Of a stretch of 61,714 nucleotides of DNA, positions 1 to 61,714 are shown piece by piece. The position numbers were made by a program, and so were the translations under genes. Each line of letters begins with the position of its first letter. Within the stretch, counting starts at the first letter, position 1. Location: positions 1-61,714 of IMG/VR virus record IMGVR_UViG_3300032213_001078, one strand, 5' to 3'. Under the pieces are notes generated by a model that saw nothing but the letters and a program-made list of their open reading frames with translations, was not told the DNA's origin and did not search any database. The DNA is from a virus. Lineage: Duplodnaviria; Caudoviricetes.

Positions 1-387
1 GATTGGCCAAGGTTCTACTTCACTACCTCTTTCAAGTACAAGGCGTTTGAGTTGGCCATTGCAATGCGAGTACAAGAGGACATTAATCGCATCATGAAAG
101 GAGAAGAGGTGGTGGACAGATGGAAGAGAGTCAACACTCAAGACAAAGAGGGCAACACAAAGCTGTTCTCAAGAATGGACGTGATCGGACAAAATGGCAA
201 CGAAGGCACTCACTACGAAGAGACGTGGATGGAGTTGGAGTACTACGACGAGTACCAAAAGGCATTGACCACGGGCATGTTCTTCGAGTGGTTCCCTAAT
301 TTGACCGGAAAATGGCAAGAGGACAAGTATTGGTTCTGTCACGAGATGAGAAAGATAAAAAGTTCAAATGATAAAGAGACTAAGTAG
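1..387 (+). CDS. hypothetical phage protein (5'-truncated)
   Basis: The frame of ORF 52..387 is open back to base 1; no family recognised. Confidence 0.65.
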   Translation, partial: DWPRFYFTTSFKYKAFELAIAMRVQEDINRIMKGEEVVDRWKRVNTQDKEGNTKLFSRMDVIGQNGNEGTHYEETWMELEYYDEYQKALTTGMFFEWFPNLTGKWQEDKYWFCHEMRKIKSSNDKETK

Positions 388-489
388 TAAAGACACTAAG
401 TTTTTGGCGAGACTGTTGGGTACGCCTTCTCGTTACACGGACAGAGGATGGATCAACAGGTACTTATCACTACAGAAAACCGTTGAGTT

Positions 490-846
490 ATGATAGGCGG
501 AGCAGCGCTGTTACTAATGCAGCACTTGATGAGCAGTTCGGGACCGTCCTCGTATTATAGGAGTAGTGCCTCAACAATACAAACAAAGAATCAATTACAA
601 CCAAACGAAACAGTTATGTTTATAGAATTAAACGAATTACATTTGGATGGCAGTACAGATGTAAAGCGAATCAACGCTGCCTATATCAAATACATGGAGA
701 CCACTAAGTTCTTTTTGACAGATATGGAAACATACAAGACAACAAAGGACTACGTAGATGCCACAAGAATTACCATGTTCGACGACAGTAAGCTGTTCGT
801 TGCAGACAGTCTGCACGAATTAGGATTTAGATTACAAGTAGTATAA
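490..846 (+). CDS. hypothetical protein (alternative start at 616)
   Basis: ORF track; both ATGs (490, 616) have the GTTATG leader common in this window. Confidence 0.6.
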   Translation: MIGGAALLLMQHLMSSSGPSSYYRSSASTIQTKNQLQPNETVMFIELNELHLDGSTDVKRINAAYIKYMETTKFFLTDMETYKTTKDYVDATRITMFDDSKLFVADSLHELGFRLQVV

Positions 847-857
847 AACAATAAGTT

Positions 858-1235
858 ATGATAAGCGTATTATGCACATTAGCCTGCTTTTTAGCAATAG
901 TATGGATAATGGTATTTGAACCATTCGGAACCAAAGAGAGCAGAAGAAAGAGGTACGGACTAGACCAGTACAGAATACAAAAGCTAGATCGCTACGAGGA
1001 CGCCACGATAGTATCTACAAAGTATTACGTACAGCAGTTAACAAGAGTGCCATTTATACCAGGAAATTGGAAGACGTGGAAGGACATAGAAGAATACCTG
1101 TGTGGAATGGGAGATTGTTATTGGTACACCAAGTATTACAGCACCATAGAAGAGGCGGAGAAGGCCATAAATAAGATGAGGACAGGCGAGCCATTCGAAG
1201 GCACAAAGGAGGAAACAGTAAAATACATACCGTAA
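858..1235 (+). CDS. hypothetical protein with N-terminal membrane anchor
   Basis: Hydrophobic N-terminus ISVLCTLACFLAIVWIMVF; tightly packed gene run. Confidence 0.7.
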   Translation: MISVLCTLACFLAIVWIMVFEPFGTKESRRKRYGLDQYRIQKLDRYEDATIVSTKYYVQQLTRVPFIPGNWKTWKDIEEYLCGMGDCYWYTKYYSTIEEAEKAINKMRTGEPFEGTKEETVKYIP

Positions 1236-1236
1236 T

Positions 1237-1473
1237 ATGACCAAGACAGCAGTACAGTACATAATAGAGGAGTTCAGTGCTATTCTAGGACCAAATATAC
1301 AATTAGAAGGCATGTCTTATCTACTATTGGCAGACGCAGCACAGAAGGCCAAGGAGATGGAGCGAGAGCAGATGAAAGAGTTCTACGAAATAGGATATCA
1401 AGACTGTCAGTGCAACCATATCAACGATGCAGATAACACCATAGAAGAGTACCTATATAACAAAGACAATTAA
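1237..1473 (+). CDS. hypothetical phage protein
   Basis: MTKTAVQYI...AKEMEREQM pattern typical of small phage ORFs; abuts neighbours. Confidence 0.7.
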   Translation: MTKTAVQYIIEEFSAILGPNIQLEGMSYLLLADAAQKAKEMEREQMKEFYEIGYQDCQCNHINDADNTIEEYLYNKDN

Positions 1474-1475
1474 AC

Positions 1476-1865
1476 ATGAAAGACACGGACATAATAGACG
1501 AGCATTTAATTATCAGAGAGACAGTAGGATACGAGGTATTAAATCAAGTGCCAATAGAGGACATGCCGAAAGTAATGGAGTTCTTACAGATAGTCTATAA
1601 CTATAATCGAATGAAGAAGGTTGCCGGTGATAATATGGTGGAGAAGATACACGAAGTCCACAAAGAGATAGCCGATAGGGAAGAAGAGCAGTTAATAGAA
1701 CGTATAGTAACGAATAATGATATAGTAGGGTTAGATGGTCGTAATAATCCAATGCTTAGACTTGACGGAGTATATTATACCTTAGATCCAAGCTTCAAGA
1801 AGATATTAACGAGAGAAGTAACTAGAGGAGGCCATTGGTGGTGGGATGCGTTAGAACCCAAATAA
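1476..1865 (+). CDS. hypothetical protein
   Basis: ORF in a co-directional packed run. Confidence 0.65.
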   Translation: MKDTDIIDEHLIIRETVGYEVLNQVPIEDMPKVMEFLQIVYNYNRMKKVAGDNMVEKIHEVHKEIADREEEQLIERIVTNNDIVGLDGRNNPMLRLDGVYYTLDPSFKKILTREVTRGGHWWWDALEPK

Positions 1866-1881
1866 TATTAAATAAACCTAT

Positions 1882-2109
1882 ATGATACCCACACCAAGAG
1901 AGAAAGCCCAAGCACTAATAGACTACTACTACCAATTCATAGAGCAAGACTCGGAGTGGTGCATGATACAGAACAGTAAGCTATGCTCAAGAAAGCTAAT
2001 ACAAGAGGTACTCGCATCGACAAGCATACCAATACAAGTAGAGTACTGGCTACAAGTGAATAGCGCAGTAGACGAGATCTCCTATATAGAAACCTATTAT
2101 CCGAGATAG
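1882..2109 (+). CDS. hypothetical phage protein
   Basis: TPREKAQAL...YWLQV small ORF; A-rich leader. Confidence 0.65.
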   Translation: MIPTPREKAQALIDYYYQFIEQDSEWCMIQNSKLCSRKLIQEVLASTSIPIQVEYWLQVNSAVDEISYIETYYPR

Positions 2110-2121
2110 AAGCCGTAGAAG

Positions 2122-2130
2122 ATATTTATA
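2122..2130 (+). promoter_or_regulatory. putative late promoter motif ATATTTAT
   Basis: ATATTTATA 16 nt before ATG 2147; the motif recurs before many structural genes. Confidence 0.6.
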
Positions 2131-2146
2131 CAGAAGACCACCAAGA

Positions 2147-2611
2147 ATGATAAAGCTATCAGATATACTACAAGAGATAGGAGACGCCCAATCAAAGCCG
2201 TATCCATGGAAGACCACAGTAGAAAGGGACGATGCAACCAAGTACGAGTTTAAGACAGAGCAAGGCACAGTATACGAGGTAGTAATAGACGCAGAGTCAG
2301 ACGAGGAGGGAGAAACCTTAGGAATAGCAGTGTCGTTCAAACCAAAAGATCTAGAGAAGTACACGAGTACAAACGAAGGCAACCAATACAAGATCATGGC
2401 GACCGTAAAAGAGATACTAGAAGCCTATATGACTTTAGCCAAATCAAGCGGAAGCATGCCAATAGAGTTCATCAAATTTGTACCCGAGAAAGAGAAAGGA
2501 GAACAGGACGAGAGACGCTTCAACTTCTACCTACAATACCTAAAGAGATTGCTACCAAACTGGAAGGTAGAGAGATCCGCCGATAACAAGGTGATCGCAA
2601 GCATTAAGTAA
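2147..2611 (+). CDS. putative head-packaged protein with MIKLSDILQE leader
   Basis: N-terminal motif shared with ORFs 51649, 52037 and 52724; late-motif promoter. Confidence 0.6.
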   Translation: MIKLSDILQEIGDAQSKPYPWKTTVERDDATKYEFKTEQGTVYEVVIDAESDEEGETLGIAVSFKPKDLEKYTSTNEGNQYKIMATVKEILEAYMTLAKSSGSMPIEFIKFVPEKEKGEQDERRFNFYLQYLKRLLPNWKVERSADNKVIASIK

Positions 2612-2631
2612 AAGAGCTTAATATAGAATAG

Positions 2632-2668
2632 AAAAGAGCCCAACAAACCTATTACGTTGGGTTTTTTT
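2632..2668. terminator. intrinsic terminator, possibly bidirectional
   Basis: AAAAGAGCCCAAC...GTTGGGTTTTTTT stem with flanking A and T tracts. Confidence 0.75.
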
Positions 2669-2714
2669 ATGTGCGTGCTAGAAAATCCGTGAGAGTGTAG
2701 CAATAACCGGGTGG

Positions 2715-2748
2715 TAAAAAGTGTCAATTTGTGTTAAAAAGTGTCAAT
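2715..2748. repeat. 14-bp direct repeat TAAAAAGTGTCAAT x2 (20-bp period)
   Basis: Exact copies at 2715-2728 and 2735-2748 in non-coding DNA. Confidence 0.9.
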
Positions 2749-2894
2749 GCTAGGGAGAACTATCACTGAATAAGGGGGCCCCGTAGTGTGGAACTTATAA
2801 ATATCTTATTTGTGCCCACCTCCAGAAAATATTTTTATATTTACACTCAAGATCCAATATAATCCGAAAAAAATCTAATTGTGCAGTAGTGCAC

Positions 2895-2903
2895 ATATTT
2901 ATT
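2895..2903 (+). promoter_or_regulatory. putative late promoter motif ATATTTAT
   Basis: ATATTTATT 4 nt before ATG 2908. Confidence 0.5.
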
Positions 2904-2907
2904 CTAT

Positions 2908-3324
2908 ATGAATAAGAAACAACTACAACAGCAAGTCAACAGATACTACTCTACCAATTTACCGTGCAAGATCATAAGCGAGATCATAGGAATAGGCAAA
3001 ATGCAATTCATTGATTTCATAGACAGTCATTTTTGGGACGAATCAATCAATAGAATGAACTACGGAACGGAATGGCAGCTGGATCATGTTGTGCCTCAGA
3101 ATCTATTTGATATGGAGAAGGAAGAGGACGTATTGCTTTGCTTTAACTACATGAACTATATTCCCATGCTGAATCATGATAATAGGTTGAAGGGTGGATC
3201 GATACACTTCTCCATTCACATTCTAAACAAACGTTTGACTCAGTATCCAGACAATCCCATATTGCATAAATTAATGTCTAGGTGCCAAGCAGAGTTGGAC
3301 ACTCGATGGGCTAAATACTCATAA
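2908..3324 (+). CDS. HNH-type endonuclease (prasinovirus endonuclease VII-like)
   Basis: NYGTEWQLDHVVP...CFNYMNYIPML..DNRLKG beta-beta-alpha-Me motif. Confidence 0.75.
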   Translation: MNKKQLQQQVNRYYSTNLPCKIISEIIGIGKMQFIDFIDSHFWDESINRMNYGTEWQLDHVVPQNLFDMEKEEDVLLCFNYMNYIPMLNHDNRLKGGSIHFSIHILNKRLTQYPDNPILHKLMSRCQAELDTRWAKYS

Positions 3325-3528
3325 CTGATTGGTTTTCAATGGCAGGCCCCCCTCTTTCTGCGTGGAACACTTTGGGTACCAACCTGTTGCAACTCGTTGG
3401 TTCTCAATCGAGAATTTTTAAAATAGTTGCTAAAAGATTTTTTTGGTAAGCAGAATTGCAGTACTTTTACTATGGTTGCAGCCCACCCTATTAACCGCTC
3501 AACCCATTGAAAACCAATAAGTTATGAG
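3318..3528. repeat. 25-bp inverted repeat (24/25 identical) enclosing 161 bp, plus a degenerate third copy
   Basis: 3318-3342 CTCATAACTGATTGGTTTTCAATGG versus reverse complement of 3504-3528 CTCATAACTTATTGGTTTTCAATGG; partial copy AACTCGTTGGTTCTCAAT at 3391-3408. Confidence 0.9.
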
Positions 3529-3814
3529 AAAAATGATACAATCCAATGCCAGCGTAAGTTTCAACGCAGTAGTAACCTATACAGATATCTTGGGCACCAA
3601 GCACAACATCTCTTGTAGAACGCGTAACCAGATCAAGCAGGCCAATGCTTTCTTATCTATGTTCAAGAGAGAAGGCACCACCATCAAAGCTTTGGCAGCA
3701 CAGTACAACGTTAAGAACGGAAAGTTCCAGAACGTAAGCAGGTTAATATCTGACATCGTTATGGTTGGTTTTACGAAAGAAGCTGCACGCAAGATCGTTG
3801 CATCAAGCCTATAA
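3524..3814 (+). CDS. hypothetical basic protein
   Basis: ORF with GTTATG leader. Confidence 0.7.
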   Translation: MRKMIQSNASVSFNAVVTYTDILGTKHNISCRTRNQIKQANAFLSMFKREGTTIKALAAQYNVKNGKFQNVSRLISDIVMVGFTKEAARKIVASSL

Positions 3815-3836
3815 TTAAATTAAATAAAAGTTATAT

Positions 3837-4208
3837 ATGAATTACACAGTAAAAGAAAACGTTATAGACGTTACGTTCCCTGAAGAAACAGTAGTAGAAT
3901 CGCACGAAATGTTTTTATCAAGAAGAAGCAACACAATGGCAGGTATCATTGGATTGCTGAGTAGTAGATTGGAGATCATTAACATGAACCTCAGATTTGA
4001 CATGCAGTACGACACCATGACCGCCGATCAGTGGCTTAGAACTGTAAAGCAGTCAAGAATGGAGATACTCGAGTGTTTGATCAAGTACCAACAACTTTGG
4101 GCAATGATGCAAGACTACAAAGAGGGTGACTATGGTATGTCTATGTACCAAGACAAGATGAAGGAGTACACCACGGAGTTAGACGCACTTAAAACTTTAG
4201 CTTTATAA
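3837..4208 (+). CDS. hypothetical protein
   Basis: ORF with TAAATAAAAGTTAT leader, also found before 4583. Confidence 0.7.
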   Translation: MNYTVKENVIDVTFPEETVVESHEMFLSRRSNTMAGIIGLLSSRLEIINMNLRFDMQYDTMTADQWLRTVKQSRMEILECLIKYQQLWAMMQDYKEGDYGMSMYQDKMKEYTTELDALKTLAL

Positions 4209-4261
4209 TATCGCCAGAATTGGTTATATTTACCTATATTCGTTAATCAAAAACAATCAAC

Positions 4262-4510
4262 ATGAGCACAAACTCAAACAGACCAAGTAGCTACACTAAG
4301 TTAAGCTACATCCAGAAAGTAAGCCGTATCAACCGCAAATTGCGTAACGGTGACATCACTAACGTAGCAGCTACAACTGGCTTCTCTACGACTCACGTGT
4401 CTGACGTGATTGCTGGTAAGTACTTCAACGACAAGATCGTTAACGAAGCTTACGACGTAACTCGTGGACGTATCAGCAATGCAGTTAAGTTATCTAGCTT
4501 AATGGCATAG
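4262..4510 (+). CDS. small helix-turn-helix DNA-binding protein
   Basis: GDITNVAATTGFSTTHVSDVIAG fits an HTH; followed by its own terminator. Confidence 0.6.
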   Translation: MSTNSNRPSSYTKLSYIQKVSRINRKLRNGDITNVAATTGFSTTHVSDVIAGKYFNDKIVNEAYDVTRGRISNAVKLSSLMA

Positions 4511-4518
4511 TGCATTAC

Positions 4519-4548
4519 AAGAAGGGGTTTCGGCCCCTTCTTTTCTTT
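4519..4548 (+). terminator. intrinsic terminator
   Basis: AAGAAGGGGT-TTCG-GCCCCTTCTT stem with UUCG loop and T-rich tail. Confidence 0.85.
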
Positions 4549-4582
4549 GTATCCAATTACATCAATATATTAAATAAAAGTT

Positions 4583-5377
4583 ATGACTAAATCAATCGAG
4601 ACGATCTCATTAGAACGCGCAAAAGTAATGGCACCAGCAATCTTCGCTACGGAGCCTGCTTCTTACATCAATCAGAAGCTATACACATTCACACCAACTA
4701 CAGGTATCATTGATCAGATGAACAGCCAAGGATGGCAACTGACAAAGGTACAGCAGTCCCAATCCAAGTCTGCATTACGTAAGGACTACGGTATACACAT
4801 CGTTAGGTTCCAACACCCCGACATCTACATCAAGGACGAGAATGGTGGAGTAGAGGCAAGACCTGAGATAGTAGTAATTAACTCACACGACGGTACAAAG
4901 CCATTACAGTTCGAAGCAGGTCTATTCAGATTGGTATGCGAGAACGGCTTGGTGCTTAAGACACAAGACTTTGGTGGCTTCAAAGAGAGACACACCAAGT
5001 TTACCTTAGACAGTTTAAAGGAGAAGATAGAAGAGAAGATGAGCATCATGAACAAGACAGTAGGTACTATATCCAGATGGGCAGGCAAGGAAATGTCAGC
5101 GGCAGAGAGAAGAGCATTCGCTACAGACGCCTTGAAGTTAAGGATCTCAACTGACAGAACGCCCGAGGAGTACGAGATCATGGAGATATTGAACCCACGC
5201 AGAGACGCAGACAGAGCAAACACTCTATGGCACACATTCAATAGAGTACAAGAGAACCTGATCAAAGGAGGCTATCAGATGAACAACAGAACGGCTAGAG
5301 CCATCACCAATCCTATGGAGGACATGGTTCTTAATCAAGGCCTATGGCAGATCGCTGACCGCTTCGTGGCAGCGTAA
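4583..5377 (+). CDS. DUF932/DUF945-family protein
   Basis: PEIVVINSHDG...AGLFRLVCENG and LWHTFNRVQENLIKGG signatures. Confidence 0.85.
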   Translation: MTKSIETISLERAKVMAPAIFATEPASYINQKLYTFTPTTGIIDQMNSQGWQLTKVQQSQSKSALRKDYGIHIVRFQHPDIYIKDENGGVEARPEIVVINSHDGTKPLQFEAGLFRLVCENGLVLKTQDFGGFKERHTKFTLDSLKEKIEEKMSIMNKTVGTISRWAGKEMSAAERRAFATDALKLRISTDRTPEEYEIMEILNPRRDADRANTLWHTFNRVQENLIKGGYQMNNRTARAITNPMEDMVLNQGLWQIADRFVAA

Positions 5378-5397
5378 GCTCTGCTTGGATTGCAAAA

Positions 5398-5444
5398 GGG
5401 TTGCTAGCAAAAGATTTCGGTCAACAACGCTACGCTAGCAACCC
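5398..5444. repeat. 11-bp perfect inverted repeat in a GC-rich intergenic region
   Basis: GGGTTGCTAGC (5398-5408) / GCTAGCAACCC (5434-5444). Confidence 0.85.
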
Positions 5445-5566
5445 GTTAGCGTCCCACCAACGACACGGTTATCGGAGGTAGCGAACTGCTAGGGGGCCCC
5501 TGGTCCCTTGGTCCGTCACCGAGAATTCCCCGGTTTTCACATTGTTAAAAGTATAAATACAAATAT

Positions 5567-5767
5567 ATGTCACCATTTACGCAAGAACAGATCAATAGCT
5601 ACATTGAATTAGCTGCTTTAAAAACAGCTACAGAATTGGCATTAGAGGACGGAGAAGATTTTAATCCTACCGATATTGGAAATTACGACGACGTATACGA
5701 CAGAGGACTTTTGGACGCTCAAATTGAGAACGCTAGATTCATTTTAACTCTATTTAAAAAAAAATAA
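5567..5767 (+). CDS. hypothetical acidic protein
   Basis: ORF with TAAATACAAATATATG leader, same as at 6172. Confidence 0.65.
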   Translation: MSPFTQEQINSYIELAALKTATELALEDGEDFNPTDIGNYDDVYDRGLLDAQIENARFILTLFKKK

Positions 5768-5791
5768 TTTATAATATAAAAAACAAATAAA

Positions 5792-5959
5792 ATGGCACAA
5801 GAATTAGACTACATTATCGTAGAAGCAAACACGGTTGGAGAATTGGAAAAGAAGGTAAACGACAGACTCTCTTTCGATTATGTTATCACCGATACACCAA
5901 TAGTAATTCACACAGACAATCAAGGCATCCGCTATTTTCAAACCATGACAAAAGCATAA
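5792..5959 (+). CDS. DUF1737-like small protein (55 aa, not in ORF track)
   Basis: Hand translation MAQELDYIIVEANTVGELEKKVNDRL...YFQTMTKA; resembles ORF 7112. Confidence 0.6.
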   Translation: MAQELDYIIVEANTVGELEKKVNDRLSFDYVITDTPIVIHTDNQGIRYFQTMTKA

Positions 5960-5962
5960 CCT

Positions 5963-6145
5963 ATGTTCGACTTGCTAATAGATCTTATGACCAACATTAG
6001 TGCCATGGGTAAGGCGTCATCAAGACAGGACACCTTGTGGCGTATCCGTGAGTGCGAGCAGAGTCTAAAGGCCATTGAATTCAGGCTGCAGAATATTAGA
6101 GAGCGCACTATGGCCGACACCCCGGAGGATATCCAATTTCCGTAA
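5963..6145 (+). CDS. hypothetical protein
   Basis: Packed 3 nt after the previous stop. Confidence 0.5.
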   Translation: MFDLLIDLMTNISAMGKASSRQDTLWRIRECEQSLKAIEFRLQNIRERTMADTPEDIQFP

Positions 6146-6171
6146 TTACCCCAAAAATTAAATACAAATAT

Positions 6172-6351
6172 ATGAAAAAATTCATGAAGTATCTCACGCT
6201 AGCATTAATCGTAGCAAACTATTTGCTGTGCCTGTTTAACCTATTACGTGGAGAGTTCACACACGCTCTAAACGAGTTCACCATCGGAACCTTGTTCACT
6301 TATATCTATTTCTCAGAATCGTTCTACGACGACGAACCTTTTAAAAGCTAA
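6172..6351 (+). CDS. small membrane protein (59 aa, not in ORF track)
   Basis: MKKFMKYLTLALIVANYLLCLFNLL...; two hydrophobic segments; A-rich leader. Confidence 0.6.
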   Translation: MKKFMKYLTLALIVANYLLCLFNLLRGEFTHALNEFTIGTLFTYIYFSESFYDDEPFKS

Positions 6352-6357
6352 TCATGC

Positions 6358-6537
6358 ATGAGCAATCAACCAACCAGCAACGAAGATCAACTAATGATCG
6401 AAATGATTCTAGTGGAAGCGGACTCGTGGGGCCTGAGATGGGAAGTGGATCGGGACGCGAAGAGGTATCTAGAGGACGGAACGGCAGACGACAAGGTGGA
6501 GGCCTACATCTGGGCCTACGAGGACTGGATCAAGTAA
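6358..6537 (+). CDS. hypothetical protein (59 aa; preferred over track ORF 6354..6629)
   Basis: MSNQPTSNEDQLMIEMILVEADSWGLRWEV...YEDWIK is more protein-like than the overlapping G/R/S-rich frame. Confidence 0.55.
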   Translation: MSNQPTSNEDQLMIEMILVEADSWGLRWEVDRDAKRYLEDGTADDKVEAYIWAYEDWIK

Positions 6538-6630
6538 GTGAGAACGAGCAACTAAACTATTGGAAAGTATTGGACGAGATTAGGGAAGCCCTGGTCGAGA
6601 TCAATCAAACTCTTAAGATGAAACTCTAAT

Positions 6631-7101
6631 ATGAAACGCATATCTGCAGAACAGTCTCGATTCTACGTGCCTTTGGATATTGAGAACGACAAGTACGCTT
6701 TACAAAAGGCCAAAGCATTTACCTGCACTCCGACCGAGGACGGATGGGAGGACGTGACTTACTTTGGCGAGGCCATACTCGATCCAACTGGTAGCGTTAG
6801 AAAGCCGCAGTGGGTCTACGTACTGGTCAATAAGAGTTTACCTGGCGTTTGTAAAATCGGCATGACCACAAAGTCTGTAGACGAGAGGGTACGAGAAATA
6901 AACTCTGCTACTGGCGTGATTACTCCTTGGTTCTCGGTCTACAAACACAAGTGCGTTAACGCTCGATCCATAGAAAAAACAGTGCACGAGAAACTAGAGC
7001 AGTTCGGTAAACGCGTAAACAGAAAGCGTGAAGGCTTCGAGTGTACTACCGAATTGGCAATCGCAACAATAAAAGAGGTCGCTGAGGCCTACGAAATTTA
7101 A
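6631..7101 (+). CDS. GIY-YIG nuclease, T5orf172/MUG113-like
   Basis: WVYVLVN..LPGVCKIGMT..SVDERVREIN.ATGV..P...EK.VH...REGF. Confidence 0.85.
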   Translation: MKRISAEQSRFYVPLDIENDKYALQKAKAFTCTPTEDGWEDVTYFGEAILDPTGSVRKPQWVYVLVNKSLPGVCKIGMTTKSVDERVREINSATGVITPWFSVYKHKCVNARSIEKTVHEKLEQFGKRVNRKREGFECTTELAIATIKEVAEAYEI

Positions 7102-7111
7102 ACTTACAAAT

Positions 7112-7321
7112 ATGAAAATACAACGTTACGAGGTCGTGTACGCAAACAGCGAGCAGGCATTCGTGGATCAAATTAACCGCATGATCAAGGAGGGTTGGCA
7201 ACCCTTGGGTGGCATGGCCGCAAATTTCCAACACAACGGACAGTTCCAACAGACTGTGTACCATCAAGCAATGGTAGAATACAAGCCTAATTACGAACCT
7301 AGGTTGGATCCATTGGGATAA
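7112..7321 (+). CDS. DUF1737-family protein
   Basis: YEVV...FVDQINRMIKEGWQPLGG...YHQAMV. Confidence 0.7.
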   Translation: MKIQRYEVVYANSEQAFVDQINRMIKEGWQPLGGMAANFQHNGQFQQTVYHQAMVEYKPNYEPRLDPLG

Positions 7322-7385
7322 TTTCTCATTTCTGTATTTACAGTTCTGCGGGAACGATGGGTCGTTTTCTAATTGATATGGCTTG

Positions 7386-7395
7386 ATATTTATTA
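7386..7395 (+). promoter_or_regulatory. putative late promoter motif
   Basis: ATATTTATTA upstream of ATG 7418. Confidence 0.6.
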
Positions 7396-7417
7396 ACGTA
7401 TAATTAAACAACATTAC

Positions 7418-8578
7418 ATGAAGAATAACTTCGACTTAAAAGGCTACATGAAGAGCAATCAAGTTGGATCTTACCAACAGCTTAACGAAATGTGGTATCA
7501 AGACATCCAACCTATAGGTGACAATTTCACCGAGGCCGTGGTAATAGATTCACTTAACGAAGAGGAAGAGGAATTAGACGAGAAAGGCGACGTTAAATCT
7601 TTAGGCGACGCTGGTAAAATGGCTCACGCTAACACTCGTACTAATTTGGGTCGTCATCGTTCTAGCGATACTTTAGACAAACAAGTAGCTAAAGATCACG
7701 ACAAGAAAACTGTGGTTGGTGCTAAAGCTGCGGCTTACAAGGCTCCACACATGAAAGAAGAAGAAACAGCAGACGATATTTTTGCTGGATCTGACACTGC
7801 AGATTGGAACGGTAAAGCAGAGAGAATGGATTGGGAAAAAGATTTAGTAGGTAAAGAAGTTGGTAACTGGAAATCCGATATCGAACAACAAGCTGGATCG
7901 ATCTCTTGGACTAGCGAAAAATACCCTAACGCAATCATATACGCTACACCAGGTTGGGAAGGAGTTGACGGTATCGCAGTTGAAGTTCACGAATCAGAAG
8001 AAGGATTTATGGACGAACCAAAACTACAAAAAGTAGTTGCAGCTGGTACAGATCTTTGGAAAACAAAAGAAGGTTATTTAGCTTTAATGGCGAAAATATT
8101 CACTACGTTAGAAAAAATGCTTACACCTGCTGAAGAAATTGCTGAAGATCATGGCACACAAATCAACCACGATTTTAACGACGATATTTCTACAGATCAC
8201 ACAGAGCCGGAACACATGGTTCAAAACGAAGGAGTGCAAGATTGGAATCACACTTGGGAAGAAGACATTGCAGATCTATTAGATGATGGCGTAAGCAAAC
8301 CTGAAATACTAACTCACTTTAAAGATATCTTAAAAAATGCCGATTCTCGTATGGAGGAATCTATCGAAGACGAAGATCCATTCGGTTCTATCAAAACGGG
8401 TATCGATAAGATTACTCAAGGCGATAACGATATGGATATGAGCGACGACGATAGAATGATGAGTTTAGGTGGAGATAGAATAAAAGCAGGTATCGAAAGC
8501 TTAATGGCTGACGGATTCGACTACAGAGAGATCTTGCAGTTCGTTAAAGATACAATCGCAGCTAAGAGAAATTTTTAA
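7418..8578 (+). CDS. acidic modular protein, probable internal head protein
   Basis: Late motif; repeated h-x-E sites (LNE, LDE, IAE, MEE); internal repeat I..L..DG....EIL...KD. Confidence 0.55.
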   Translation: MKNNFDLKGYMKSNQVGSYQQLNEMWYQDIQPIGDNFTEAVVIDSLNEEEEELDEKGDVKSLGDAGKMAHANTRTNLGRHRSSDTLDKQVAKDHDKKTVVGAKAAAYKAPHMKEEETADDIFAGSDTADWNGKAERMDWEKDLVGKEVGNWKSDIEQQAGSISWTSEKYPNAIIYATPGWEGVDGIAVEVHESEEGFMDEPKLQKVVAAGTDLWKTKEGYLALMAKIFTTLEKMLTPAEEIAEDHGTQINHDFNDDISTDHTEPEHMVQNEGVQDWNHTWEEDIADLLDDGVSKPEILTHFKDILKNADSRMEESIEDEDPFGSIKTGIDKITQGDNDMDMSDDDRMMSLGGDRIKAGIESLMADGFDYREILQFVKDTIAAKRNF

Positions 8579-8596
8579 TAACAAAAAAAGTAAGTT

Positions 8597-8767
8597 ATGC
8601 AAGTTTTGATAGTAGAAGAGATGGACGAACAAGCGATAGAATGTGACGAAATAAAACTAGTAGCATTCAGACCAAAAATGAGAGCGCTCTGTTTCGAAGA
8701 AGACACTCAGTTCGAAGAAGCTAAAAAGAGATTAAAAGATTTGGGTATCAAATTTGAATTACTATAA
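8597..8767 (+). CDS. hypothetical protein (56 aa, not in ORF track)
   Basis: MQVLIVEEMDEQ...LGIKFELL with AAGTTATG leader. Confidence 0.6.
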   Translation: MQVLIVEEMDEQAIECDEIKLVAFRPKMRALCFEEDTQFEEAKKRLKDLGIKFELL

Positions 8768-8770
8768 GAG

Positions 8771-8793
8771 TAGGGGCCCCAGCCCCTATTTCT
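8771..8793 (+). terminator. terminator-like hairpin
   Basis: TAGGGGC-CCCA-GCCCCTA followed by TTTCT. Confidence 0.55.
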
Positions 8794-8836
8794 ATGTTAC
8801 TAGGAACTTAAACGAATAGATTTGATAGATTTTTCG

Positions 8837-8844
8837 TATATTTG
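8837..8844 (+). promoter_or_regulatory. Bacteroidota-type -7 promoter element TAnnTTTG
   Basis: TATATTTG 15 nt upstream of ATG 8860. Confidence 0.55.
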
Positions 8845-8859
8845 ATTACAATAAAAGTT

Positions 8860-9636
8860 ATGAGATTACAAACATCACCCTACCTCACTAGACAGGAAGA
8901 GTACAGAGACGACCCATGGAAAATGTTAATGGTCTGTTTCATGCTAAATCAAACACATCATAGACAAGTAGACGAAGTTAGAGAACACTTCTTTAACAAA
9001 TGCGGTACAGCAGAACGTTTAATCGATTGTCCGGACGCAGAGATCATAGAGATAATCAAGCCTTTAGGTTTTTATAACAAAAGAGTAAAAGCTTGGAAAC
9101 AGTTCTCTTATGAGTGGTTGGAGTTAGTACAAGAGTATGGCAATCCTATCTATATTCCTACTCACAAACTAATTGGACTTAAAGGAGTTGGTAAGTACGC
9201 AATAGATTCGTGGAGAATATTTCAGTGTAACGAATACGACGACGTAGATCCTGATGATCATGTACTAAACTTCTATGTTGAGTGGGCAAGAGCAGAAAAA
9301 GAGAGAATACTTCGAGAGCAGAACGATGCAAAACCAATGACAGTTTACTACGCACACTACACTAATTCAAGAGAAGAGCAACCTAATTGGAATAGATTAC
9401 AAGATTATGTTTGCTGTGTTATGGCAAGAACTCAAGACGAAGCCATAGAAAAAACTAAACGTATTGCATTAAAAAGAGATGGTGCAGTACACATTAAAAT
9501 TGCAGGTATCGGATTCGGTAGACAGGAGTGGGTAGATGAAGAGAAGTGGTTAGAGACAGACCCAGAATATTATCACATACACACCGAAGCTATGTGGAAG
9601 AGAATGGAAACAAGAAGAATACTAGAAAATAAATAA
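8860..9636 (+). CDS. MBD4-like HhH-GPD DNA glycosylase with extra C-terminal domain
   Basis: DPWKMLMVCFMLNQT, KPLGFYNKR, HhH LKGVGKYAIDSWRIF, VDPDDHVL with catalytic Asp; ATG 8860 preferred to TTG 8842. Confidence 0.85.
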   Translation: MRLQTSPYLTRQEEYRDDPWKMLMVCFMLNQTHHRQVDEVREHFFNKCGTAERLIDCPDAEIIEIIKPLGFYNKRVKAWKQFSYEWLELVQEYGNPIYIPTHKLIGLKGVGKYAIDSWRIFQCNEYDDVDPDDHVLNFYVEWARAEKERILREQNDAKPMTVYYAHYTNSREEQPNWNRLQDYVCCVMARTQDEAIEKTKRIALKRDGAVHIKIAGIGFGRQEWVDEEKWLETDPEYYHIHTEAMWKRMETRRILENK

Positions 9637-9637
9637 C

Positions 9638-10807
9638 ATGATTACAGCAAACCCAAAGTGGATTACAACCACACCGTACTACGAAGAATTTTTACGCTAT
9701 TATCAAATGGCTAAAACACAACAAGAAGAGTGTAACTTAGGAATTATAAAACATGCAGACAGTTCTGTACCTGACGAATTAATGAAACACGTTGAACTAT
9801 ACGACGTGGTTGAAAGAAAGTATGCGGGGTTTTCACAGATTGTTAATGACGTATTTTACGGTTTTTCCGAAGATCACCCTTACTGGAATAAAATGACTCA
9901 AGGTCACATGACAAAACAGAGAGAAACCGTTTCTAAAAATTGGACAGGTAAGCGCGACGTGTTCGGTTTAAGAGAGTGGATCTATTTGTTCTTGTTTCAC
10001 AGATTAACAGGATCTGCTATTAACTATTCGATGAAACCTTCAGGGTATCACAATACGCTTCTGTTCGAGATGCATCAAGCTGACAATATACCTCAGCTAA
10101 TCGACATCATAAAAGGAGCAACTAAACCATTTTACACATCGGTAGGTTATCAGTTCCCAAGTTTCCCTAAACCTCAAGGCAATTACAAACGTGGAGGAGA
10201 TTATTTCCTTTGCGAATTCGTTCCTCAGTTAGCAGAAGACGTAGCTACCTTCTTAGAAACTGGTGGAAAGAAAAACTTGAGAGAAGTAGGAGACTTTATG
10301 TTTAAGTGGAACGCAGACAGAGGACTAAGAGCTTTTAGATTTCAGTACGCTGCATTTATTGCTGACATAGCCGATTGGTTCCCTGAATTTGTTAATCGTG
10401 AAAGTCCATTCTATTACGGTACGAATGCAAAGGAGTGCGTTAGCTATTTAGCAAAGAAGTCTACGAAAATGCCAGAAGAAGTATTTTTGGATTCGGTTAT
10501 GATGAAGATATACGACGACACTGGTAGTTTTCCGTATAACGCTGAGGACGTTGCGTGTGACTCAATTAGATGGATTGAGAACTACGTAAAACCAGGAGCG
10601 GATTACGATCACTTAGATTTCGATCATGTATGGAACAGCAGCAGTATTAAAGACCATCCATACGGTCGTCAGAAAGCAATGTTAGATCTTGGTCTTGTCC
10701 CAAGCTTTAACGGTATTACAGAACACCCTTCCGATGACAAGGTACTTAAATCACTTCTTATAACAGAAGAGCAATACAAGGAAAGGGTACAAGAACATTA
10801 TAAATGA
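9638..10807 (+). CDS. putative DNA base-hypermodification enzyme (aGPT-PPlase / amino acid:DNA transferase-like)
   Basis: FQYAAFIADIADWFP...YYGTNA and NAEDVACDSIRW resemble the G-x-G-A and E-x-x-x-C motifs of this HhH-derived group; paralogous to 11298. Confidence 0.5.
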   Translation: MITANPKWITTTPYYEEFLRYYQMAKTQQEECNLGIIKHADSSVPDELMKHVELYDVVERKYAGFSQIVNDVFYGFSEDHPYWNKMTQGHMTKQRETVSKNWTGKRDVFGLREWIYLFLFHRLTGSAINYSMKPSGYHNTLLFEMHQADNIPQLIDIIKGATKPFYTSVGYQFPSFPKPQGNYKRGGDYFLCEFVPQLAEDVATFLETGGKKNLREVGDFMFKWNADRGLRAFRFQYAAFIADIADWFPEFVNRESPFYYGTNAKECVSYLAKKSTKMPEEVFLDSVMMKIYDDTGSFPYNAEDVACDSIRWIENYVKPGADYDHLDFDHVWNSSSIKDHPYGRQKAMLDLGLVPSFNGITEHPSDDKVLKSLLITEEQYKERVQEHYK

Positions 10808-11298
10808 AACAAACAACACAACGCGATTTTAAAATAAAAGCCACAGGCAATATCGCAGAGAAAATAGTGTACAACCACTTTTCAAAAAAACATCAAGTAG
10901 AAATTAACACAGACGAATTCGGTTATTGGGACATGAAAATTGACGGAGCTACTGTGCAAGTAAAAGCAATTACTCCGTTCGTTAAATTCGACTGTTGGGC
11001 AATTAATGCAGGTAAAACAACACAGAATCTAAACAACATATTCAAGTGCGATAAGTTCTACATCTTATCTTTGCCTTCTAAAGTACCACACGAATTCGAT
11101 GGTTATGTATTAGAGGTAGATCCTAAAGAGTGTATGACTAAAGTATTAGAAGGCTCTTTCAACCCAGAGAAAAAACTTTCTTTGATTATTCCTAGAAACC
11201 CAGCTTACGTGAAAAAGCTTTTTAAAATATCAAAAGAAGAAGAGAAGAATATTTTAGAACACGGTACATCAACATTCAGAAAGAAAAATATAAAATAA
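10804..11298 (+). CDS. PD-(D/E)xK restriction-endonuclease-like protein
   Basis: GNIAEKIV helix, then YWDMKIDG.TVQVKA (D...Q-x-K); overlaps both neighbours. Confidence 0.65.
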   Translation: MKQTTQRDFKIKATGNIAEKIVYNHFSKKHQVEINTDEFGYWDMKIDGATVQVKAITPFVKFDCWAINAGKTTQNLNNIFKCDKFYILSLPSKVPHEFDGYVLEVDPKECMTKVLEGSFNPEKKLSLIIPRNPAYVKKLFKISKEEEKNILEHGTSTFRKKNIK

Positions 11299-12302
11299 TG
11301 AGTGACATTTTATTTCCAAACACTTGCGAAGTAGAATTCAAAGGCAAGAAACCAAAAGACTCTTGGATGCGAGATTGGCCATTAGAGCAACGCATTGAAA
11401 AGTTCTTTGAGTTCTGCCAAAAATACGACACAAGACAAGACGCTTTATTAAAGGACGAGTATCAGATCTTCTCTCATCGCTTACATTGGCACGAACATCC
11501 TTATTGCTATTACATGAGAGATAATGTTACTGATAACGAACTAAGAATGTTTTACACTCTAGTGTTTAGTTTTAGTAACGAGCATTGGGGAACTTTTATG
11601 AAACTTGCAAAAGAAGGCGAAGAAGCAACCAAAGAACACTTCGTTAATAATCGTCATGCTAGAAATGATCTATTTCAGATCTACTACCCAAAAGGTACAG
11701 ACGTTAAGAGTTGGTTATTACACGGACCTAAATTTGCAGGCAGAGATTTAGCATATCTTTTACAAGACGTTGAAGATGGTAAACGCGGACCTTACACAAT
11801 GATGGAGTTCGCTAAGAAGTTAGAGTCTTACTTTAAAGAGCATCAAAACTTTAGAAGTCCTTTGTATCCATGTAAGAACACTGCAAGATACATCGCAATG
11901 AGTTATCCACATTTGGTAGATCCTGAGTCTATTCTATTCGGTGGAACTGGACACTTCGATGGATTGCACCAGATATTCGGTGGTCAGAATCTAAACGGTA
12001 AAGTTAAGTATACTATTAACGAAGCTGGAGCATTCATTCCTGAGAACAAACAGGCTGAGCAATGGTTATATCAGATGGATCTATTAGTGAATCACCCTTC
12101 TAATCCCATGACTTCCCAGAAGTATCTGAACATTGAAGACAAGACGTGTTTCTTTTGGAAGCACATCGCAATCTCTCATGGTGAAAAGAAACCGACCAAG
12201 AATATACCTTACACTTGGATTTTCCCAGACAATTTCAGTTTGGCAAAAGAAGGTCAAGAGGAGTTTTTAGAAGGAATACAGCACAGAAGTCTAATGTATT
12301 AG
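11298..12302 (+). CDS. second putative base-hypermodification enzyme (aGPT-PPlase-like)
   Basis: FFEFC...D.LL..YQIFSHR, FGGTGHFDGLHQIF, NIEDKTCFFWKH. Confidence 0.5.
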   Translation: MSDILFPNTCEVEFKGKKPKDSWMRDWPLEQRIEKFFEFCQKYDTRQDALLKDEYQIFSHRLHWHEHPYCYYMRDNVTDNELRMFYTLVFSFSNEHWGTFMKLAKEGEEATKEHFVNNRHARNDLFQIYYPKGTDVKSWLLHGPKFAGRDLAYLLQDVEDGKRGPYTMMEFAKKLESYFKEHQNFRSPLYPCKNTARYIAMSYPHLVDPESILFGGTGHFDGLHQIFGGQNLNGKVKYTINEAGAFIPENKQAEQWLYQMDLLVNHPSNPMTSQKYLNIEDKTCFFWKHIAISHGEKKPTKNIPYTWIFPDNFSLAKEGQEEFLEGIQHRSLMY

Positions 12303-12324
12303 GATCATATAGTTAGTAAATAAG

Positions 12325-12356
12325 AAAGGGAGCTCATTTGGGCTCCCTTTTATTTT
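12325..12356. terminator. bidirectional intrinsic terminator between convergent blocks
   Basis: AAAGGGAGC-TCATTTGG-GCTCCCTTT-TATTTT. Confidence 0.85.
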
Positions 12357-12379
12357 GTCTTAATATTCTATCGTAAATC

Positions 12380-12853
12380 TTATTCCTCTTCGGCCTCGAG
12401 CTCGGGTGTGATTGGATTGACATCCCTGCGATACCATTTGCCTGCTATATTCTCGTTATAGCTTTCTACCTCTAAAACTCTTAGAGTCATTTGATAATAG
12501 GTCTCCCAATAGCTCATCTGTTTCTTCGTGGTGCAAACTCTTAATATATCTCTAGTGAATGCTTCTTTGCCGAATACTTTGATATCCTCTGTGATTAACT
12601 TACTAGAGCCATAATAGTCTGCCCAATTGCTTTCTTTGATCTCTTTTCTTTTCTTTGGGATACGTCCTGGTTTAATCCACTCTGAAATCTCTTTCTTTGT
12701 TAGAATTTTTGTTAGTACGTTTCTAAGGATTTTTTTACCGACGTAGAATTTGCCGGTTTTATTGTTTGTGACTTTGTAGACAAATCCTACAACATCATCT
12801 GGGAAATCTTTTAGTTGAGTAAGCTGTTTCCCTTCATATAACCAATTTGACAT
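12380..12853 (-). CDS. GIY-YIG family protein of T4-like phages
   Basis: GFVYKVTN..TGKFYVGKK, ESNWADYYGS, YNENIAG. Confidence 0.8.
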   Translation of the reverse strand: MSNWLYEGKQLTQLKDFPDDVVGFVYKVTNNKTGKFYVGKKILRNVLTKILTKKEISEWIKPGRIPKKRKEIKESNWADYYGSSKLITEDIKVFGKEAFTRDILRVCTTKKQMSYWETYYQMTLRVLEVESYNENIAGKWYRRDVNPITPELEAEEE

Positions 12854-12864
12854 AGACTATTTTC

Positions 12865-12874
12865 TAATAAATAT
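12865..12874 (-). promoter_or_regulatory. putative late promoter motif
   Basis: ATATTTATTA on the minus strand before ATG 12853. Confidence 0.6.
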
Positions 12875-12875
12875 C

Positions 12876-13181
12876 TTAGCTATCCCAACGAATAACAAAT
12901 ACCATATCTGTATTTGGTGGAACTGGGTAAGGAGTAGATAGTTTACCTACTACTAATAATTCGTCTGCATCATTGTATACTCCTACGGTTGTTACGTAAG
13001 GTCTGAACTCTGAACCTGTTACAGCGTCAATATAAGATCCGCTTGTTCCTGCCTTAATTGCAGACGGGTTAAGCGTATAGTTAAAATCGTTTTCATTCAC
13101 TTGACATCTAACCTCTTTTTGATAGATGGTAGATTCTGCTTCGAATGAAAGAGTAAATGGTTCAAATTGGATAAATGGCAT
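12876..13181 (-). CDS. virion structural protein, stand-alone C-terminal module
   Basis: NYTLNPS and TTVGVYND..ELLVVGKLS.P match the C-terminus of ORF 25134..26195. Confidence 0.75.
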   Translation of the reverse strand: MPFIQFEPFTLSFEAESTIYQKEVRCQVNENDFNYTLNPSAIKAGTSGSYIDAVTGSEFRPYVTTVGVYNDADELLVVGKLSTPYPVPPNTDMVFVIRWDS

Positions 13182-13185
13182 ACTC

Positions 13186-13195
13186 TAATAAATAT
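13186..13195 (-). promoter_or_regulatory. putative late promoter motif
   Basis: ATATTTATTA 4 nt before ATG 13181. Confidence 0.6.
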
Positions 13196-16100
13196 TAGTT
13201 CTCTCGTCTTTCCTCTGGTTTATAGTGAGCGATTCTATTATGGTGAATAGGACTTGCCAATAATACAGATGGTTTTAAATTTCCTTTTTTAGTTTCTTGG
13301 AACATGTAACTCATCCAAGTCTGTTCGTAAGGTCTTTCCCATGTAGTATCTAAGAACATCTTTTGATTGCCTTTCTTTCCGCATATAGTTGGCCAGTTAG
13401 CGTAGTAAACATCTCCAGTAATATAACCTAAACCATCTACGAATTCTATCTTATCGAATACAGTTCTTGGACAATTAGGATCTAATCCATGTTCAGGCAA
13501 TTTATCATAATCAGGATACAACTCTGTTCTTACTGCTTGAGGAATATTGTACCAAGACACTTGAATGTTATTGTCCATATAAACCTCAGTGAAAGATAAT
13601 TTTAAAAAGTCTACATCAGATCCTCCGTGCATTATCTTTAAAATCTTATCGTATAAATTATCTACGCACAATCTAAATCCGTTTCTACAAAATCCAATCT
13701 CTTCTGGTGGGTGAATACCCATATCATCTTCTAAGAATAAGTAATAATCACTATCTGATTCTTGGAAGTGTTTAGCTGCTCTGAATCTACCGCCGTTAAT
13801 TCCCGTATTCTCGTTTGTTATGATATGTTCGAATCCGTATTTCTCACAAAGTTTAGCATTCTCTATTCTTGCTTCTTCGTTAGTAGAGTTATCAATTAAA
13901 ATATTCCTAGTGTTAGTGATAAACTTAGGATGCTTTAACCAAGTTTGAATAGTATGTTCTACTTGATACGGAAAATTAAAGGTCAACATATAGATAGACA
14001 TTTTTAATTTGTCAACGTCTACTATTCTTTTTTGTAATTTAGCTCTACGTTCTGGTATGGCTTCTAATTCTGCGGTATCGTCTAATGCTTTGCTAACAAA
14101 CTCTTGAATGTGTCCGTTAATTCCTATTCTAGTCGCTCTACATAATTCAGGGTATTTTTCTGCTAATATAGAGAATAAGCTTTCTTCTGTACCCATAAGA
14201 CCTTCGTTCAAAGAGTCGTTTAATAAGTGCCAGTAATAAGAATTGACTTCTTTAATAGCTTCTTTGTTTCCACCGAATAATCCTCCTCTACAAATCCACT
14301 CAACAGTTCCACCAGCCATTCTGTTCAATGCATCCCATTCAAATCCGTGTACTTCTTTAACTCCTTGCCCATAATACGGATAAGGATATTGTACGAATAA
14401 GAAAGGATCTAGATATTTTTCTAACTTATCAAAGAATCTTTCTTGGATTAATAAGTTGTAGTTTATAGTGTTTGTAATTCCACCATCTACCCAAACAAAG
14501 TTATCCGATTGAAAAGAATCATATATAGAAGCATCGTGTAATAATGACATCTTTGACATTACGATTGGATTGTACCACTCTAAACTACCTTGTGGAGAAT
14601 CTTTTAACCAACCGGCTCTATTCAACCAATCTTCTGAAGTTCTAATCTCTTGTGCTTTGTCCCAAAAAGGACCAAACATATTTTTAATATCGTCTAATTC
14701 AAAGTATTTAATTGCAGTGTTAGATGTACTTCTTCTTTGCCAAACAAAATCTTCCAATTCTCTTGGTATAAAGATGAACATATTAACATCCACTTTCAAC
14801 AACTTATCGAAACACTCTAAGTAATGATCGAAAGATCTACCAGGTCTACCAATATTCCAAAGACCTGTTACTACAGTTAGTTTATTTTTTTCTTTTTTCC
14901 AATCGTAATTTTCAGGGATTTGTTTTGCAAATGCGATATCAATTGCTTCTACGTCTTGCGCGCCAATTTCGTAAACGTATCCTCCAATTTCTAATTTTTC
15001 TTTTAATGCAGATAACTCTTCTTCAAAAAGATTCATGTGTTCTATTCTAATACACTTAGGTCTGTACTTGGTTAAATCTAATTGTTTAAATATTTCCCAA
15101 TCCATTCCTTCTGTGTCTGTCAAGAACACATCTATTTTTTCTACATTATTATTTTTTAATATAGAATCTAAAGTAAGACACTTTACATTTATTTTTTCTG
15201 AGTAATTGTCTTTTACGAAAATATCTCTGTCATAATCTGATGCGAAACCGTTTCTTGGTGGAAATGCAGTTGCCATTCCTTTATATCCTAGCTGTAAATC
15301 GTATTCTTGTATTTTACTATCAGGAACATACATCATCTCTAAAGTTCCATCGTAATCTGCTACTGCTACATTTTCAAATATGTGATTAGATCGTGTGCTT
15401 AAATTACTTTTTAACTTCTCGTATACTTCAGGTATTGGTTCTACGAATACTCCTCCCCAACTATATCTATCAATATAGCCTCTCATGTCATCGAAAGTAA
15501 TTCCGTCCATTGCTCCCGCTTGAAATACAAATATATCTTTAAAGTTCTGACCTAAATAATGTAAAGCAATCGCTAAAGAATCGTTGTAAGGTTTTTCGTA
15601 TCCAGCTTTTTCTATTGCGCCAATAGGTTGCTCTTCGTACGCAGATACAGACTCTTCATTAAAGTCGGTAATAGAATTTAATTGGCCTTTTCTAGACCCT
15701 GTCTTTTTTATTACTATATAATTTCCATTCCAAAAATATTCATGATCTTTTATTAAAGGAACGATATCTTCTTTTCTGTCAGCAAATAAATTTGTGGCAT
15801 CTCCTCCGCCTCCTAAATCTTCTATAATATAAAAACCACCAAATTTAACTCTTCCGAATAAATTCTTTAATGTTTGCAATTGTGCCTCTGCTTTGTGCAA
15901 TCCGTCGTCTATAATAATATCGTAAGTGTTGGCTTGTAATGCTTGATCTAATTGTTTTTTATCTCTTGAATCGCAAATAAAAGTATTGATTCTGTCTTCT
16001 GAAATTCTACAATCCTCGGCTATATCTAATCCATGTACTTGGGCTTTTGGAAAATAATCTCTCCACACTCTTAAAGATCCGCCTTGTTTGTACTCAGGAT

Positions 16101-16287
16101 AATATAAATTTTGTATTTGTAGAAAGTGACCTTCTACGTTTACATCTAAACTACCCACTCCAACTTCTAATACAGAAGATACTTCTCCTCTAATTTCGTT
16201 AAATAGGAATTCGTACGCTTGAGAGTAACCACTTATTTTTTTATCGGTATAATATTTGTCGATATAAAAATCTAAATTTTTGAACAT
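13195..16287 (-). CDS. four-domain glycan-modifying enzyme: class I SAM methyltransferase + FkbM methyltransferase + HtrL/YibB-like glycosyltransferase + GT-A domain
   Basis: LEVGVG/GGSLRVWRDYFP/DIIIDDGLH/YIIED; QAGAMDG/FVEP/DTEGMD; TVVTGLWNIGR/WVDGG/GGLFGG; YLFLEDD. Confidence 0.75.
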   Translation of the reverse strand: MFKNLDFYIDKYYTDKKISGYSQAYEFLFNEIRGEVSSVLEVGVGSLDVNVEGHFLQIQNLYYPEYKQGGSLRVWRDYFPKAQVHGLDIAEDCRISEDRINTFICDSRDKKQLDQALQANTYDIIIDDGLHKAEAQLQTLKNLFGRVKFGGFYIIEDLGGGGDATNLFADRKEDIVPLIKDHEYFWNGNYIVIKKTGSRKGQLNSITDFNEESVSAYEEQPIGAIEKAGYEKPYNDSLAIALHYLGQNFKDIFVFQAGAMDGITFDDMRGYIDRYSWGGVFVEPIPEVYEKLKSNLSTRSNHIFENVAVADYDGTLEMMYVPDSKIQEYDLQLGYKGMATAFPPRNGFASDYDRDIFVKDNYSEKINVKCLTLDSILKNNNVEKIDVFLTDTEGMDWEIFKQLDLTKYRPKCIRIEHMNLFEEELSALKEKLEIGGYVYEIGAQDVEAIDIAFAKQIPENYDWKKEKNKLTVVTGLWNIGRPGRSFDHYLECFDKLLKVDVNMFIFIPRELEDFVWQRRSTSNTAIKYFELDDIKNMFGPFWDKAQEIRTSEDWLNRAGWLKDSPQGSLEWYNPIVMSKMSLLHDASIYDSFQSDNFVWVDGGITNTINYNLLIQERFFDKLEKYLDPFLFVQYPYPYYGQGVKEVHGFEWDALNRMAGGTVEWICRGGLFGGNKEAIKEVNSYYWHLLNDSLNEGLMGTEESLFSILAEKYPELCRATRIGINGHIQEFVSKALDDTAELEAIPERRAKLQKRIVDVDKLKMSIYMLTFNFPYQVEHTIQTWLKHPKFITNTRNILIDNSTNEEARIENAKLCEKYGFEHIITNENTGINGGRFRAAKHFQESDSDYYLFLEDDMGIHPPEEIGFCRNGFRLCVDNLYDKILKIMHGGSDVDFLKLSFTEVYMDNNIQVSWYNIPQAVRTELYPDYDKLPEHGLDPNCPRTVFDKIEFVDGLGYITGDVYYANWPTICGKKGNQKMFLDTTWERPYEQTWMSYMFQETKKGNLKPSVLLASPIHHNRIAHYKPEERREN

Positions 16288-16297
16288 GTAACTTTTT

Positions 16298-17941
16298 TTA
16301 TTTCAGTATGTAATAATCTTCTAATAGCAAACCATCCATTTGTGTAGACTCTAAAATTTTAAAGGCTTCTTTAATCGTAGAAAGAATAGGACTTCCATCA
16401 ACATTAAAAGAGGTATTCAATAAAACTCCTACTCCTGTTTTTCTATCCATTTCGGTTAATAAATTGTACAACCATTCGTTGTCTTCTTTAGTAACTGTTT
16501 GAACTCTAGCTGTTCCATCTACGTGAGTGATAGCCGTTAATTTCTCTCTCCACTCTTCTTTAACTTTAGGGCAGAAACTCATCCACTTAGATTCTCCTTC
16601 CCATTCAAAATACTTAGATACATCTTCAAGTCTAACTACTGGTGCGAATGGTCTGTACCACTCTCTGTGTTTTACTTTTTCGTTAAGTATATCTTTCATA
16701 TCTGGAATAGACGGATTGCAAAGAATGCTTCTATTTCCTAAAGCACGAGGTCCATGTTCTGCTCTTCCTCTTGCAACACCGATGATTCTACCTTCGATAA
16801 GATCATCTGTCATTTTATCTATGTTGAAATAAGTAGTAGTAGTATTGTAAAAGTTTTGAATATAATGACCGAGAGAATCTATATCAAACAATTCAAGACC
16901 AGAATAAGTAGCATCAAAAGGTTCTTGTGGCTTTAATTGGTTTAACATTAAACCTAAAGCAATACCACAATCGTTAGGATTAGGTCCAACAAATACTTTT
17001 TTATTAAACTCTTTAACTAATCTAGTATTCAATAAGATATTCAATCCGCATCCTCCTGCCATACAGATAGGCAAATCAGGGTATTTTTCAAAATAAGGTT
17101 TTGCATACTCTAAAAAACATTCTTCGAATGCTCTCTGAGAAGTAGCAGCCACATCGTAAGCTGTCTGATCTAGCAATCTGTTTTTTATGTCGAAAGTAAC
17201 ACCTATGTTTTTTCCTAATTCATTAATCTTATTTTCGTAATCGTAGTAACCTGTTTCGTCCCATGGCCCAAAGTGATTTCCATTAGGTCCGCTCTTGTAA
17301 AAATGAATGAAATGAGGTACCCACTCTTCTATTACATTTCCGTAAGAAGCGAGTCCCATAATTTTACCAGAGTATACTAAGTTGCCTATGTTAAGAGGTT
17401 CTTTTTTAATATCGCCTAAATACTCTCCAAATACCATATAAGAAAATCCTAAGTCATAAAAAATATGCGGATTATTTTCATAAGGATTTAAAACTGATTC
17501 TAGCAATTTAGGAGATTCACCTCTTAAGCAATGGTAGATATTAAAAAATCCATCGTTACCTCCACCGTCGAAAGAGAAAGCTAAAGCTTCTTGATAAGGA
17601 GACTGATAGAAACATCCTGCAACATGAGCTTCGTGATGCTTGCCGTGAATGTAATTATCTGCTTTAATAAAAGTTTCTAGCTGGTATCTCTCTTCCATTA
17701 TTACATCTGTATTCATGCAATAACAGTTCTCAAACTTATCTATATTAAATTTTTTCTTTAAAAAGTTTGGAATATACTCTGATAAGAATAATAAATCTGC
17801 ATTCTTAGGACACATGTACTGTGCCATTCCGCTATTCTTATAATTTAAAAATCTTTCTACTTCTAATACGGTTAATATTTTTCCGTTCTCTTCTACTACA
17901 TACGCTGAGTTGTGTGAACCGTAGAATGCTATATTCGCCAT
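16298..17941 (-). CDS. O-carbamoyltransferase, NodU/CmcH family
   Basis: HHEAH, DGGG, GKIMGLASYG, GPRALGNRSIL, REWYRPFAP, HVDGTARVQTV, LNTSFN. Confidence 0.92.
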   Translation of the reverse strand: MANIAFYGSHNSAYVVEENGKILTVLEVERFLNYKNSGMAQYMCPKNADLLFLSEYIPNFLKKKFNIDKFENCYCMNTDVIMEERYQLETFIKADNYIHGKHHEAHVAGCFYQSPYQEALAFSFDGGGNDGFFNIYHCLRGESPKLLESVLNPYENNPHIFYDLGFSYMVFGEYLGDIKKEPLNIGNLVYSGKIMGLASYGNVIEEWVPHFIHFYKSGPNGNHFGPWDETGYYDYENKINELGKNIGVTFDIKNRLLDQTAYDVAATSQRAFEECFLEYAKPYFEKYPDLPICMAGGCGLNILLNTRLVKEFNKKVFVGPNPNDCGIALGLMLNQLKPQEPFDATYSGLELFDIDSLGHYIQNFYNTTTTYFNIDKMTDDLIEGRIIGVARGRAEHGPRALGNRSILCNPSIPDMKDILNEKVKHREWYRPFAPVVRLEDVSKYFEWEGESKWMSFCPKVKEEWREKLTAITHVDGTARVQTVTKEDNEWLYNLLTEMDRKTGVGVLLNTSFNVDGSPILSTIKEAFKILESTQMDGLLLEDYYILK

Positions 17942-17944
17942 TTA

Positions 17945-19222
17945 TTAATTATTTATTTGATATTCTATTCTTTCAACCCAACCTTCTTCTTCTGTGAATC
18001 CCCAAAATACTACTCTTGTCGGTTTTTCATCTGTTAAGAAAAACTCTTCGTAATGTATTTGTTGTCCTTTGTGCATAAAGTTTTCCAATTCTGGTCCAGT
18101 AATATACTTGTGATTTACTGCTTTACCAGTTGCATCGTCAAACGCTACTAAGATATGTTTGTAATTCTTTCTTGGAAAATCATGAGGATGTATAGTTACC
18201 AAATGATAGAAAGATCCCATGAAAGACTGCTCCCATAATTCGTCGTCTGCGATGTATGGATTAGGCGGATAGTTATTGTCTAATGTAAACTTCTGAACCG
18301 CTTTTCTTTTAAAGTGGAATCCAGCATACTTTTCAAAATCTCTTAAAGATCTCACTGTACCTAAATCGTATCCAGTCAAATCAATAGTTGGATCTTCTTC
18401 AGTTCTTAACAATACTCTAATTTTCTTTCTTGCGTATTCTTGTTTTTGGAACCAATCTACTCCTAACTTATAATCATCGTCCCACTTCAACATACCAGAT
18501 CTCTCTTCTCTCATAGTAGAATGCCAAACAACTAACTTGTGGGGATGGAATAAATCGTATCCATGAGTGTAAGACCTAACTGTTAAGTTTAATTCTTCTC
18601 CACTAAAATAAATATCGGTATCGTGTCTTATCTCTTTTGCCCATTCAGATCTAGCAAAACAGAAGTGACCTGATAAAAATCTACTCATAGGTGGTTCAGT
18701 CATATCTTGCCAACCGTGTAATAAACCTGGTCTGATGAAGATAGTTCCGTGAGGATAGAAGCAAGCGAAGGTTTGCTGCCATGGCTCCATAGTACGTCCT
18801 TCTGGATCGTTAAATGGTGTATATAAAGGTAAATAAGCCCCTAAGATTGGTTTGTAACCTTGAGCTTCTAAACCGCTATGCATTTCGATTAAAGTCTCGT
18901 CCCAATCTTTTGCAAATCTGTGATGAGAATCTAACTGTAGAATATAGTCTTGATTGGTTAAAAGTTTCTCGTTGATTTGAGCTCTTGCCCATGGTAGACC
19001 TTCGGCTTCGGTGTATAAAACGTCCATAATATGGAAACGTTTGTCGCCTCTAAATTCGTCTACGTTATCGAACTTATCTTCTGGGTTGTATTGTCTACAA
19101 ATACCGAAGTGAACTCTTTTTGGATACTTAGCTTGTGCTAAAGCATCTTTGATTGTTGGTACTAATTCCGGATCTCTATAAGATGGAAGATGCACCAAAA
19201 TTGTAGGTTGTTTCTTTGCCAT
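17945..19222 (-). CDS. GT60-like (Pfam GlcNAc) polypeptide N-acetylglucosaminyltransferase, copy B
   Basis: SYRDPEL.PT, QLDSHHRF..WD, FLSGHF.F, YFSGEE..L.VRSYTHGYDLF.P. Confidence 0.85.
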   Translation of the reverse strand: MAKKQPTILVHLPSYRDPELVPTIKDALAQAKYPKRVHFGICRQYNPEDKFDNVDEFRGDKRFHIMDVLYTEAEGLPWARAQINEKLLTNQDYILQLDSHHRFAKDWDETLIEMHSGLEAQGYKPILGAYLPLYTPFNDPEGRTMEPWQQTFACFYPHGTIFIRPGLLHGWQDMTEPPMSRFLSGHFCFARSEWAKEIRHDTDIYFSGEELNLTVRSYTHGYDLFHPHKLVVWHSTMREERSGMLKWDDDYKLGVDWFQKQEYARKKIRVLLRTEEDPTIDLTGYDLGTVRSLRDFEKYAGFHFKRKAVQKFTLDNNYPPNPYIADDELWEQSFMGSFYHLVTIHPHDFPRKNYKHILVAFDDATGKAVNHKYITGPELENFMHKGQQIHYEEFFLTDEKPTRVVFWGFTEEEGWVERIEYQINN

Positions 19223-19274
19223 AACAGAATTTAAAACTTTTATTTTATATTTGTATCTTTATCTTTTTAGTAGA

Positions 19275-20948
19275 TTAATATTCAGAAGATGTTGCACTTA
19301 TAGTTCCGTTACCATTTGCACTATAATTGTAAAGATCGCTAGCAAATGGAATTCCTTCTGCGACGTCATTATATATTTCAGTTCCTGCATCGTAAACTAT
19401 TAAACTAGTTTGTGCTATTAGTGGACTTGTTGCACCTGCGCTGACTGATACTCCTATTGCAGCGCCTATAGGTACTGTTATTTGTCCGCTAGTAGTAGAT
19501 GTCGCGTTAACTGGTGTATTACCGTTTACTGTTATAGTAAAGTTTCCGCTTTGAGCAAATTGTGAAAAATCATAGTCAATTGTGTATGTAGATGGAGCAG
19601 CGCTTGTAGAAACTGAAGGCGTTACTGATATGCTTGGTGTAGCTGTTATAGAAACACTTGGAGTAACTGATATGCTTGGTGTAGCTGATATAGAAACAGA
19701 AGGCGTAACTGATTCTGAAGGAGTTCTTGTTATAGATACAGAAGGAGTTACAGATTCACTAGGAGTTCTTGTTATAGACACGCTTGGAGTTACAGATTCT
19801 GAAGGAGTTCTTGTTATAGATACAGAAGGAGTTACAGATTCACTAGGAGTTCTTGTTATAGAAACTGAAGGTGTAACTGATACGCTTGGTGTGACTGATA
19901 CTGTAATACTAGGTGTTACTGATATGCTAGGAGTTCTGGTTATAGTTACGCTTGGAGTAATAGAAATACTAGGCGTAGCGGATATTGTGATACTAGGTGT
20001 TCTTGTTATTGAAACAGATGGAGTAACTGTTATTGATGGCGTTACTGTTATGCTTGGAGTTACTGATACGCTAGGAGTTACAGAAATAGAAGGCGTTACT
20101 GTTACGCTTGGAGTAACTGAAATACTAGGAGTTACTGAGACACTCGGAGTTACAGATATACTAGGAGTAGCAGATACAGATACACTTGGAGTAACTGATT
20201 CACTTGGAGTTACTGAAGAACTAGGCGTTCTTGTTGGTGTAATTGAAGGCGTAGGCGATATTGATTCGCTTGGCGTTATTGATACCGATGGTGTATTAGA
20301 AACAGTTATCGATGGAGTTATAGAAATAGTAGGTGTAATACTTGCACTAGGAGTTCTAGTCACCGATGGAGTTACAGATATCGAAGGAGTAAGTGAAACG
20401 CTTGGAGTCTCTGAAGGAGATACCGTAGGAGTATTAGTAACAGAAATACCAGGAGTTACTGATATAGTTGGGGTTATCGATATCGTAGGTGTAATAGATA
20501 TACTAGGAGTAGCTGAAGGCGTTCTAGTTGGAGTACGAGTAACACTTGGAGTTATCGATATGGTAGGTGTAATGCTTGGAGTAAAACTTGGAGTTCTAGA
20601 AGCATTAGGCGTAATAGTAGGTGTAACTGTAGGAGTAAGAGAAACTGATGGTGTAACACTCAAACTTGGTGTCGCACTAACAGAAGCGCTTGGAGTTTCA
20701 CTTGGGGTTATAGATAAAGATGGAGTAACCGAAGGCGTGATAGACGTAGAAGGCGTAAGAGAATAAGGCACTCCATCCTGAGGCGGACCTGGAACGTATG
20801 TGTTTGCAAAAGCCTGCGCTACAGCTTCTTGTGCAAAAGGAATGTTTCTACTCCTTGTGCGATTTTCGTAAAGATTGTTATTGTCGTTTTTAGCATCCGC
20901 AGCCTGTGGGCCTTTGGCTAAACTAGACTTTAAATTTATTAGAGGCAC
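19275..20948 (-). CDS. mucin-like Thr/Pro/Ser-repeat protein with C-terminal beta-rich domain
   Basis: About 385 aa of T-P-S-h-(S/T)-h repeats; GTG start behind a late motif. Confidence 0.8.
   Translation of the reverse strand: MPLINLKSSLAKGPQAADAKNDNNNLYENRTRSRNIPFAQEAVAQAFANTYVPGPPQDGVPYSLTPSTSITPSVTPSLSITPSETPSASVSATPSLSVTPSVSLTPTVTPTITPNASRTPSFTPSITPTISITPSVTRTPTRTPSATPSISITPTISITPTISVTPGISVTNTPTVSPSETPSVSLTPSISVTPSVTRTPSASITPTISITPSITVSNTPSVSITPSESISPTPSITPTRTPSSSVTPSESVTPSVSVSATPSISVTPSVSVTPSISVTPSVTVTPSISVTPSVSVTPSITVTPSITVTPSVSITRTPSITISATPSISITPSVTITRTPSISVTPSITVSVTPSVSVTPSVSITRTPSESVTPSVSITRTPSESVTPSVSITRTPSESVTPSVSITRTPSESVTPSVSISATPSISVTPSVSITATPSISVTPSVSTSAAPSTYTIDYDFSQFAQSGNFTITVNGNTPVNATSTTSGQITVPIGAAIGVSVSAGATSPLIAQTSLIVYDAGTEIYNDVAEGIPFASDLYNYSANGNGTISATSSEY
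19598..20763 (-). repeat. TPS hexa/octapeptide tandem repeat; exact 68-bp duplication at 19711 and 19795
   Basis: Repeat visible in protein and DNA; 84-bp period in the TPSESVTPSVSITR block. Confidence 0.9.
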
Positions 20949-20958
20949 GCGTGTTTTG

Positions 20959-20967
20959 TATAAATAT
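20959..20967 (-). promoter_or_regulatory. putative late promoter motif
   Basis: ATATTTATA 10 nt before GTG 20948. Confidence 0.6.
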
Positions 20968-20978
20968 TTAGTAAAAGC

Positions 20979-22238
20979 TTATTCGTAGCTAATCTTGTCC
21001 TCAATTCTTTCCATCCAGCCTTTGGATGCGCTATGAGGCCAAACTCTCCATGAAACTGGCTGCTTATCGCTTTCGTATTCTCTCCATATTTGAATAAAAT
21101 GATCGTCTTTGTTCATATTCATAAGACCTTTTAACTCTTCTCCAGAAATGTCTTGTCTATATAAGTCTTTTCCTTCTGAGTCTAGGAAAGCTACCGCAGC
21201 TGAATCGTAGTCTGTTTCTGTCAAAGATCCCTTATACACATTTATACAATACTTTATCTTACTAATTAGTCCTGTTTCGTAGTCTGAAATTATTGGAGGA
21301 AACTGATTGGCTATAGTCTCTTGGTGAATCTGTCTTGTTTTAAACTTAAGACCTGCATACTTTTCATAATCTTCTAAAGTTCTCTCAGTTCCAAATCCGA
21401 AACCTTCTAAAGATCTTCTCTTACAAGGAGGACATCCGCCTGGGTCCATTTCGAATAAGGCTCTAAATCTTGCGTAAGAGGCTTTGTCTAAATCATTAAA
21501 AGTTGAGTGATCGTCCCAATGTCTTTGCTTTCCGTTTCTAGTGTATTCGTGCCAAACGATAGGTCTGTGAGGTGAGAATAGATCGTATCCATGAGTGTAT
21601 GCTCTAGCAGATAAACTGGTCTCTTCTCCATGAAAATAAAACTTAGGATCGTAAGGTACTTCTTTTACAAATTTGCCTAAAGTAAAGATAAAGTGTCCTG
21701 ATAAGAATCTACTTTTGAATGGCTCAGTTCTGTTCTCCCAATTTGGTACATGAAATGGTTGTAAGAACACCGCGCCTTCAGGTAGAAATCTCATGATATT
21801 TAATCCCCACACCTCTTGCACTCTGCCTGCTGGATCGTTATCTGGAAAATACCCTGGAATGTACGCAGATAAAATTGGTTTTTTGTGACCTTTAACTTGT
21901 AAGTAACTAACGTAGTCCTTCAAAGTTCTATCCCAATTTTTTGTAAATCTATGATGAGAATCTAGTTGAAAGTAGTAGTCTTCTCCGTTGTAATAATCTT
22001 GAATTTTATTTCTTACCCAACAAACTCCTAAAGAATCCTTATGATCAATGTCCAATATGGTGAATCTGTCGTCTCTAACGAATTCATTTAGATTGTCCCA
22101 AGTGTCCTCTTCAGAGTGTTGCCAACCCACGCATATGTGCAAGTTTTCTGGTTCTTGACAGTTATTGATTAGATCACGTAAAGTTGGTAAAAGTTCGGGG
22201 TCCCTATAGGCCGCTATCGAAACGAAGATTTTTGACAT
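20979..22238 (-). CDS. GT60-like (Pfam GlcNAc) polypeptide N-acetylglucosaminyltransferase, copy A
   Basis: IFVSIAAYRDPELLPTL, QLDSHHRF..WD, VPYDP.FYFHGEE.SLSARAYTHGYDLFSP. Confidence 0.88.
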   Translation of the reverse strand: MSKIFVSIAAYRDPELLPTLRDLINNCQEPENLHICVGWQHSEEDTWDNLNEFVRDDRFTILDIDHKDSLGVCWVRNKIQDYYNGEDYYFQLDSHHRFTKNWDRTLKDYVSYLQVKGHKKPILSAYIPGYFPDNDPAGRVQEVWGLNIMRFLPEGAVFLQPFHVPNWENRTEPFKSRFLSGHFIFTLGKFVKEVPYDPKFYFHGEETSLSARAYTHGYDLFSPHRPIVWHEYTRNGKQRHWDDHSTFNDLDKASYARFRALFEMDPGGCPPCKRRSLEGFGFGTERTLEDYEKYAGLKFKTRQIHQETIANQFPPIISDYETGLISKIKYCINVYKGSLTETDYDSAAVAFLDSEGKDLYRQDISGEELKGLMNMNKDDHFIQIWREYESDKQPVSWRVWPHSASKGWMERIEDKISYE

Positions 22239-22292
22239 AACCCAATATTAATCAATTTTTGAAACTTAATAAAATTTTAGTTTAAAGTGATA

Positions 22293-23936
22293 CTAAGCAA
22301 AAGCATTACAGTTCGTGTCAATACCAACAGTAACCGTGGTAACGCCTCTAGTAAAAGTGCTGCCTGGGTAATATGGAGATCCATCTATGTATACAACGTT
22401 GTATATCCTATACGCACTAAATCCGTAAATAGCGTAAGTTCCTGTGCCAACATTAAATGATCCAAACTGACCTTTTGTTACCGTTGAAGACGAACTATTA
22501 CCTATAGATCCTTCAGATGGTCCAATACAATCAGGACCAAGATACATATCAGCACTTATACCATAAGGAGAATCTATAGTGAAATTTCCATCTACGGCAT
22601 CACTTAAATTATATACGAAAACATATTCCCCACCCGCGTTTTGGAATACTCCAGAAATATATAAGAAAGCAGATGTTGGGTAACTAAAATTAGTGTAACC
22701 TCTCACATAATAAGTTCTACCTCCAACTACACTAAATGTTTTATTTGTATTAGAGTTGTAATCTACTGTAGTATCGTTGATTGTATTACCAGCACTATCG
22801 GTTACCAATAATCTTCTTGTTGAAGTTCCGTAAAGCGGTTTTGGATAATCAATGATATTTCCTGTGGCTTGTGCAAATAAAGAATCGTCCTGGAATATTG
22901 TTCCTCCAGTGTATAAAACGTCACCAGGAGTTGTGAATACCTCGTTGACAATATTACTTCCATTTTGATTAACAGCTACATTTCCATCTAAGAAAACTGT
23001 ACCATCATTGTATTCAGAGTTATTATAGTATAACGCTGTGATTGTTAAAGGACTTCTTGATGGTGTAATACTAGGAGTTCTTGATATTGAAATAGTAGGA
23101 GTTCTTGTTATAGAAACAGACGGTGTTACAGATTCTGAAGGCGTTCTTGTTATAGAAACCGATGGAGTTACAGACTCGCTAGGAGTTCTTGTTATAGAAA
23201 CAGAAGGCGTAACTGAAGTACTTGGAGTTCTTGTTACTGTAACACTAGGCGTAACTGATACGCTAGGAGTATTACTTATAGAAATAGAAGGAGTAACAGA
23301 ATTACTAGGCGTTCTTGTTATAGAAACACTTGGTGTAACTGATACACTAGGAGTATTACTTATAGAAACTCCCGGTGTTAAAGATATACTAGGTGTAGCC
23401 GATATAGAAACGCTAGGTGTTCTTGATACCGTTACACTAGGAGTAACTGAAACCGAAGGAGTAACAGATATGCTTGGAGTAACTGAAACCGACGGCGTTA
23501 CTGAAGAAGCCGGCGTAACTGATATCGATGGTGTTACAGATACAGATGGAGTAACAGATATACTAGGCGTAGCAGATATGGATACGCTTGGCGTCGCACT
23601 AGGCGTAACTGAAACTGTAACTGAAGGAGTAACAGATATCGAAGGTGTAGCTGAGATGGATACGCTCGGAGTAACTGAGAACGAAGGCGTAACTGATGGA
23701 GATGGAGTAGGACTTATAGGAACAATGTATCTAAAGTTACTATTTTGTCCGCAAGGATCCATATTTTCTAAAACTATATATTCTGCCGCATCAGGTACAG
23801 ATACTACGTAACCAGCATCTAGTTTGGAGGCCATAACGTTTTGTTCAACTATATTGTTAAAGTTGTCCCAATAGATAGTAAAAGGACCTGTTGCCATTCC
23901 TCTCTTAGTAATTTGTATGTATATCGATTGTGCCAT
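22293..23936 (-). CDS. mucin-like TPS-repeat protein with globular N- and C-terminal domains (tail appendage candidate)
   Basis: About 220 aa TPS repeat between a 70-aa N-domain and a 250-aa Y/G/T/N-rich C-region. Confidence 0.8.
   Translation of the reverse strand: MAQSIYIQITKRGMATGPFTIYWDNFNNIVEQNVMASKLDAGYVVSVPDAAEYIVLENMDPCGQNSNFRYIVPISPTPSPSVTPSFSVTPSVSISATPSISVTPSVTVSVTPSATPSVSISATPSISVTPSVSVTPSISVTPASSVTPSVSVTPSISVTPSVSVTPSVTVSRTPSVSISATPSISLTPGVSISNTPSVSVTPSVSITRTPSNSVTPSISISNTPSVSVTPSVTVTRTPSTSVTPSVSITRTPSESVTPSVSITRTPSESVTPSVSITRTPTISISRTPSITPSRSPLTITALYYNNSEYNDGTVFLDGNVAVNQNGSNIVNEVFTTPGDVLYTGGTIFQDDSLFAQATGNIIDYPKPLYGTSTRRLLVTDSAGNTINDTTVDYNSNTNKTFSVVGGRTYYVRGYTNFSYPTSAFLYISGVFQNAGGEYVFVYNLSDAVDGNFTIDSPYGISADMYLGPDCIGPSEGSIGNSSSSTVTKGQFGSFNVGTGTYAIYGFSAYRIYNVVYIDGSPYYPGSTFTRGVTTVTVGIDTNCNAFA
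23047..23718 (-). repeat. TPS hexa/octapeptide tandem repeat
   Basis: Same repeat units as at 19598-20763. Confidence 0.9.
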
Positions 23937-23942
23937 TTTCTA

Positions 23943-25124
23943 TTAACAAGTTGAAATTTGTGATCCTACTTGACCTCCACTTACTGCAAATATTTGACCA
24001 GAACTGTTTGCTATAGCCGTTATATTTGTAAATAAGACGTTGTAAGATTGATATAAATAAACGCCTGGTGCAACGTTATTTACTCCAATACCAAAGAATA
24101 CGTTATCTTTATTCGCTACAGGGAATCCACTAGACTGTATAAAGCAAGGATCATATTGTGCGCCTACAGTAGTTCCTAATATAGGTGTTAATGATACGGT
24201 AGGAGTAGGTGTAGGAGTTACAGATACTGTAGGAGTTCTCGTAGGCGTAATTGATACTGAAGGAGTAGCTGTAGGAGTAAGAGACGCAAACGGGGTAATT
24301 GTCTGAGTTACACTAGGTGTAAGTGATACTGAAGGCGTTACACTTATTGTTACTGTAACAGAAGGCGTAATACTTGGAGTAATTGAAATACTAGGCGTTA
24401 CACTTACGCTAACTGAAACGCTCGGTGTTCTTGTTGGCGTAATAGAAACAGAAGGCGTTCTTGTTGGAGTAACAGAAGGCGTAACAGAAGGCGTTAAGAA
24501 CGGAGTCAAAGATACGCTTGGTGTAGGAGTAGGACTAGGAAGAATAGCTTGAATAAAGAAATCAAACGTAGGATCTTGGAAGATACAAACGTAATCAGGA
24601 TCTGTAAACACTATAACTCCTTGAGCGTAAAATATGTTTCCTACTTTTCTATTTCCAACTAAAGCATCTATTAAGTTACCGTTTCCGTCGTCAACAATAT
24701 GATAGTTGGTACTATCTGGATTTAAAGGCAATAAGTGCAAAGTATTTCTTGCTACTTGCTCACCAAATTCGTTTCTTGGAATATAGAAAAAAGAGATTTG
24801 AGAATTAGGAGAGGTGGGAAAATATCTTGCATCCTCATCACCAGATCCTGATGCGGCAGTAGATTGCCACTGAGGATCGTAACCACTACCTGTCGCCAAT
24901 AGAGAACCAGAAATATATTCTTTGTAATAGAGCTGTTTGATCAACTCGTAGTTAAGAGCGTTATTATCCAATGAGCCAGTCACGGTCATAGGATGATTAA
25001 AGCCCCTATTTATCGTGATTCCAACATCGTCTAAAGATTGACTATAATATGATGAAGAATACTTTAATTTAATAGGAGCTGAAGATATGTCTGAAAACCT
25101 TATCGTATTCTTCGAGCTGCTCAT
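23943..25124 (-). CDS. virion structural protein N-terminal module fused to a TPS-repeat tail
   Basis: IPRNEFGE, IVDDGNGNL, VGNIFYAQGVIVFT align with the N-half of ORF 25134; then about 120 aa TPS repeat. Confidence 0.75.
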   Translation of the reverse strand: MSSSKNTIRFSDISSAPIKLKYSSSYYSQSLDDVGITINRGFNHPMTVTGSLDNNALNYELIKQLYYKEYISGSLLATGSGYDPQWQSTAASGSGDEDARYFPTSPNSQISFFYIPRNEFGEQVARNTLHLLPLNPDSTNYHIVDDGNGNLIDALVGNRKVGNIFYAQGVIVFTDPDYVCIFQDPTFDFFIQAILPSPTPTPSVSLTPFLTPSVTPSVTPTRTPSVSITPTRTPSVSVSVSVTPSISITPSITPSVTVTISVTPSVSLTPSVTQTITPFASLTPTATPSVSITPTRTPTVSVTPTPTPTVSLTPILGTTVGAQYDPCFIQSSGFPVANKDNVFFGIGVNNVAPGVYLYQSYNVLFTNITAIANSSGQIFAVSGGQVGSQISTC

Positions 25125-25133
25125 TGTTTATTT

Positions 25134-26195
25134 TTACCAGTCTAATTTAACTCTAATTAATGCCTCTTTCGTAAAGTCTTTAACTAAAGGTTTTGACATT
25201 TTAGCTACAGCCAACAATTCGTTATTGTCATTGTACATACCAACAGTTGTAGGGAATGTTTGAGGACTGTTAATGAAGTTAGAATAAACCAAGTTACCAG
25301 AACCAGATATGAATGAAGGGTTACTAGTGTAGTTGTATTCTCCGTTTTTAACTCTTACAAATACATAGTTAGAAGAGATTGTTTCTTGAGAATTTAATTG
25401 GAATCCAGATCCAGTTACAGAGAAAGCTCTAGCTCCACTTACAAATAATTCTAAAACTTTAGAATGATTGAATCCACCTAAAGCTGGTAAAGTACTACCG
25501 GTCATTTGTACGTTTAAACCTCCTGAACCAACTGGCAATGCCAAAGCTGATGGGTTTAAAATGATCGTGCCCATATCAGGTAAGTAGAAACCATAAGATC
25601 CAGCAGTTGTGTATCCTTTTGAAGCTCCCGCTAATGTTGGAGATGATGCAGCACTACCGTTAGATCCTGAAATTAAATTGTATAATCTTCCACCGTCAAC
25701 GTAAGTTATAGTAGAGATATCGTTTGAGTTATCGGTTAAAGATAATAAAGCAGATCCTGTGCCCAATACTAAGTTAAAAGTACCTGGCATTAAACTCTCT
25801 TTGTATCTGTTTCTATCAACAGGAAGAGCAATTAAATTTAAAGAAGAGGTTACTCCAGTTCCGTTATAAGAGAAATCTACTAAAGACTCAGCGTCTCCGT
25901 AAATTAAGTTTCTGTACTGTCCAAAAGTAATTCTACTTGGAGTATTTTGAGGGATCAACGGATTTAAAGGCGCTGAACCAGAACCGAAAGCGTGTCCGTA
26001 AGCAATAGAAAATTGAACTGCAGCATTGCTAAGATTAGATGCTGTTTGATACACATCTAAGTAATAACTTCCTGTAGCATTACCTGCTAAAGTAAAAAAT
26101 TGAGTAAGAACAGGAGAATTTGTGCTCCATGCTGGTGCTGTTACCGAATCTGCTGAGATCACAAAGTCTGTTGCGTCTAATCTTGAGAATGACAT
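25134..26195 (-). CDS. virion structural protein (tail/baseplate region)
   Basis: S/G/T/N-rich; TTVGMYNDNNELLAVAK motif typical of tail-fibre attachment domains. Confidence 0.7.
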   Translation of the reverse strand: MSFSRLDATDFVISADSVTAPAWSTNSPVLTQFFTLAGNATGSYYLDVYQTASNLSNAAVQFSIAYGHAFGSGSAPLNPLIPQNTPSRITFGQYRNLIYGDAESLVDFSYNGTGVTSSLNLIALPVDRNRYKESLMPGTFNLVLGTGSALLSLTDNSNDISTITYVDGGRLYNLISGSNGSAASSPTLAGASKGYTTAGSYGFYLPDMGTIILNPSALALPVGSGGLNVQMTGSTLPALGGFNHSKVLELFVSGARAFSVTGSGFQLNSQETISSNYVFVRVKNGEYNYTSNPSFISGSGNLVYSNFINSPQTFPTTVGMYNDNNELLAVAKMSKPLVKDFTKEALIRVKLDW

Positions 26196-26204
26196 AGTTT
26201 AATA

Positions 26205-26864
26205 TTATTGAGTTACTTTTGTAATGTTTACTGGTACACTTATTCTTGCTCCTGAATCTCTACCAACGATAACCAATGTGGTGTACAATGTAGAGTTATT
26301 TCCGAATAATGTATTTAATGTTGTAGCTGACAAGTTGATTGTTGTACCAATTACAGTCTTACTAACGTTAGTACCGATTGTAGTTGTGGTATTCAATGCT
26401 GTAGCTTCTGGAGTATTAACACCCAAACCATTGAAGGCACTCATTGTTCTAACGTCTCCGATGGTAGCAACGTAGCCCGATTGCTCGTAAGTGCTTGTAG
26501 CGCCTAAGTAGTTCAAAGTTTGAGGAGTAATAGATAGAGAAGCTCCTTGACGTAAAGAGATTGAGTTGTAGCCCACATCAATGATAGGAAGCTTAGCAGT
26601 ACCTCTTGGTAAAGTAATTAATTTGTACTTCATAATCTCTTGATCGTTAGGATATGCCTGTAAGATTGGCATAGCTTCGATTGCTTCGCCATAAAACGCA
26701 GACCCTGATGGGTGGTTAGGATTGTAAAGGGTATAATCGATCTCGTCGTCTGACAAAGAGAATTGAGTAATTCTAAAAGAACCATCGTTTCTAGCCAAAA
26801 GTTCTCTACCCTTTTTGGTTAAGATGGCGTCTACTACTACTGATGTGCTACTTAAATATGACAT
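26205..26864 (-). CDS. virion structural protein
   Basis: VDAILTKKGRELLA...ITQFSLSDDEIDY resembles fibre/baseplate attachment N-termini. Confidence 0.7.
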   Translation of the reverse strand: MSYLSSTSVVVDAILTKKGRELLARNDGSFRITQFSLSDDEIDYTLYNPNHPSGSAFYGEAIEAMPILQAYPNDQEIMKYKLITLPRGTAKLPIIDVGYNSISLRQGASLSITPQTLNYLGATSTYEQSGYVATIGDVRTMSAFNGLGVNTPEATALNTTTTIGTNVSKTVIGTTINLSATTLNTLFGNNSTLYTTLVIVGRDSGARISVPVNITKVTQ

Positions 26865-26878
26865 TTTGTGTGCTTTGT

Positions 26879-26943
26879 AAATAAATATTGTGTAAAACTG
26901 TTTTGAAATATAACCTTTTTCTTTCTAATTGATATATAAATAT
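26879..26943 (-). promoter_or_regulatory. two putative late promoter motifs
   Basis: ATATTTAT on the minus strand at 26879-26888 and 26935-26943. Confidence 0.55.
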
Positions 26944-26953
26944 TTGTGGTGCC

Positions 26954-29900
26954 TTAAATTAAATTTTGCTGTTTCAAAGCTTTGACCAAATTTCCCGAGT
27001 TTCTTCTTACTAAAGGGTTAATATATTGAGGGAATACTAAACCATCTTGAGGTATATTGGTACTAGAGGTATAGTTCAATATCAAGTTTGTCTCATCTGG
27101 GATATGCTTTAAGACTATGTATCTAGAAACAAAGCTTGGGAAACTTGTGCTATCTATATTATTCAAACTGATACCTCTATCTATATTAACATAATAGTAA
27201 GTAGTTCCAGCCTCTTGAGCTTGATACGCTGATATTACTCTAAATTCGTCCTCTCTTCCAAATGTTTGAGACTGTTTATTGTAAAGTCTTACCATATCTC
27301 CTTTTTCTACAGTGAATGGGAATACTGGTGTTTCTAAACCTGGCGCTGGTTGACCTGCGAAAGTAAAGCTACCATAGTATAGCGATTGAGTTACTGAAAG
27401 TCTAAGAGTTGTGTTATTAACTGCATACCATCTACTTTGAGAAGTCGATTCACTTACACTATTAAAGAATACTGTTTGATTAAAGGTCTGAACCGTACCA
27501 GGCGTGAAAGCAGATACGTCGAACAACTCAGGCGCTAAGAATAAACTAGGATCTCCAGGCATTACTTGATTTAATGTTTGAGAAAAAGCTGTTCCAGAGT
27601 TATATTCTAAATAAAGAATTTGATCTGAGTAACCTAAATTTATTGCAGCGGAAGTAGCTCTTCTTCTTAATCCTATTCTTAAATTTTGAGAGATAGGAGT
27701 AGGAGTTAAACCATAACTAATAACTACATTGTAAGTAAATTGAATACCTGGTGCAACTAAAGTTGAAGCTATAGAGAAATTATCTATATTATTACTACTA
27801 TTAGGAATAAAGTAGTTGGCAGATCCTGTAGCTTGGAATTGGTTTTGCGCAGCAAAAGGATCTCTAAATAAATAAACCATGTTGGCTGTAGATCCAGTGT
27901 TGTATAAAACTGGAGAGTATCTATAACCGCCTTCAAATAAAGATAAGTTTCTATTGTTAGTTAAAAACTGTATGTTTTGATCATCTGGATTGTAGTCAAA
28001 TAAAGACACATCCACTGTTTCTCCTGATTTGAATACATTCTGAACAGTGAAGATATTCTCGTTAGCTTTTGTTAAGTTCAATACATTTTGATCGTTATTG
28101 AAAATATATTTAATTTGAGCATTTACTCTACCAGGTAATTGGAAAGAAGAAGAGTACATGTCTACTAAGTAAGCATATTGAAACTTAATCTTATCTATCG
28201 CCGCAGTGCTACCATAAGACTCATCTCCTTCTGTATAATCATTATAATTAGCACTTACTGTTTTAGATCCATAATATCTTGGTACTGTGAAAGAATTCAA
28301 TCTATAGTTTGTATCCTGTAATTCTGCGTAAGGATTATTAGGATTAGTGTAAGTATTATAGTTATCTGTCTGAGCTCTATTAATAGACTGAGTGATCAAA
28401 CCTAAATTAATAGGAGTTAACTGATCAGAAGTATAGTCTAAATTAAAGAATCTTTCTGATCTAACTGAAGCGGAAACGTTTTGATAAAGATAATCTAAAG
28501 AATATGTAGTGTAATTAGTTTGAACTCCATTATATTGTATAGAAGAAACTTCTGTTTGATCTCCTATAGAAGTTTGAGTAGTCGCAGTAATTACTGTTCC
28601 TCCAAATTCTCCATTGTATAATTCTATTCCATCTGTGCTAGTGTATGGAATTAATCCCAAAGAAGAAGTATAAAAGCCAGAGTTAGTAGTACTTCCAGAA
28701 ATAGCTCCAGCAATGCCTCCGTCTACGTAGATCATATCAATAGACTGGGATACGTTATTATCCATGCTCATGCTAGGCTCGTGTCTAGCGTACTTATTTC
28801 TCTCTAGAATGTGACTCTTAACAATTATACCAGTAGACAAATTTGCTCTCGCTGGCACAAAGTCTCTAACTGTTTTAAATAGTACGTTGTTGTAGTACTT
28901 GATTAATCTAATATATTCCCAAACACTATGAGGTTGAGTATAAGATGCAAAATATGCTTCTTTTTGAGCTTCTAAACTTGGGTAATAATTAGCGTAAGCA
29001 TCCGAAGGTTTACCTATTAATTGATTGATATTCAAAGTAGGCAAAGAACCAGTTATGTTTGCATTGATAGTATTTGCAGGAGAAAAACCAACTTCTACGT
29101 TTGTTGAGTTAATTCTTTTATCTGTGTTGTACCATTGAAGTGTAGCATAAGGAGAAAGTACAGACGCACTCAATTCAGTAGGAGTTGTGTATTGATCCAT
29201 ATGTTGAAAGATCATATGGTTGTCTTCCATAGAGCCTGACACGATATCAATCTTGTCATTATTTATTTCAAATACACCAACACTTCCAGACCAGTATTCT
29301 CCGCCAAATTCGTTAACTGTTAAGATGCTTTCAGGAATACCGAAAGTAGAAATTAATGCTTTAACAGATCTTTGAGTTCCTCTTGTTTTTAACAAGTAAG
29401 GTAAGTTATGATAAAGTCTTTTATATAATTCGCCTTGTAAATCTTCGTTTCCTAAAGTTGGAATACTAGAGGTAACATAAGTGTTTATAACTTCTGATCC
29501 TGTTGGAGGCAATAAAGTTCCATCAGGATTAATACCAAATAATGTATAGTATAAGTTGTCTGAAACGTTTGAGTTCGTATATAGTTCGAATCCTAAACCT
29601 CTTAAAGCATCAGATACCATGTCTAAAGATATTCCAGTTTCAGGATTATTAGTAGCATCATATCTTGTAGTAACGTCTTTGTAGTACAACCAAATATTAT
29701 CAAAGTGTTGACCAATCATATTCAAGAATGTCGTGTAAGGAGCATTGCTTGGATCGTCCAACAAGTATTGTGGAATAGCGTTAGTTAATTGATCTTTGTT
29801 TGTCGCATCGTAAAGAGAAGCTGAGTATAACAAAGAAGAGGTATAAGCACTAGGAACAGTTTCAGCAGAGCCTAACCAATTTATGGCTTCTGAAGAGGTT

Positions 29901-31051
29901 ACTGAATACAGCTCGTAAGGTTGTGTATTGGTTTGTTTAGGCCAAGCCCAACTAGCCGACGTAAAATATAAGTAGTATTCATAAAGATCAAACTTCTCTA
30001 TAAGACTATCAACAGATTTTTGAATTACATTTATAGAAGAAGACACAATGTTGATACTAGTACCATTATTGTAAAGTTCGTTCTGCGCAGCAATTTGTGC
30101 ATTGTAGCTTTCTAATAACTGCAACTTATATACGAAGTTGTTTACTCTTTCTGTAGCGTTAGAGAAGTGTATGAAGTTACCAAAGTTAGTGTAGTCTACG
30201 TTAATATCTACTGACTTGTCTTGATAGTAAGACAACATCTTTTGGTAAGAAGAACTAATTTCACTTGTCAAAAGACTTGCATAAGAATAGTACTCTGTAG
30301 TTTGACCGTTCTTGTCGTTTACAGCTATCTTAAAGTTAGGACCTCTTAAAGAATCTGTAGTAACTTGTACATTAGCTTCTATTTGAAAGTCTATATTAAA
30401 GCTAACAGACTCCGCAACTTTATCGACCAACCATAATTCAGACTTAACATCGTAAGCTTCAGGAAGTGGTTCGTAAAGTTTAATAAGTAGTGTAGATTCG
30501 CCTGTGTCAGGATCTTCTGAATAAGCTACGTTATTTGCAATGATTAACTCGTTATTTCCAAAGTTTAAATAAAAGTCTGGATAATAATTTTTTGTAGTAA
30601 CGTAGTTTTGATATTGACTAAAAGCATTTAGTATTACAGTGTTACTTAATACTTGAGAAGCCAATCGTATTTCTGTTCTTGAAGAAGAGATTTCTTTTAT
30701 CCAATAAAAAGTACCAAAAGATGAATTGAATAGTCTTCTTAAAAAATTGTATTGAGTATTTAGTGTTCCTCTATTAAAACCTAAAGTAGTTAAATCTTTT
30801 TCTGGATCTAATACTAAAGCAGAGTATCTATTCTCGTTTATTTTATTCTTAGAATCTGGATAGTAGTCTTCTAATTGATAGTTAACAAACTCTAAGTTTC
30901 CATTTTGATCGTACACGAAAAATTCTATATAATCGCTTGAGTCTCCAAACTCAGCTGTTATATAGTTTGACGTTATTAATCGATCGTCTTGAGGAGAATA
31001 ATCCTGTTGAACAATTCCAGGTCCATCATATATTATGTTAACTTTTTCCAT
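26954..31051 (-). CDS. large baseplate wedge-like structural protein
   Basis: IPQYL...FLNMIGQHFD and LPYLLKTRGT..SVKALISTFG (gp7/tail-I-like motif); lies next to the gp6-like gene. Confidence 0.65.
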   Translation of the reverse strand: MEKVNIIYDGPGIVQQDYSPQDDRLITSNYITAEFGDSSDYIEFFVYDQNGNLEFVNYQLEDYYPDSKNKINENRYSALVLDPEKDLTTLGFNRGTLNTQYNFLRRLFNSSFGTFYWIKEISSSRTEIRLASQVLSNTVILNAFSQYQNYVTTKNYYPDFYLNFGNNELIIANNVAYSEDPDTGESTLLIKLYEPLPEAYDVKSELWLVDKVAESVSFNIDFQIEANVQVTTDSLRGPNFKIAVNDKNGQTTEYYSYASLLTSEISSSYQKMLSYYQDKSVDINVDYTNFGNFIHFSNATERVNNFVYKLQLLESYNAQIAAQNELYNNGTSINIVSSSINVIQKSVDSLIEKFDLYEYYLYFTSASWAWPKQTNTQPYELYSVTSSEAINWLGSAETVPSAYTSSLLYSASLYDATNKDQLTNAIPQYLLDDPSNAPYTTFLNMIGQHFDNIWLYYKDVTTRYDATNNPETGISLDMVSDALRGLGFELYTNSNVSDNLYYTLFGINPDGTLLPPTGSEVINTYVTSSIPTLGNEDLQGELYKRLYHNLPYLLKTRGTQRSVKALISTFGIPESILTVNEFGGEYWSGSVGVFEINNDKIDIVSGSMEDNHMIFQHMDQYTTPTELSASVLSPYATLQWYNTDKRINSTNVEVGFSPANTINANITGSLPTLNINQLIGKPSDAYANYYPSLEAQKEAYFASYTQPHSVWEYIRLIKYYNNVLFKTVRDFVPARANLSTGIIVKSHILERNKYARHEPSMSMDNNVSQSIDMIYVDGGIAGAISGSTTNSGFYTSSLGLIPYTSTDGIELYNGEFGGTVITATTQTSIGDQTEVSSIQYNGVQTNYTTYSLDYLYQNVSASVRSERFFNLDYTSDQLTPINLGLITQSINRAQTDNYNTYTNPNNPYAELQDTNYRLNSFTVPRYYGSKTVSANYNDYTEGDESYGSTAAIDKIKFQYAYLVDMYSSSFQLPGRVNAQIKYIFNNDQNVLNLTKANENIFTVQNVFKSGETVDVSLFDYNPDDQNIQFLTNNRNLSLFEGGYRYSPVLYNTGSTANMVYLFRDPFAAQNQFQATGSANYFIPNSSNNIDNFSIASTLVAPGIQFTYNVVISYGLTPTPISQNLRIGLRRRATSAAINLGYSDQILYLEYNSGTAFSQTLNQVMPGDPSLFLAPELFDVSAFTPGTVQTFNQTVFFNSVSESTSQSRWYAVNNTTLRLSVTQSLYYGSFTFAGQPAPGLETPVFPFTVEKGDMVRLYNKQSQTFGREDEFRVISAYQAQEAGTTYYYVNIDRGISLNNIDSTSFPSFVSRYIVLKHIPDETNLILNYTSSTNIPQDGLVFPQYINPLVRRNSGNLVKALKQQNLI

Positions 31052-31395
31052 TAAAGTACTTTATTGATAGTTAGATACGTTTGACTTAAATCTAAAATCT
31101 GTTGACGAAGAGCGTTGATCTCTTCTATCAATGCCTGCTTCTCAGGATCTAATACAGATCCGCCTATATATTCTTGACTTCTTGCAACTAAAGACTCATG
31201 AGATTCCGATGTACCATTTGCTGGAATATCAAAAAATAACTGATCATAGTATCTAAAAAAATCTTCTACGGTAACAGACTCTGGCGCTGGAGCTGGTATT
31301 GCAGCAGGCGCCAATTCTGTAAAACTAGAATTTATTACCTTGTTATAGGTATTGACTCCTCTTACCTCTTTTACTAAATCTACCGATGTTGACAT
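31051..31395 (-). CDS. hypothetical structural-module protein
   Basis: Stop-start overlap with 26954..31051. Confidence 0.65.
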   Translation of the reverse strand: MSTSVDLVKEVRGVNTYNKVINSSFTELAPAAIPAPAPESVTVEDFFRYYDQLFFDIPANGTSESHESLVARSQEYIGGSVLDPEKQALIEEINALRQQILDLSQTYLTINKVL

Positions 31396-31397
31396 TT

Positions 31398-32501
31398 TTA
31401 TCTAATTATTTTGAAGATGTAATCGTTATCTACATCTATGCTTTCTCCAGTTGGTAATACAGTTTTTATTAAAATCTTATAGTATCTTTCAGGTTCTAAT
31501 CCTACCATATATAAATCAAAGTAACTACTAGTCGCATCACAACTTATTTTTGTGTATGTTGAATCGAATTCTACAATAGTTTCTTCTGCTTTTAAATCGT
31601 ACAAAGACCAATAAGATGCTCTAGGTAATGCCTTATTCACGTTATAAACAGATGAAGTAGTGAATGTTCTAGCTGGGTATTTATCTCTTGCGTTAACTCT
31701 AAATCTATATTTAGTAGTGTCAGATTTGTAACTACCTACGTTATTGTCTAGACTTAATATAAAGTTGTTATTAGATAATACACTTAAGCTACCAGTCGTA
31801 TAAACGCTATCGTCCCATTTCATTTCTAAAGTAGGAGGATATATAGTATGTGTATCTACTGAGAAGAAGTTAAGCGCTACGAAACTAGCTGAGTAGTTTT
31901 CTACGGCAGTTGGGTGTTTAACAATGAATCCGTTATTTTGAGATCCGCTAAACCAACTATTAACTATTGGAGTCACATCTACATTAATATCCTTATCATC
32001 TTTGTAAGTGTAAGATTGAGTAGCGAAAGAACCAGTCCAGTTACCGCCTCCAGGAGTTAAGAAGTAAGAAGCATTCACCCAAGTGTTAGATGCTGTAACG
32101 TAAGCGGTTGGACTGTACCAAGAAACTCCATTAACAGTATCAGGAAAATCGTTGTATTTACCAGTACCCATTTGCCAAGAAGAAGAGACTTGTCTTATTT
32201 CTAGACTATATGTAGTTGATAAATTTTCAGCGTTAGCAAGGTATAATTTAAAGCCAGCTTTCCAAGAACCAGTAGAGTAAGACTTTATGGTGTTGATATC
32301 TGCATCGCTAAATAATACCAAAGCTCTTCTAAGATCGTCGTTAGATATTGGTCCAGCTGGATCTATATCAACAGAGTAATCAACTAACGTAGGGTTATTT
32401 TTAGCTGACACTTCTAATATCTCATCAAGACCTGTATTTTTTACAGGAAATCTTGAATAGATTGTTGCGTCTGCTGTGGGAAATATTTTATATACTGCCA
32501 T
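31398..32501 (-). CDS. virion structural protein (DNRLRE-like domain)
   Basis: DATIYS....NTGLDEILEV, RALVLF, DVTPIVNSW..G.NNGFIVK, F.S.DT...P.LE..WDD. Confidence 0.6.
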   Translation of the reverse strand: MAVYKIFPTADATIYSRFPVKNTGLDEILEVSAKNNPTLVDYSVDIDPAGPISNDDLRRALVLFSDADINTIKSYSTGSWKAGFKLYLANAENLSTTYSLEIRQVSSSWQMGTGKYNDFPDTVNGVSWYSPTAYVTASNTWVNASYFLTPGGGNWTGSFATQSYTYKDDKDINVDVTPIVNSWFSGSQNNGFIVKHPTAVENYSASFVALNFFSVDTHTIYPPTLEMKWDDSVYTTGSLSVLSNNNFILSLDNNVGSYKSDTTKYRFRVNARDKYPARTFTTSSVYNVNKALPRASYWSLYDLKAEETIVEFDSTYTKISCDATSSYFDLYMVGLEPERYYKILIKTVLPTGESIDVDNDYIFKIIR

Positions 32502-32511
32502 TGTTTATTCT

Positions 32512-34368
32512 TTAAAATGTTACTACTCTACCTTTTATGTCTGTTTGAGGAAACTTTAATTCGAATATAGACGGATCCAAAGAAGGATAGATCACATTGT
32601 TTAAAGTTGCCGCTTTAATATCGTAAGAGTACTTAGAGTAGTTATTTGCTTCTCCTGATTTATTTGATATTGATACATCTTTAACTGTTTGAACTCCATC
32701 TATTTGATCTAATAAAGCGTATAGATCTCCTAATATAATAGGTTGATTTATTTGCCAATTGTCTTTGTCAAAATAGTTTTGTAAAGATAAAATACATCTA
32801 GCTAAAACGTCTTGGCTTGTATAGTTAGGTCTTATTACAATATCAAAGTTACATCCAATATTAATTATATACGCTGGCTTAATATTGATGGCGTCTGTCA
32901 ACATTCTATAATCTGATATGTAAGTTTTTAAATTTTCCATAAGAGGCATAGAAGGAGTAGCCAAATGATTATTGTTGTCTAAACCTAATACATAAAGACT
33001 CACCATTATTTGATCTCTTTGGCTATTATCTGCCGCTAAATAATTTGTATATGTAGCATCGTCTTTTGTGATATACGCTTTAGATATTTTACCAAACTTA
33101 GAAGGCATACTTAAACATCTTGCCAAATAATCCTCTTGTGTAACAGCTCTTAATTGACTAGAGAACTCTGCTTGAATGTTTAGTTTTAATTCAACATCAG
33201 AATCTCCATCTCCGCCACCAGAAGCTGGATCAATGTTATTAGTAACTACTGTATTTTCGAAAGATAAGTCTGCCGCTGTTACTGATTTGTTTACTATATA
33301 AGTTAACTCATTAGATAATACGTTAGCAGAAGCTCCGCCTCCAACTAAATAAGTAAATGTTAATGTAGTATTCTGAGGAGCCAATCCGTAAGTTTGTGTA
33401 GTAACAAAATTAGTAGGATCGAATGCAGTGTTTAGTAAAGTCAAACCAGAAGTAAGACCAACTCCAACTGTATTTGGATTAGGAATTACACTAGTGTCTG
33501 AAACTTGATTTATACCAGAACCAAATTCTATATTCATAGTTCCATCAGCTTGATATCTTGTGGTGAATCTTCTAGGAACATTTAATTTTTCTATCATATA
33601 AGGCACTTGATTAGCGCTTTGATAGAATTCTGGGTAATTAGCTGCTGTGTTTGTAACAGGGTTTAAAATATAGTCTTGTGCTAAGTAAGGCACTTCGTAC
33701 CACAAGTTACCGTCTGAATCTTCTACTTTTAAAATGGTAATGATATCAGTGTCTTGTAAATTTATAGTAACAAATCTTTCAGCAGATCCAAAGTTAAACT
33801 GTTGTGTTTTAACTTGACCTGATATTGCTTGAGTAGTTTTTTCTAATAAGAAACTTGTAGGAACTCCAAAAGAATCCACTGTATAAGTAGAAACTGTAGT
33901 AGGATCTAAAGAAGAAGAAGTAGTAAAGTCTACTTTATTTGGAACATAAAAGAAGTTAGAAGTATCTATGTTAGATCTTATCTGCATTCCTTCTGCAATA
34001 GTAAGAGCGTAAGTGAAATCAGGAACAAATGTACCCGCTTCGTTAGCTGAAGGAACCTGTTGATAAACTTGAAGATCCACAACTGCGGCAGAGGTAGTCT
34101 TTGGTCTGTAGCCTAACATGTAAGCCATAGAGTACAAATTACCCTTTTGTTTTGCGTATTGTAAAAAAGTCTCTTGTAATTGATTGTCCAAATAGAAAGA
34201 TAAAACGTCTCCAACGTAAGCGGCCATTTCTATAAACATAGAACCTGGTGAGGCTTGAGTAAAATCGTTATACACCGTAGGATAATACGATTTAGCATAT
34301 TCTATCAAGTCCGATTTAAACGAACTAAAATCTTTATTAAGATATTTTACATCTGTACTGTTTGGCAT
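32512..34368 (-). CDS. baseplate wedge subunit (T4 gp6 / baseplate J-like)
   Basis: DFSSFKSDL, AYVGDVLSFYLD, IEFGSG, YLVGGG..ANV, RAVTQEDY. Confidence 0.9.
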   Translation of the reverse strand: MPNSTDVKYLNKDFSSFKSDLIEYAKSYYPTVYNDFTQASPGSMFIEMAAYVGDVLSFYLDNQLQETFLQYAKQKGNLYSMAYMLGYRPKTTSAAVVDLQVYQQVPSANEAGTFVPDFTYALTIAEGMQIRSNIDTSNFFYVPNKVDFTTSSSLDPTTVSTYTVDSFGVPTSFLLEKTTQAISGQVKTQQFNFGSAERFVTINLQDTDIITILKVEDSDGNLWYEVPYLAQDYILNPVTNTAANYPEFYQSANQVPYMIEKLNVPRRFTTRYQADGTMNIEFGSGINQVSDTSVIPNPNTVGVGLTSGLTLLNTAFDPTNFVTTQTYGLAPQNTTLTFTYLVGGGASANVLSNELTYIVNKSVTAADLSFENTVVTNNIDPASGGGDGDSDVELKLNIQAEFSSQLRAVTQEDYLARCLSMPSKFGKISKAYITKDDATYTNYLAADNSQRDQIMVSLYVLGLDNNNHLATPSMPLMENLKTYISDYRMLTDAINIKPAYIINIGCNFDIVIRPNYTSQDVLARCILSLQNYFDKDNWQINQPIILGDLYALLDQIDGVQTVKDVSISNKSGEANNYSKYSYDIKAATLNNVIYPSLDPSIFELKFPQTDIKGRVVTF

Positions 34369-34370
34369 CT

Positions 34371-34784
34371 TTATACGTTTTGTATTGTCAATAACACTTC
34401 GTCTGACTCTTTTGTATTTCTAATATTATAACTAAATTCTATATTAATAGCTCCTATATTAACGTCAGAACTAACTACTAAACTAATTACGTTAACGTTT
34501 GGAAAATTATTTTCTATTTGACTGATTAGCATAGTTCTTAGATCGTCTGTAGTATTTGTTTCTAACTGTTCAAATAAGAATGATCTTAAACCAGCTCCAA
34601 AGTTAGGACTAAAAGGTCTTTCTCTAGGATCAGTTAACAAGAAGTTAATCAAGTTATACTTTGTCTGATCTTTAGTGCTATACACGGTATTGAAAACGTT
34701 AGAAGTAGAAAAAGGAATGCTAACTCCTACTCCAGTAGAAGGGCGCAAATCAAGGGGTGATATTTTTCTTGCGTTATATGCCAT
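34371..34784 (-). CDS. baseplate wedge subunit (T4 gp25-like)
   Basis: NLINFLLT..RERPFSPNFGAGLRSFLFE. Confidence 0.9.
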   Translation of the reverse strand: MAYNARKISPLDLRPSTGVGVSIPFSTSNVFNTVYSTKDQTKYNLINFLLTDPRERPFSPNFGAGLRSFLFEQLETNTTDDLRTMLISQIENNFPNVNVISLVVSSDVNIGAINIEFSYNIRNTKESDEVLLTIQNV

Positions 34785-35257
34785 TACATTACGCCTTTGG
34801 CTCTCATTTTACTCATTAAATCTGTGAAGTCAGGTACCTCGTTTATTTGTACCATGCTTGGATCAGAACTAGGTCTTGCTGAGGACAACATACCATTAAC
34901 GTCTCCTACTGCAACTTGCTTTGGTTGAAAGAAGCTAGTTGGATCTATTCCTATCGAATCAGGCCCAATGTCTGAAGTGTTAAAAGACATATCGTCCATA
35001 TCACCCATTGTCATTGCTGTTTCATTTAGTATATTTGCCAAAGGATTGCCTGTGAAGTTAGGTTTAGGACGCACTGGTTGTGTGTTTAGTGTGCCTGGTA
35101 CAGCCATTTTAGGTCTCTTTGATTCTTTTATAACCTCTTTAGGAGAGCTTGAGGATTGAATCTCCTTTAAAATGGTAGGCATTTCTTGACGGATCGCATT
35201 TACGACCTCTTCCCTGATCAATTTCTTTAGTAATTCTAATTGGTTACTTTTTGCCAT
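34784..35257 (-). CDS. hypothetical protein
   Basis: LKKLIREEV N-terminus; late motif upstream. Confidence 0.7.
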   Translation of the reverse strand: MAKSNQLELLKKLIREEVVNAIRQEMPTILKEIQSSSSPKEVIKESKRPKMAVPGTLNTQPVRPKPNFTGNPLANILNETAMTMGDMDDMSFNTSDIGPDSIGIDPTSFFQPKQVAVGDVNGMLSSARPSSDPSMVQINEVPDFTDLMSKMRAKGVM

Positions 35258-35261
35258 ATCC

Positions 35262-35270
35262 TATAAATAT
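35262..35270 (-). promoter_or_regulatory. putative late promoter motif
   Basis: ATATTTATA 4 nt before ATG 35257. Confidence 0.6.
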
Positions 35271-35290
35271 TGATTTTATAATATTCCTTT

Positions 35291-38200
35291 TTATTGAATG
35301 TTTTGAGTAGTCTCAGATTTTCCTGGTCCTGAGTAGTAAGATCCTCCGCTACCAGCATAACTTACAGAACCTCCGCCTCCAGCTCCGCCTCCTGTTGCAG
35401 AAGTAGAAGTTTGAGCCGCTTGATTTGTGTTATTTATTGGTTGACCACCTTCTAATTGCTTTATCTCTGCTTCTAATGCTCTAATTTCTCTCTGATTATT
35501 TTCTATTTTAGGGTCTAAATCTTTCTTAGCCTTGTCAAAAGCTTTTGTGCTTATTGCTCTAGCTTGCTCTTTTTCCTTATTCCAATTAGATATCTGTTCT
35601 TTCAAGTCAGATATTTTATTCTTTCTTTCAGCTATAGCTTCGCTATTCTTTTGCTTATTAGCTAATTTGCCTGAATATCTTCCAGCTGGATCTGTCTGCT
35701 TTAAATTATTGGCAAGATCTGAAGATGCTTTAGCCATCATCTTTCTCATTCTCTTTCTTAATTTCTTACCACCTTTAATGCTATTAATAAATCCATTAAT
35801 ACCTAAACCTTCTGGTGGATCTTCGTCTTCGCTATCAGGATCATCACTGCCTGTATCAAATTCCATAAATTCTATATCGTCTATAGTAAGATCTTCGTCA
35901 GTTAAGAAGTTCATAGACTCTTCCATCACTGAAATATCATTAGCAGAAAAACCAGAAAATCCTAGATTAGGTTGATTTCCTCCTGATTCTGCTTTTTGAC
36001 CTTCTAAATTGGATTGCTTTCTTCTCGCATCTTCAGCTAAGAAAGAATCCAAACTCTTTCCATAATCGTCTCCTCCAATATTTGTTACCATAGAATCCAA
36101 TCCAGCTCCGTTTCCATCGAAGCTTGCATTAGAAATTGGAACATTTAAAGGAGTTCCATTGGCATTAGTACGATTAATAGCAGAAGATTGATTATTTGAA
36201 GCAATTCCTGCTAAACCTAAAGTTTGAGAAACACCTCCATTTTGATTAATATTTTGACCTTGCTTAGAAGCCGCTAAATCTCCAAGTCCTGTCATTAGTG
36301 GACCTGTAAGACCAGAAACTCCTGATCCTCCATTTGGATTAGTACCACCTAAGCCATTTATCATTACGTTAGCTTTTTGAGCGTATCCAAGAGCATTAGT
36401 ATTAACTAATCCTAAAGAAAGTAATTTCGCTTTTACTTCTGCGATAATAATTTTATCGTCAGAAGCATAAGTAGCGTCTGATTGTGTAGCAAGAATTCCA
36501 TTTTGATCTATAGCAATTCCGTAACGTCTTCTTAATTTTATTTCTGTGTCTACTGATTCTTCTGTTAATATTTCTATAGTGTAAGGTCCAAATTTATTAT
36601 TTTTGGCATTCTTTTTATCAAAGTAATTGTTTAAAAAATCTAATAGTCTAAGAGCTCTATCTCTTAAAAGATCTCTTACATCTTTAAATTCATTCATTAA
36701 AGCTGGATCTATATAAGTTCTATTTCTTCTTGCATTTAATTCACTAGCGCTAGGGGTTACGCCTATTACACCGAAACCATTTCCATTTGCGTTAGAGTCT
36801 AGAACTATACCAGAAGTATTGATAGCAGATTGTTCGTTTCCTCTGCCTCTATTATTATTAAGCCCGCTTGCATTTCCTCCACCAGTTCTACCTCCTGTCC
36901 CTCCGCCTGCTGCTCCTCCTGTTCCTGTACCTCCACTTCTATTGTTAGGATTAATATTTGTACCTCCTCCAGCTAATTGATCCAAACCGTATTGATCTAA
37001 TTCTGTTTGTAGTGTTGAAGGATCTCCATATAAACCACTAGGATCAGTATAACAAGATTCTATGTTAAAGATTAAAGCGGTAATTTTTTCTACTAAAGTA
37101 AATAGCTTAGTAACTAAACTTCTCAAAAATCCTATGATAGTTTGTAAAAGTTGATTTATTTGCTTTAATCTTTTTAAGAAAAACAAAAATCCTAGTTCTT
37201 TAATGGTCTGTTGTAAAGTTTCAGCAGCTACAGTAGTTACACCTACTGTGGTAAAAGCATTTGGAATAGGTACTCCTAAAAAGAACTTTCTTAAAATCCA
37301 AAATACCTTTACTAAAAGTAAGAATAAAGATATAATATTGCTAAAGAAAGAAATGATCCTAAGTATTTGGTTTGCAATTCTTATAATCACTCTACATATG
37401 TCTATAATAGTTTTTAAGAAAGGAATAATTTTTCTTGGATCTATTATTTTAGAAATCATTTTAATGAACTTAGAAATTCTACCATCTAAAAATCTATCGG
37501 CTAAGTTAATTGCTCCACTAACTGTAGTTAAATTTTGTATAGATATTGCTATAGTTCTAATATCATCTATTTTCCTTAAAGCTTTTTGTACTTCTTGATT
37601 TGGAAAATTTCTAACGTCTGAGTATTTGTTAAACACTCTATAAACGTCTTCCATAAAATTTGAGAACAACTGTAATTCAGGAAACGCAGCAACTAGTTCA
37701 GCATCTCTTAGTCCACCTTCGCCTAACAATTCTCTTGCCGCTTGAACTTGAGTGTTGCCTTGTAAAGAGTCTCTAAAAGATAAACCTGATGCTTCTTGTT
37801 CTATTTGTTGTTCTGGAGTAAGTACTTGTTCTGGAGGAATTCCTAAAACCTCTTCTAATATTGTTCTAATTTTTTTTATCAATCCTACTAAAGCGTTTTT
37901 CTTTTTAGAAGTAGTATTGTCTCCGTACAAAGAATAGAAGTCATCTATTAGCACTTGTACTTGATAAGCTTTTAATTGTATTTCGTATTTTTTTCTAGCT
38001 AAAGGATCAGATATAGTATTAGGATCTACATTAGGATCGAATGCTTTTCCTCCTGGTATTTGATTCAACGCATACTCTAGAATATTACACATATCAACTT
38101 CTAGTAATTTATCCATTACATAGAATATACCTTTATCCAAAGTCTCCTTAAAACCAGTCATTGGATTAACTGCATCGGATTCTTCTGCTGCAGCAATTTC

Positions 38201-38452
38201 AAATTTTCCGTAGAATAGATCATCCATCTTTGCTCTTATTTCATTGATGGTTTTTCCTGCAACTATAATGGCTTTCTCTATGCCAGGTTCAGCTGTGCTA
38301 TCTGGAATAAGAATATTACTATTAGAATTAAGTTTGTTAATTGATGTTCTATCTGCATCAGAGAGTTTCTCGAAATCAGTTTTAGGTCGTACGTCAGGAG
38401 CTGTCCTAGGAGGCAACTGAGTTATCGGTTTTATTATTGTATTATCTCCCAT
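35291..38452 (-). CDS. large baseplate-associated protein with hydrophobic helices and G/N-rich linkers
   Basis: Located after the gp5-like genes; long amphipathic/hydrophobic segment; C-terminal coiled coil. Confidence 0.6.
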   Translation of the reverse strand: MGDNTIIKPITQLPPRTAPDVRPKTDFEKLSDADRTSINKLNSNSNILIPDSTAEPGIEKAIIVAGKTINEIRAKMDDLFYGKFEIAAAEESDAVNPMTGFKETLDKGIFYVMDKLLEVDMCNILEYALNQIPGGKAFDPNVDPNTISDPLARKKYEIQLKAYQVQVLIDDFYSLYGDNTTSKKKNALVGLIKKIRTILEEVLGIPPEQVLTPEQQIEQEASGLSFRDSLQGNTQVQAARELLGEGGLRDAELVAAFPELQLFSNFMEDVYRVFNKYSDVRNFPNQEVQKALRKIDDIRTIAISIQNLTTVSGAINLADRFLDGRISKFIKMISKIIDPRKIIPFLKTIIDICRVIIRIANQILRIISFFSNIISLFLLLVKVFWILRKFFLGVPIPNAFTTVGVTTVAAETLQQTIKELGFLFFLKRLKQINQLLQTIIGFLRSLVTKLFTLVEKITALIFNIESCYTDPSGLYGDPSTLQTELDQYGLDQLAGGGTNINPNNRSGGTGTGGAAGGGTGGRTGGGNASGLNNNRGRGNEQSAINTSGIVLDSNANGNGFGVIGVTPSASELNARRNRTYIDPALMNEFKDVRDLLRDRALRLLDFLNNYFDKKNAKNNKFGPYTIEILTEESVDTEIKLRRRYGIAIDQNGILATQSDATYASDDKIIIAEVKAKLLSLGLVNTNALGYAQKANVMINGLGGTNPNGGSGVSGLTGPLMTGLGDLAASKQGQNINQNGGVSQTLGLAGIASNNQSSAINRTNANGTPLNVPISNASFDGNGAGLDSMVTNIGGDDYGKSLDSFLAEDARRKQSNLEGQKAESGGNQPNLGFSGFSANDISVMEESMNFLTDEDLTIDDIEFMEFDTGSDDPDSEDEDPPEGLGINGFINSIKGGKKLRKRMRKMMAKASSDLANNLKQTDPAGRYSGKLANKQKNSEAIAERKNKISDLKEQISNWNKEKEQARAISTKAFDKAKKDLDPKIENNQREIRALEAEIKQLEGGQPINNTNQAAQTSTSATGGGAGGGGSVSYAGSGGSYYSGPGKSETTQNIQ

Positions 38453-38916
38453 TATTTAGTGTATACGACTTTTGAAAGATTAAATGCTTGTCTAGGATTT
38501 GTGCCTCCTCCAGTTACTTGATTATTAATTGCTTTAGCATTTTTAGTTACTAAAGGACCAGTTGATGCTAATAATTGCATAGAAGCTGGAAGATTGGACT
38601 CTGATACTTTTCCTAGTGCATCACCTAATTCAATTAATGTTTCGCTCAATCTAATTAAGATTTGATTTGTTTGGTACCCTAGTAAAACAGGTTCCATACC
38701 CACCATGGTATCAGGAGTTATTTTATTTCCCAAGCTAATTTTAGGTGCGTCTATGTAAACCTCAGCGTTGGCATCTATGTGTACTTCACCACCAGAAGAT
38801 ATACCCACATTCTTTTTACCCAATAAGAACACAGAATCGTTTTTAGCGTGTACAATAACTCTACCGCTACTTACGATTATCTGCTTGCCTTTATATGGAA
38901 ATTCTGGAACGTACAT
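38452..38916 (-). CDS. baseplate spike / gp5 C-terminal-like protein
   Basis: Beta-repeat GKQIIVSSGRVIVHAKNDSV...IDAPKISLG...EPVLLG. Confidence 0.65.
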   Translation of the reverse strand: MYVPEFPYKGKQIIVSSGRVIVHAKNDSVFLLGKKNVGISSGGEVHIDANAEVYIDAPKISLGNKITPDTMVGMEPVLLGYQTNQILIRLSETLIELGDALGKVSESNLPASMQLLASTGPLVTKNAKAINNQVTGGGTNPRQAFNLSKVVYTK

Positions 38917-39869
38917 TATGTATTTCTTATTGCTGTTGAATCTTGTTGTTGTGCTGATAAAATATCATTAGAAGTAGGTGCTTGCTCTATTTCTAATATT
39001 ACTTGAGATTGTTTTGATAAACCTTTTCCATAAGATCTAAATGGAAAATTAACCACATCTTCTAAAACTATTTTTTGAGTAGAAGTTAAATATATAGAAG
39101 AGTCGTCTTTGTTAATGTCTTCTATAGTTGCTGCAAATGGATCAGAATCCACAGGTTGACCTTGACCATTTCTAATAATAGTTATAGGATCACCAGTGCT
39201 TCCAACTTCTGACCAATAATTTAATGCTCTTAATCCTTTTACTGTGCTTCCGAATCTTATTGATTGACCAAATCTTGATTCAAGTATGATATCTCCTTCG
39301 AAAGGTCTTAAGTTTTTTATTCTTTCGTTCTCTATAAAAGTTCTACCAAGAGGAAGTCTAAAAGCTAGTGTATCTGTTTTGCCTTGAAACTCTGGTCTTG
39401 AGCTTGCTTTGCTTATGTATTGACCGTACTCTTCCATATTAGGAAAAGCATTGTGATTAACTCCGTTCCACAAAGCGTAAGGAGGAAAGTAGAAAAGCTG
39501 TTTAGCATTAAAGTCATTATTCAAATCAGGAGATGGTCCACTCATGATTAAAACAATCTCGCCCAATAAAGGGTATTGTTTTATAAAGCTAAATATTGGA
39601 AATGCAGGCTCAGTAACCTCTTTTAATTTGGACTCAGAAAGATTAGAGTACATTACTTCGTATCTTATTTTACCTACATCTTTCCAACTAGTAAAGTCAG
39701 GGTTTGGTTCTAATACGTCTCTAACTGCAGGAAGTCCATCAGGAGAAGTAAAAGCTTGTATAGATCTAGTGAAAGGTCCTTGCACTATGGATTTAACTCG
39801 ACCAATTATAAAGTACTGGCCAAATTTACCCGTTTTATCGGCTTTAAAATTATTACCGAATATACTCAT
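38916..39869 (-). CDS. baseplate hub / gp5 N-terminal-like protein
   Basis: YPLLGEIVLI OB-fold-like motif; PFEGDIILESRFGQSIRFG. Confidence 0.65.
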   Translation of the reverse strand: MSIFGNNFKADKTGKFGQYFIIGRVKSIVQGPFTRSIQAFTSPDGLPAVRDVLEPNPDFTSWKDVGKIRYEVMYSNLSESKLKEVTEPAFPIFSFIKQYPLLGEIVLIMSGPSPDLNNDFNAKQLFYFPPYALWNGVNHNAFPNMEEYGQYISKASSRPEFQGKTDTLAFRLPLGRTFIENERIKNLRPFEGDIILESRFGQSIRFGSTVKGLRALNYWSEVGSTGDPITIIRNGQGQPVDSDPFAATIEDINKDDSSIYLTSTQKIVLEDVVNFPFRSYGKGLSKQSQVILEIEQAPTSNDILSAQQQDSTAIRNT

Positions 39870-40222
39870 TATGTGCTAGGTAATTGTTTTTTAGGAGCCA
39901 TTGAAGTAACTTCGCTCATTAATTGCTCGATATCTTTCTCTGACAAAAGGCCTCCATCTTCTACAGATTTGTCTTTTGCGTCAGCAGATTTTTGGAAAGC
40001 ACTAAGTATTTTCATTAGCACTTCGTCGTTCTTAAGACTAGAATCCAATAGACCTTTGATCATTGGCATAAGAACTATAGCATCACCAGGACCATCAATC
40101 ATATCAGCTAGACGTAGTATTTCAGACTTTATCGTAGAATCTTGGGACTTATGTTTGTTGTAAACCTCTTCCACCAATTGCGCCAAAGTCTTGCCAGGAA
40201 AGATTTCCTTTTCTAGTTCCAT
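39869..40222 (-). CDS. hypothetical protein
   Basis: First gene of the tail operon; late motif upstream. Confidence 0.7.
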   Translation of the reverse strand: MELEKEIFPGKTLAQLVEEVYNKHKSQDSTIKSEILRLADMIDGPGDAIVLMPMIKGLLDSSLKNDEVLMKILSAFQKSADAKDKSVEDGGLLSEKDIEQLMSEVTSMAPKKQLPST

Positions 40223-40232
40223 AGGATTTTTT

Positions 40233-40242
40233 AAATAAATAT
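40233..40242 (-). promoter_or_regulatory. putative late promoter motif
   Basis: ATATTTATTT 10 nt before ATG 40222. Confidence 0.55.
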
Positions 40243-41000
40243 TACTGGTCTACGTTTTCAATATGGTGATCCAGCACCTCCTTGTATATGGTCTTGAGCT
40301 TTTTAATAACCTTTGTAATGGTATTAGATTGGCAGTCAGTGATCTCTTTTATGTATATAAAGAGAGCCTTTTTATTGAATATGTCTATGTTGTCTCGCTT
40401 CTTAAACACTTCTAAGATAGCATCTGCAACCTTAATTTCACCTTCTTTGTCGAACAGTTCAACTAGATTATCGTCAACATATTTTATGAATTGATCTATT
40501 ACAGAAACTCTATTAATGTCAGAGGATTCTGGTTCTAAAATTAAAGTTTCATGAGTACTATTGGCGTTATCAATCTCTTCTACCTGTATCTTAGAAACCA
40601 TTTTTTTGTAGTTCTTTTGATTGTAGATAATCAAGTATCTTTTGGCAATGGTACCAAAATAAGAGTAGGCTTTACCTTTTGATTGATCGTAAAGGTGCAA
40701 TTTTTGTAAAAGAAAAGAGATAACTTCGTACTTAAGATCTTCAATATTATCTACTTCTGTGTAATAAAACTTAAAAGTGTGGATAATATTCTCGGCTAAT
40801 TTATAAAACGCGTAGTGAATCTCTTTGTTATAAATTTGATTTGCTACGGCTTGATTTGGAGCAGCGCGATATCTTAAGATTGCCTCTTCAGTTTCAGAAG
40901 TAAAGTAGACATTCTTGGTTTTTGGTTTTCTTTTTCTAGGAGTGCCTTTAATTGTAAGGCCCATGTCCTGTTCTGCTTCAACTATTAAGTCTTCTGCCAT
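40242..41000 (-). CDS. phage late sigma factor (T4 gp55-like)
   Basis: NVYF, FYKLAENII, YDQSKGKAYSYFGTIAKRYLI (sigma region-2-like). Confidence 0.7.
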   Translation of the reverse strand: MAEDLIVEAEQDMGLTIKGTPRKRKPKTKNVYFTSETEEAILRYRAAPNQAVANQIYNKEIHYAFYKLAENIIHTFKFYYTEVDNIEDLKYEVISFLLQKLHLYDQSKGKAYSYFGTIAKRYLIIYNQKNYKKMVSKIQVEEIDNANSTHETLILEPESSDINRVSVIDQFIKYVDDNLVELFDKEGEIKVADAILEVFKKRDNIDIFNKKALFIYIKEITDCQSNTITKVIKKLKTIYKEVLDHHIENVDQ

Positions 41001-41003
41001 GGT

Positions 41004-41276
41004 TTATTTTCTCCCTGTAAATTGTTGAACACGTAATTGAATTGCTTTAATTGTTTCAAATAGAGATAACAACTCTGGATCTGATTGAACCCACATTGTC
41101 ATGTCTATTTTATTTACTAAGCCGTTAAACTCGTCTAATAAAGACATTGTATCGTTTACAAAGCCACTTTGATTAAGTACGATCTCTTCTAAACGTTTAT
41201 TTTTTCTATATAAATTGTATACTATAGCGCCAAAGATTGTGACGAACCATAATACTAGTGCAATTATTCCAGTCAT
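41004..41276 (-). CDS. small membrane-anchored protein
   Basis: N-terminal transmembrane helix followed by a basic patch. Confidence 0.65.
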   Translation of the reverse strand: MTGIIALVLWFVTIFGAIVYNLYRKNKRLEEIVLNQSGFVNDTMSLLDEFNGLVNKIDMTMWVQSDPELLSLFETIKAIQLRVQQFTGRK

Positions 41277-41282
41277 TTTATT

Positions 41283-41915
41283 TTAAATTTGTGTTTCTAC
41301 TCTCGAAGCCATTAAATCGGCTTGATGAAGTATGTAAGGTAAATTAGATTTTAATTCAGAGTCAGAACTGTACGTAATATAATACGGCTTATTTGCTTCT
41401 TCGTACAATCCATCGTGTAATTTGATTGCCAAGAATTCATTTTCGCTAACAGAAATACCAGCTTCTTGTAAATAGAATAAACTTCTATCTGCAATTCTCA
41501 TGTGAGTGATCTTACTATTATATTTAAAGTGTGCTCCTTGTTTCTCTACATGCCAAGAAGAGTCGTTAGGAATATAGAAAGGCTCTTCGTTAGTGCCCAA
41601 TTTACCTAGGTCATGATTAATTGCAGAGAATACTAATTCTTCAATGGTATAATCTTTCTTCTGACCAAAGCGTTCCCATACTTTATCCATTACTAAAGCG
41701 GCTTCAACTACTCTATTAACGTGTTCAACGTAACCTCCTGGAAAACAGTTGTGATGTGCTAATTTAGTAGACGCAGGACTAATAGCTAAAGTAACTTCTC
41801 TACTTTTATAAAATTCCAGTAAAGAGTCTTTTCTATCAGACGTAATATACTTGTCAATGTATCCGTAAAACTTTTGTAAGTTCTCAAGGATTTGTTCTTC
41901 TGTCAGTTTTTTCAT
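41283..41915 (-). CDS. HD-domain phosphohydrolase
   Basis: HH.FPGGYVEH, HDLGK, HDG, HQAD. Confidence 0.88.
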   Translation of the reverse strand: MKKLTEEQILENLQKFYGYIDKYITSDRKDSLLEFYKSREVTLAISPASTKLAHHNCFPGGYVEHVNRVVEAALVMDKVWERFGQKKDYTIEELVFSAINHDLGKLGTNEEPFYIPNDSSWHVEKQGAHFKYNSKITHMRIADRSLFYLQEAGISVSENEFLAIKLHDGLYEEANKPYYITYSSDSELKSNLPYILHQADLMASRVETQI

Positions 41916-41931
41916 AACTTTTATTTTTTAA

Positions 41932-42108
41932 TTAAGCTTCGTGCTCAGTGTTGATTAAGTGTTGGATCTCATTTATCTTTTCTTGCATCTTTTCTAAAGT
42001 CTCTTTTAACTCTTGTGGAGGACGCAATTGGGAAATTTGTGAATTTTGGTACATTATCATGTTTACCAACTCACTTAATTTTTTAGTAACTAGTTCTTTG
42101 TATCTCAT
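41932..42108 (-). CDS. small coiled-coil protein (58 aa, not in ORF track)
   Basis: Hand translation MRYKELVTKKLSEL...LINTEHEA; fills the gap in the operon. Confidence 0.6.
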   Translation of the reverse strand: MRYKELVTKKLSELVNMIMYQNSQISQLRPPQELKETLEKMQEKINEIQHLINTEHEA

Positions 42109-42117
42109 ATTGTTAAT

Positions 42118-42426
42118 TTAATCTTTTTGTATCGCATCTATGATATTATCTATCGAGTACATGCCCATTGTGCTAATATTCTCAGATATTATTTTTATTT
42201 TTCCTATGTCATTGTACTTTTCGGCGATGTAGAATATCTTGCCTTCCTTATTAACCATTGGGTACATATCCACTCCAGTAACATTTTCTATATTATCACA
42301 CATATTTGGATAGTCTTCGCAAGGAATTGCATCGTACTCGATTTTTAAACGATCTAAAGTTGACTTTAGTTTTTTACATTTATCACAACCTTCTAAAAGG
42401 TATACTTCTAGTTTAATCTTTTTCAT
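42118..42426 (-). CDS. glutaredoxin-like protein
   Basis: VY...CDKC..LK..L, YPMV cis-Pro motif. Confidence 0.8.
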   Translation of the reverse strand: MKKIKLEVYLLEGCDKCKKLKSTLDRLKIEYDAIPCEDYPNMCDNIENVTGVDMYPMVNKEGKIFYIAEKYNDIGKIKIISENISTMGMYSIDNIIDAIQKD

Positions 42427-42598
42427 AATCGTCAAATTCAGGATCTAATGACTTCATTGTTTCTATCCACAAGAGTTTTTGTTGATCGGACATATTTTCA
42501 AATTGCATACTTAGATATAGATATAATGCTTGTATCTCCTCCTCTGTTAGGTTTTCCTTTCCTTCTTCCCCTATGTTTAGTAGTTTTGATAAGTCCAT
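42413..42598 (-). CDS. hypothetical acidic protein
   Basis: First ORF of the leftward block. Confidence 0.55.
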   Translation of the reverse strand: MDLSKLLNIGEEGKENLTEEEIQALYLYLSMQFENMSDQQKLLWIETMKSLDPEFDDYEKD

Positions 42599-42738
42599 AG
42601 TTATCTGCTGTTGTTTTCCCCCTGTAGTAGAAGGTTTTAAAAATAATTATTTTATAGGATAATAAAAAACTTAAGTTCTAAGTGCGCTCAACAAAGATTA
42701 AATTTTTTTATTAAACATATTTTTTGTATATTAGATTC

Positions 42739-43665
42739 ATGGAGAACGAACAGTTAGTATTAGGACTTTTGGAATCTGTACTTGGAAAGGGAAAACCCGA
42801 CAAGAACAAGAAGGATCACGTGTTCCATTGCCCTATATGCAATCACAAGAAGCCAAAATTAGTGGTAAACGTTTCTAGCGGTCAATACAACTGTTGGACT
42901 TGCCATCCACCCACTAAGGGCAAAACGCCTGTGTCCCTATTCAAGAAACTGGGTGTTGACAAAGCGCGCATAGTAGAGATGAAGAGCTACTTTAAAAGCG
43001 ATCGTACCAAAATTGACGATGCTGAAACTACTCGCGTATTTTTGCCAACTGAATTCATTTCGATGACCGATAACGATGGATCTCTAGAGTATCGCCACGC
43101 TGCTGTCTACTTAAAAAAGAGAGGTATCAACGAATCAGATGTAAGAAAATACAACATTGGATATTGTAAAACTGGTCGATACAGAAATCGCGTTATTATT
43201 CCTTCTTACGATAGAAACGGTCAAGTAAATTACTTCATCGCTAGATCTTTTGAAAAGGATCCATATCAGAAGTACGACGCTCCGTCTATTCAGAAGACAG
43301 AGATTGTGGGTATGGAGTACCTTATAAATTGGTCAGTTCCAGTAATACTTTGCGAAGGAATATTCGATGCAATAGCAATAAAAAGAAATGCAGTTCCTCT
43401 ATTTGGAAAAAGTATTCCAAAGGCACTGATGTTAAAACTTGTGGAATGTCAAGTAAAAACAGTATATTTGGCTTTAGACAAGGATGCTCTTAAGGAAGCA
43501 TTGACTTACTCAGAACAATTAATAAATTTGGGTAAGGAAGTCTATTTAATAGAATTAGATGGCAAAGATCCATCCGATTTAGGTTTCGAAAATATGACAA
43601 AATTATTACAACAAGCAAAGCCGTTAACATTCGGTGAGATCATTCTCAAAAAAATGATGGGTTAA
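42739..43665 (+). CDS. DNA primase (Zn-finger + TOPRIM)
   Basis: CPICNH...CWTC; ILCEGIFDA; LALDKD; KDP; ATG 42739 preferred. Confidence 0.88.
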   Translation: MENEQLVLGLLESVLGKGKPDKNKKDHVFHCPICNHKKPKLVVNVSSGQYNCWTCHPPTKGKTPVSLFKKLGVDKARIVEMKSYFKSDRTKIDDAETTRVFLPTEFISMTDNDGSLEYRHAAVYLKKRGINESDVRKYNIGYCKTGRYRNRVIIPSYDRNGQVNYFIARSFEKDPYQKYDAPSIQKTEIVGMEYLINWSVPVILCEGIFDAIAIKRNAVPLFGKSIPKALMLKLVECQVKTVYLALDKDALKEALTYSEQLINLGKEVYLIELDGKDPSDLGFENMTKLLQQAKPLTFGEIILKKMMG

Positions 43666-43668
43666 ACC

Positions 43669-46600
43669 ATGATAAGAAAAATATTCCAAGTAAGTGATAT
43701 TCACATTAGAAACTTCAAGAGACACGACGAGTACAGGAGAGTGTTTGAGAAACTTTACAACTACATTAGAGAAAATTTTACACAAGACGATCTAATCTGT
43801 TTGACTGGAGATATCGTACACGCTAAGACTGACGTAACTCCTGAATTAGTAGAAGAGGTACAAGCTTTCCTAAAAAGTCTAGCAGACATTGGAAAAGTAT
43901 TATTGATTCCTGGCAATCACGATGCGAACTTAAACAACGGTCATAGAATGGATGCGTTGACTCCTATCGTTAATGCTTTGAACCATCCTAATCTAACTTA
44001 CCTTAAGAAGACTGAAGTATTAGACATTTATAACAACAACGTTACTTTCTATCACTGGTCTGTTTTTGATAGTCACACCGAGTATCCGAAATGCACTAAA
44101 GAAGGAGAAGACTTTAAGATCTGTTTATACCACGGACCAGTTAGCGGCACTGTAACAGAAAGCGGCTTTGGTCTTTTCGATAATGATGTGAAAGTAGAAG
44201 ATTTTGAAGGCTTTGACTTAGTTTTATTAGGTGATATACACAAAACTCAATTCTTAAACGAAGCCAAGACAATTGGATATCCAGGATCTTTGGTACAACA
44301 GAACCACGCTGAGTCTTTGGTACACGGCATATACGTTTGGGACCTTGCAACTAAGTCTGCAGAGTTTGTGGAGATAGAAAACGACACAGCTTTCTATACA
44401 ATTGAAGTGGACGCAGGAATGTATCAGCCATTACCACAATTACCTAAGAATCTTTATCTAAGAATTAAATATAGGAACACAGATCAATCAGAGATTAAGA
44501 GAATTGTAGCTGAAATTAAGCAACAACATACAGTTTTAGAGACTTCTTTAATGAAGATAAGAGATTTTACTACTTCTTCTAATGATAATAAGAAACTAAA
44601 CGTACACGACGTAAGAGATGTAGAGTATCAGAACACTTTGTTAGTAGATTTCCTAAAAGAAAAGTACGATTTAGACGAACAATCAATCAAAGACATTTGT
44701 GAGATCAACAAGACAATCAATAATGCATTACCCAAGTCAGAAGTTCCAAGAAATTCTATCTGGATACCTAAGACATTCGAATTTTCAAACATGTTTAGCT
44801 ACGGCAAAGGCAACTTTATCGACTTTTCTAACATGACTGGAACTTATGGTATCTTTGCGCCTAATGCTAGCGGTAAATCTACGCTGCTTGACTCAATCGC
44901 TTACTGTATATTCGATAAATGTTCGAGAACTACTAAGTCCGCGCAAGTAATGAACAGCACTTCAGATTCATTTCAGTGTAAATTGGTCTTCGAACTTAAT
45001 GGATTAGAGTACACTATTGAAAGAAAGGGCTCAAAACAAAAATTGGGCAATGTAAAAGTCAATGTGGACTTCTATTATGTAGATCAAGATGGAAGTAAAG
45101 TTTCTTTGAATGGTAAAGAGAGAAACGACACTAACAAAAGCATTCAAAATGTTATGGGTACGTACGAAGACTTCGTTCTTACTGCGTTATCTATGCAAAA
45201 CAACAATACAGGTTTCATTGACATGAATCAAAAGGACCGAAAAGACCTTCTTTCACAATTTTTGGACATAAATGTGTTCGAAGATTTGTACAATCTTGCT
45301 AATAACGAGATGAAAGAGGTCTCCGTTCTTTTGAAAGAGTATCAAAAACAAGACTATTACGAGCTATTGAAGAAAGCAGAGTTCGATGTAGACACATTTG
45401 ACATAGCTTTAGACGAAGCCAAAGACGAAAAGCTTGCTATTGAAGCTAAAAGAAACTCAACTAACAGACTTATACTTAGCAAAACCACTGAATTAATCCA
45501 GATAGATAGCGATATTATTGATATAGAAGAGTTAGAGAGTCAAAGATCAGCGATTGATGCGGGTATTACTAAAGTAACGTGCTCTATAAACGATAATGGA
45601 GATCTTATTGGCTTTGTGGATAAAAAAATAGAGGAACTTAACAAGCAAACAATACACGATAAGTTAATTAAAGACATAAACTTAGAAGATTATAGTCACA
45701 AGTTAAGAAGTTATGAATTAGATACCGCAGCTTTACAAGAAAAAAAGTTAGAATTGAGTCAAGCCAACACTAATCTACGTAATAGTAGAAAGAAAATGGA
45801 GAAACTTGCTGAATTAAAGTACGATCCTAATTGTAAGTTCTGTATGGATAACGTTTTTGTTAAGGACGCCATAGAAACAAAGAACTCCATACAAGAAGAA
45901 GAGAAAGCTGTGAAAGAATTGGAAGAGACTGTAGAACTTTTAGAAAAAAGAATTAAGCAACTGTCTTCTGCCATAGAGATTAAAGCGGCCAAAGACAAAT
46001 ACGACAAAGATTTACAAGCTTTAGAAACCCAAAAGAATAAACACAACGCTGAAGAGAATAAATTAAGAAAGCGACTTAACGAAGCAGAAACTTTATTGGG
46101 CAATATAAACACAAAAATAGATTCTCATAATCAGCAAGAGCAAGCGATTCAAAAAAATAAAGAAACGAACGCTGAAATAGATGAGTTGAATAAAAGCTTG
46201 AGAGCAATAGACAAAGAATTGGACACAGTTAATGACCAAATCTCTGATATTACTGCGAACAAAAAGCTTGCTGAAAACAATAAAGCAAAGTACGAGCAAG
46301 GCATTGGAAAATTAAAAGATTTAGAAACAAAATTCAAGGACTATCAATACTATTTACAAGCAGTACACAGAGACGGTCTTCCTCACAAGCTAATTGCTAA
46401 CATTATTCCTCAAGTAGAAGAGGAGATCAATAATATATTAGCGCAATTGGTAGATTTTCAAGTGGTATTACACGCTGACGATAAAAATATAAACGCATAC
46501 ATCGCTTATGACGAAAATAACTTTTGGCCTCTTGAACTTACTTCAGGCATGGAGAAGTTCGTTGCAAGTTTGGCTATCCGAACCTCTCTTATCAACGTAT

Positions 46601-46818
46601 CCACTCTTCCTAGGCCCAATTTCATGGCAATAGATGAAGGCTTTGGAGCGCTTGACCAAACTAATCTGAGCTCAATGGTCATGCTATTTGATTATCTTAA
46701 GACACAATTTAAGTTTATCATGATCATATCCCATATTGACTCTATGAGAGACGTGGTAGACCATCATATTGAGATAAACAAAGTGAATGGTAGATCCAAG
46801 ATAGAACAAGCAGCGTAG
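43669..46818 (+). CDS. Mre11/SbcD (gp47) - Rad50/SbcC (gp46) fusion nuclease-ATPase
   Basis: SDIH, GD, GNHD, GDIH; Walker A NASGKS; zinc hook CKFC; SGMEK; IDEGFGALD; ISH. Confidence 0.93.
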   Translation: MIRKIFQVSDIHIRNFKRHDEYRRVFEKLYNYIRENFTQDDLICLTGDIVHAKTDVTPELVEEVQAFLKSLADIGKVLLIPGNHDANLNNGHRMDALTPIVNALNHPNLTYLKKTEVLDIYNNNVTFYHWSVFDSHTEYPKCTKEGEDFKICLYHGPVSGTVTESGFGLFDNDVKVEDFEGFDLVLLGDIHKTQFLNEAKTIGYPGSLVQQNHAESLVHGIYVWDLATKSAEFVEIENDTAFYTIEVDAGMYQPLPQLPKNLYLRIKYRNTDQSEIKRIVAEIKQQHTVLETSLMKIRDFTTSSNDNKKLNVHDVRDVEYQNTLLVDFLKEKYDLDEQSIKDICEINKTINNALPKSEVPRNSIWIPKTFEFSNMFSYGKGNFIDFSNMTGTYGIFAPNASGKSTLLDSIAYCIFDKCSRTTKSAQVMNSTSDSFQCKLVFELNGLEYTIERKGSKQKLGNVKVNVDFYYVDQDGSKVSLNGKERNDTNKSIQNVMGTYEDFVLTALSMQNNNTGFIDMNQKDRKDLLSQFLDINVFEDLYNLANNEMKEVSVLLKEYQKQDYYELLKKAEFDVDTFDIALDEAKDEKLAIEAKRNSTNRLILSKTTELIQIDSDIIDIEELESQRSAIDAGITKVTCSINDNGDLIGFVDKKIEELNKQTIHDKLIKDINLEDYSHKLRSYELDTAALQEKKLELSQANTNLRNSRKKMEKLAELKYDPNCKFCMDNVFVKDAIETKNSIQEEEKAVKELEETVELLEKRIKQLSSAIEIKAAKDKYDKDLQALETQKNKHNAEENKLRKRLNEAETLLGNINTKIDSHNQQEQAIQKNKETNAEIDELNKSLRAIDKELDTVNDQISDITANKKLAENNKAKYEQGIGKLKDLETKFKDYQYYLQAVHRDGLPHKLIANIIPQVEEEINNILAQLVDFQVVLHADDKNINAYIAYDENNFWPLELTSGMEKFVASLAIRTSLINVSTLPRPNFMAIDEGFGALDQTNLSSMVMLFDYLKTQFKFIMIISHIDSMRDVVDHHIEINKVNGRSKIEQAA

Positions 46819-46828
46819 ATATTTATTA
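46819..46828 (+). promoter_or_regulatory. putative late promoter motif
   Basis: ATATTTATTA 2 nt before ATG 46831. Confidence 0.6.
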
Positions 46829-46830
46829 TC

Positions 46831-49281
46831 ATGATCAAAACAGTCATCGCCATATATCCAGGAAGGTTCCAACCATTTGGTAGGCACCACGCTGAATCAT
46901 TCAAATGGCTAGAATCTAAATTTGGCAAAGGAAAAACTTTCATTGCTACCACAGACGTAGTAAACTTGCCAAAAAGTCCTCTTAGCTTCAAAGAAAAGAA
47001 GCAAATCATAGACAAATACGGAGTAGGAAGCAGTCTAGTTCAAGTAAAAAATCCATATCAAGCTCAAGAGATTACTCAAAAGTTTGATCCTGAAACTACA
47101 GCAGTGGTTTTCATGGTTGGAAAGAAAGATATGCAAGAAGATCCTAGATTTAAAATGGGAAACAAGAAAGACGGAAGTCCTTCTTACTTTCAAGTGTACA
47201 AACCAGGCATGAAGATGGAAGGCTACATGAAACACGGCTATTTGATCGTTGCCCCACACACTTCTTACGACATTACTGGCTTTGGTGAAATGAGCGGTAC
47301 TACTATTAGACAAGCCTTATCTTCTAATACAAGCCCAGAAAAATACAAACAGCTTTTTACAGATATATTTGGTTGGTACGATCCTAAAATTGCAGATATG
47401 TTGAAAAAAAAGTTCTCTCAATCTAATAGCGTAAAAGAAACAGTTAGCTTTGAGAAGTCTCTTGTATTAGAATACCTAGTTTACAATTTACTAAACGAAG
47501 GTGGCAAAGTATTCAAGACTGCAAAAGGCGAAGAGGCTACACAAAGAATAAACAGAGCTGACGTTGTACCTACTGTAAAGTATCTAGAAAAAATGACAGG
47601 CTTGAAACTAACAGACAACATGTTAGGAACTACTGGCAAGAAAGATACTAGCGGTGATTTGGACTTGGCAGTTAGCGAAGATGAAATTACAAAAGAAGCA
47701 TTGGTTACTTTATTATTAAAGAAGTTTCCACAAGAAGATATAAAGAAAAGCGGTACAAACGTTCACGTAAAAACTCCAATTAAGGGAAATCCTAAAAACG
47801 GATTCGTTCAAACAGACTTCATGTTTGGCGATAAAGACTTTATGAAATTCAGTATGCAAGGCGGAGCTGAGAATTCTGAATTTAAAGGAGTAGATCGTGC
47901 TTTATTAATGGCTTCTATTGCAAAAGCTCAAGGATTAAAGTGGTCTTACTTAAACGGATTAGTGGATAGAGAAACAAACAAGACTATTACTAAGAATCCA
48001 GACGAGATTGCGCAAAAGCTTTTAGGCAAAGACGCAACTAGAGAAGACTTAGCAAGTGTAGAAGCTATATTGGACGTAATAAAAAAGAGAAAAGACTATA
48101 AAGACTTAATAGCGCAAGCTCAAACAGACTTCGAAAAGAAAGGTTTAACTTTAAACGAAGGTCTATTACTAGAAGCAGACGCAAGAATACAACACCCTGA
48201 AGATTTAACCTATTGGGAAGGTAGCAAAGGCGCTTCAAGAGCTTTGGCAACAATGCTTTCTGTAGCAAAAGATCCAAGCAAGATCTCAGTAAAGTGGGAC
48301 GGAAGTCCAGCCATGATATTTGGAGTAGACGAGAAAGGAAATTTCATTCTTACTGACAAATCTGGGTTTACTGCCAAAGGATACGATGGTAAAGCAAAAT
48401 CTGGAGAAGAATTAAAAGACATGTTTTTAAACAGAGGTAAAAAATCTGGAAAACCAATGTCAAAAGACTACGTTAACTTCGCAAATAACATGGGTGGTAT
48501 GTTCGATGCGTTTAAAAAGGCCTTTCCAAAAGGATTAAAAGGCTATTTTAAAGGAGATCTATTATATCAAGCAACACCACCAGTAAAAGACGGTAACTTT
48601 GTATTCAAACCAAACATAACTACGTACACAGTACCAACCGATAGCGAAATGGGAAAGCAAATTGCTAAGAGTAAAGTGGGTATTGTATTACACAGATACA
48701 TTGCACCAGACGGCAAAGAGTATCCAATCAAGAATATCTCTGACTATAAGTTCACAACTAACTCCGGTCTATTCGTTGTGCCTCCAGTATTCATAAAAAC
48801 TCCTCCAAAAGTTTCTACTAGCTTAGTATCAAAAACAAAGAGTGATATTTCTACTTACGCAAAAGACATAGACGCATTATTGGATAAGTCTAAGTTAAGT
48901 TCTATGAAGCTTTCTAATTTCCCAGACTTATTATATAAGTTCACTAACTCAAAAGTAAGCGATCTAAAGTCTTTGAGCTCTAAAGAATTCATAAAATTCA
49001 TTGAAAAAGAATCTTCTTTGACTGATGCAAAGAGAAACAACATTATACAATACTGTAATGCTAACGCAAAAGCTTTGGATGCAGTATTTTCTATAGCAAA
49101 AGGCATTATAGCAGTAAAAGATGATCTAATAAACCAGTTAGACTCTCAAGATTTAGGAGTTAAAGCTTCTGTAGGAGATATTGCTGGTGGTGAAGGCTAC
49201 GTTGTTGCTGATCCTAAAGGAGATGTTAAATTAGTTAATCGTGCAGGCTTTTCTGCAGCAAACAGAGCAGTTCAAAGATAA
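46831..49281 (+). CDS. three-domain protein: HIGH-type cytidylyltransferase-like + Pol-beta-like nucleotidyltransferase + RNA-ligase-like (DUF6267-like)
   Basis: YPGRFQPFGRHH and MSGT; LGTTGKKDTSGDLDLAV and QTDFM; SVKWDG, FKGDLL, GEGYVV, VKLVNR. Confidence 0.75.
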   Translation: MIKTVIAIYPGRFQPFGRHHAESFKWLESKFGKGKTFIATTDVVNLPKSPLSFKEKKQIIDKYGVGSSLVQVKNPYQAQEITQKFDPETTAVVFMVGKKDMQEDPRFKMGNKKDGSPSYFQVYKPGMKMEGYMKHGYLIVAPHTSYDITGFGEMSGTTIRQALSSNTSPEKYKQLFTDIFGWYDPKIADMLKKKFSQSNSVKETVSFEKSLVLEYLVYNLLNEGGKVFKTAKGEEATQRINRADVVPTVKYLEKMTGLKLTDNMLGTTGKKDTSGDLDLAVSEDEITKEALVTLLLKKFPQEDIKKSGTNVHVKTPIKGNPKNGFVQTDFMFGDKDFMKFSMQGGAENSEFKGVDRALLMASIAKAQGLKWSYLNGLVDRETNKTITKNPDEIAQKLLGKDATREDLASVEAILDVIKKRKDYKDLIAQAQTDFEKKGLTLNEGLLLEADARIQHPEDLTYWEGSKGASRALATMLSVAKDPSKISVKWDGSPAMIFGVDEKGNFILTDKSGFTAKGYDGKAKSGEELKDMFLNRGKKSGKPMSKDYVNFANNMGGMFDAFKKAFPKGLKGYFKGDLLYQATPPVKDGNFVFKPNITTYTVPTDSEMGKQIAKSKVGIVLHRYIAPDGKEYPIKNISDYKFTTNSGLFVVPPVFIKTPPKVSTSLVSKTKSDISTYAKDIDALLDKSKLSSMKLSNFPDLLYKFTNSKVSDLKSLSSKEFIKFIEKESSLTDAKRNNIIQYCNANAKALDAVFSIAKGIIAVKDDLINQLDSQDLGVKASVGDIAGGEGYVVADPKGDVKLVNRAGFSAANRAVQR

Positions 49282-50057
49282 TGACGCCTAAAGAAAAAAT
49301 AGCATTACTAAAAGATTTCGTAGAATACTGCGAAAATGCTTTAGATATAAAGAATCTGCCAAAGGTAAAGTTTGTTTTCGACAGAAGATGGGCTACAAAT
49401 TTGCACAGTTTCGGTAGATACAGAAACGGAGAAAGAGATGTTACTGTATACATGAGAAACAGAAACATGGCAGACGTACTTAGAACGTTAGCACACGAGT
49501 TAGTACACCACAAACAAAACGAATTAGGCAAACTAGATCCTAGTAGTGGTAAAACTGGATCTGATATAGAAAACGAAGCGAACGCAAAAGCTGGAATCTT
49601 AATGAGAGATTTTGGTAAAGAGCGAGAGGAAATATACGAATCCCAGAGTTTAAAACTCATGGATCTTTTAATGGAAGTAAAAAAAAAGTTAACTAAAAAA
49701 AGATTAACTTATAAGAAGCCTAATTTAGAAATTGAGTGGAACGAGGCTAAAAGATATCCTGAATTTAAAGAAATGGGAAAGAAAGAGTGGATAAAACTAG
49801 CTAGAAAAGGCCGCAGAATGAAATATTCTACGATAAAAAAATTTTTGGGTAACGTAGATTTAAAATTTAGTGGTTTAGCAAAAGAAAAAAAAGATAGATT
49901 TCAAAAAGCTTTCGATAAAGGCATCATAGAAATGCCAATAGTAGTTAAATTTTCTAGTAAAAAATACGATTTAATAGGCGGCAACACTAGATTAGCAGGA
50001 TTGGTCAAAAATAAAATAAATCCTACCGTTTGGGTAGTTAACTTAAAACAAAAGTAA
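49281..50057 (+). CDS. zincin-like metalloprotease domain + ParB/Srx-like domain
   Basis: TLAHELVHHKQ...ENEAN; MPIVV....DLIGGNTRL. Confidence 0.65.
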   Translation: MTPKEKIALLKDFVEYCENALDIKNLPKVKFVFDRRWATNLHSFGRYRNGERDVTVYMRNRNMADVLRTLAHELVHHKQNELGKLDPSSGKTGSDIENEANAKAGILMRDFGKEREEIYESQSLKLMDLLMEVKKKLTKKRLTYKKPNLEIEWNEAKRYPEFKEMGKKEWIKLARKGRRMKYSTIKKFLGNVDLKFSGLAKEKKDRFQKAFDKGIIEMPIVVKFSSKKYDLIGGNTRLAGLVKNKINPTVWVVNLKQK

Positions 50058-50058
50058 G

Positions 50059-50631
50059 ATGGAAAAATCGGTTTTGAAGAAAGAGTTTGGCAAGAAAGAT
50101 GTTCAAAGAATGAGGAACATTATTACTGGCAACACAGGAGCTGCTACGCAGACTCTTGCAGGCTGGGAAAAGAAACATATAGATCATAAAGAAGGAGACG
50201 TTTGGGAAGAAGAGGGACGCACATGGACTATAAAGAATGGCATTAAACAGAATCTTACTAAATTAGATGGTATAAAAAAATTGGTGGTGATTCCAATCTC
50301 GTGTCCCAACTGTGGTAAGCACATGAAAATCACCGAAACCAATAAAAAGATGTACTCCATTCACAAAATGTGTTTGGAATGTGTTGTTAACATGGAAGCC
50401 AAGATCAAATTGGAAGGTAAATGGGATCAATACGAAAAGGGCATAGTTAAAGCGAATGCATTGGCGAACCTAGTCGACTTTGAGAAGGCCGTTGATTCGT
50501 GGTACGCAGAAAAAGATACATTTGTCTCGGAATCTGGGGAAATAGAAAGTTGGGGTGGTGGAGACAAGACAAAGATGTACGAAGAGATCAAAACTAGATT
50601 ACAAGAGATGAAAAACACCGATATTTATTAA
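50059..50631 (+). CDS. hypothetical protein with CxxC...CxxC zinc site
   Basis: CPNC and CLEC. Confidence 0.7.
   Translation: MEKSVLKKEFGKKDVQRMRNIITGNTGAATQTLAGWEKKHIDHKEGDVWEEEGRTWTIKNGIKQNLTKLDGIKKLVVIPISCPNCGKHMKITETNKKMYSIHKMCLECVVNMEAKIKLEGKWDQYEKGIVKANALANLVDFEKAVDSWYAEKDTFVSESGEIESWGGGDKTKMYEEIKTRLQEMKNTDIY
50621..50630 (+). promoter_or_regulatory. putative late promoter motif
   Basis: ATATTTATTA upstream of ATG 50646. Confidence 0.6.
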
Positions 50632-50645
50632 TAAAATTTTCTATA

Positions 50646-51278
50646 ATGCCAGCGGTATCTAAAAAACAACAAAAATTCATGGGAATCGTTCATGGATTAC
50701 AAAAAGGAACGGTTAAACCATCAGACGTATCCAAAAAAGCACAAAACGTAGCAAAAGACATGAAACCAAAAGCGGCAACTGACTTTGCATCAACAAAACA
50801 CAAAGGACTTCCTACCAAAGTTAAAAAAGAAAACGTAGAAGGCGCAATAGACACTTTATATATGGTTAGAAAGCCCTATTCTGGCTGTCAATTAACTTCA
50901 TTAGTACAACCTATCGATCCTTTAGTGGGTCTTGGTGGTTCAGAAGTAGTTCCAGATCACGTTCATGCAGTATTTCCAGATAAAGATCAAGCAATGACTA
51001 TCGCTGAAACACTTTACGAAGAGTATTGTGCTAAGATGGAAGCTTTAGAAGAGAAGAAAGGCGCTGTAACAGGCAAGATCTCTTCTGCTATCGACGCTTT
51101 AGAGAAGAAAAGAAAAGAGCACGTTGATATGGCGAAAGCGGATCCTAAGAACGCATCTAAGCACAAAGATAAAATCGCTATGATAGCTACAAAGATCGAT
51201 GATTTGATGAGTAAACTTGAAAAAGTTGAAAGATCAAAGAAAGAAAAAGAAATTGACTCAAAAAAAGATAAAAAATAA
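50646..51278 (+). CDS. DUF3008-like N-terminal domain protein
   Basis: MPAVSKKQQKFMG...DFASTKHKGLP. Confidence 0.7.
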   Translation: MPAVSKKQQKFMGIVHGLQKGTVKPSDVSKKAQNVAKDMKPKAATDFASTKHKGLPTKVKKENVEGAIDTLYMVRKPYSGCQLTSLVQPIDPLVGLGGSEVVPDHVHAVFPDKDQAMTIAETLYEEYCAKMEALEEKKGAVTGKISSAIDALEKKRKEHVDMAKADPKNASKHKDKIAMIATKIDDLMSKLEKVERSKKEKEIDSKKDKK

Positions 51279-51649
51279 TGGAAGAAGTAGCAAAATTCGT
51301 ATCGACTTTATTAAATAGTCGTCAACAATCACAAGTATACCATTGGCAAGCAGTAGGTGAAGGCTCTAACGCAGCTCACTTAACACTTGCAGCTTATTAC
51401 GATGGTATAATCGATTTAGTAGACGCTTTAGTTGAGTCAATTCAAGGAAGAAATGGCATTATAAGAGGATACGATTTAGCTTTTTCAGTTAAAGAAGACA
51501 ATTCTCCTTTAAGATACTTTCAAGCTTTGGTTAAATACGTAGAAACTGTAAGACAAAGACTACCTCAAGACTCTTATATACAAAATCAAGTAGACGAAAT
51601 AGTAGCTTTAATAGAAACAACTAAGTACAAATTAGAAAACTTAAGATAG
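51278..51649 (+). CDS. ferritin/Dps-like four-helix protein (DUF5856-like)
   Basis: YHWQ....AAH..L..YYD....LVD.LVE..QG. Confidence 0.7.
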   Translation: MEEVAKFVSTLLNSRQQSQVYHWQAVGEGSNAAHLTLAAYYDGIIDLVDALVESIQGRNGIIRGYDLAFSVKEDNSPLRYFQALVKYVETVRQRLPQDSYIQNQVDEIVALIETTKYKLENLR

Positions 51650-52035
51650 TGATTAAATTAGGACACTTATTAAACGAAGTGCTTCAAGAAAAATCTTGTT
51701 GGAAAGGCTATATAGCTAGAGGTACTAAGAAAAAAGGCGATAGAATAGTTCCTAACTGTGTACCTTTGGAAGAGCAAGAGGAATTAGAAGAAGCTGAATA
51801 TCAAGGTAGAAAAGTTACTCTTAATAAGCCTTTCTTAACACCTGATGGACCTAAAAAGAGATCGGTATACGTTAAGAACGCAAAAGGAAACGTAGTTAAA
51901 GTAAACTTCGGTCAAAAAGGAGTCGCAATCAAAAAGCATCTTCCTAAACATAGAAAATCTTACAGAGCAAGACACGGCTGTAGTAACCCTGGACCAAAAT
52001 GGAAAGCAAACTATTGGTCTTGTAAAGCATGGTAA
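51649..52035 (+). CDS. basic putative internal head protein (CWKGY motif + DUF6321-like domain)
   Basis: MIKLGHLLNE leader; CWKGY...VPNCVP; KKRSVYVK...VKVNFG...RARHGC...YWSC. Confidence 0.65.
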   Translation: MIKLGHLLNEVLQEKSCWKGYIARGTKKKGDRIVPNCVPLEEQEELEEAEYQGRKVTLNKPFLTPDGPKKRSVYVKNAKGNVVKVNFGQKGVAIKKHLPKHRKSYRARHGCSNPGPKWKANYWSCKAW

Positions 52036-52036
52036 T

Positions 52037-52720
52037 ATGATAAAATTAAAAGACATACTATTAGAAATGGGTTCGATGACAATCAAACCTATTTTAGATT
52101 TATACGATCAGAGTCCAGATAGAGTTTCTAAAGCTTTATTTCCTGGTCAAAAGACTAAGTCTAAAGACGAAGTAGAAAATGAATTAAGAGGTTTAGATTA
52201 CAATGAATTCAGCGAATTTAGAGATGAATTGGGAGTTGAAATAGAAGAAGCAGAAAGAACTAAAGCTGGAAGAAAAGTAAACAAGGCATATCTTACCAAG
52301 AATAAGTCTGCAATGAAAAAAGAGATCGATAGAGTTGCAAAATTAAGCAATGACGATCCTTCAGCATACACTAAATGGGATGCAGATTACGCAGACAAGG
52401 ACAAAAAGAAACCATACACAACTAAAAAATCTGCAGCCACTTCAGCTTATGAAAAAAGATTCGGAAAGAACGAAAGCATTAACGAAGGCGACGCAGACAA
52501 AGCGTTAGCCAACAAAGCAAAAGCAACTGGCATATCAAAATCTGTTTTAAGAGGCGTATACGATAAAGGTTTAGCTGCTTGGAAAACTGGGCACAGACCT
52601 GGAGTTGGACAACATCAGTGGGCAATGGCAAGAGTTAATTCTTTTGTAACTGGAAAAGGTGGAGCTAGAAAAGCAGATAAAGGTTTATGGAAAAAAGCAA
52701 GCAAATCTAAAAAGAAATAA
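52037..52720 (+). CDS. putative internal head protein with DUF5824-like domain
   Basis: MIKLKDILLE leader; VYDKGLAAWKTGHRPG..QHQWAMARVNSF. Confidence 0.7.
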   Translation: MIKLKDILLEMGSMTIKPILDLYDQSPDRVSKALFPGQKTKSKDEVENELRGLDYNEFSEFRDELGVEIEEAERTKAGRKVNKAYLTKNKSAMKKEIDRVAKLSNDDPSAYTKWDADYADKDKKKPYTTKKSAATSAYEKRFGKNESINEGDADKALANKAKATGISKSVLRGVYDKGLAAWKTGHRPGVGQHQWAMARVNSFVTGKGGARKADKGLWKKASKSKKK

Positions 52721-52723
52721 TAA

Positions 52724-53518
52724 ATGAAACTTAAAGACCTTCTTAAAGAAGCCGTAGCAGAAATCTCTTACAAAAAATCAGGATTAAAAAATCCAGATAA
52801 GGCAGACTTAAACAAAGATAAAGAAATCTCTTCTTATGAAAAGAAAAGAGGTGGTGCTATTGAAAAAAGTATGAAAACTGAATTCAAAAGTCAAGCTCCT
52901 AAGAAAGAAGGCATTAGATTTGGTAACGAAGAAAGACCAATGGAAACTATGCCATCATTATCAAGAGGAGAAATGGTAGCTATGAATCCTATAAATAATG
53001 TGTGCAAAGAGTGCGGAGCTCCTATGATGTACGAAGACAAAATGTGTATGGAATGTGGATATATGGAAGAAGCAACTCTTTATGGTAAAGACGATACAAT
53101 GGACGACGGATCTCCTTCAGACGCAGATATTGCTGCAGCAGAAGGTGGAGATGGAATGGGAGAAAACATGGATCACGAAGTTTCAATGGCTCAAAACAGT
53201 TTAAAAGCAATCGTAAGCGCAGCTAGCGAATTGATGAACAAAATGGGAGAAGAAGAAAAAGATATACCAGCTTGGATTCAAGATCATATTACAAACGCGG
53301 CTAATTATATTCAACAAGCAAGTCAAAACTATCACGAATATAGTGAACCTAAACACAAAGATGGCGTTAATTTAGAAGATTTAATGGAAAAGAAAGGAAC
53401 AGATAAGTTTGGTTACACTCAAAATGCTCAAGCAGCTGGACCTTTTAGAGGCGCTCAAATGGCAATGCAACACCCAAGTTTAAATTTGGAAAAAAAGAAA
53501 AAACACGCTAGTAAATAA
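52724..53518 (+). CDS. putative internal head protein
   Basis: MKLKDLLKE leader; two CxxC; DHEVSMA...PAWIQDHIT module. Confidence 0.65.
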   Translation: MKLKDLLKEAVAEISYKKSGLKNPDKADLNKDKEISSYEKKRGGAIEKSMKTEFKSQAPKKEGIRFGNEERPMETMPSLSRGEMVAMNPINNVCKECGAPMMYEDKMCMECGYMEEATLYGKDDTMDDGSPSDADIAAAEGGDGMGENMDHEVSMAQNSLKAIVSAASELMNKMGEEEKDIPAWIQDHITNAANYIQQASQNYHEYSEPKHKDGVNLEDLMEKKGTDKFGYTQNAQAAGPFRGAQMAMQHPSLNLEKKKKHASK

Positions 53519-53526
53519 TTATAAGC

Positions 53527-54126
53527 ATGAATCTAGATAAATTAAAAGGACATATACCAGACAAAGTAATTGAACAAATTCCTGGAGTAATGGAGAAATT
53601 CCAAATCAATACTCCATTGCGTTTAGCTCATTTCTTGGCTCAGTGTGGTCATGAAAGCGGTGGATTTAGATTAACAAAGGAAAATTTAAACTATTCTGCA
53701 AAAGGTTTAAATGGTATTTTTAAGAAATACTTTCCAACATTAGAATCAGCTAAAGCGTATGAAAGAAAACCTGAGAAGATTGCTAATAAAGTGTATGGAA
53801 ATAGAATGGGTAATGGTCCAGAATCATCTGGAGATGGTGCAAAATATTGTGGTCGCGGTTATATACAATTAACCGGTAAAGACAACTACACTGCATTCGG
53901 TAAATCTATTAACGAAGACATAGCTGCTAACCCAACAGTGGTTGCAGACAAATATGCTTTATTATCTGCAGCTTGGTTTTTTAGCAAAAACGGTTTGCAT
54001 AAATTAGCTGATTTGGGTGCTACAGACGATGTGGTAACTAAGATTACAAAGAGAGTAAATGGTGGAACTATCGGATTACCAGACAGAATTAAACACTTTA
54101 AAGAGTATCACGCTCTATTAGCATAA
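53527..54126 (+). CDS. GH19 (chitinase-class) endolysin
   Basis: RLAHFLAQCGHESGG, ENLNYS, GRGYIQLTGKDNY, ITKRVNGG..GL.DR. Confidence 0.92.
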   Translation: MNLDKLKGHIPDKVIEQIPGVMEKFQINTPLRLAHFLAQCGHESGGFRLTKENLNYSAKGLNGIFKKYFPTLESAKAYERKPEKIANKVYGNRMGNGPESSGDGAKYCGRGYIQLTGKDNYTAFGKSINEDIAANPTVVADKYALLSAAWFFSKNGLHKLADLGATDDVVTKITKRVNGGTIGLPDRIKHFKEYHALLA

Positions 54127-55769
54127 TGAATAAAGATTTAGACATATTAAAGGCGATTCTTTTAGAAGCAGAGGAAGACGAGAAAGCGGCTGAAGACAAA
54201 GAAAAAGAAATAAAGAAAGACAACGCTGAAGAAAAAGCTGACGATCGCGCTAACGAAAAAGAAGACAAACCAGATTCTCCTTTCGATAAGGACCCAATGG
54301 GTTTTATTCTTAAGAAGTATCACACTTTGAATATATTATTAGAAGAGTTAATGACTCCGGCTTTTAAGGAATACATTACTGCAATATTCATTCAATCACC
54401 TAAGCCTACTAGTTTTAAAATTGTTTTACACAACAGCCAATACTTCTATTTAAGTTATATGGGAGATGGTACTTACCTTGCCATAATAGCTGGTAAAAGA
54501 CACTATCTATCTAGTATCGGTGAGAAAGAAAGAGCAATGAAAGGCATTAGCCGATTATTACAACAAGGCAGTCCATTAAAAACAAAAGGACCAGAAGGAG
54601 CAGAACAAGGAACAAGAGCAGACGGCGAAGACGACGGTAGTTTAAGTGGTGGAAACAATAACGGAGGTGGAGATCAAACAGGAGTTGAAACTACACCAGC
54701 TACTGAAGAAGGAGGCGAAGAAGAAAACGAACCTCTAACAGAAGCCGCTATTCTTAAAGGCCTTTTAACAGAAGCCGATACTGGTGATGCAACTCTTTTT
54801 GAGTCAGCTTTAGTTTATGCTTGGTACAAAGTAACAGGTTTACCAATGCCAAAAGATGCAATTTTACCTGCTGAATTGGCAAAGTTGAAGAGCAACAAGA
54901 AAATGGTAAACGCAGCAGTTGAAGCTATACAAAAATTAAATTTAGGCACCGGAAAATCTGCAAGAGCTACTGGTAGAACTGGCGAAAAAGCTACTCTAAC
55001 AGACTTTTGGAAAAAACAAGGTGCATCAAATACTACACCTAAAACAGATGTAATTTTAGGAAACAAAAAGATTTCTGTAAAAGCAGGAAATTCTCAATTA
55101 ATGTCTGGAGGTAAAAACGAATCTCTTGCTACTTTCTATGCAGCAGCTAAAAAAGTACCTGGAATTCTAAAAACTAAAGAGGCTCAAGACGTAATAAAAA
55201 CCTTTGAAAAATTTGTTGAAGGCGGATATACAAAAGCAGGCAGTGTAGAAAAAGAATTAACTGCTGGTAAAAATAAAGTGTTAAAAGACGGAGATAAGGC
55301 CCACAAAGAAATGAAAACAAAGCTTCAGGATCTATTCAATAAAAGTCCTAAGTTTAAAATAGCATTTGCAAAAGAGGCAATGTCAGGATACGAAAAATTT
55401 GGACCTAAAAGCCCAGCAAGTGCAGACTACGTTTTATCAGTAGATTCTGGCTTTGGCAGCCCTAAATTACACTCTACTCAAAATGATTCTTACGCAGCTA
55501 AGATTGCAGATCAAATGAATTTAACTGTAAGATTCAAATCAACTTCTCAAAAAATAGGAGGAGAAAAAACTGGTAAATATAGATTCTGGTCAGTGGTATC
55601 TTTAATCTCGGATCCTACCAAATTAAAAGAGGGTATAAGCGATACTATTAAGAACGCATATAACTCGGTTAAAAACTTCATTAATCAGGGCATCTATTCT
55701 CTTACTAAATTTGTAATGGGAGATGACGAAATTGATGTGGAACTTAACAACACCATAGACTTTAGTTAA
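54126..55769 (+). CDS. modular putative head protein with C-terminal PD-(D/E)xK nuclease-like domain
   Basis: ILKAILLE leader; internal LTE...LLTE linker; ATLFE...TPKTDV....ISVKAG. Confidence 0.55.
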   Translation: MNKDLDILKAILLEAEEDEKAAEDKEKEIKKDNAEEKADDRANEKEDKPDSPFDKDPMGFILKKYHTLNILLEELMTPAFKEYITAIFIQSPKPTSFKIVLHNSQYFYLSYMGDGTYLAIIAGKRHYLSSIGEKERAMKGISRLLQQGSPLKTKGPEGAEQGTRADGEDDGSLSGGNNNGGGDQTGVETTPATEEGGEEENEPLTEAAILKGLLTEADTGDATLFESALVYAWYKVTGLPMPKDAILPAELAKLKSNKKMVNAAVEAIQKLNLGTGKSARATGRTGEKATLTDFWKKQGASNTTPKTDVILGNKKISVKAGNSQLMSGGKNESLATFYAAAKKVPGILKTKEAQDVIKTFEKFVEGGYTKAGSVEKELTAGKNKVLKDGDKAHKEMKTKLQDLFNKSPKFKIAFAKEAMSGYEKFGPKSPASADYVLSVDSGFGSPKLHSTQNDSYAAKIADQMNLTVRFKSTSQKIGGEKTGKYRFWSVVSLISDPTKLKEGISDTIKNAYNSVKNFINQGIYSLTKFVMGDDEIDVELNNTIDFS

Positions 55770-55801
55770 CAACTATCAAGAAAATTTATTAAATTGGTTA
55801 T

Positions 55802-56026
55802 ATGAAAAAGACTACTTACGGTGTCATGAAAACTATTGATGGCATCACAATCCATTACATACAAGATCCAGGTCAGAACAGAAAACCTCATAATTTAAAC
55901 GGTCCAGCTATGATTTATGCTGACGGTAGAGAGGAGTATTACATAAATGGCCTAAAAATGAATGCTTCCCAATTTACACTGATTAGTAAAAAGCGCGTCT
56001 ATAGCTCAGTGGAAGAAGGAGCTTAG
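55802..56026 (+). CDS. small protein with an H-x-x-x-GPA repeat unit
   Basis: PHNLNGPAMIYADGREEYYING. Confidence 0.6.
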   Translation: MKKTTYGVMKTIDGITIHYIQDPGQNRKPHNLNGPAMIYADGREEYYINGLKMNASQFTLISKKRVYSSVEEGA

Positions 56027-56030
56027 TGAC

Positions 56031-56040
56031 ATATTTATTA
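56031..56040 (+). promoter_or_regulatory. putative late promoter motif
   Basis: ATATTTATTA upstream of ATG 56056. Confidence 0.6.
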
Positions 56041-56055
56041 GAAAACTAAAAAACT

Positions 56056-56748
56056 ATGAAAATAGCAATTAAAGGCGTTATCGTCTTATTTTTATTGGCA
56101 GCAATTTGGTTACTTTTTAAAGAATTTGATGGTGTTAGATTTAAAACAGAGTCATACGAGAAAGCAATCGATTCTTTAGCAGTTCAAATCGATTCCTTAC
56201 ATGGTCAGAACGATAGTTTAGAGGCTACAATCCAAGTGGTAGAGCAAGAGAACTTGGTTTTAGAACAAAAAACTAAAACATTATCTGGCAAGATAAAAGA
56301 ATTAAAAGAAGACAAGTCAGAGTTAGAGGCTGCAGCAAAAATGAGACCTCATGAGATCGACAGTTTCTTTGTAGTAAGATACGCAGAGCAATATAAAATT
56401 GAAACTAAAGACACCACTATTTTACCAGTTCCAGTTTCTAAAGCAGTAGTAGTTGACCTAGTAGATTTAGACAGAACTAGAAATATTGTATTAAACCAAG
56501 ACAGCTTGATCACTAATTTAGAATCGACTGTAAATGGTAAAGACAAAGTAATTGTAACTTTAAGAACTAAAGAAGGCAACTACGAATCAATCATACAAAA
56601 GCAAGTAGAACAACAAAATAACTACAAAGTAATTGTTGAAGGTTTAAAGGGCGACATTAAAAAATTGGATAGAAAAAACAAAATAAATAAGCTTGCTAAA
56701 TTCGGTATGGGATTCTTAATCCTAGGTCTTGCAGTAACGCATAAATAA
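56056..56748 (+). CDS. membrane-anchored coiled-coil protein (spanin-like candidate)
   Basis: Hydrophobic segments at both termini; long coiled coil; near the endolysin. Confidence 0.5.
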   Translation: MKIAIKGVIVLFLLAAIWLLFKEFDGVRFKTESYEKAIDSLAVQIDSLHGQNDSLEATIQVVEQENLVLEQKTKTLSGKIKELKEDKSELEAAAKMRPHEIDSFFVVRYAEQYKIETKDTTILPVPVSKAVVVDLVDLDRTRNIVLNQDSLITNLESTVNGKDKVIVTLRTKEGNYESIIQKQVEQQNNYKVIVEGLKGDIKKLDRKNKINKLAKFGMGFLILGLAVTHK

Positions 56749-58349
56749 TGTCAGAGAGTCAAATCGATATAAAGCAAAGAATTAAGGAAGAGTTTGTAAG
56801 GTGCGCTCAAGATCCTGTGTATTTCATGAAGAAGTATTACATGATCCAACACCCACAAAGAGGTCGAATGCTGTTCGACCTTTATCCGTTCCAAGAAAAG
56901 GTTCTAAAACTATTTCAAAAGCATCCGGATTCAATCATAAATAAGTCAAGACAGTTGGGTATCTCTACCTTAGTGTCCGCTTACTCTTTGTGGTTGATGG
57001 TATTTTCAAAAGATAAAAACATTCTTGTAATCGCGACTAAGCAGGACACTGCAAAGAACATGGTTACAAAGGTTAGATTCGCTTACGATAACTTGCCTAA
57101 CTGGATGAAGATAGGAGCTGGAGCAACTTCTAACAACGCATTAAGTTTAAGATTAACAAACGGTTCTCAAATCAAAGCGGTATCAGCAGCCGGTGACGCA
57201 GGTCGTTCGGAAGCCGTGTCGCTCTTGGTAATAGATGAGGCCGCGTTCATTGACAATATTGAAACTATCTACACTGCAGCTAAGATGACCTTAGCTACGG
57301 GTGGTGGATGTATCGCGTTATCTACTCCTAACGGTGTTGGTAACTGGTTCCACAAATCTTACACAGACGCTCAATTACAAAAAAATAACTTCTTACCAAT
57401 CTCTTTACCTTGGACGGTTCACCCTGAAAGAGCGCAAGATTGGAGAGACAAGCAAGACACTGATTTGGGCGCTAGAATGGCAGCCCAAGAGTGCGATTGT
57501 GACTTCGCAACATCAGGTAATACCGTAATTCCTCCAGAAATTTTAACTTGGTACGAGGCCAATATGATATCCGAGCCAATCAATAGAGAAGGCCAGGAAA
57601 AAGCACTTTGGATTTGGGAATATCCTAAGCCCACCACATACTATATGGTAGTAGCCGACGTAGCGAGGGGAGACTCAATGGACTACTCTGCCTATCATGT
57701 TATAGATACAGAGACATTGACACAAGTAGCTGAATTTAAAGCCCAAACAGATACCAGAGTATTTGCCAACGAGCTTATAGCAATAGCAACTAGATACAAC
57801 CAAGCTTTATTGGTAATTGAAAATGCAAATATTGGTTGGGACGTAGTTCAAGGTGTGGTAGAAAGCGGATACTCTAATATACACTTTAGTCATAGATCTG
57901 ACAGTAACGCTGATTTAAACAGCTATTTACAAGTACACTACGGGAATGCAACTTTGGTACCTGGATTTACCATGAGTCCTAAAGTTAGACCTTCTGTATT
58001 AGAAAAGATGAGAGACTTTATAGAAAACAAAACGGTTACTATAAGATCTGTTAGATTATTAGAGGAGCTTCGCGTATTTATATGGAAGAACGGTAAGCAA
58101 CAGGCTATGTCAGGGTATAATGATGACTTAGTAATGGCTTTTGCGATTGCTATGTATTTGAGAGAAACTTCTTTGAGATTCAGAAGAACAGCAGAAAGTC
58201 TAACTCACGCTAGTCTAAATGCTTTCTCAAAAGCTGGAGAAGATAGCCCGATGTATCAGTCTTATACTAATTATGGTAATAACCCATGGCAGCAAGAGAT
58301 TGCGACCCCAATGGGAAACGAACAACAAGATTTAACATGGCTTTTATAA
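56748..58349 (+). CDS. terL: terminase large subunit (T4 gp17-like)
   Basis: LYPFQ, KSRQLGIS, LLVIDEAAF, STPNG, VADVARG..DYS, NDDLVMA. Confidence 0.96.
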   Translation: MSESQIDIKQRIKEEFVRCAQDPVYFMKKYYMIQHPQRGRMLFDLYPFQEKVLKLFQKHPDSIINKSRQLGISTLVSAYSLWLMVFSKDKNILVIATKQDTAKNMVTKVRFAYDNLPNWMKIGAGATSNNALSLRLTNGSQIKAVSAAGDAGRSEAVSLLVIDEAAFIDNIETIYTAAKMTLATGGGCIALSTPNGVGNWFHKSYTDAQLQKNNFLPISLPWTVHPERAQDWRDKQDTDLGARMAAQECDCDFATSGNTVIPPEILTWYEANMISEPINREGQEKALWIWEYPKPTTYYMVVADVARGDSMDYSAYHVIDTETLTQVAEFKAQTDTRVFANELIAIATRYNQALLVIENANIGWDVVQGVVESGYSNIHFSHRSDSNADLNSYLQVHYGNATLVPGFTMSPKVRPSVLEKMRDFIENKTVTIRSVRLLEELRVFIWKNGKQQAMSGYNDDLVMAFAIAMYLRETSLRFRRTAESLTHASLNAFSKAGEDSPMYQSYTNYGNNPWQQEIATPMGNEQQDLTWLL

Positions 58350-58358
58350 TATAAAGAT

Positions 58359-60281
58359 ATGGCAGAAAACAAACAAGATAATATATTCTCGGCGTTAAGG
58401 AGACTTTTCTCTACAGACGTTATCATTAGAGACTCTGGTGGTAAGAATTTACAAGTGATAGATACAGAACACATTCAGTCTTCTGGTGTGATTCAAACTA
58501 ACTCGCTAATCGATAGATTCCACAAAGTATACACTACGTCTACAGCGTATGGTGTTAACTTAAATTTAGCTCAGAACTATCAATCAGCTCGTGTACAAAT
58601 TTATGCAGACTACGATGCAATGGATACAGACGCTATCATTGCTTCTGCGTTAGATATTATTGCAGATGAGTGTACGCTAAAGAACGATCAAGGTCAAGTA
58701 TTACACATTACTTCTGCAGACGAAAACATTCAAAATTTATTAGAAAACTTATTCTACTCTGTAATGAACATAGAATTTAACCTATGGTCATGGATTAGAA
58801 ATATGTGTAAGTACGGTGACTTCTATTTAAAATTAGAGATTGCAGAAAAGTTTGGAGTTTACAACGTAATTCCATTCTCTGCTTACAATATTGTTAGACA
58901 AGAAGGTTTTAATCCTAAGAATCCAAACGAAGTGCGATTCAAATATGATCCTAACGCAGCGATCAGTTCCATTTCAGGATTTACTTCAGCATACAATAAT
59001 CAAGACCCAGGAATTTGGTTTGATTTGTACGAAATGGCTCACTTTAGATTTATTGGAGACGTAAACTATTTACCTTACGGTAGATCTTATTTGGAACCTG
59101 CAAGAAAGCTATTTAAGCAATACACTTTAATCGAAGATGCAATGTTGATTCATAGAATTACTCGTGCCCCAGAAAGAAGAACATTCTACGTTAACGTGGG
59201 AGCCATCCCACCAAACGAGGTTGAAAACTATATTCAACGTATGATCGGTAAGATGAAGAAAACTCCACTTATCGATAGTCAGACTGGTCAATATAACATG
59301 AAGTTTAACCAACAAAACTTATTGGAAGACTTCTTTATCCCAGTTAGAGGTAACGATCAATCTACTAGAATTGATACTGCAAAAGGTCTTGAGTACAACG
59401 CTATCGAAGACGTTCAATACTTTAGAGAGAAATTATTTGCAGCGTTAAAGATTCCTAAAGCATTCATGGGATACGAAAAGGACTTAACTGGTAAAGCAAC
59501 TTTAGCTGCTGAAGATATTCGTTTCGCTAGAACAATTGAAAGAATCCAAAGAATCATTGTATCTGAATTGAAGAAAGTGGCATTGGTTCACTTGTACGCT
59601 CACGGCTATACTAACGAATCAATCACCAACTTTGATATTCAGTTAACTAATCCTTCTATCATATACGAGCAAGAGAGAATTGCTATGATGAAAGAGAAGA
59701 TTGACCTTGCTAATCAAGCGGTTGAGAACTCTTCTTTACCAAGAGATTATATTTGGAAGAACGTATTTAATATCTCTGAAGACGAATTTGATGAATTAGA
59801 CGACCTTATTGTAGAAGATCAAAAACGCAAGTTTAGATACAAGCAAATCGCAGAAGAAGGAAATGATCCAGCAGAAACAGGCCAAGCATTTGGTACTCCA
59901 CATCAGATAGCAAGCTTATACGGTGGAAAAGGTGATGGTACATTAGATGTGCCTAGAGGCTATGACGAGACCAATCCAAAAGAGCCGATGAAAGTTCCTG
60001 GAAGACCTCAAAAGTACAAATCAATATACGGAACTGACGAATCTCCATTTGGAAGATCTGGAGTTTACGATATGAATAACCAAAACGCTGAGACCAAAGA
60101 AGACAAGGTTGGCGTTACTTTTAAAGGCGGAGCTTTGAATATGGAAAACACTATGGCTATCTATTTACAGAACAAAAACTCAATTGAAAAGATGTTTGAG
60201 AAGCAAAATGCTAGAAAGACTCAACTTTTTGAACAATCAAGCCTATTAAGCGAAGACAACATCATTGACAATCTAGATTAG
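58359..60281 (+). CDS. portal protein (T4 gp20-like)
   Basis: IEDAMLIHRITRAPERR.FY.NVG, LEDFFIPVRG, YFREKLFAALKIP, EDIRFAR. Confidence 0.95.
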   Translation: MAENKQDNIFSALRRLFSTDVIIRDSGGKNLQVIDTEHIQSSGVIQTNSLIDRFHKVYTTSTAYGVNLNLAQNYQSARVQIYADYDAMDTDAIIASALDIIADECTLKNDQGQVLHITSADENIQNLLENLFYSVMNIEFNLWSWIRNMCKYGDFYLKLEIAEKFGVYNVIPFSAYNIVRQEGFNPKNPNEVRFKYDPNAAISSISGFTSAYNNQDPGIWFDLYEMAHFRFIGDVNYLPYGRSYLEPARKLFKQYTLIEDAMLIHRITRAPERRTFYVNVGAIPPNEVENYIQRMIGKMKKTPLIDSQTGQYNMKFNQQNLLEDFFIPVRGNDQSTRIDTAKGLEYNAIEDVQYFREKLFAALKIPKAFMGYEKDLTGKATLAAEDIRFARTIERIQRIIVSELKKVALVHLYAHGYTNESITNFDIQLTNPSIIYEQERIAMMKEKIDLANQAVENSSLPRDYIWKNVFNISEDEFDELDDLIVEDQKRKFRYKQIAEEGNDPAETGQAFGTPHQIASLYGGKGDGTLDVPRGYDETNPKEPMKVPGRPQKYKSIYGTDESPFGRSGVYDMNNQNAETKEDKVGVTFKGGALNMENTMAIYLQNKNSIEKMFEKQNARKTQLFEQSSLLSEDNIIDNLD

Positions 60282-60290
60282 AATATTTAG

Positions 60291-60300
60291 ATATTTATTA
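60291..60300 (+). promoter_or_regulatory. putative late promoter motif
   Basis: ATATTTATTA upstream of ATG 60322. Confidence 0.6.
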
Positions 60301-60321
60301 GCAAGCCTATCCAAAATAGCT

Positions 60322-61176
60322 ATGGGAATTAAACATTCGAAATATCGTAACACCGGTATTTTATTTGAACTTTTAGTAAGACAAACAACTTCAGACCTTT
60401 TGAACAATCAGGACTCTAAAGCTGTTAAAATACTTAAAAAGCACTTTACCAACACAGAATTGGGAAAAGAGTACAGTTTGTACAGCGCTTTCGTAACCAG
60501 TCCAAAACTTTCAGAAGCTAGGGCCGAGATTCTTATTTCAACCATTTTAGAACAGTATAAGAAATTAAGCCACGAAACACTCAGCCAAGCCAAGTATAAC
60601 CTAATCAAAGAAATTAAGAAAAACTATAACCTAGAAGATTTTTTTAAAGCCAAGATAGAGAATTACAAGCCTTACGCTTCTGTTTATACAATATTCGAAT
60701 CTCAAAATAGTTCAAATTCCGACACCAAACAGATCATTCTAAACAAGATCAATCTTTTGGAGCACATTACTCAAGACTCTATTAAGGACATGCAAGCTCC
60801 TCAATCAATGGTTCAAGAGTTAATGAACGAAGACAAAGAGATCAGACTTTTGACATACAAATTATTGGTTGAAAAATTCAATAAGAAATACCAAGGCCTT
60901 TCAGAAAGACAAAAAGCCATTTTAAAAGAATACGTTTCTAGCATATCAGACTCAGCTAACTTAAGAAAATTCTTAAACGCTAAGTTAAAAGAGATCAAAC
61001 AAGAACTTATCGAGCAAACTGAAAAAGTAGAAGATAAAGTTACCAAGATCAAAGCAGAAGAGGTAGTTAAATTCATAAAGCCTTTAAAAGAGGGCATCGC
61101 TATTAAAGACGAAACAATTACTGGAATTTTACAATATTGTGAATTAATTGATGAGCTAAAAAGAGTGTCTAAATAA
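60322..61176 (+). CDS. hypothetical head-module protein
   Basis: Directly downstream of the portal gene; helical. Confidence 0.75.
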   Translation: MGIKHSKYRNTGILFELLVRQTTSDLLNNQDSKAVKILKKHFTNTELGKEYSLYSAFVTSPKLSEARAEILISTILEQYKKLSHETLSQAKYNLIKEIKKNYNLEDFFKAKIENYKPYASVYTIFESQNSSNSDTKQIILNKINLLEHITQDSIKDMQAPQSMVQELMNEDKEIRLLTYKLLVEKFNKKYQGLSERQKAILKEYVSSISDSANLRKFLNAKLKEIKQELIEQTEKVEDKVTKIKAEEVVKFIKPLKEGIAIKDETITGILQYCELIDELKRVSK

Positions 61177-61714
61177 TGAAGAAACCTTTCGATAATCAAT
61201 TCGCAACACAAAGATTACTATCAGAGGAAAGTGCAACAGGCGGTGGAGTTTCTAACGGAGCTACATTTACGCCCGGCACTGGAGAACAATATGCAACTAC
61301 GAAAGCTTTCAAAAAGAAGAAAAACGAAGTAAAAGACGTAGAACCAAAATTAGCCGCAGGAAAAGCAGAAATATACCCTCAAAAAAAATGGGGTTGGAAA
61401 GCTGCACCATCTATTCCAAACAGACCATCTAAAGGAGGATTCCAATACAAGCAAATGTTTGAAGAAATGGAAGAGGGAGTTTTACAACCAGTAAATCTGG
61501 ACAAAGATTCTCTATCTCCAATGGAATATCAACAAGCTCACAAATACGAAAAGTTTGATCCAGCACAATGGGATTTTGACGATGTGTCTAAAAGATACAT
61601 TAAAAGAAAATCAGAAACAGATATAGTAAAGGCAAACGAAGAAACTGAAAAGCCTTTCTACGTTAAAGTTTCTGTTAGAGATGCAAAAAGAGCTTTGGAT
61701 GTACTTAGAGACAA
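61176..61714 (+). CDS. hypothetical protein (3'-truncated)
   Basis: TAATG overlap; MKKPFDNQFATQRLLSEESATGG... reads open towards the window end. Confidence 0.65.
   Translation, partial: MKKPFDNQFATQRLLSEESATGGGVSNGATFTPGTGEQYATTKAFKKKKNEVKDVEPKLAAGKAEIYPQKKWGWKAAPSIPNRPSKGGFQYKQMFEEMEEGVLQPVNLDKDSLSPMEYQQAHKYEKFDPAQWDFDDVSKRYIKRKSETDIVKANEETEKPFYVKVSVRDAKRALDVLRD

Follow-up and report, generated by a model that had tools for sequence, protein, structure and literature searches.

A phage operon encoding paired HhH-glycosylase-fold proteins and its possible role in the hypermodification of hydroxymethylcytosine

Do the four genes g1, A, g3 and B, packed head to tail in a 61,714-nt stretch of tailed-phage DNA (the window, the whole stretch analysed), belong to a DNA base-hypermodification system and, if so, which base would they act upon? 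A sequence-only reading of the locus had proposed a glycosylase, two transferases and a nuclease forming a write, repair and discriminate module, with phosphorylated 5-hydroxymethyluracil (5hmU) as the model substrate.

Operon layout and the MBD4-type glycosylase

The ORF coordinates (Table 1) confirm four tightly coupled plus-strand genes, with a 1-nt gap between g1 and A, an ATGA overlap between A and g3 and a TAATG overlap between g3 and B. The terminator expected after the operon is also present, as a 12-pair stem, 6 of whose pairs are G-C, ahead of a T run; the scan calls this terminator on the minus strand as well, and a SegE-type GIY-YIG homing endonuclease gene (E 3.2e-29) lies immediately downstream. 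The promoter placed ahead of the operon was not recovered: a sigma-70-type scan, which does not reach phage-specific late promoters, gave no plus-strand site in 8770–8860 and 8 sites overall against 13.3 in shuffles.

Table 1 Features of the g1-A-g3-B operon, in window coordinates
Feature	Position	Strand	Description
g1	8860..9636 (alternative TTG start 8842)	+	MBD4-type HhH-GPD glycosylase domain
A	9638..10807	+	389 aa, predicted HhH-glycosylase fold, aGPT-Pplase/AADT superfamily
g3	10804..11298	+	164 aa, variable insert, PD-(D/E)xK-like signature
B	11298..12302	+	334 aa, predicted HhH-glycosylase fold, distant paralogue of A
Bidirectional intrinsic terminator	12324..12351	.	between B and convergent SegE-like gene

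The first gene encodes an MBD4-like glycosylase, as had been read from its sequence. Its product matches Pfam HhH-GPD (PF00730; E 4e-7, 30.8 bits, above the cut-off of 26.2) and, in a phmmer search of the PDB, the MBD4 glycosylase domains (best 4e9e_A, E 1.4e-19), the alignment pairing GVGKYAIDSWRIF with GIGKYGNDSYRIF. Asp116 of g1 aligns with the Asp of MBD4 GNDSYRIF, which we take to be the catalytic residue, and is kept in 38/38 of the related loci whose match spans the site. The glycosylase domain covers residues ~6–150 and shares with human and mouse MBD4 (PDB 4e9e, 1ngn) the HhH GxGKYxxDSxRIF and the DP.DH.LN.Y motifs. In contrast to MBD4, g1 is phage-encoded, heads a putative modification operon, continues into a C-terminal ~100 residues matching no known family and is devoid of a methyl-CpG-binding domain, no MBD family figuring among its Pfam matches at E ≤ 1. 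MBD4 excises T and 5hmU.

Fold and relationship of A and B

Neither A nor B matched a family model of Pfam, PHROG or NCBIfam, the two aGPT-Pplase families PF18723 and PF18724 included (Pfam, E ≤ 1), and their profiles matched nothing among PDB sequences. One of 51 relatives of A touches PF18723 (E 0.01, under the 25-bit cut-off), while PF18724 is absent from the families that these relatives match at E ≤ 0.1. A metagenome protein search returned 951 relatives of A and 444 of B. The two proteins do not find each other significantly by BLASTP (best E 1.3). Profile-profile comparison with hhalign aligned them at 74.5% probability (E 2.7e-5) and, with a richer B alignment, at 90.4% (E 1.4e-6, 137 columns), against E 0.15 for a reversed-sequence control, and paired E303/D304/C307 of A with E280/D281/C284 of B. 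These scores argue that A and B are distant paralogues and that the late motifs noticed earlier in both reflect homology, not chance.

AlphaFold2 models of A (pLDDT 95.2, pTM 0.92) and B (pLDDT 93.5, pTM 0.91) share one top match in VIA-align, 8z2m_A, the 5-PmdU glycinyltransferase gp46 of PaMx11 (287 aa, against 389 and 334). Its scores (A, Z 9.6, rmsd 4.1, 206 residues aligned; B, Z 9.5, rmsd 4.1, 224/287 residues, next match Z 7.0) are middling, a Z of about 9.5 falling within the range of which the tool warns for helical proteins; HhH-glycosylase-fold proteins occupy ranks 1–14 for A and 1–11 for B throughout. Similarly, Foldseek searches of BFVD with A retrieved the SP10 5-hmdU DNA kinase (E 3.9e-3) and HMUDK_hel/Pplase1 proteins at probability 0.84–1.0, the PhiW-14, phiRSL1 and Pplase1 entries standing at 0.97–1.0. 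With B, an A homologue ranked second (E 4.1e-4) and HMUDK_hel proteins came after it, phiRSL1 giving E 8.8e-3 and TM 0.52/0.50. Taken over both proteins, the matches named HMUDK_hel, Pplase1 or AADT range from 0.75 to 1.0 in probability, and part of the ESM Atlas clusters nearest A and B carry PF18723 or PF18724. Both models thus predict an HhH-glycosylase fold, with an amino-acid:DNA transferase as the closest solved relative, which supports the postulated kinship to aGPT-Pplase/ADDT enzymes and runs counter to the refuting case named with it, that of proteins lacking an HhH fold. Comparison by hhalign of A and B with 3–4-sequence reference alignments of AADT and HMUDK_hel fell short of significance (best E 0.0044, at 7.8% probability), in a small-alignment test that also missed the link between these two known clades.

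The paired late residues form a candidate active-site motif, E-D-x-x-C. In A, E303 and C307 are invariant and D304 nearly so (51-sequence alignment), and in B E280, D281 and C284 are all invariant (58-sequence alignment). The spacing in the two sequences equals that of Glu243 and Cys247 of PaMx11 gp46, which, in the account of the active site given in PMC11472151, uses Glu243, Thr244 and Cys247, with Glu243 and Cys247 clamping and attacking the flipped base. The Cys and Glu of M6 gp51 and ViI gp247 are essential according to the corresponding part of PMC8989533. The M6 and PhiW-14 enzymes read E-T-x-x-C in the reference alignment.

Two clades of the superfamily stand among the nearest known systems. 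The AADTs (formerly aGPT-Pplase clade 2, PF18724; M6 gp51, ViI gp247, PhiW-14 gp109 and PaMx11 gp46/PUGT, PDB 8z2m) resemble A and B in their HhH-glycosylase-like helical fold, in the identically spaced E-[T/D]-x-x-C of a late helix and, as stated in PMC8989533, in coming as two paralogues accompanied by a PLP enzyme. Unlike AADTs, A and B have no Pfam match, are 5–11% identical to them in structural alignments and carry Asp in place of the motif Thr. The HMUDK_hel proteins (5-hmdU DNA kinase helical domain, formerly aGPT-Pplase clade 1, PF18723; SP10 gp186, PhiW-14, phiRSL1) are matched by Foldseek at TM 0.38–0.52 for several members, show by eye similar G-x-G...G[IL]...F and E...C motifs in the reference alignment and, like the A domain, can carry an enzyme domain fused to their N-terminus. 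In contrast, where A has such a fusion its partner domain is SGNH-like and not a P-loop kinase.

A larger gene set and the target base

Among 80 viral loci, 76 have B after A and 62 give a g1 match. Fusions reveal a further partner, S: seven of the 147 listed representatives have an extension of ~300–400 residues before the A domain, and all seven extensions hold GDSHS and GNID(I/V)R motifs. S is described here as SGNH-like on these motifs, identified by eye, and one sub-threshold Lipase_GDSL match (E 0.0082). A second partner, P, appears in a 256-kb record (G004) with the gene order g1-like, S, A, B, P, GT2 and UDP-galactopyranose mutase. The P homologues of G004 and G003 match PALP under the cut-off (E 7e-5 and 0.0054), and those of G001 and L116 gave no Pfam match. 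In the nearest complete relative (G001, 174 kb, A 99% identical) S and P lie 113 kb away, and each of the two occurs in 5/6 long records and in 3/3 of those at least 90% complete. Judged by gene linkage, g1-A-(g3)-B would be one of the two places in the genome that encode a larger conserved set, to which an SGNH-like S and a PLP-like P also belong. The module first proposed is only part of this set. Partners of this kind set A and B apart from the AADTs, the PLP-like protein being PALP-type and not decarboxylase-type. Within the window, tblastn queries with S, P and the TS-like protein described below matched nothing at E ≤ 1e-3, in agreement with the earlier statement that it holds neither hydroxymethylase nor kinase.

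S and P adjoin a thymidylate synthase (TS) homologue, a TS-like gene following P in 53/53 loci with more than 2.5 kb of sequence downstream of P. As the G001 sequence breaks off 551 nt beyond P, this link rests for the lineage of the window on synteny in other contigs; PF00303, PF02511 and PF12851 had no match in G001. The TS-like protein (212 aa) is only 31% identical to T4-type gp42. The treatment of dCMP hydroxymethylases in PMC13326640 gives as their marks a change of ThyA N177 to Asp, an acidic residue for L143 and retention of D169. All four aligned TS-like proteins (L116, G002, G003 and G004) carry Asp177 and Asp143 in ThyA numbering and keep Asp169, with D-x-x-C at position 143 and R-S-x-D retained as in gp42 of the T4-like phage RB5. 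The dUMP hydroxymethylases of SP10 and ViI, and a T4-like TS, have Asn177. The linked homologue thus bears the predicted signature of a dCMP hydroxymethylase and not that of a dUMP one, which makes 5hmC a more likely target than phosphorylated 5hmU. Genes for dCMP deaminase (E 3.9e-27) and dUTPase (E 1e-23) adjoin the TS-like gene in close relatives, an arrangement that would suit a dUMP-based route too. Of the genes whose search was advised earlier, a dCMP deaminase and a TS homologue lie in these relatives; the five long records gave no match to the helical domain of the 5hmU DNA kinase (PF18723, 0/5) or to Tet/JBP (0/5).

The alternative that A and B act on 5hmU derived from thymidine, or on its activated form, in DNA, as in M6, ViI, PaMx11, SP10 and PhiW-14, with g1 policing unmodified 5hmU, is compatible with the substrates of MBD4 and with a deaminase and dUTPase that could feed dUMP. 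The characterised superfamily members do all act on 5hmU derivatives (PMC8989533, PMC11472151), AADTs coming into play on 5-PmdU, after a 5-hmdU DNA kinase. We nevertheless regard 5hmU as an unlikely, probably mistaken, substrate here, given the Asp177 of the linked TS homologue, the five long records with no match to HMUDK_hel-bearing kinases or to Tet/JBP, and the SGNH-like character of the domain fused to A. A second alternative, that A and B write nothing and instead excise, bind or salvage bases (in repair, in anti-defence or as QNG1-like hydrolases), the linkage to S and P reflecting nucleotide metabolism only, appears quite improbable. The queuine-salvage DUF2419/QNG1 structures that it would invoke come next after the transferase (Z 8.3–8.4 for A, 6.8–6.9 for B), together with 8-oxoG and alkyl-base glycosylases, and A and B do sit behind a true glycosylase, g1. 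Yet 8z2m is the best match of both proteins, by 2.5 Z units for B, the invariant E-D-x-x-C agrees with the nucleophile motif of the transferases, and the combination of two paralogues and a PLP-like enzyme resembles the known hypermodification clusters described in PMC8989533.

The position of g3 is different. Of 76 related loci with both genes, 36 join A directly to B and 40 have an insert at this A|B junction, the inserts being alleles of only 25–44% identity or unrelated ORFs, among them a 1.6-kb multi-ORF insert and an ORF with an HNH-like motif (by eye). The g3 protein itself matched nothing in Pfam, PHROG, NCBIfam or PDB sequences; E19, D43, Q52 and K54 are invariant in 10/10 aligned alleles, Gln replacing Asp/Glu in Q52-x-K54. 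Nucleases directed at unmodified host DNA are common in phages whose own DNA is modified, and translational coupling through both overlaps and the four invariant residues would agree with g3 as a functional fourth member that tells modified from unmodified DNA, the discriminating role first assigned to it, but we consider this very unlikely for a gene missing from nearly half of the loci, replaced by such divergent or unrelated inserts and followed directly by a SegE-type gene, a pattern that suits free-standing mobile endonucleases. By its distribution g3 is a putative mobile-type nuclease insert, outside the core and the chemistry of the module.

Proposed chemistry and its meaning

On this evidence we give slightly better than even chances to g1-A-(g3)-B belonging to a conserved system by which phages hypermodify, after replication, a C5-substituted pyrimidine of their own DNA, most likely 5-hydroxymethylcytosine, which A, B and partner genes elsewhere in the genome probably decorate. 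In the proposed pathway dC would be replaced by 5hm-dC before replication, and S would take the role of the thymidine-pathway DNA kinase by activating or processing the 5-CH2OH group, for example as an ester. The Cys of A and/or B would then add to C6 and expel the leaving group, forming an exocyclic methylene to which a nucleophile, perhaps an amino acid, would be added; P would supply or trim this nucleophile. The glycosylase g1 would remove the 5hmU or T that arises opposite G by deamination of modified cytosines, products that would be beyond repair by the host uracil glycosylase. The front end of such a pathway would be shared with the T-even hmC pathway (gp42 dCMP hydroxymethylase and glucosyltransferases), whose Asp177/Asp143/Asp169 the TS homologue of the relatives has; unlike in T-even phages, Cys-dependent glycosylase-fold enzymes, SGNH-like and PLP-like proteins would replace or join the sugar transferases. 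A more specific version can be offered only tentatively, with somewhat less than an even chance: the virion DNA may contain a non-sugar 5-hydroxymethylcytosine derivative so far undescribed chemically, formed at the polymer level with no DNA kinase through ester activation by the SGNH fold, replacement by A/B via a C6-thiol/exocyclic-methylene intermediate and a fold-type-II PLP enzyme supplying or tailoring the adduct, with MBD4-type proofreading of deaminated products.

We found no paper describing the g1-A-B/S/P cassette. The superfamily members characterised so far all act on kinase-activated 5hmU, and a kinase-less version tied to hmC would, if true, bring cytosine within the reach of Cys-dependent group transfer at C5, with a new activation chemistry and a predicted new DNA base in abundant uncultured aquatic phages. 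Modified bases of this kind affect the evasion of restriction and CRISPR and serve as tools for DNA labelling. A phage MBD4-type glycosylase would, in addition, be a case of a virus that itself encodes the repair of lesions arising when its modified base deaminates.

Fold and putative active-site motif of A and B

The second and fourth ORFs of the operon, A and B, encode proteins of the HhH-glycosylase fold. Their AlphaFold2 models (pLDDT 95.2 and pTM 0.92 for A; pLDDT 93.5 and pTM 0.91 for B) find the same best structural match among ~48,000 PDB representatives, 8z2m_A, the 5-PmdU glycinyltransferase gp46 of phage PaMx11, with a Z of 9.6 and an rmsd of 4.1 over 206 aligned residues for A and a Z of 9.5 and an rmsd of 4.1 over 224 of 287 residues for B, values of Z below ~13 being possibly unspecific for helical proteins. 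QNG1/DUF2419, AGOG/Ogg, AlkA/Mag and EndoIII/NTHL1 follow, and HhH-glycosylase-fold proteins fill ranks 1–14 for A and 1–11 for B. Despite the middling Z, the consistent match lists speak for a real fold assignment. The Foldseek comparison proposed in the sequence-only reading returns nothing for A against the PDB at E <= 1e-3, the weak best rows being AGOG and Ogg glycosylases. Against predicted viral structures, A and B match entries annotated as 5-hmdU DNA kinase (helical domain), Pplase1 or AADT (amino-acid:DNA transferases, PF18724) with a probability of 0.75–1.0, and the B model matches an A homologue at E 4.1e-4; a search of the ESM Atlas with A and B points in the same direction. The family and fold that the reading had assigned to A and B are right, and both proteins are nearest in fold to the AADT represented by PaMx11 gp46, from which they differ in having no Pfam match.

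A, B and the intervening g3 are equally without a match in PHROGs and NCBIfam, and their phmmer or profile searches against PDB sequences give chance-level rows or none. Searches of the cultured-phage collection with the operon DNA and with the A and B proteins find nothing. Metagenomes contain 951 relatives of A and 444 of B, and a set of 1.84 billion proteins yields 147 representatives of A at the 50% level. Compared directly by BLASTP, A and B show no significant similarity. Profile comparison aligns them with 74.5% probability, which rises to 90.4% (E 1.4e-6) once the B alignment is made more diverse, against E 0.15 for the reversed control. Within the aligned stretch, E303/D304/C307 of A lie opposite E280/D281/C284 of B, in E-D-x-x-C columns that are invariant or nearly so across 51 A and 58 B sequences, and the late motifs already noticed as common to both proteins fall exactly inside this stretch. 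Comparison of A and B by hhalign with small reference alignments of PF18724 and PF18723 (HMUDK_hel, the helical domain of 5-hmdU DNA kinase), built from ViI, M6, SP10 and PhiW-14, is not significant, in a test that is uninformative because it also leaves the two known clades unlinked.

For PaMx11 gp46, passages of PMC11472151 place a metal, bound by Glu243 and Thr244, on O4 of the flipped thymine and propose Cys247 as the nucleophile, and passages of PMC8989533 describe a conserved Cys and its neighbouring Glu as essential in M6 gp51 and ViI gp247. The M6 and PhiW-14 reference sequences display E-T-x-x-C, while A and B display E-D-x-x-C with equal spacing, Asp thus replacing the Thr that follows the motif Glu. 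A and B would be expected to act through their Cys on C6/C5 of a pyrimidine and not to excise the base, mainly because the E-x-x-x-C spacing matches that of the known transferases.

The operon, its glycosylase and the A–B junction

The operon lies on a 61.7-kb phage fragment encoding baseplate, terminase, portal and primase genes. The four-ORF arrangement described from the sequence (8860–12302) is real, and its tight coupling through a 1-nt gap and ATGA and TAATG overlaps is borne out by the ORF coordinates. The terminator placed at the operon end is present as a 12-bp stem that also serves the convergent gene downstream of B; the promoter placed ahead of g1 is not confirmed, a sigma-70-type scan showing no + strand site in 8770–8860. 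The convergent gene encodes a SegE-type GIY-YIG homing-endonuclease-like protein (Pfam SegE_GIY-YIG, E 3.2e-29; PHROG 'homing endonuclease' matches), homologues of which sit 3' of B in most related loci. A long stretch of tailoring genes adjoins the baseplate genes. Its products, which may decorate the virion, the host surface or the DNA, include a 1030-aa protein that matches methyltransferases and a Nol-like carbamoyltransferase (E 1.1e-120), along with two glycosyltransferases (phrog_24687) and three phrog_15511 paralogues.

Coordinates of the operon, its flanks and features of related loci (window positions unless a locus is named)
Feature	Position	Strand	Description
g1	8860-9636	+	258 aa; alternative TTG start at 8842
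g1, residues ~150-258	9310-9636		last ~100 residues
A	9638-10807	+	389 aa
g3	10804-11298	+	164 aa; occupies the A–B junction
B	11298-12302	+	334 aa
Terminator	12324-12351		12-bp stem
SegE-type gene	12380-12853	-	convergent with the operon
Tailoring genes	13195-26195	-	adjoin baseplate genes
Insert between A and B	L054:6890-7450		unrelated ORF
GT2 and GLF	L078:13137-15417		in G004
dUTPase gene	L100:1-256		at the G001 contig edge
229-aa ORF	L100:1440-2129		between S and P in G001
Flavodoxin-like gene	L116:8628-9206		between dUTPase and dCMP deaminase

The first ORF, g1, scores slightly over the Pfam cut-off for HhH-GPD and matches MBD4 glycosylase domains at E 1.4e-19 in a PDB sequence search. 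Its hairpin motif GVGKYAIDSWRIF, followed by DPDDHVLNFY, aligns with GIGKYGNDSYRIF...HPEDHKLNKY of MBD4, and Asp116 is kept in all 38 related loci whose match spans the site. The glycosylase domain is thus common to the two proteins, whereas the methyl-CpG-binding domain of MBD4 is missing from g1 as judged by Pfam. The last ~100 residues of g1 have no family match, DUF2188 appearing only below threshold (E 0.034). A role of g1 in the modification system is plausible.

B is found in 76 of the 80 viral loci that have A, directly after it in 36 and behind an insert in 40. The A–B junction is a hotspot for variable inserts, which include the g3 allele of the window, alleles 25–44% identical, a 1.6-kb multi-ORF piece (L043, L056) and an ORF unrelated to g3 in L054 that shows an HNH-like motif by eye and has no Pfam match. 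E19, D43 and Q52-x-K54 are kept across g3 alleles, suggesting a PD-(D/E)xK-like signature with Gln; g3 itself has no database match. Since inserts at the junction are variable or missing among these 76 loci, g3 is not core to the module, to which it had been misassigned as the nuclease member. The junction variability together with the adjoining SegE-type gene is the pattern of mobile free-standing endonucleases.

Linked genes in relatives and the probable modified base

Seven long A representatives carry an N-terminal domain of ~300–400 residues whose GDSHS and GNID(I/V)R motifs are by eye SGNH/GDSL-like and unlike those of P-loop kinases. The domain has no confident Pfam match, and its identification as a kinase was rejected on the GDSHS/GNIDIR motifs and the lack of a Pfam kinase match. 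Another representative, P0253 (494 aa), displays a differing N-terminal extension of ~110 residues, not SGNH-like and with no Pfam match. One operon of G004 (locus L078), a 256-kb record that has terminal repeats, contains in order a g1-like gene, an SGNH-like gene (S), A, B, a PLP-like gene (P) and the genes for a GT2 glycosyltransferase and a UDP-galactopyranose mutase; DNA polymerase B comes after one more ORF. S matches Lipase_GDSL (E 0.0082) and P matches PALP (E 7e-5), both under cut-off. The GT2 and mutase (GLF, E 5e-79) genes right after P hint that this lineage adds a furanose sugar.

Neither S nor P lies in the 61.7-kb window. The window corresponds to ~69.8–126.3 kb of G001, its nearest complete relative (174 kb, with an A that is 99% identical), and S and P are positioned at 0.5–3.1 kb of that record, adjoining GroES/GroEL and DNA polymerase A. 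Each is present in five of the six long records with A, including all three that are at least 90% complete. The 229-aa ORF between them in G001 has a lipoprotein-like N-terminus by eye; it occurs in the closest relatives only and is missing at many other P loci. S may stand in the place held by the kinase in thymidine pathways, and P may also contribute to the modification.

The suggested genome search for a thymidylate-synthase homologue and a dCMP deaminase finds both beside the S–P locus in relatives. The gene order in L116 is GroES, GroEL, 190-aa ORF, S, 229-aa ORF, P, DUF6378, dUTPase, flavodoxin-like protein, dCMP deaminase and the thymidylate-synthase homologue (TS-like); the flavodoxin-like/NADPH-dependent FMN reductase gene (E 5.1e-23) is missing in L120. 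P is present in 76 loci, 53 of which extend >2.5 kb downstream, and the TS-like gene is there in every one of the 53, even where P is 97–99% identical to that of G001. ThyA positions 177 and 143 are both Asp in the TS-like proteins, which also retain Asp169. This pattern is shared with T4-like RB5 gp42, whereas a T4-like TS and the dUMP hydroxymethylases of SP10 and ViI carry Asn177, in a comparison that leaves out the M6 and PhiW-14 TS-like sequences. By the residue criteria found in passages of PMC13326640, which tell apart hydroxymethyl-dCMP, dUMP, methyl and 5-hydroxy-dCMP enzymes, the relatives' proteins bear the hydroxymethyl-dCMP signature and none of the other three. The best cultured-phage match is an annotated deoxycytidylate 5-hydroxymethyltransferase (40.7% identity, E 4e-43).

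5hmC is the favoured starting base because of this signature and because five long records contain no HMUDK_hel-bearing kinase. The 5hmU considered in the sequence-only reading is less likely on the same two grounds, the base being probably cytosine-derived; the 5hmU DNA kinase search suggested with it, run for the HMUDK_hel domain in these five records, came back empty. That the TS homologue is a 5-hydroxycytosine synthase was rejected on the D169N criterion in those passages of PMC13326640. A phage without any hydroxymethylase was suggested by G001, where nothing matches the thymidylate-synthase family, ThyX or Tet/JBP (PF00303, PF02511, PF12851; tblastn), and is rejected: this absence is discounted because the contig breaks 551 nt after P, within the dUTPase gene, exactly where all 53 informative relatives have the TS-like gene. 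G001 is rated '100% complete' and by synteny is without the dCMP deaminase and TS-like genes, so that the completeness estimate hides a gap.

No description of the cassette was found in the main texts of the open literature; related contigs may appear in PMC8989533, in its Figure 2 and its supplementary contig lists. The system, its chemistry predicted from genes and models, is a variant, not seen earlier, of a known kind of DNA hypermodification.

Follow-up and report, generated by a model that had tools for sequence, protein, structure and literature searches.

A phage-encoded gene cassette that probably sugar-coats the phage's own tail appendages

Introduction

Why does a phage keep glycosyltransferase (GT) genes among genes for long Thr/Pro/Ser-repeat (TPS) proteins, in a tight block behind its baseplate genes? 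The question is raised by a 61.7-kb IMG/VR fragment of a large uncultured phage, the whole of which is referred to here as the window. In mycobacteriophages (Che8-type; Freeman et al. 2023) phage GTs encoded near structural genes are described as modifying the phage's own virion proteins (PMC12619734, PMC11256854). In the Xanthomonas jumbo phage XacN1 at least two virion glycoproteins were detected, and the authors suggested that phage GTs make them (PMC5852040). A preliminary description of the window read its locus as a mucin-type O-glycosylation system. We propose that the phage probably sugar-coats its own tail appendages, because the pairing of enzyme and repeat recurs in several unrelated phages and in some bacteria.

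The gene block and its surroundings

All seven ORFs (7/7) were found on the minus strand exactly at the positions, and in the order, given in the preliminary description. In transcription order, the block and its flanking features are:

26954..31051, minus strand: 1365-aa protein, putatively of the baseplate or a fibre, encoded after the baseplate wedge genes and before the TPS block
25134..26864, minus strand: genes for 353-aa and 219-aa proteins, putative tail or baseplate-distal proteins
23943..25124, minus strand: TPS1, 393 aa, putative glycan acceptor and tail appendage (ORF, repeat statistics, phrog_15511 match)
22293..23936, minus strand: TPS2, 547 aa (ORF, repeat statistics, alignment)
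20979..22238, minus strand: GT-A, 419 aa, PF11397 (GlcNAc/GT60-type) glycosyltransferase
19275..20948, minus strand: TPS3, 557 aa, GTG start (ORF, repeat statistics)
17945..19222, minus strand: GT-B, 425 aa, second PF11397 glycosyltransferase
16298..17941, minus strand: carbamoyltransferase, 547 aa, NodU/CmcH-type O-carbamoyltransferase
13195..16287, minus strand: fusion protein, 1030 aa, methyltransferase/FkbM/HtrL_YibB/GT2-like
12876..13181, minus strand: 101-aa ORF, ending the block on its downstream side
12325..12350, both strands: predicted terminator-like hairpin, bidirectional

The seven cassette genes are separated by gaps of 3-54 nt, and nine co-directional genes run from the 1365-aa protein gene to the 101-aa ORF with gaps of 3-89 nt. 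Between 31.5 and 12.3 kb on the minus strand the hairpin is the single terminator-like site. The 101-aa product is paralogous to the last 70 aa of the 353-aa protein (25134-26195; BLASTP E 1e-11, 38% identity over 72 aa).

The block had been assigned to a tail module. Matches to baseplate-wedge PHROGs at 32512-34784, just upstream of the 1365-aa protein gene, speak for this assignment, but the genes from there to the TPS genes have no family match: the 353-aa and 219-aa proteins gave none in Pfam, PHROG and NCBIfam searches, and the 1365-aa protein none among PHROGs. Orthologues of the latter were found in window-like relatives; the 353-aa and 219-aa genes always precede the TPS genes in this lineage, with same-order orthologues in three relatives (G013, G048 and G070). 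On the basis of this synteny we infer a place for the TPS proteins in the virion or tail. The further claim that each transferase lies directly after a TPS gene holds for GT-A and GT-B, but the carbamoyltransferase and the fusion protein come after GT-B.

Neither transmembrane segments nor signal peptides were predicted in any cassette enzyme or TPS protein, and all are predicted to be cytoplasmic.

The repeat proteins

The three TPS proteins carry T-P-S-[VI]-S-[VI] repeats with, in all, about 370 candidate Ser/Thr sites. Within the repeats 118 of the 131 prolines are preceded by threonine, the commonest Pro-Pro spacing is 6 residues, and the underlying DNA has periods of 18, 42, 84 and 126 bp (TRF). 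TPS1 begins with an N-terminal domain (1-189) and ends in a short C-terminal one, and the TP[ST]-rich repeat between them (190-323) has 59 Ser/Thr; its orthologues occupy the same position in G013 and G070. In TPS2 the TPS[VI]S[VI] repeat spans residues 66-302 (114 Ser/Thr), the N-terminal 75 aa are conserved and the C-terminal domain of 245 aa is variable, the alignment showing indels of repeat units and a divergent C-terminal domain. TPS3, which separates GT-A from GT-B in the window's close clade only, has the longest repeat (410 aa, residues 50-459, 199 Ser/Thr), followed by a C-terminal domain of about 100 aa. The N-terminal domain of TPS1 belongs to a family of 71 homologues of 223-668 aa, two of which contain a PA14 domain. 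A conserved N-terminus, indel-rich repeats, a variable C-terminal domain and PA14 in some TPS1 N-domain homologues suggest a fibre-like architecture.

The cassette enzymes

GT-A (234.4 bits, 3.4e-69) and GT-B (177.4 bits, 7.1e-52) match Pfam PF11397 'GlcNAc' far above its cut-off of 21 bits, and we take this family to be CAZy GT60. GT-A also matches phrog_24687 (2e-147). The YRDP, Q-DSH, GEE and WH motifs are invariant or nearly so across 26 aligned family members, DSH, GEE and WH being present in 26/26; the family assignment made earlier is thereby upheld. The invariant residues in GT-A are Y11, R12, P14, Q91, D93, S94, H95, G204, E205, E206, W229 and H230, and the alignment shows the catalytic motifs conserved in GT-B as well. 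The two enzymes are paralogues (38% identical), and in the 160-185-kb lineage their orthologues are kept as a pair; in one further contig (G080) both domains lie within a single open frame of 1076 aa.

GT60 enzymes are polypeptide alpha-GlcNAc-transferases, which in Dictyostelium and T. cruzi initiate mucin-type O-glycans; the characterised acceptors are mucin-like, Ser/Thr/Pro-rich domains, and one member, the Skp1 Hyp-GlcNAc-transferase, is soluble and cytosolic (PMC8724618). The phage GTs share with these eukaryotic enzymes the Pfam family, a DxH-type motif (DSH) and the lack of any detected ricin-type lectin domain, and GT-A is likewise predicted to be soluble, with no transmembrane segment. 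In contrast to the eukaryotic enzymes, the phage and bacterial ones lack a membrane anchor and continue past the Pfam match with about 120 further conserved residues at the C-terminus, and their genes are linked to those for the presumed substrates and for carbamoyl- and methyltransferases. We propose GT-A as a candidate initiating polypeptide O-glycosyltransferase.

The carbamoyltransferase matches PF16861 (4.6e-64), PF02543 (8.3e-27) and phrog_1601 (1e-120), with a NodU NCBIfam match (8.6e-48) under the equivalog cut-off. Four domains had been claimed for the fusion protein. FkbM (257-431, 69.6 bits) and HtrL_YibB (470-716, 40.6 bits) pass their Pfam cut-offs, but the terminal domains are sub-threshold in Pfam: the class-I methyltransferase-like region (about 1-230) is otherwise indicated by phrog_21658 (5e-08), and the GT2-like region (about 760-1030) scores 15.9 bits against a cut-off of 23.3 and has a DxD-type EDD motif. 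HtrL plus GT2-like homologues of about 560 aa adjoin the GT in every lineage examined. This half of the fusion protein is the universal partner of the GT60 gene, and the two together, GT60 and HtrL/GT, make up the conserved core of the cassette.

HtrL_YibB takes its name from a gene in the LPS-core cluster of E. coli, and this is equally compatible with a role in polysaccharide synthesis. FkbM methyltransferases and NodU-type carbamoyltransferases have glycans in general as their substrates. The cassette might then remodel the host envelope during infection, building or decorating a surface polysaccharide (LPS O-antigen, core or capsule), for instance as a barrier to superinfection, with the TPS proteins as unglycosylated structural spacers. 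The cassettes of relatives include genes of the kind usual in O-antigen sugar pathways (DegT-type aminotransferase, RmlD-like); one bacterial locus (L182) has a UDP-glucose dehydrogenase gene alongside; and clusters of GTs with sugar-modifying enzymes in large phages have been so interpreted (PMC7824862). However, among the cassette genes scanned there was no sign of a flippase, a polymerase, a lipid-carrier-linked initiating transferase or a membrane anchor, and characterised GT60 enzymes take polypeptide acceptors (PMC8724618). Envelope remodelling would also leave two observations unexplained: the GT accompanies TP[ST] repeats in phages that are unrelated, and in three phage types it is embedded among tail or virion genes. 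We regard this reading as unlikely.

Cyanophage carbamoyltransferase clusters have been interpreted as secondary-metabolite or capsule-decoration systems (PMC7824862), and the cassette could by analogy make a small glycosylated, carbamoylated metabolite unrelated to the virion. The cassettes scanned contain no scaffold-forming enzymes (PKS, NRPS, halogenase, oxygenase), the one in the window sits within tail genes, and the pairing with TPS repeats would go unexplained; we consider this explanation extremely improbable.

Co-occurrence of glycosyltransferase and repeat genes

The preliminary description had proposed to test whether GT60 and TPS genes co-occur, and the counts, which are not phylogenetically independent and in which a repeat match means low-complexity similarity, favour such a linkage. 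PF11397 was found in 24 of 73 IMG/VR records chosen only by a DNA pattern for the hexapeptide repeat. The fraction was 5/6 among records at least 90% complete and 8/10 at 60% or above; both negatives in the latter group were 40-kb phages, and all 8 large ones were positive. The 49 repeat-positive records without PF11397 are mostly small fragments, and the two near-complete 40-kb repeat-bearing phages have GT2 genes instead. As a base rate, GT homologues occur in 4 of 50,697 cultured-phage records. Three cultured carriers tested (XacN1, Xoo-sp13 and RAS14) gave 14-20 repeat matches each, and RaK2, GAP32, T4 and phiKZ gave 0.

In a matched comparison of 35 carbamoyltransferase-positive contigs of at least 40 kb, repeats were present in 19/27 with the GT versus 1/8 without it (odds ratio 16.6, p 0.011, kinship ignored). 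A GT was present with no repeat match in one 114-kb contig (G089, 66% complete), and the same applied to 7 other GT-positive fragments.

XacN1 resembles the window in several respects. Its ORF334 is a full-length GT homologue (40% identical) followed by a carbamoyltransferase gene, as is the GT of Xoo-sp13, and it has many TP[ST]-repeat ORFs, some of the large ones next to tail sheath genes. It differs in having a single GT, located near replication genes and not in a tail block; the passages of PMC5852040 that describe this GT do not tie it to repeats or GT60. The XacN1 virion glycoproteins are an experimental hint of virion glycosylation by carrier phages.

Gene neighbourhoods in other phages and in bacteria

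The interleaving of one transferase per TPS gene, put forward earlier, proved to be confined to the window's close relatives and is not a general layout. Most relatives have GT-A next to GT-B, with the TPS genes upstream or tens of kb away. GT and repeat genes adjoin each other in the window-like 160-185-kb genomes (G013, G048, G070), in a 230-kb genome with a 41% identical GT (G044) and in a crAss-like element with a virion structural protein match at 2e-218. Among bacterial loci, 9/130 immediate neighbours are TPS-rich versus 12/626 other genes (odds ratio 3.8, p 0.005), although only 9/69 loci have such a neighbour.

The acceptors might instead be mainly other virion proteins (capsid, sheath or Ser/Thr-rich neighbours), the TPS repeats being extended linkers that co-occur in the same large phages. 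The glycans of mycobacteriophages are described as sitting on capsid and tail-tube C-termini (PMC12619734, citing Freeman 2023), and the GT of the XacN1-like and L016-like groups has no TPS gene beside it. On the other hand, a TPS gene lies directly beside the GT in four independent settings, the matched comparison above ties the GT to the repeats, and the make-up of the repeats, with Thr-Pro and a Ser/Thr at every second position, fits the known acceptors of the enzyme family (PMC8724618). We find this alternative distinctly unlikely.

Two groups have the cassette beside DNA polymerase genes. It abuts a family-B DNA polymerase gene in the L012-L020 group, where 8/9 cassette loci have no adjacent TPS gene (L013 is the exception), and lies near DNA polymerase and RNase H genes in XacN1-like phages. 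A carbamoylated 5hmC derivative occurs in phage DNA, and the GTs, carbamoyltransferase and methyltransferases might decorate a modified base. Phage GT-A-fold enzymes that glycosylate 5hmC exist, often encoded near replication genes, but those known are JGT-like with R..DDD..EDY/F motifs (preprint 10.1101/2023.12.21.572611), whereas the present GTs have DSH and GEE. Tet_JBP was found in 0/5 complete carrier genomes, in a search without a responding positive control. Two of these genomes, G013 and G044, each rated 100% complete, have no ThyA-like genes; in the remaining three such genes are 40-140 kb away from the cassette. Moreover, XacN1 DNA was mapped by digestion with BssHII, NaeI and SpeI (PMC5852040). 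Hypermodification of DNA is thus very improbable.

Proposed mechanism

Cytoplasmic O-glycosylation of tail-appendage repeat stalks, carried out by the phage-encoded cassette on the phage's own Thr/Pro/Ser-repeat proteins, is the explanation we consider fairly likely. It builds on the observed gene content and families, the predicted soluble location, the co-directional packing behind baseplate genes and the recurrent GT/repeat pairing; from these we infer the acceptor, the sugar, the order of steps and the incorporation into the virion. The soluble GT-A-fold enzymes GT-A and GT-B would put the first sugar, most likely a HexNAc, on Thr/Ser of the T-P-S-[VI]-S-[VI] repeats. The glycan would then be lengthened by the HtrL_YibB and GT2-like domains of the 1030-aa protein, and sugar hydroxyls would be capped by its FkbM and class-I methyltransferase domains and by the NodU-type carbamoyltransferase. 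The TPS proteins would finally join the tail periphery as fibres or whiskers coated with glycan, each having its conserved N-terminus as an anchor, the repeats as a stalk whose length varies, and a variable tip at the C-terminus. The benefit may be stiffening, resistance to proteases or desiccation, adhesion, or masking.

The O-glycosylation reading of the preliminary description is thus supported in part, by the enzyme family, the GT/repeat linkage and the XacN1 glycoproteins, and not by the interleaving. Its term 'mucin-type' suits the acceptor architecture and the enzyme family but not the compartment, since everything is predicted to be cytoplasmic.

Comparison with known glycosylation systems

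The GspB/Fap1-type serine-rich-repeat loci of Gram-positive bacteria would work alike: the gene for a Ser/Thr-rich repeat protein stands beside dedicated cytoplasmic glycosyltransferases, which add HexNAc and then extend the glycan before the protein reaches the surface. Those loci use GT4-type GtfA/GtfB and an accessory Sec system, whereas neither Glycos_transf_1 nor accessory Sec genes were seen here with Pfam; the present cassette has TPS[VI]S[VI] repeats, and its products would end up in the virion.

Chlorovirus PBCV-1 and giant viruses likewise glycosylate structural proteins, of the capsid or of fibrils, with virus-encoded, cytoplasmic, host-independent systems. Their glycans are atypical and N-linked, on the major capsid protein; these viruses infect eukaryotes and use different GT families, and their systems have no repeat stalk. 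The same analogy was cited by the XacN1 authors (PMC5852040).

The mycobacteriophage system is similar in having phage-encoded GTs near structural genes and the phage's own virion proteins as targets, but its glycans are described as located at the C-termini of capsid and tail-tube subunits (PMC12619734). Set against it, the cassette combines PF11397 enzymes with HtrL/GT2-like, carbamoyl- and methyltransferases, and the sugars would be carried by long stalks of hexapeptide repeats belonging to separate proteins of the tail module.

Gene block and its setting

The window, a whole IMG/VR record of 61,714 bp with a rated completeness of 38%, encodes a portal protein, a large terminase subunit, an SbcC-like nuclease and T4-type baseplate wedge proteins (phrog_6 and phrog_261 at 32512-34784). 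Its complete relatives have genomes of 162-183 kb, and at the DNA level no close relative was found among cultured phages (0 matches to the entire region by megablast). The preliminary description had proposed seven open reading frames as a glycosylation locus, and all seven were recovered on the minus strand at the coordinates it gave. Together with the gene preceding them they are, in order of transcription:

25134-26195, minus strand, 353-aa protein
23943-25124, minus strand, TPS1, Thr-Pro-Ser repeat protein
22293-23936, minus strand, TPS2, Thr-Pro-Ser repeat protein
20979-22238, minus strand, GT-A, PF11397 glycosyltransferase
19275-20948, minus strand, TPS3, Thr-Pro-Ser repeat protein
17945-19222, minus strand, GT-B, PF11397 glycosyltransferase, paralogue of GT-A
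16298-17941, minus strand, carbamoyltransferase
13195-16287, minus strand, 1030-aa multidomain protein

The block comprises nine co-directional genes running from 31051 to 12876 with 3-89 nt between neighbours, and a single minus-strand terminator-like hairpin was found in this region, at 12.33 kb. Directly after the enzymes comes a 101-aa open reading frame paralogous to the C-terminal end of the 353-aa protein, whose gene immediately precedes the TPS genes (E 1e-11); this places the block within one presumed structural unit. No similarity was found between the N-terminal domain of TPS1 and the neighbouring 353-aa protein. The T4-type late promoter motif TATAAATA occurred at chance level (9 observed, 8.1 expected) with the copies inside the block on the wrong strand, and therefore says nothing about the timing of expression; sigma-70-like sites were not enriched either (66 observed, 70.2 expected).

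At the 3' end of the block, a 157-aa GIY-YIG/homing-endonuclease-like gene (12380-12853, minus strand; phrog_447 6e-35, phrog_314) is 95% identical to its copy in the related genome G013, where the adjoining cassette genes are 66-90% identical. This excess identity suggests a mobile element.

Enzymes of the cassette

The assignment of both glycosyltransferases to the GT60 type, made earlier from motifs, is borne out by profile matches far over the cut-off and by invariant catalytic residues. GT-A scored 234.4 bits and GT-B 177.4 bits against a cut-off of 21 bits for the PF11397 'GlcNAc' profile, which we take to be equivalent to CAZy family GT60, with coverage of profile positions 2-44 and 93-350 of 352. 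In an alignment of 26 sequences from phages of several lineages, GT-B paralogues included, Y11 R12 P14, D93 S94 H95, G204 E205 E206 and W229 H230 are invariant (26/26), and D13 is conserved in at least 90%. The DxH-type DSH, the downstream His, the GEE and the N-terminal YRDP are presumably the motifs that define GT60. According to PMC8724618, family GT60 comprises polypeptide alpha-GlcNAc-transferases, which in Dictyostelium and T. cruzi initiate mucin-type glycans on domains rich in Ser/Thr. Unlike GT27 they have no ricin domain, and Skp1 is the target of a relative that is soluble and cytosolic. Sequence and profile searches of the PDB with the glycosyltransferase returned no relative, and the sole lead on a GT-A fold is that its nearest non-PF11397 clusters in the ESM Atlas are all GT2.

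Homologues of GT-A are abundant, with 6715 at E <=1e-5 among 8000 scored candidates in the protein database; the best 120 of these 6715 are 59-92% identical, 416-420 aa long and encoded on contigs of up to 187 kb. Judged by these matches, the phage lineage of the window is very common in public metagenomes.

The carbamoyltransferase matched Carbam_trans_N (95.0 bits) and Carbam_trans_C (215.5 bits), both over the cut-off, and reached 163 bits of the 1000 needed for the NodU equivalog model, so that it is a member of the NodU/CmcH family and not a NodU orthologue. The 1030-aa protein, originally described as having four domains, holds two firm ones, FkbM (PF05050, 69.6 bits against 22.7; TIGR01444, 47.9 against 37.7) and HtrL_YibB (PF09612, 40.6 bits against 24.1). 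The latter reached 39.7 bits of the 264.9 of the NCBIfam equivalog and is, by these scores, kin of E. coli YibB at the domain level only. The other two parts fall below the Pfam cut-offs: the C-terminal GT2-like part matched PF00535 with 15.9 bits against 23.3 (E 0.013), with an EDD motif visible, and the N-terminal part is called methyltransferase-like from a PHROG match and sub-threshold Pfam matches.

Neither the enzymes nor the TPS proteins have a predicted signal peptide or transmembrane segment (maximum Kyte-Doolittle 19-residue mean 1.52), and the system would thus be mucin-type in its way of working and not in the cell-biological, secretory-pathway sense. It also differs from the serine-rich-repeat glycoprotein/accessory Sec locus, whose GtfA/GtfB (GT4) pair and SecA2/SecY2 families were not found by Pfam among the cassette proteins of the window.

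At about 7993-10338 of another IMG/VR record (G080), GT-A-like and GT-B-like PF11397 domains share one open frame of 1076 aa. The two paralogues seem to have been fused naturally here, which would argue that they act together.

TPS repeat proteins

TPS1, TPS2 and TPS3 have repeat regions of 134, 237 and 410 residues with 59, 114 and 199 Ser/Thr, respectively, built on the hexapeptide T-P-S-[VI]-S-[VI] (TPS-repeat-type peptide sequence: TPSVSVTPSISV). Thr, Pro and Ser make up 63-66% of these regions, which thereby have the Pro/Thr/Ser-rich tandem repeats of a mucin-type acceptor; Pro is preceded by Thr in 118 of 131 cases, six residues is the commonest Pro-Pro spacing, and the repeat DNA has periods of 18, 42, 84 and 126 bp. 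The proteins share one design, in which the N-terminus is conserved, the stalk rich in indels and the tip variable (PA14 in some relatives), and this design fits a location at the tail periphery. The TPS1 N-terminal domain matched only unnamed viral clusters in the ESM Atlas. A tblastn search of cultured phages with TPS3 found nothing, since the low-complexity filter strips the repeat.

Antisense to the repeats, long Val/Gly/Leu-rich open reading frames are seen at 19582-20766 and 23038-23811 (plus strand); they are frame shadows and not genes, and gene callers are likely to report them.

Conservation of the cassette layout

Each transferase had been described as lying directly downstream of a repeat gene, and this interleaving, with two to four TPS genes, is kept in the loci of close relatives (L007-L011, GT identity 73-92%). 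As a general pattern it did not hold up: one enzyme per TPS gene is local to the window's clade. In three complete or near-complete genomes with a GT identity of 62-66% (G013, G048, G070), a large protein is followed by homologues of a 219-aa and the 353-aa protein, one or two TPS genes, GT-A and GT-B side by side, a variable set of enzymes (Methyltransf_24, GT2, DegT-type aminotransferase, RmlD-like), sometimes the carbamoyltransferase, and finally the HtrL/GT2-like protein. The sugar-pathway genes in the relatives' cassettes would suit remodelling of the host envelope, and phage GT clusters have been read in this way before (in PMC7824862); as the link to the repeats and the tail-gene setting would then be left unexplained, we regard such a role as unlikely. 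The phage-encoded glycosyltransferases are linked to structural genes, as would be expected for virion glycosylation.

In more distant loci (L012-L020, GT identity 54-56%), the enzymes form one contiguous cassette ending at a family-B DNA polymerase gene, and a TPS gene lies inside the fetched flank in only one of the nine. All three long contigs of this group (64-67% complete) have TPS open reading frames 30-70 kb away, and none were found on two contigs that are 27% complete.

DNA polymerase genes adjoin the cassette in two groups, which could point to hypermodification of DNA, a role that we consider very unlikely. The R..DDD..EDY/F motifs reported for JGT-like DNA base glycosyltransferases (preprint 10.1101/2023.12.21.572611) are absent from the 26 aligned sequences. 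Such enzymes would also be expected near 5mYOX/TET or ThyS-type hydroxymethylase genes; Tet_JBP was detected in 0/5 complete carriers in a search where no positive control gave a signal. ThyA-like genes are present in three of the five complete carriers, far from the cassette, with none in the other two, and the DNA of the GT-homologue carrier XacN1 was mapped with BssHII, NaeI and SpeI (as given in PMC5852040). A secondary-metabolite role of the cassette is, in our estimate, scarcely to be expected.

Two of the ThyA-like matches contain in-frame stops (G042, about 44246-44842, two stops; G070, about 126227-126865, four stops), and the G048 copy is intact; the G042 and G070 genes may be interrupted by an intron or endonuclease, or decayed.

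Distant lineages with a single GT keep the same partners. Two TPS genes precede the GT and an HtrL/GT gene in the 230-kb G044, and in G063 the GT is followed by Methyltransf_24, a GT2-like gene, FkbM and HtrL/GT. In G026, G052, XacN1 and Xoo-sp13 the GT is followed by a carbamoyltransferase of 765-768 aa and then by a protein of some 550 aa. The latter is homologous to the HtrL/GT2-like half in G026 and G052, and two further open reading frames precede it in XacN1 and Xoo-sp13. The universal core thus consists of the GT60 enzyme and the HtrL/GT2-like protein.

A 199-aa product encoded at 53527-54126 (plus strand), near the packaging genes and 30 kb from the cassette, has homologues of 55-74% identity in the L012-L020 group, where they lie some 4 kb upstream of the GT cassette. 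The differing distance indicates large-scale rearrangement between the window and this group.

Co-occurrence of glycosyltransferase and repeat

That GT60 enzymes and TPS repeats should occur together across phages was an expectation of the preliminary description, and the samples examined favour such linkage. Selection by the repeat alone, with a degenerate DNA pattern spanning 3.3 units of the hexapeptide, gave at least 118 stretches in IMG/VR, and from the 80 loci among those listed (76 distinct records) 73 records were searched for PF11397. It was present in 24 of the 73, in 5/6 at >=90% completeness and in 8/10 at >=60%, compared with a base rate of 4 in 50,697 cultured-phage records (tblastn with GT-A). 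The two misses at >=60% completeness are phages of about 40 kb.

These near-complete 40-kb IMG/VR phages (G032, G019) carry hexapeptide repeats and two GT2-family genes each, and no PF11397 was found in them; as a lead, substrates of this kind may be handled there by a different family of enzymes.

The matched sample consisted of 35 viral contigs of >=40 kb that carry a carbamoyltransferase, picked by length from 80 loci; 27 of the 35 have PF11397. Repeat matches were found in 19 of these 27 and in one of the eight others, where the match was weak (odds ratio 16.6, p 0.011). Shared ancestry is ignored in this as in all the other co-occurrence counts. At >=50% completeness the figures were 7/8 and 0/2, the exception being G089 (66% complete), where the GT is present and the repeat absent. 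Among cultured phages the repeat query gave 20 matches in XacN1, 15 in Xoo-sp13 and 14 in RAS14, and none in RaK2, GAP32, T4 and phiKZ; repeat detection is a matter of low-complexity similarity, and these four negative genomes are its only controls. RaK2 and GAP32 form the group named by the XacN1 authors as its nearest relatives (PMC5852040). It is improbable, in our judgement, that other virion proteins are glycosylated and the repeats are bystanders.

Proposed function

Virion glycosylation is a known phenomenon in phages, although to our knowledge only a few cases of protein glycosylation of phage particles have been described. For XacN1, virion glycoproteins were reported together with two glycosyltransferases, ORF328 and ORF334, and its authors proposed that the phage's own enzymes act on virion proteins; the virion proteome was deposited as ProteomeXchange PXD008065 (all in PMC5852040). 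We identify ORF334 as the GT60 homologue of XacN1, and found repeats in ORF350, ORF369, ORF370 and ORF372, which adjoin the genes for tail sheath and tail completion, as well as in ORF384.

Taken together, gene content, enzyme families, predicted compartment and linkage lead us to the view that the phage probably carries out cytoplasmic O-glycosylation of its own TPS proteins, which then join the tail periphery. From these observations we infer the acceptor, the sugar, the order of the steps and the incorporation into virions. In the cytoplasm, the soluble GT-A and GT-B would start O-glycans on Ser/Thr of the repeats. Extension of these glycans would fall to the HtrL and GT2-like domains and capping to the methyltransferase domains and the carbamoyltransferase, and the modified TPS proteins would finally be added to the tail periphery.

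Phage virion glycosylation and the guess of the XacN1 authors were already known. In the open-access literature we found neither the GT60-type identity of the enzyme with its HtrL/GT, carbamoyl- and methyltransferase partners, nor a recurrent pairing of GT and TP[ST] hexapeptide repeats across unrelated phages and bacteria, and in one preprint GT60 is merely listed among viral CAZymes. An enzyme family that initiates mucin-type glycans in protists occurs, together with what are probably its substrates, in a very common uncultured phage group; the family is also found in bacteria and in jumbo phages that have been cultured. Should the proposed O-glycosylation be correct, PF11397 and the hexapeptide repeat would be a pair of genetic markers predicting glycan-coated virions from sequence, and the enzymes a prokaryotic, soluble and easily expressed model for mucin-type initiation. 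It might also account for the long proteins of low complexity that are annotated as 'hypothetical' in jumbo phages, and would add a new variable to phage adsorption, particle stability and immune recognition. With cultured carriers (XacN1, Xoo-sp13 and the Stenotrophomonas phages RAS14 and CM1) and a deposited virion proteome, the idea is directly testable.

Bacterial relatives and exchange between phages and cells

When one genome from each species was scanned with a profile, 346 relatives were obtained. Neighbours were assessed from crude gene calls at 69 of 80 kept loci, the GT not being called in the other 11, and many of these 'bacterial' loci lie on MAG contigs, which may be of phage origin. 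A TPS-rich immediate neighbour was seen at 9 of the 69 loci, and TPS-rich genes made up 9/130 immediate neighbours compared with 12/626 other genes (odds ratio 3.8, p 0.005, shared ancestry ignored). Exact hexamer runs, searched with an amino-acid regular expression, were absent from every bacterial locus, and a composition window was used instead.

A FastTree phylogeny of 115 GTs requires at least four switches between phages and cells on well-supported branches, which argues that the GT-repeat pairing is not an accident of one lineage. A label for 'TPS within 2.5 kb' on this tree (42/115 rows) was dropped as evidence, inflated as it was by spurious open reading frames in GC-rich genomes.

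It is conceivable, though we hold it to be doubtful, that GT60-type enzymes together with TP[ST]-repeat proteins are an ancient mobile module of enzyme plus substrate, exchanged among bacteria and four or more unrelated groups of phages (T4-sized aquatic myoviruses, 230-kb phages, XacN1-like jumbo phages and crAss-like phages). Under such a scheme the tail appendages would bear a brush of carbamoylated and methylated glycans, a true viral glycocalyx, and the mucin-type initiating enzymes of eukaryotes (GT60/GT27) would derive from the prokaryotic and viral pool.

Two bacterial loci deserve separate mention. On a 3.0-Mb contig of a Saprospiraceae MAG (L168:316-13876), a crAss-like virion block (phrog_14478 virion structural protein, 2e-218; crAss muzzle domains) contains a GT60 gene, a 673-aa (PT)n protein encoded directly before it, and a protein of 1087 aa that has two Gly_transf_sug domains; the element is a crAss-like phage, either integrated or co-assembled. 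The cultured Jiulongibacter sediminis carries a whole cassette on its chromosome (L182:5948-13151). Its central 262-aa TPT-repeat protein, whose N-terminus is twin-arginine-like, is surrounded by two GT60 genes, a carbamoyltransferase and an FkbM+HtrL protein, and the cassette lies between genes for a UDP-glucose dehydrogenase and a DUF2357/PD-(D/E)XK restriction-like protein. This locus could serve as a culturable bacterial model.
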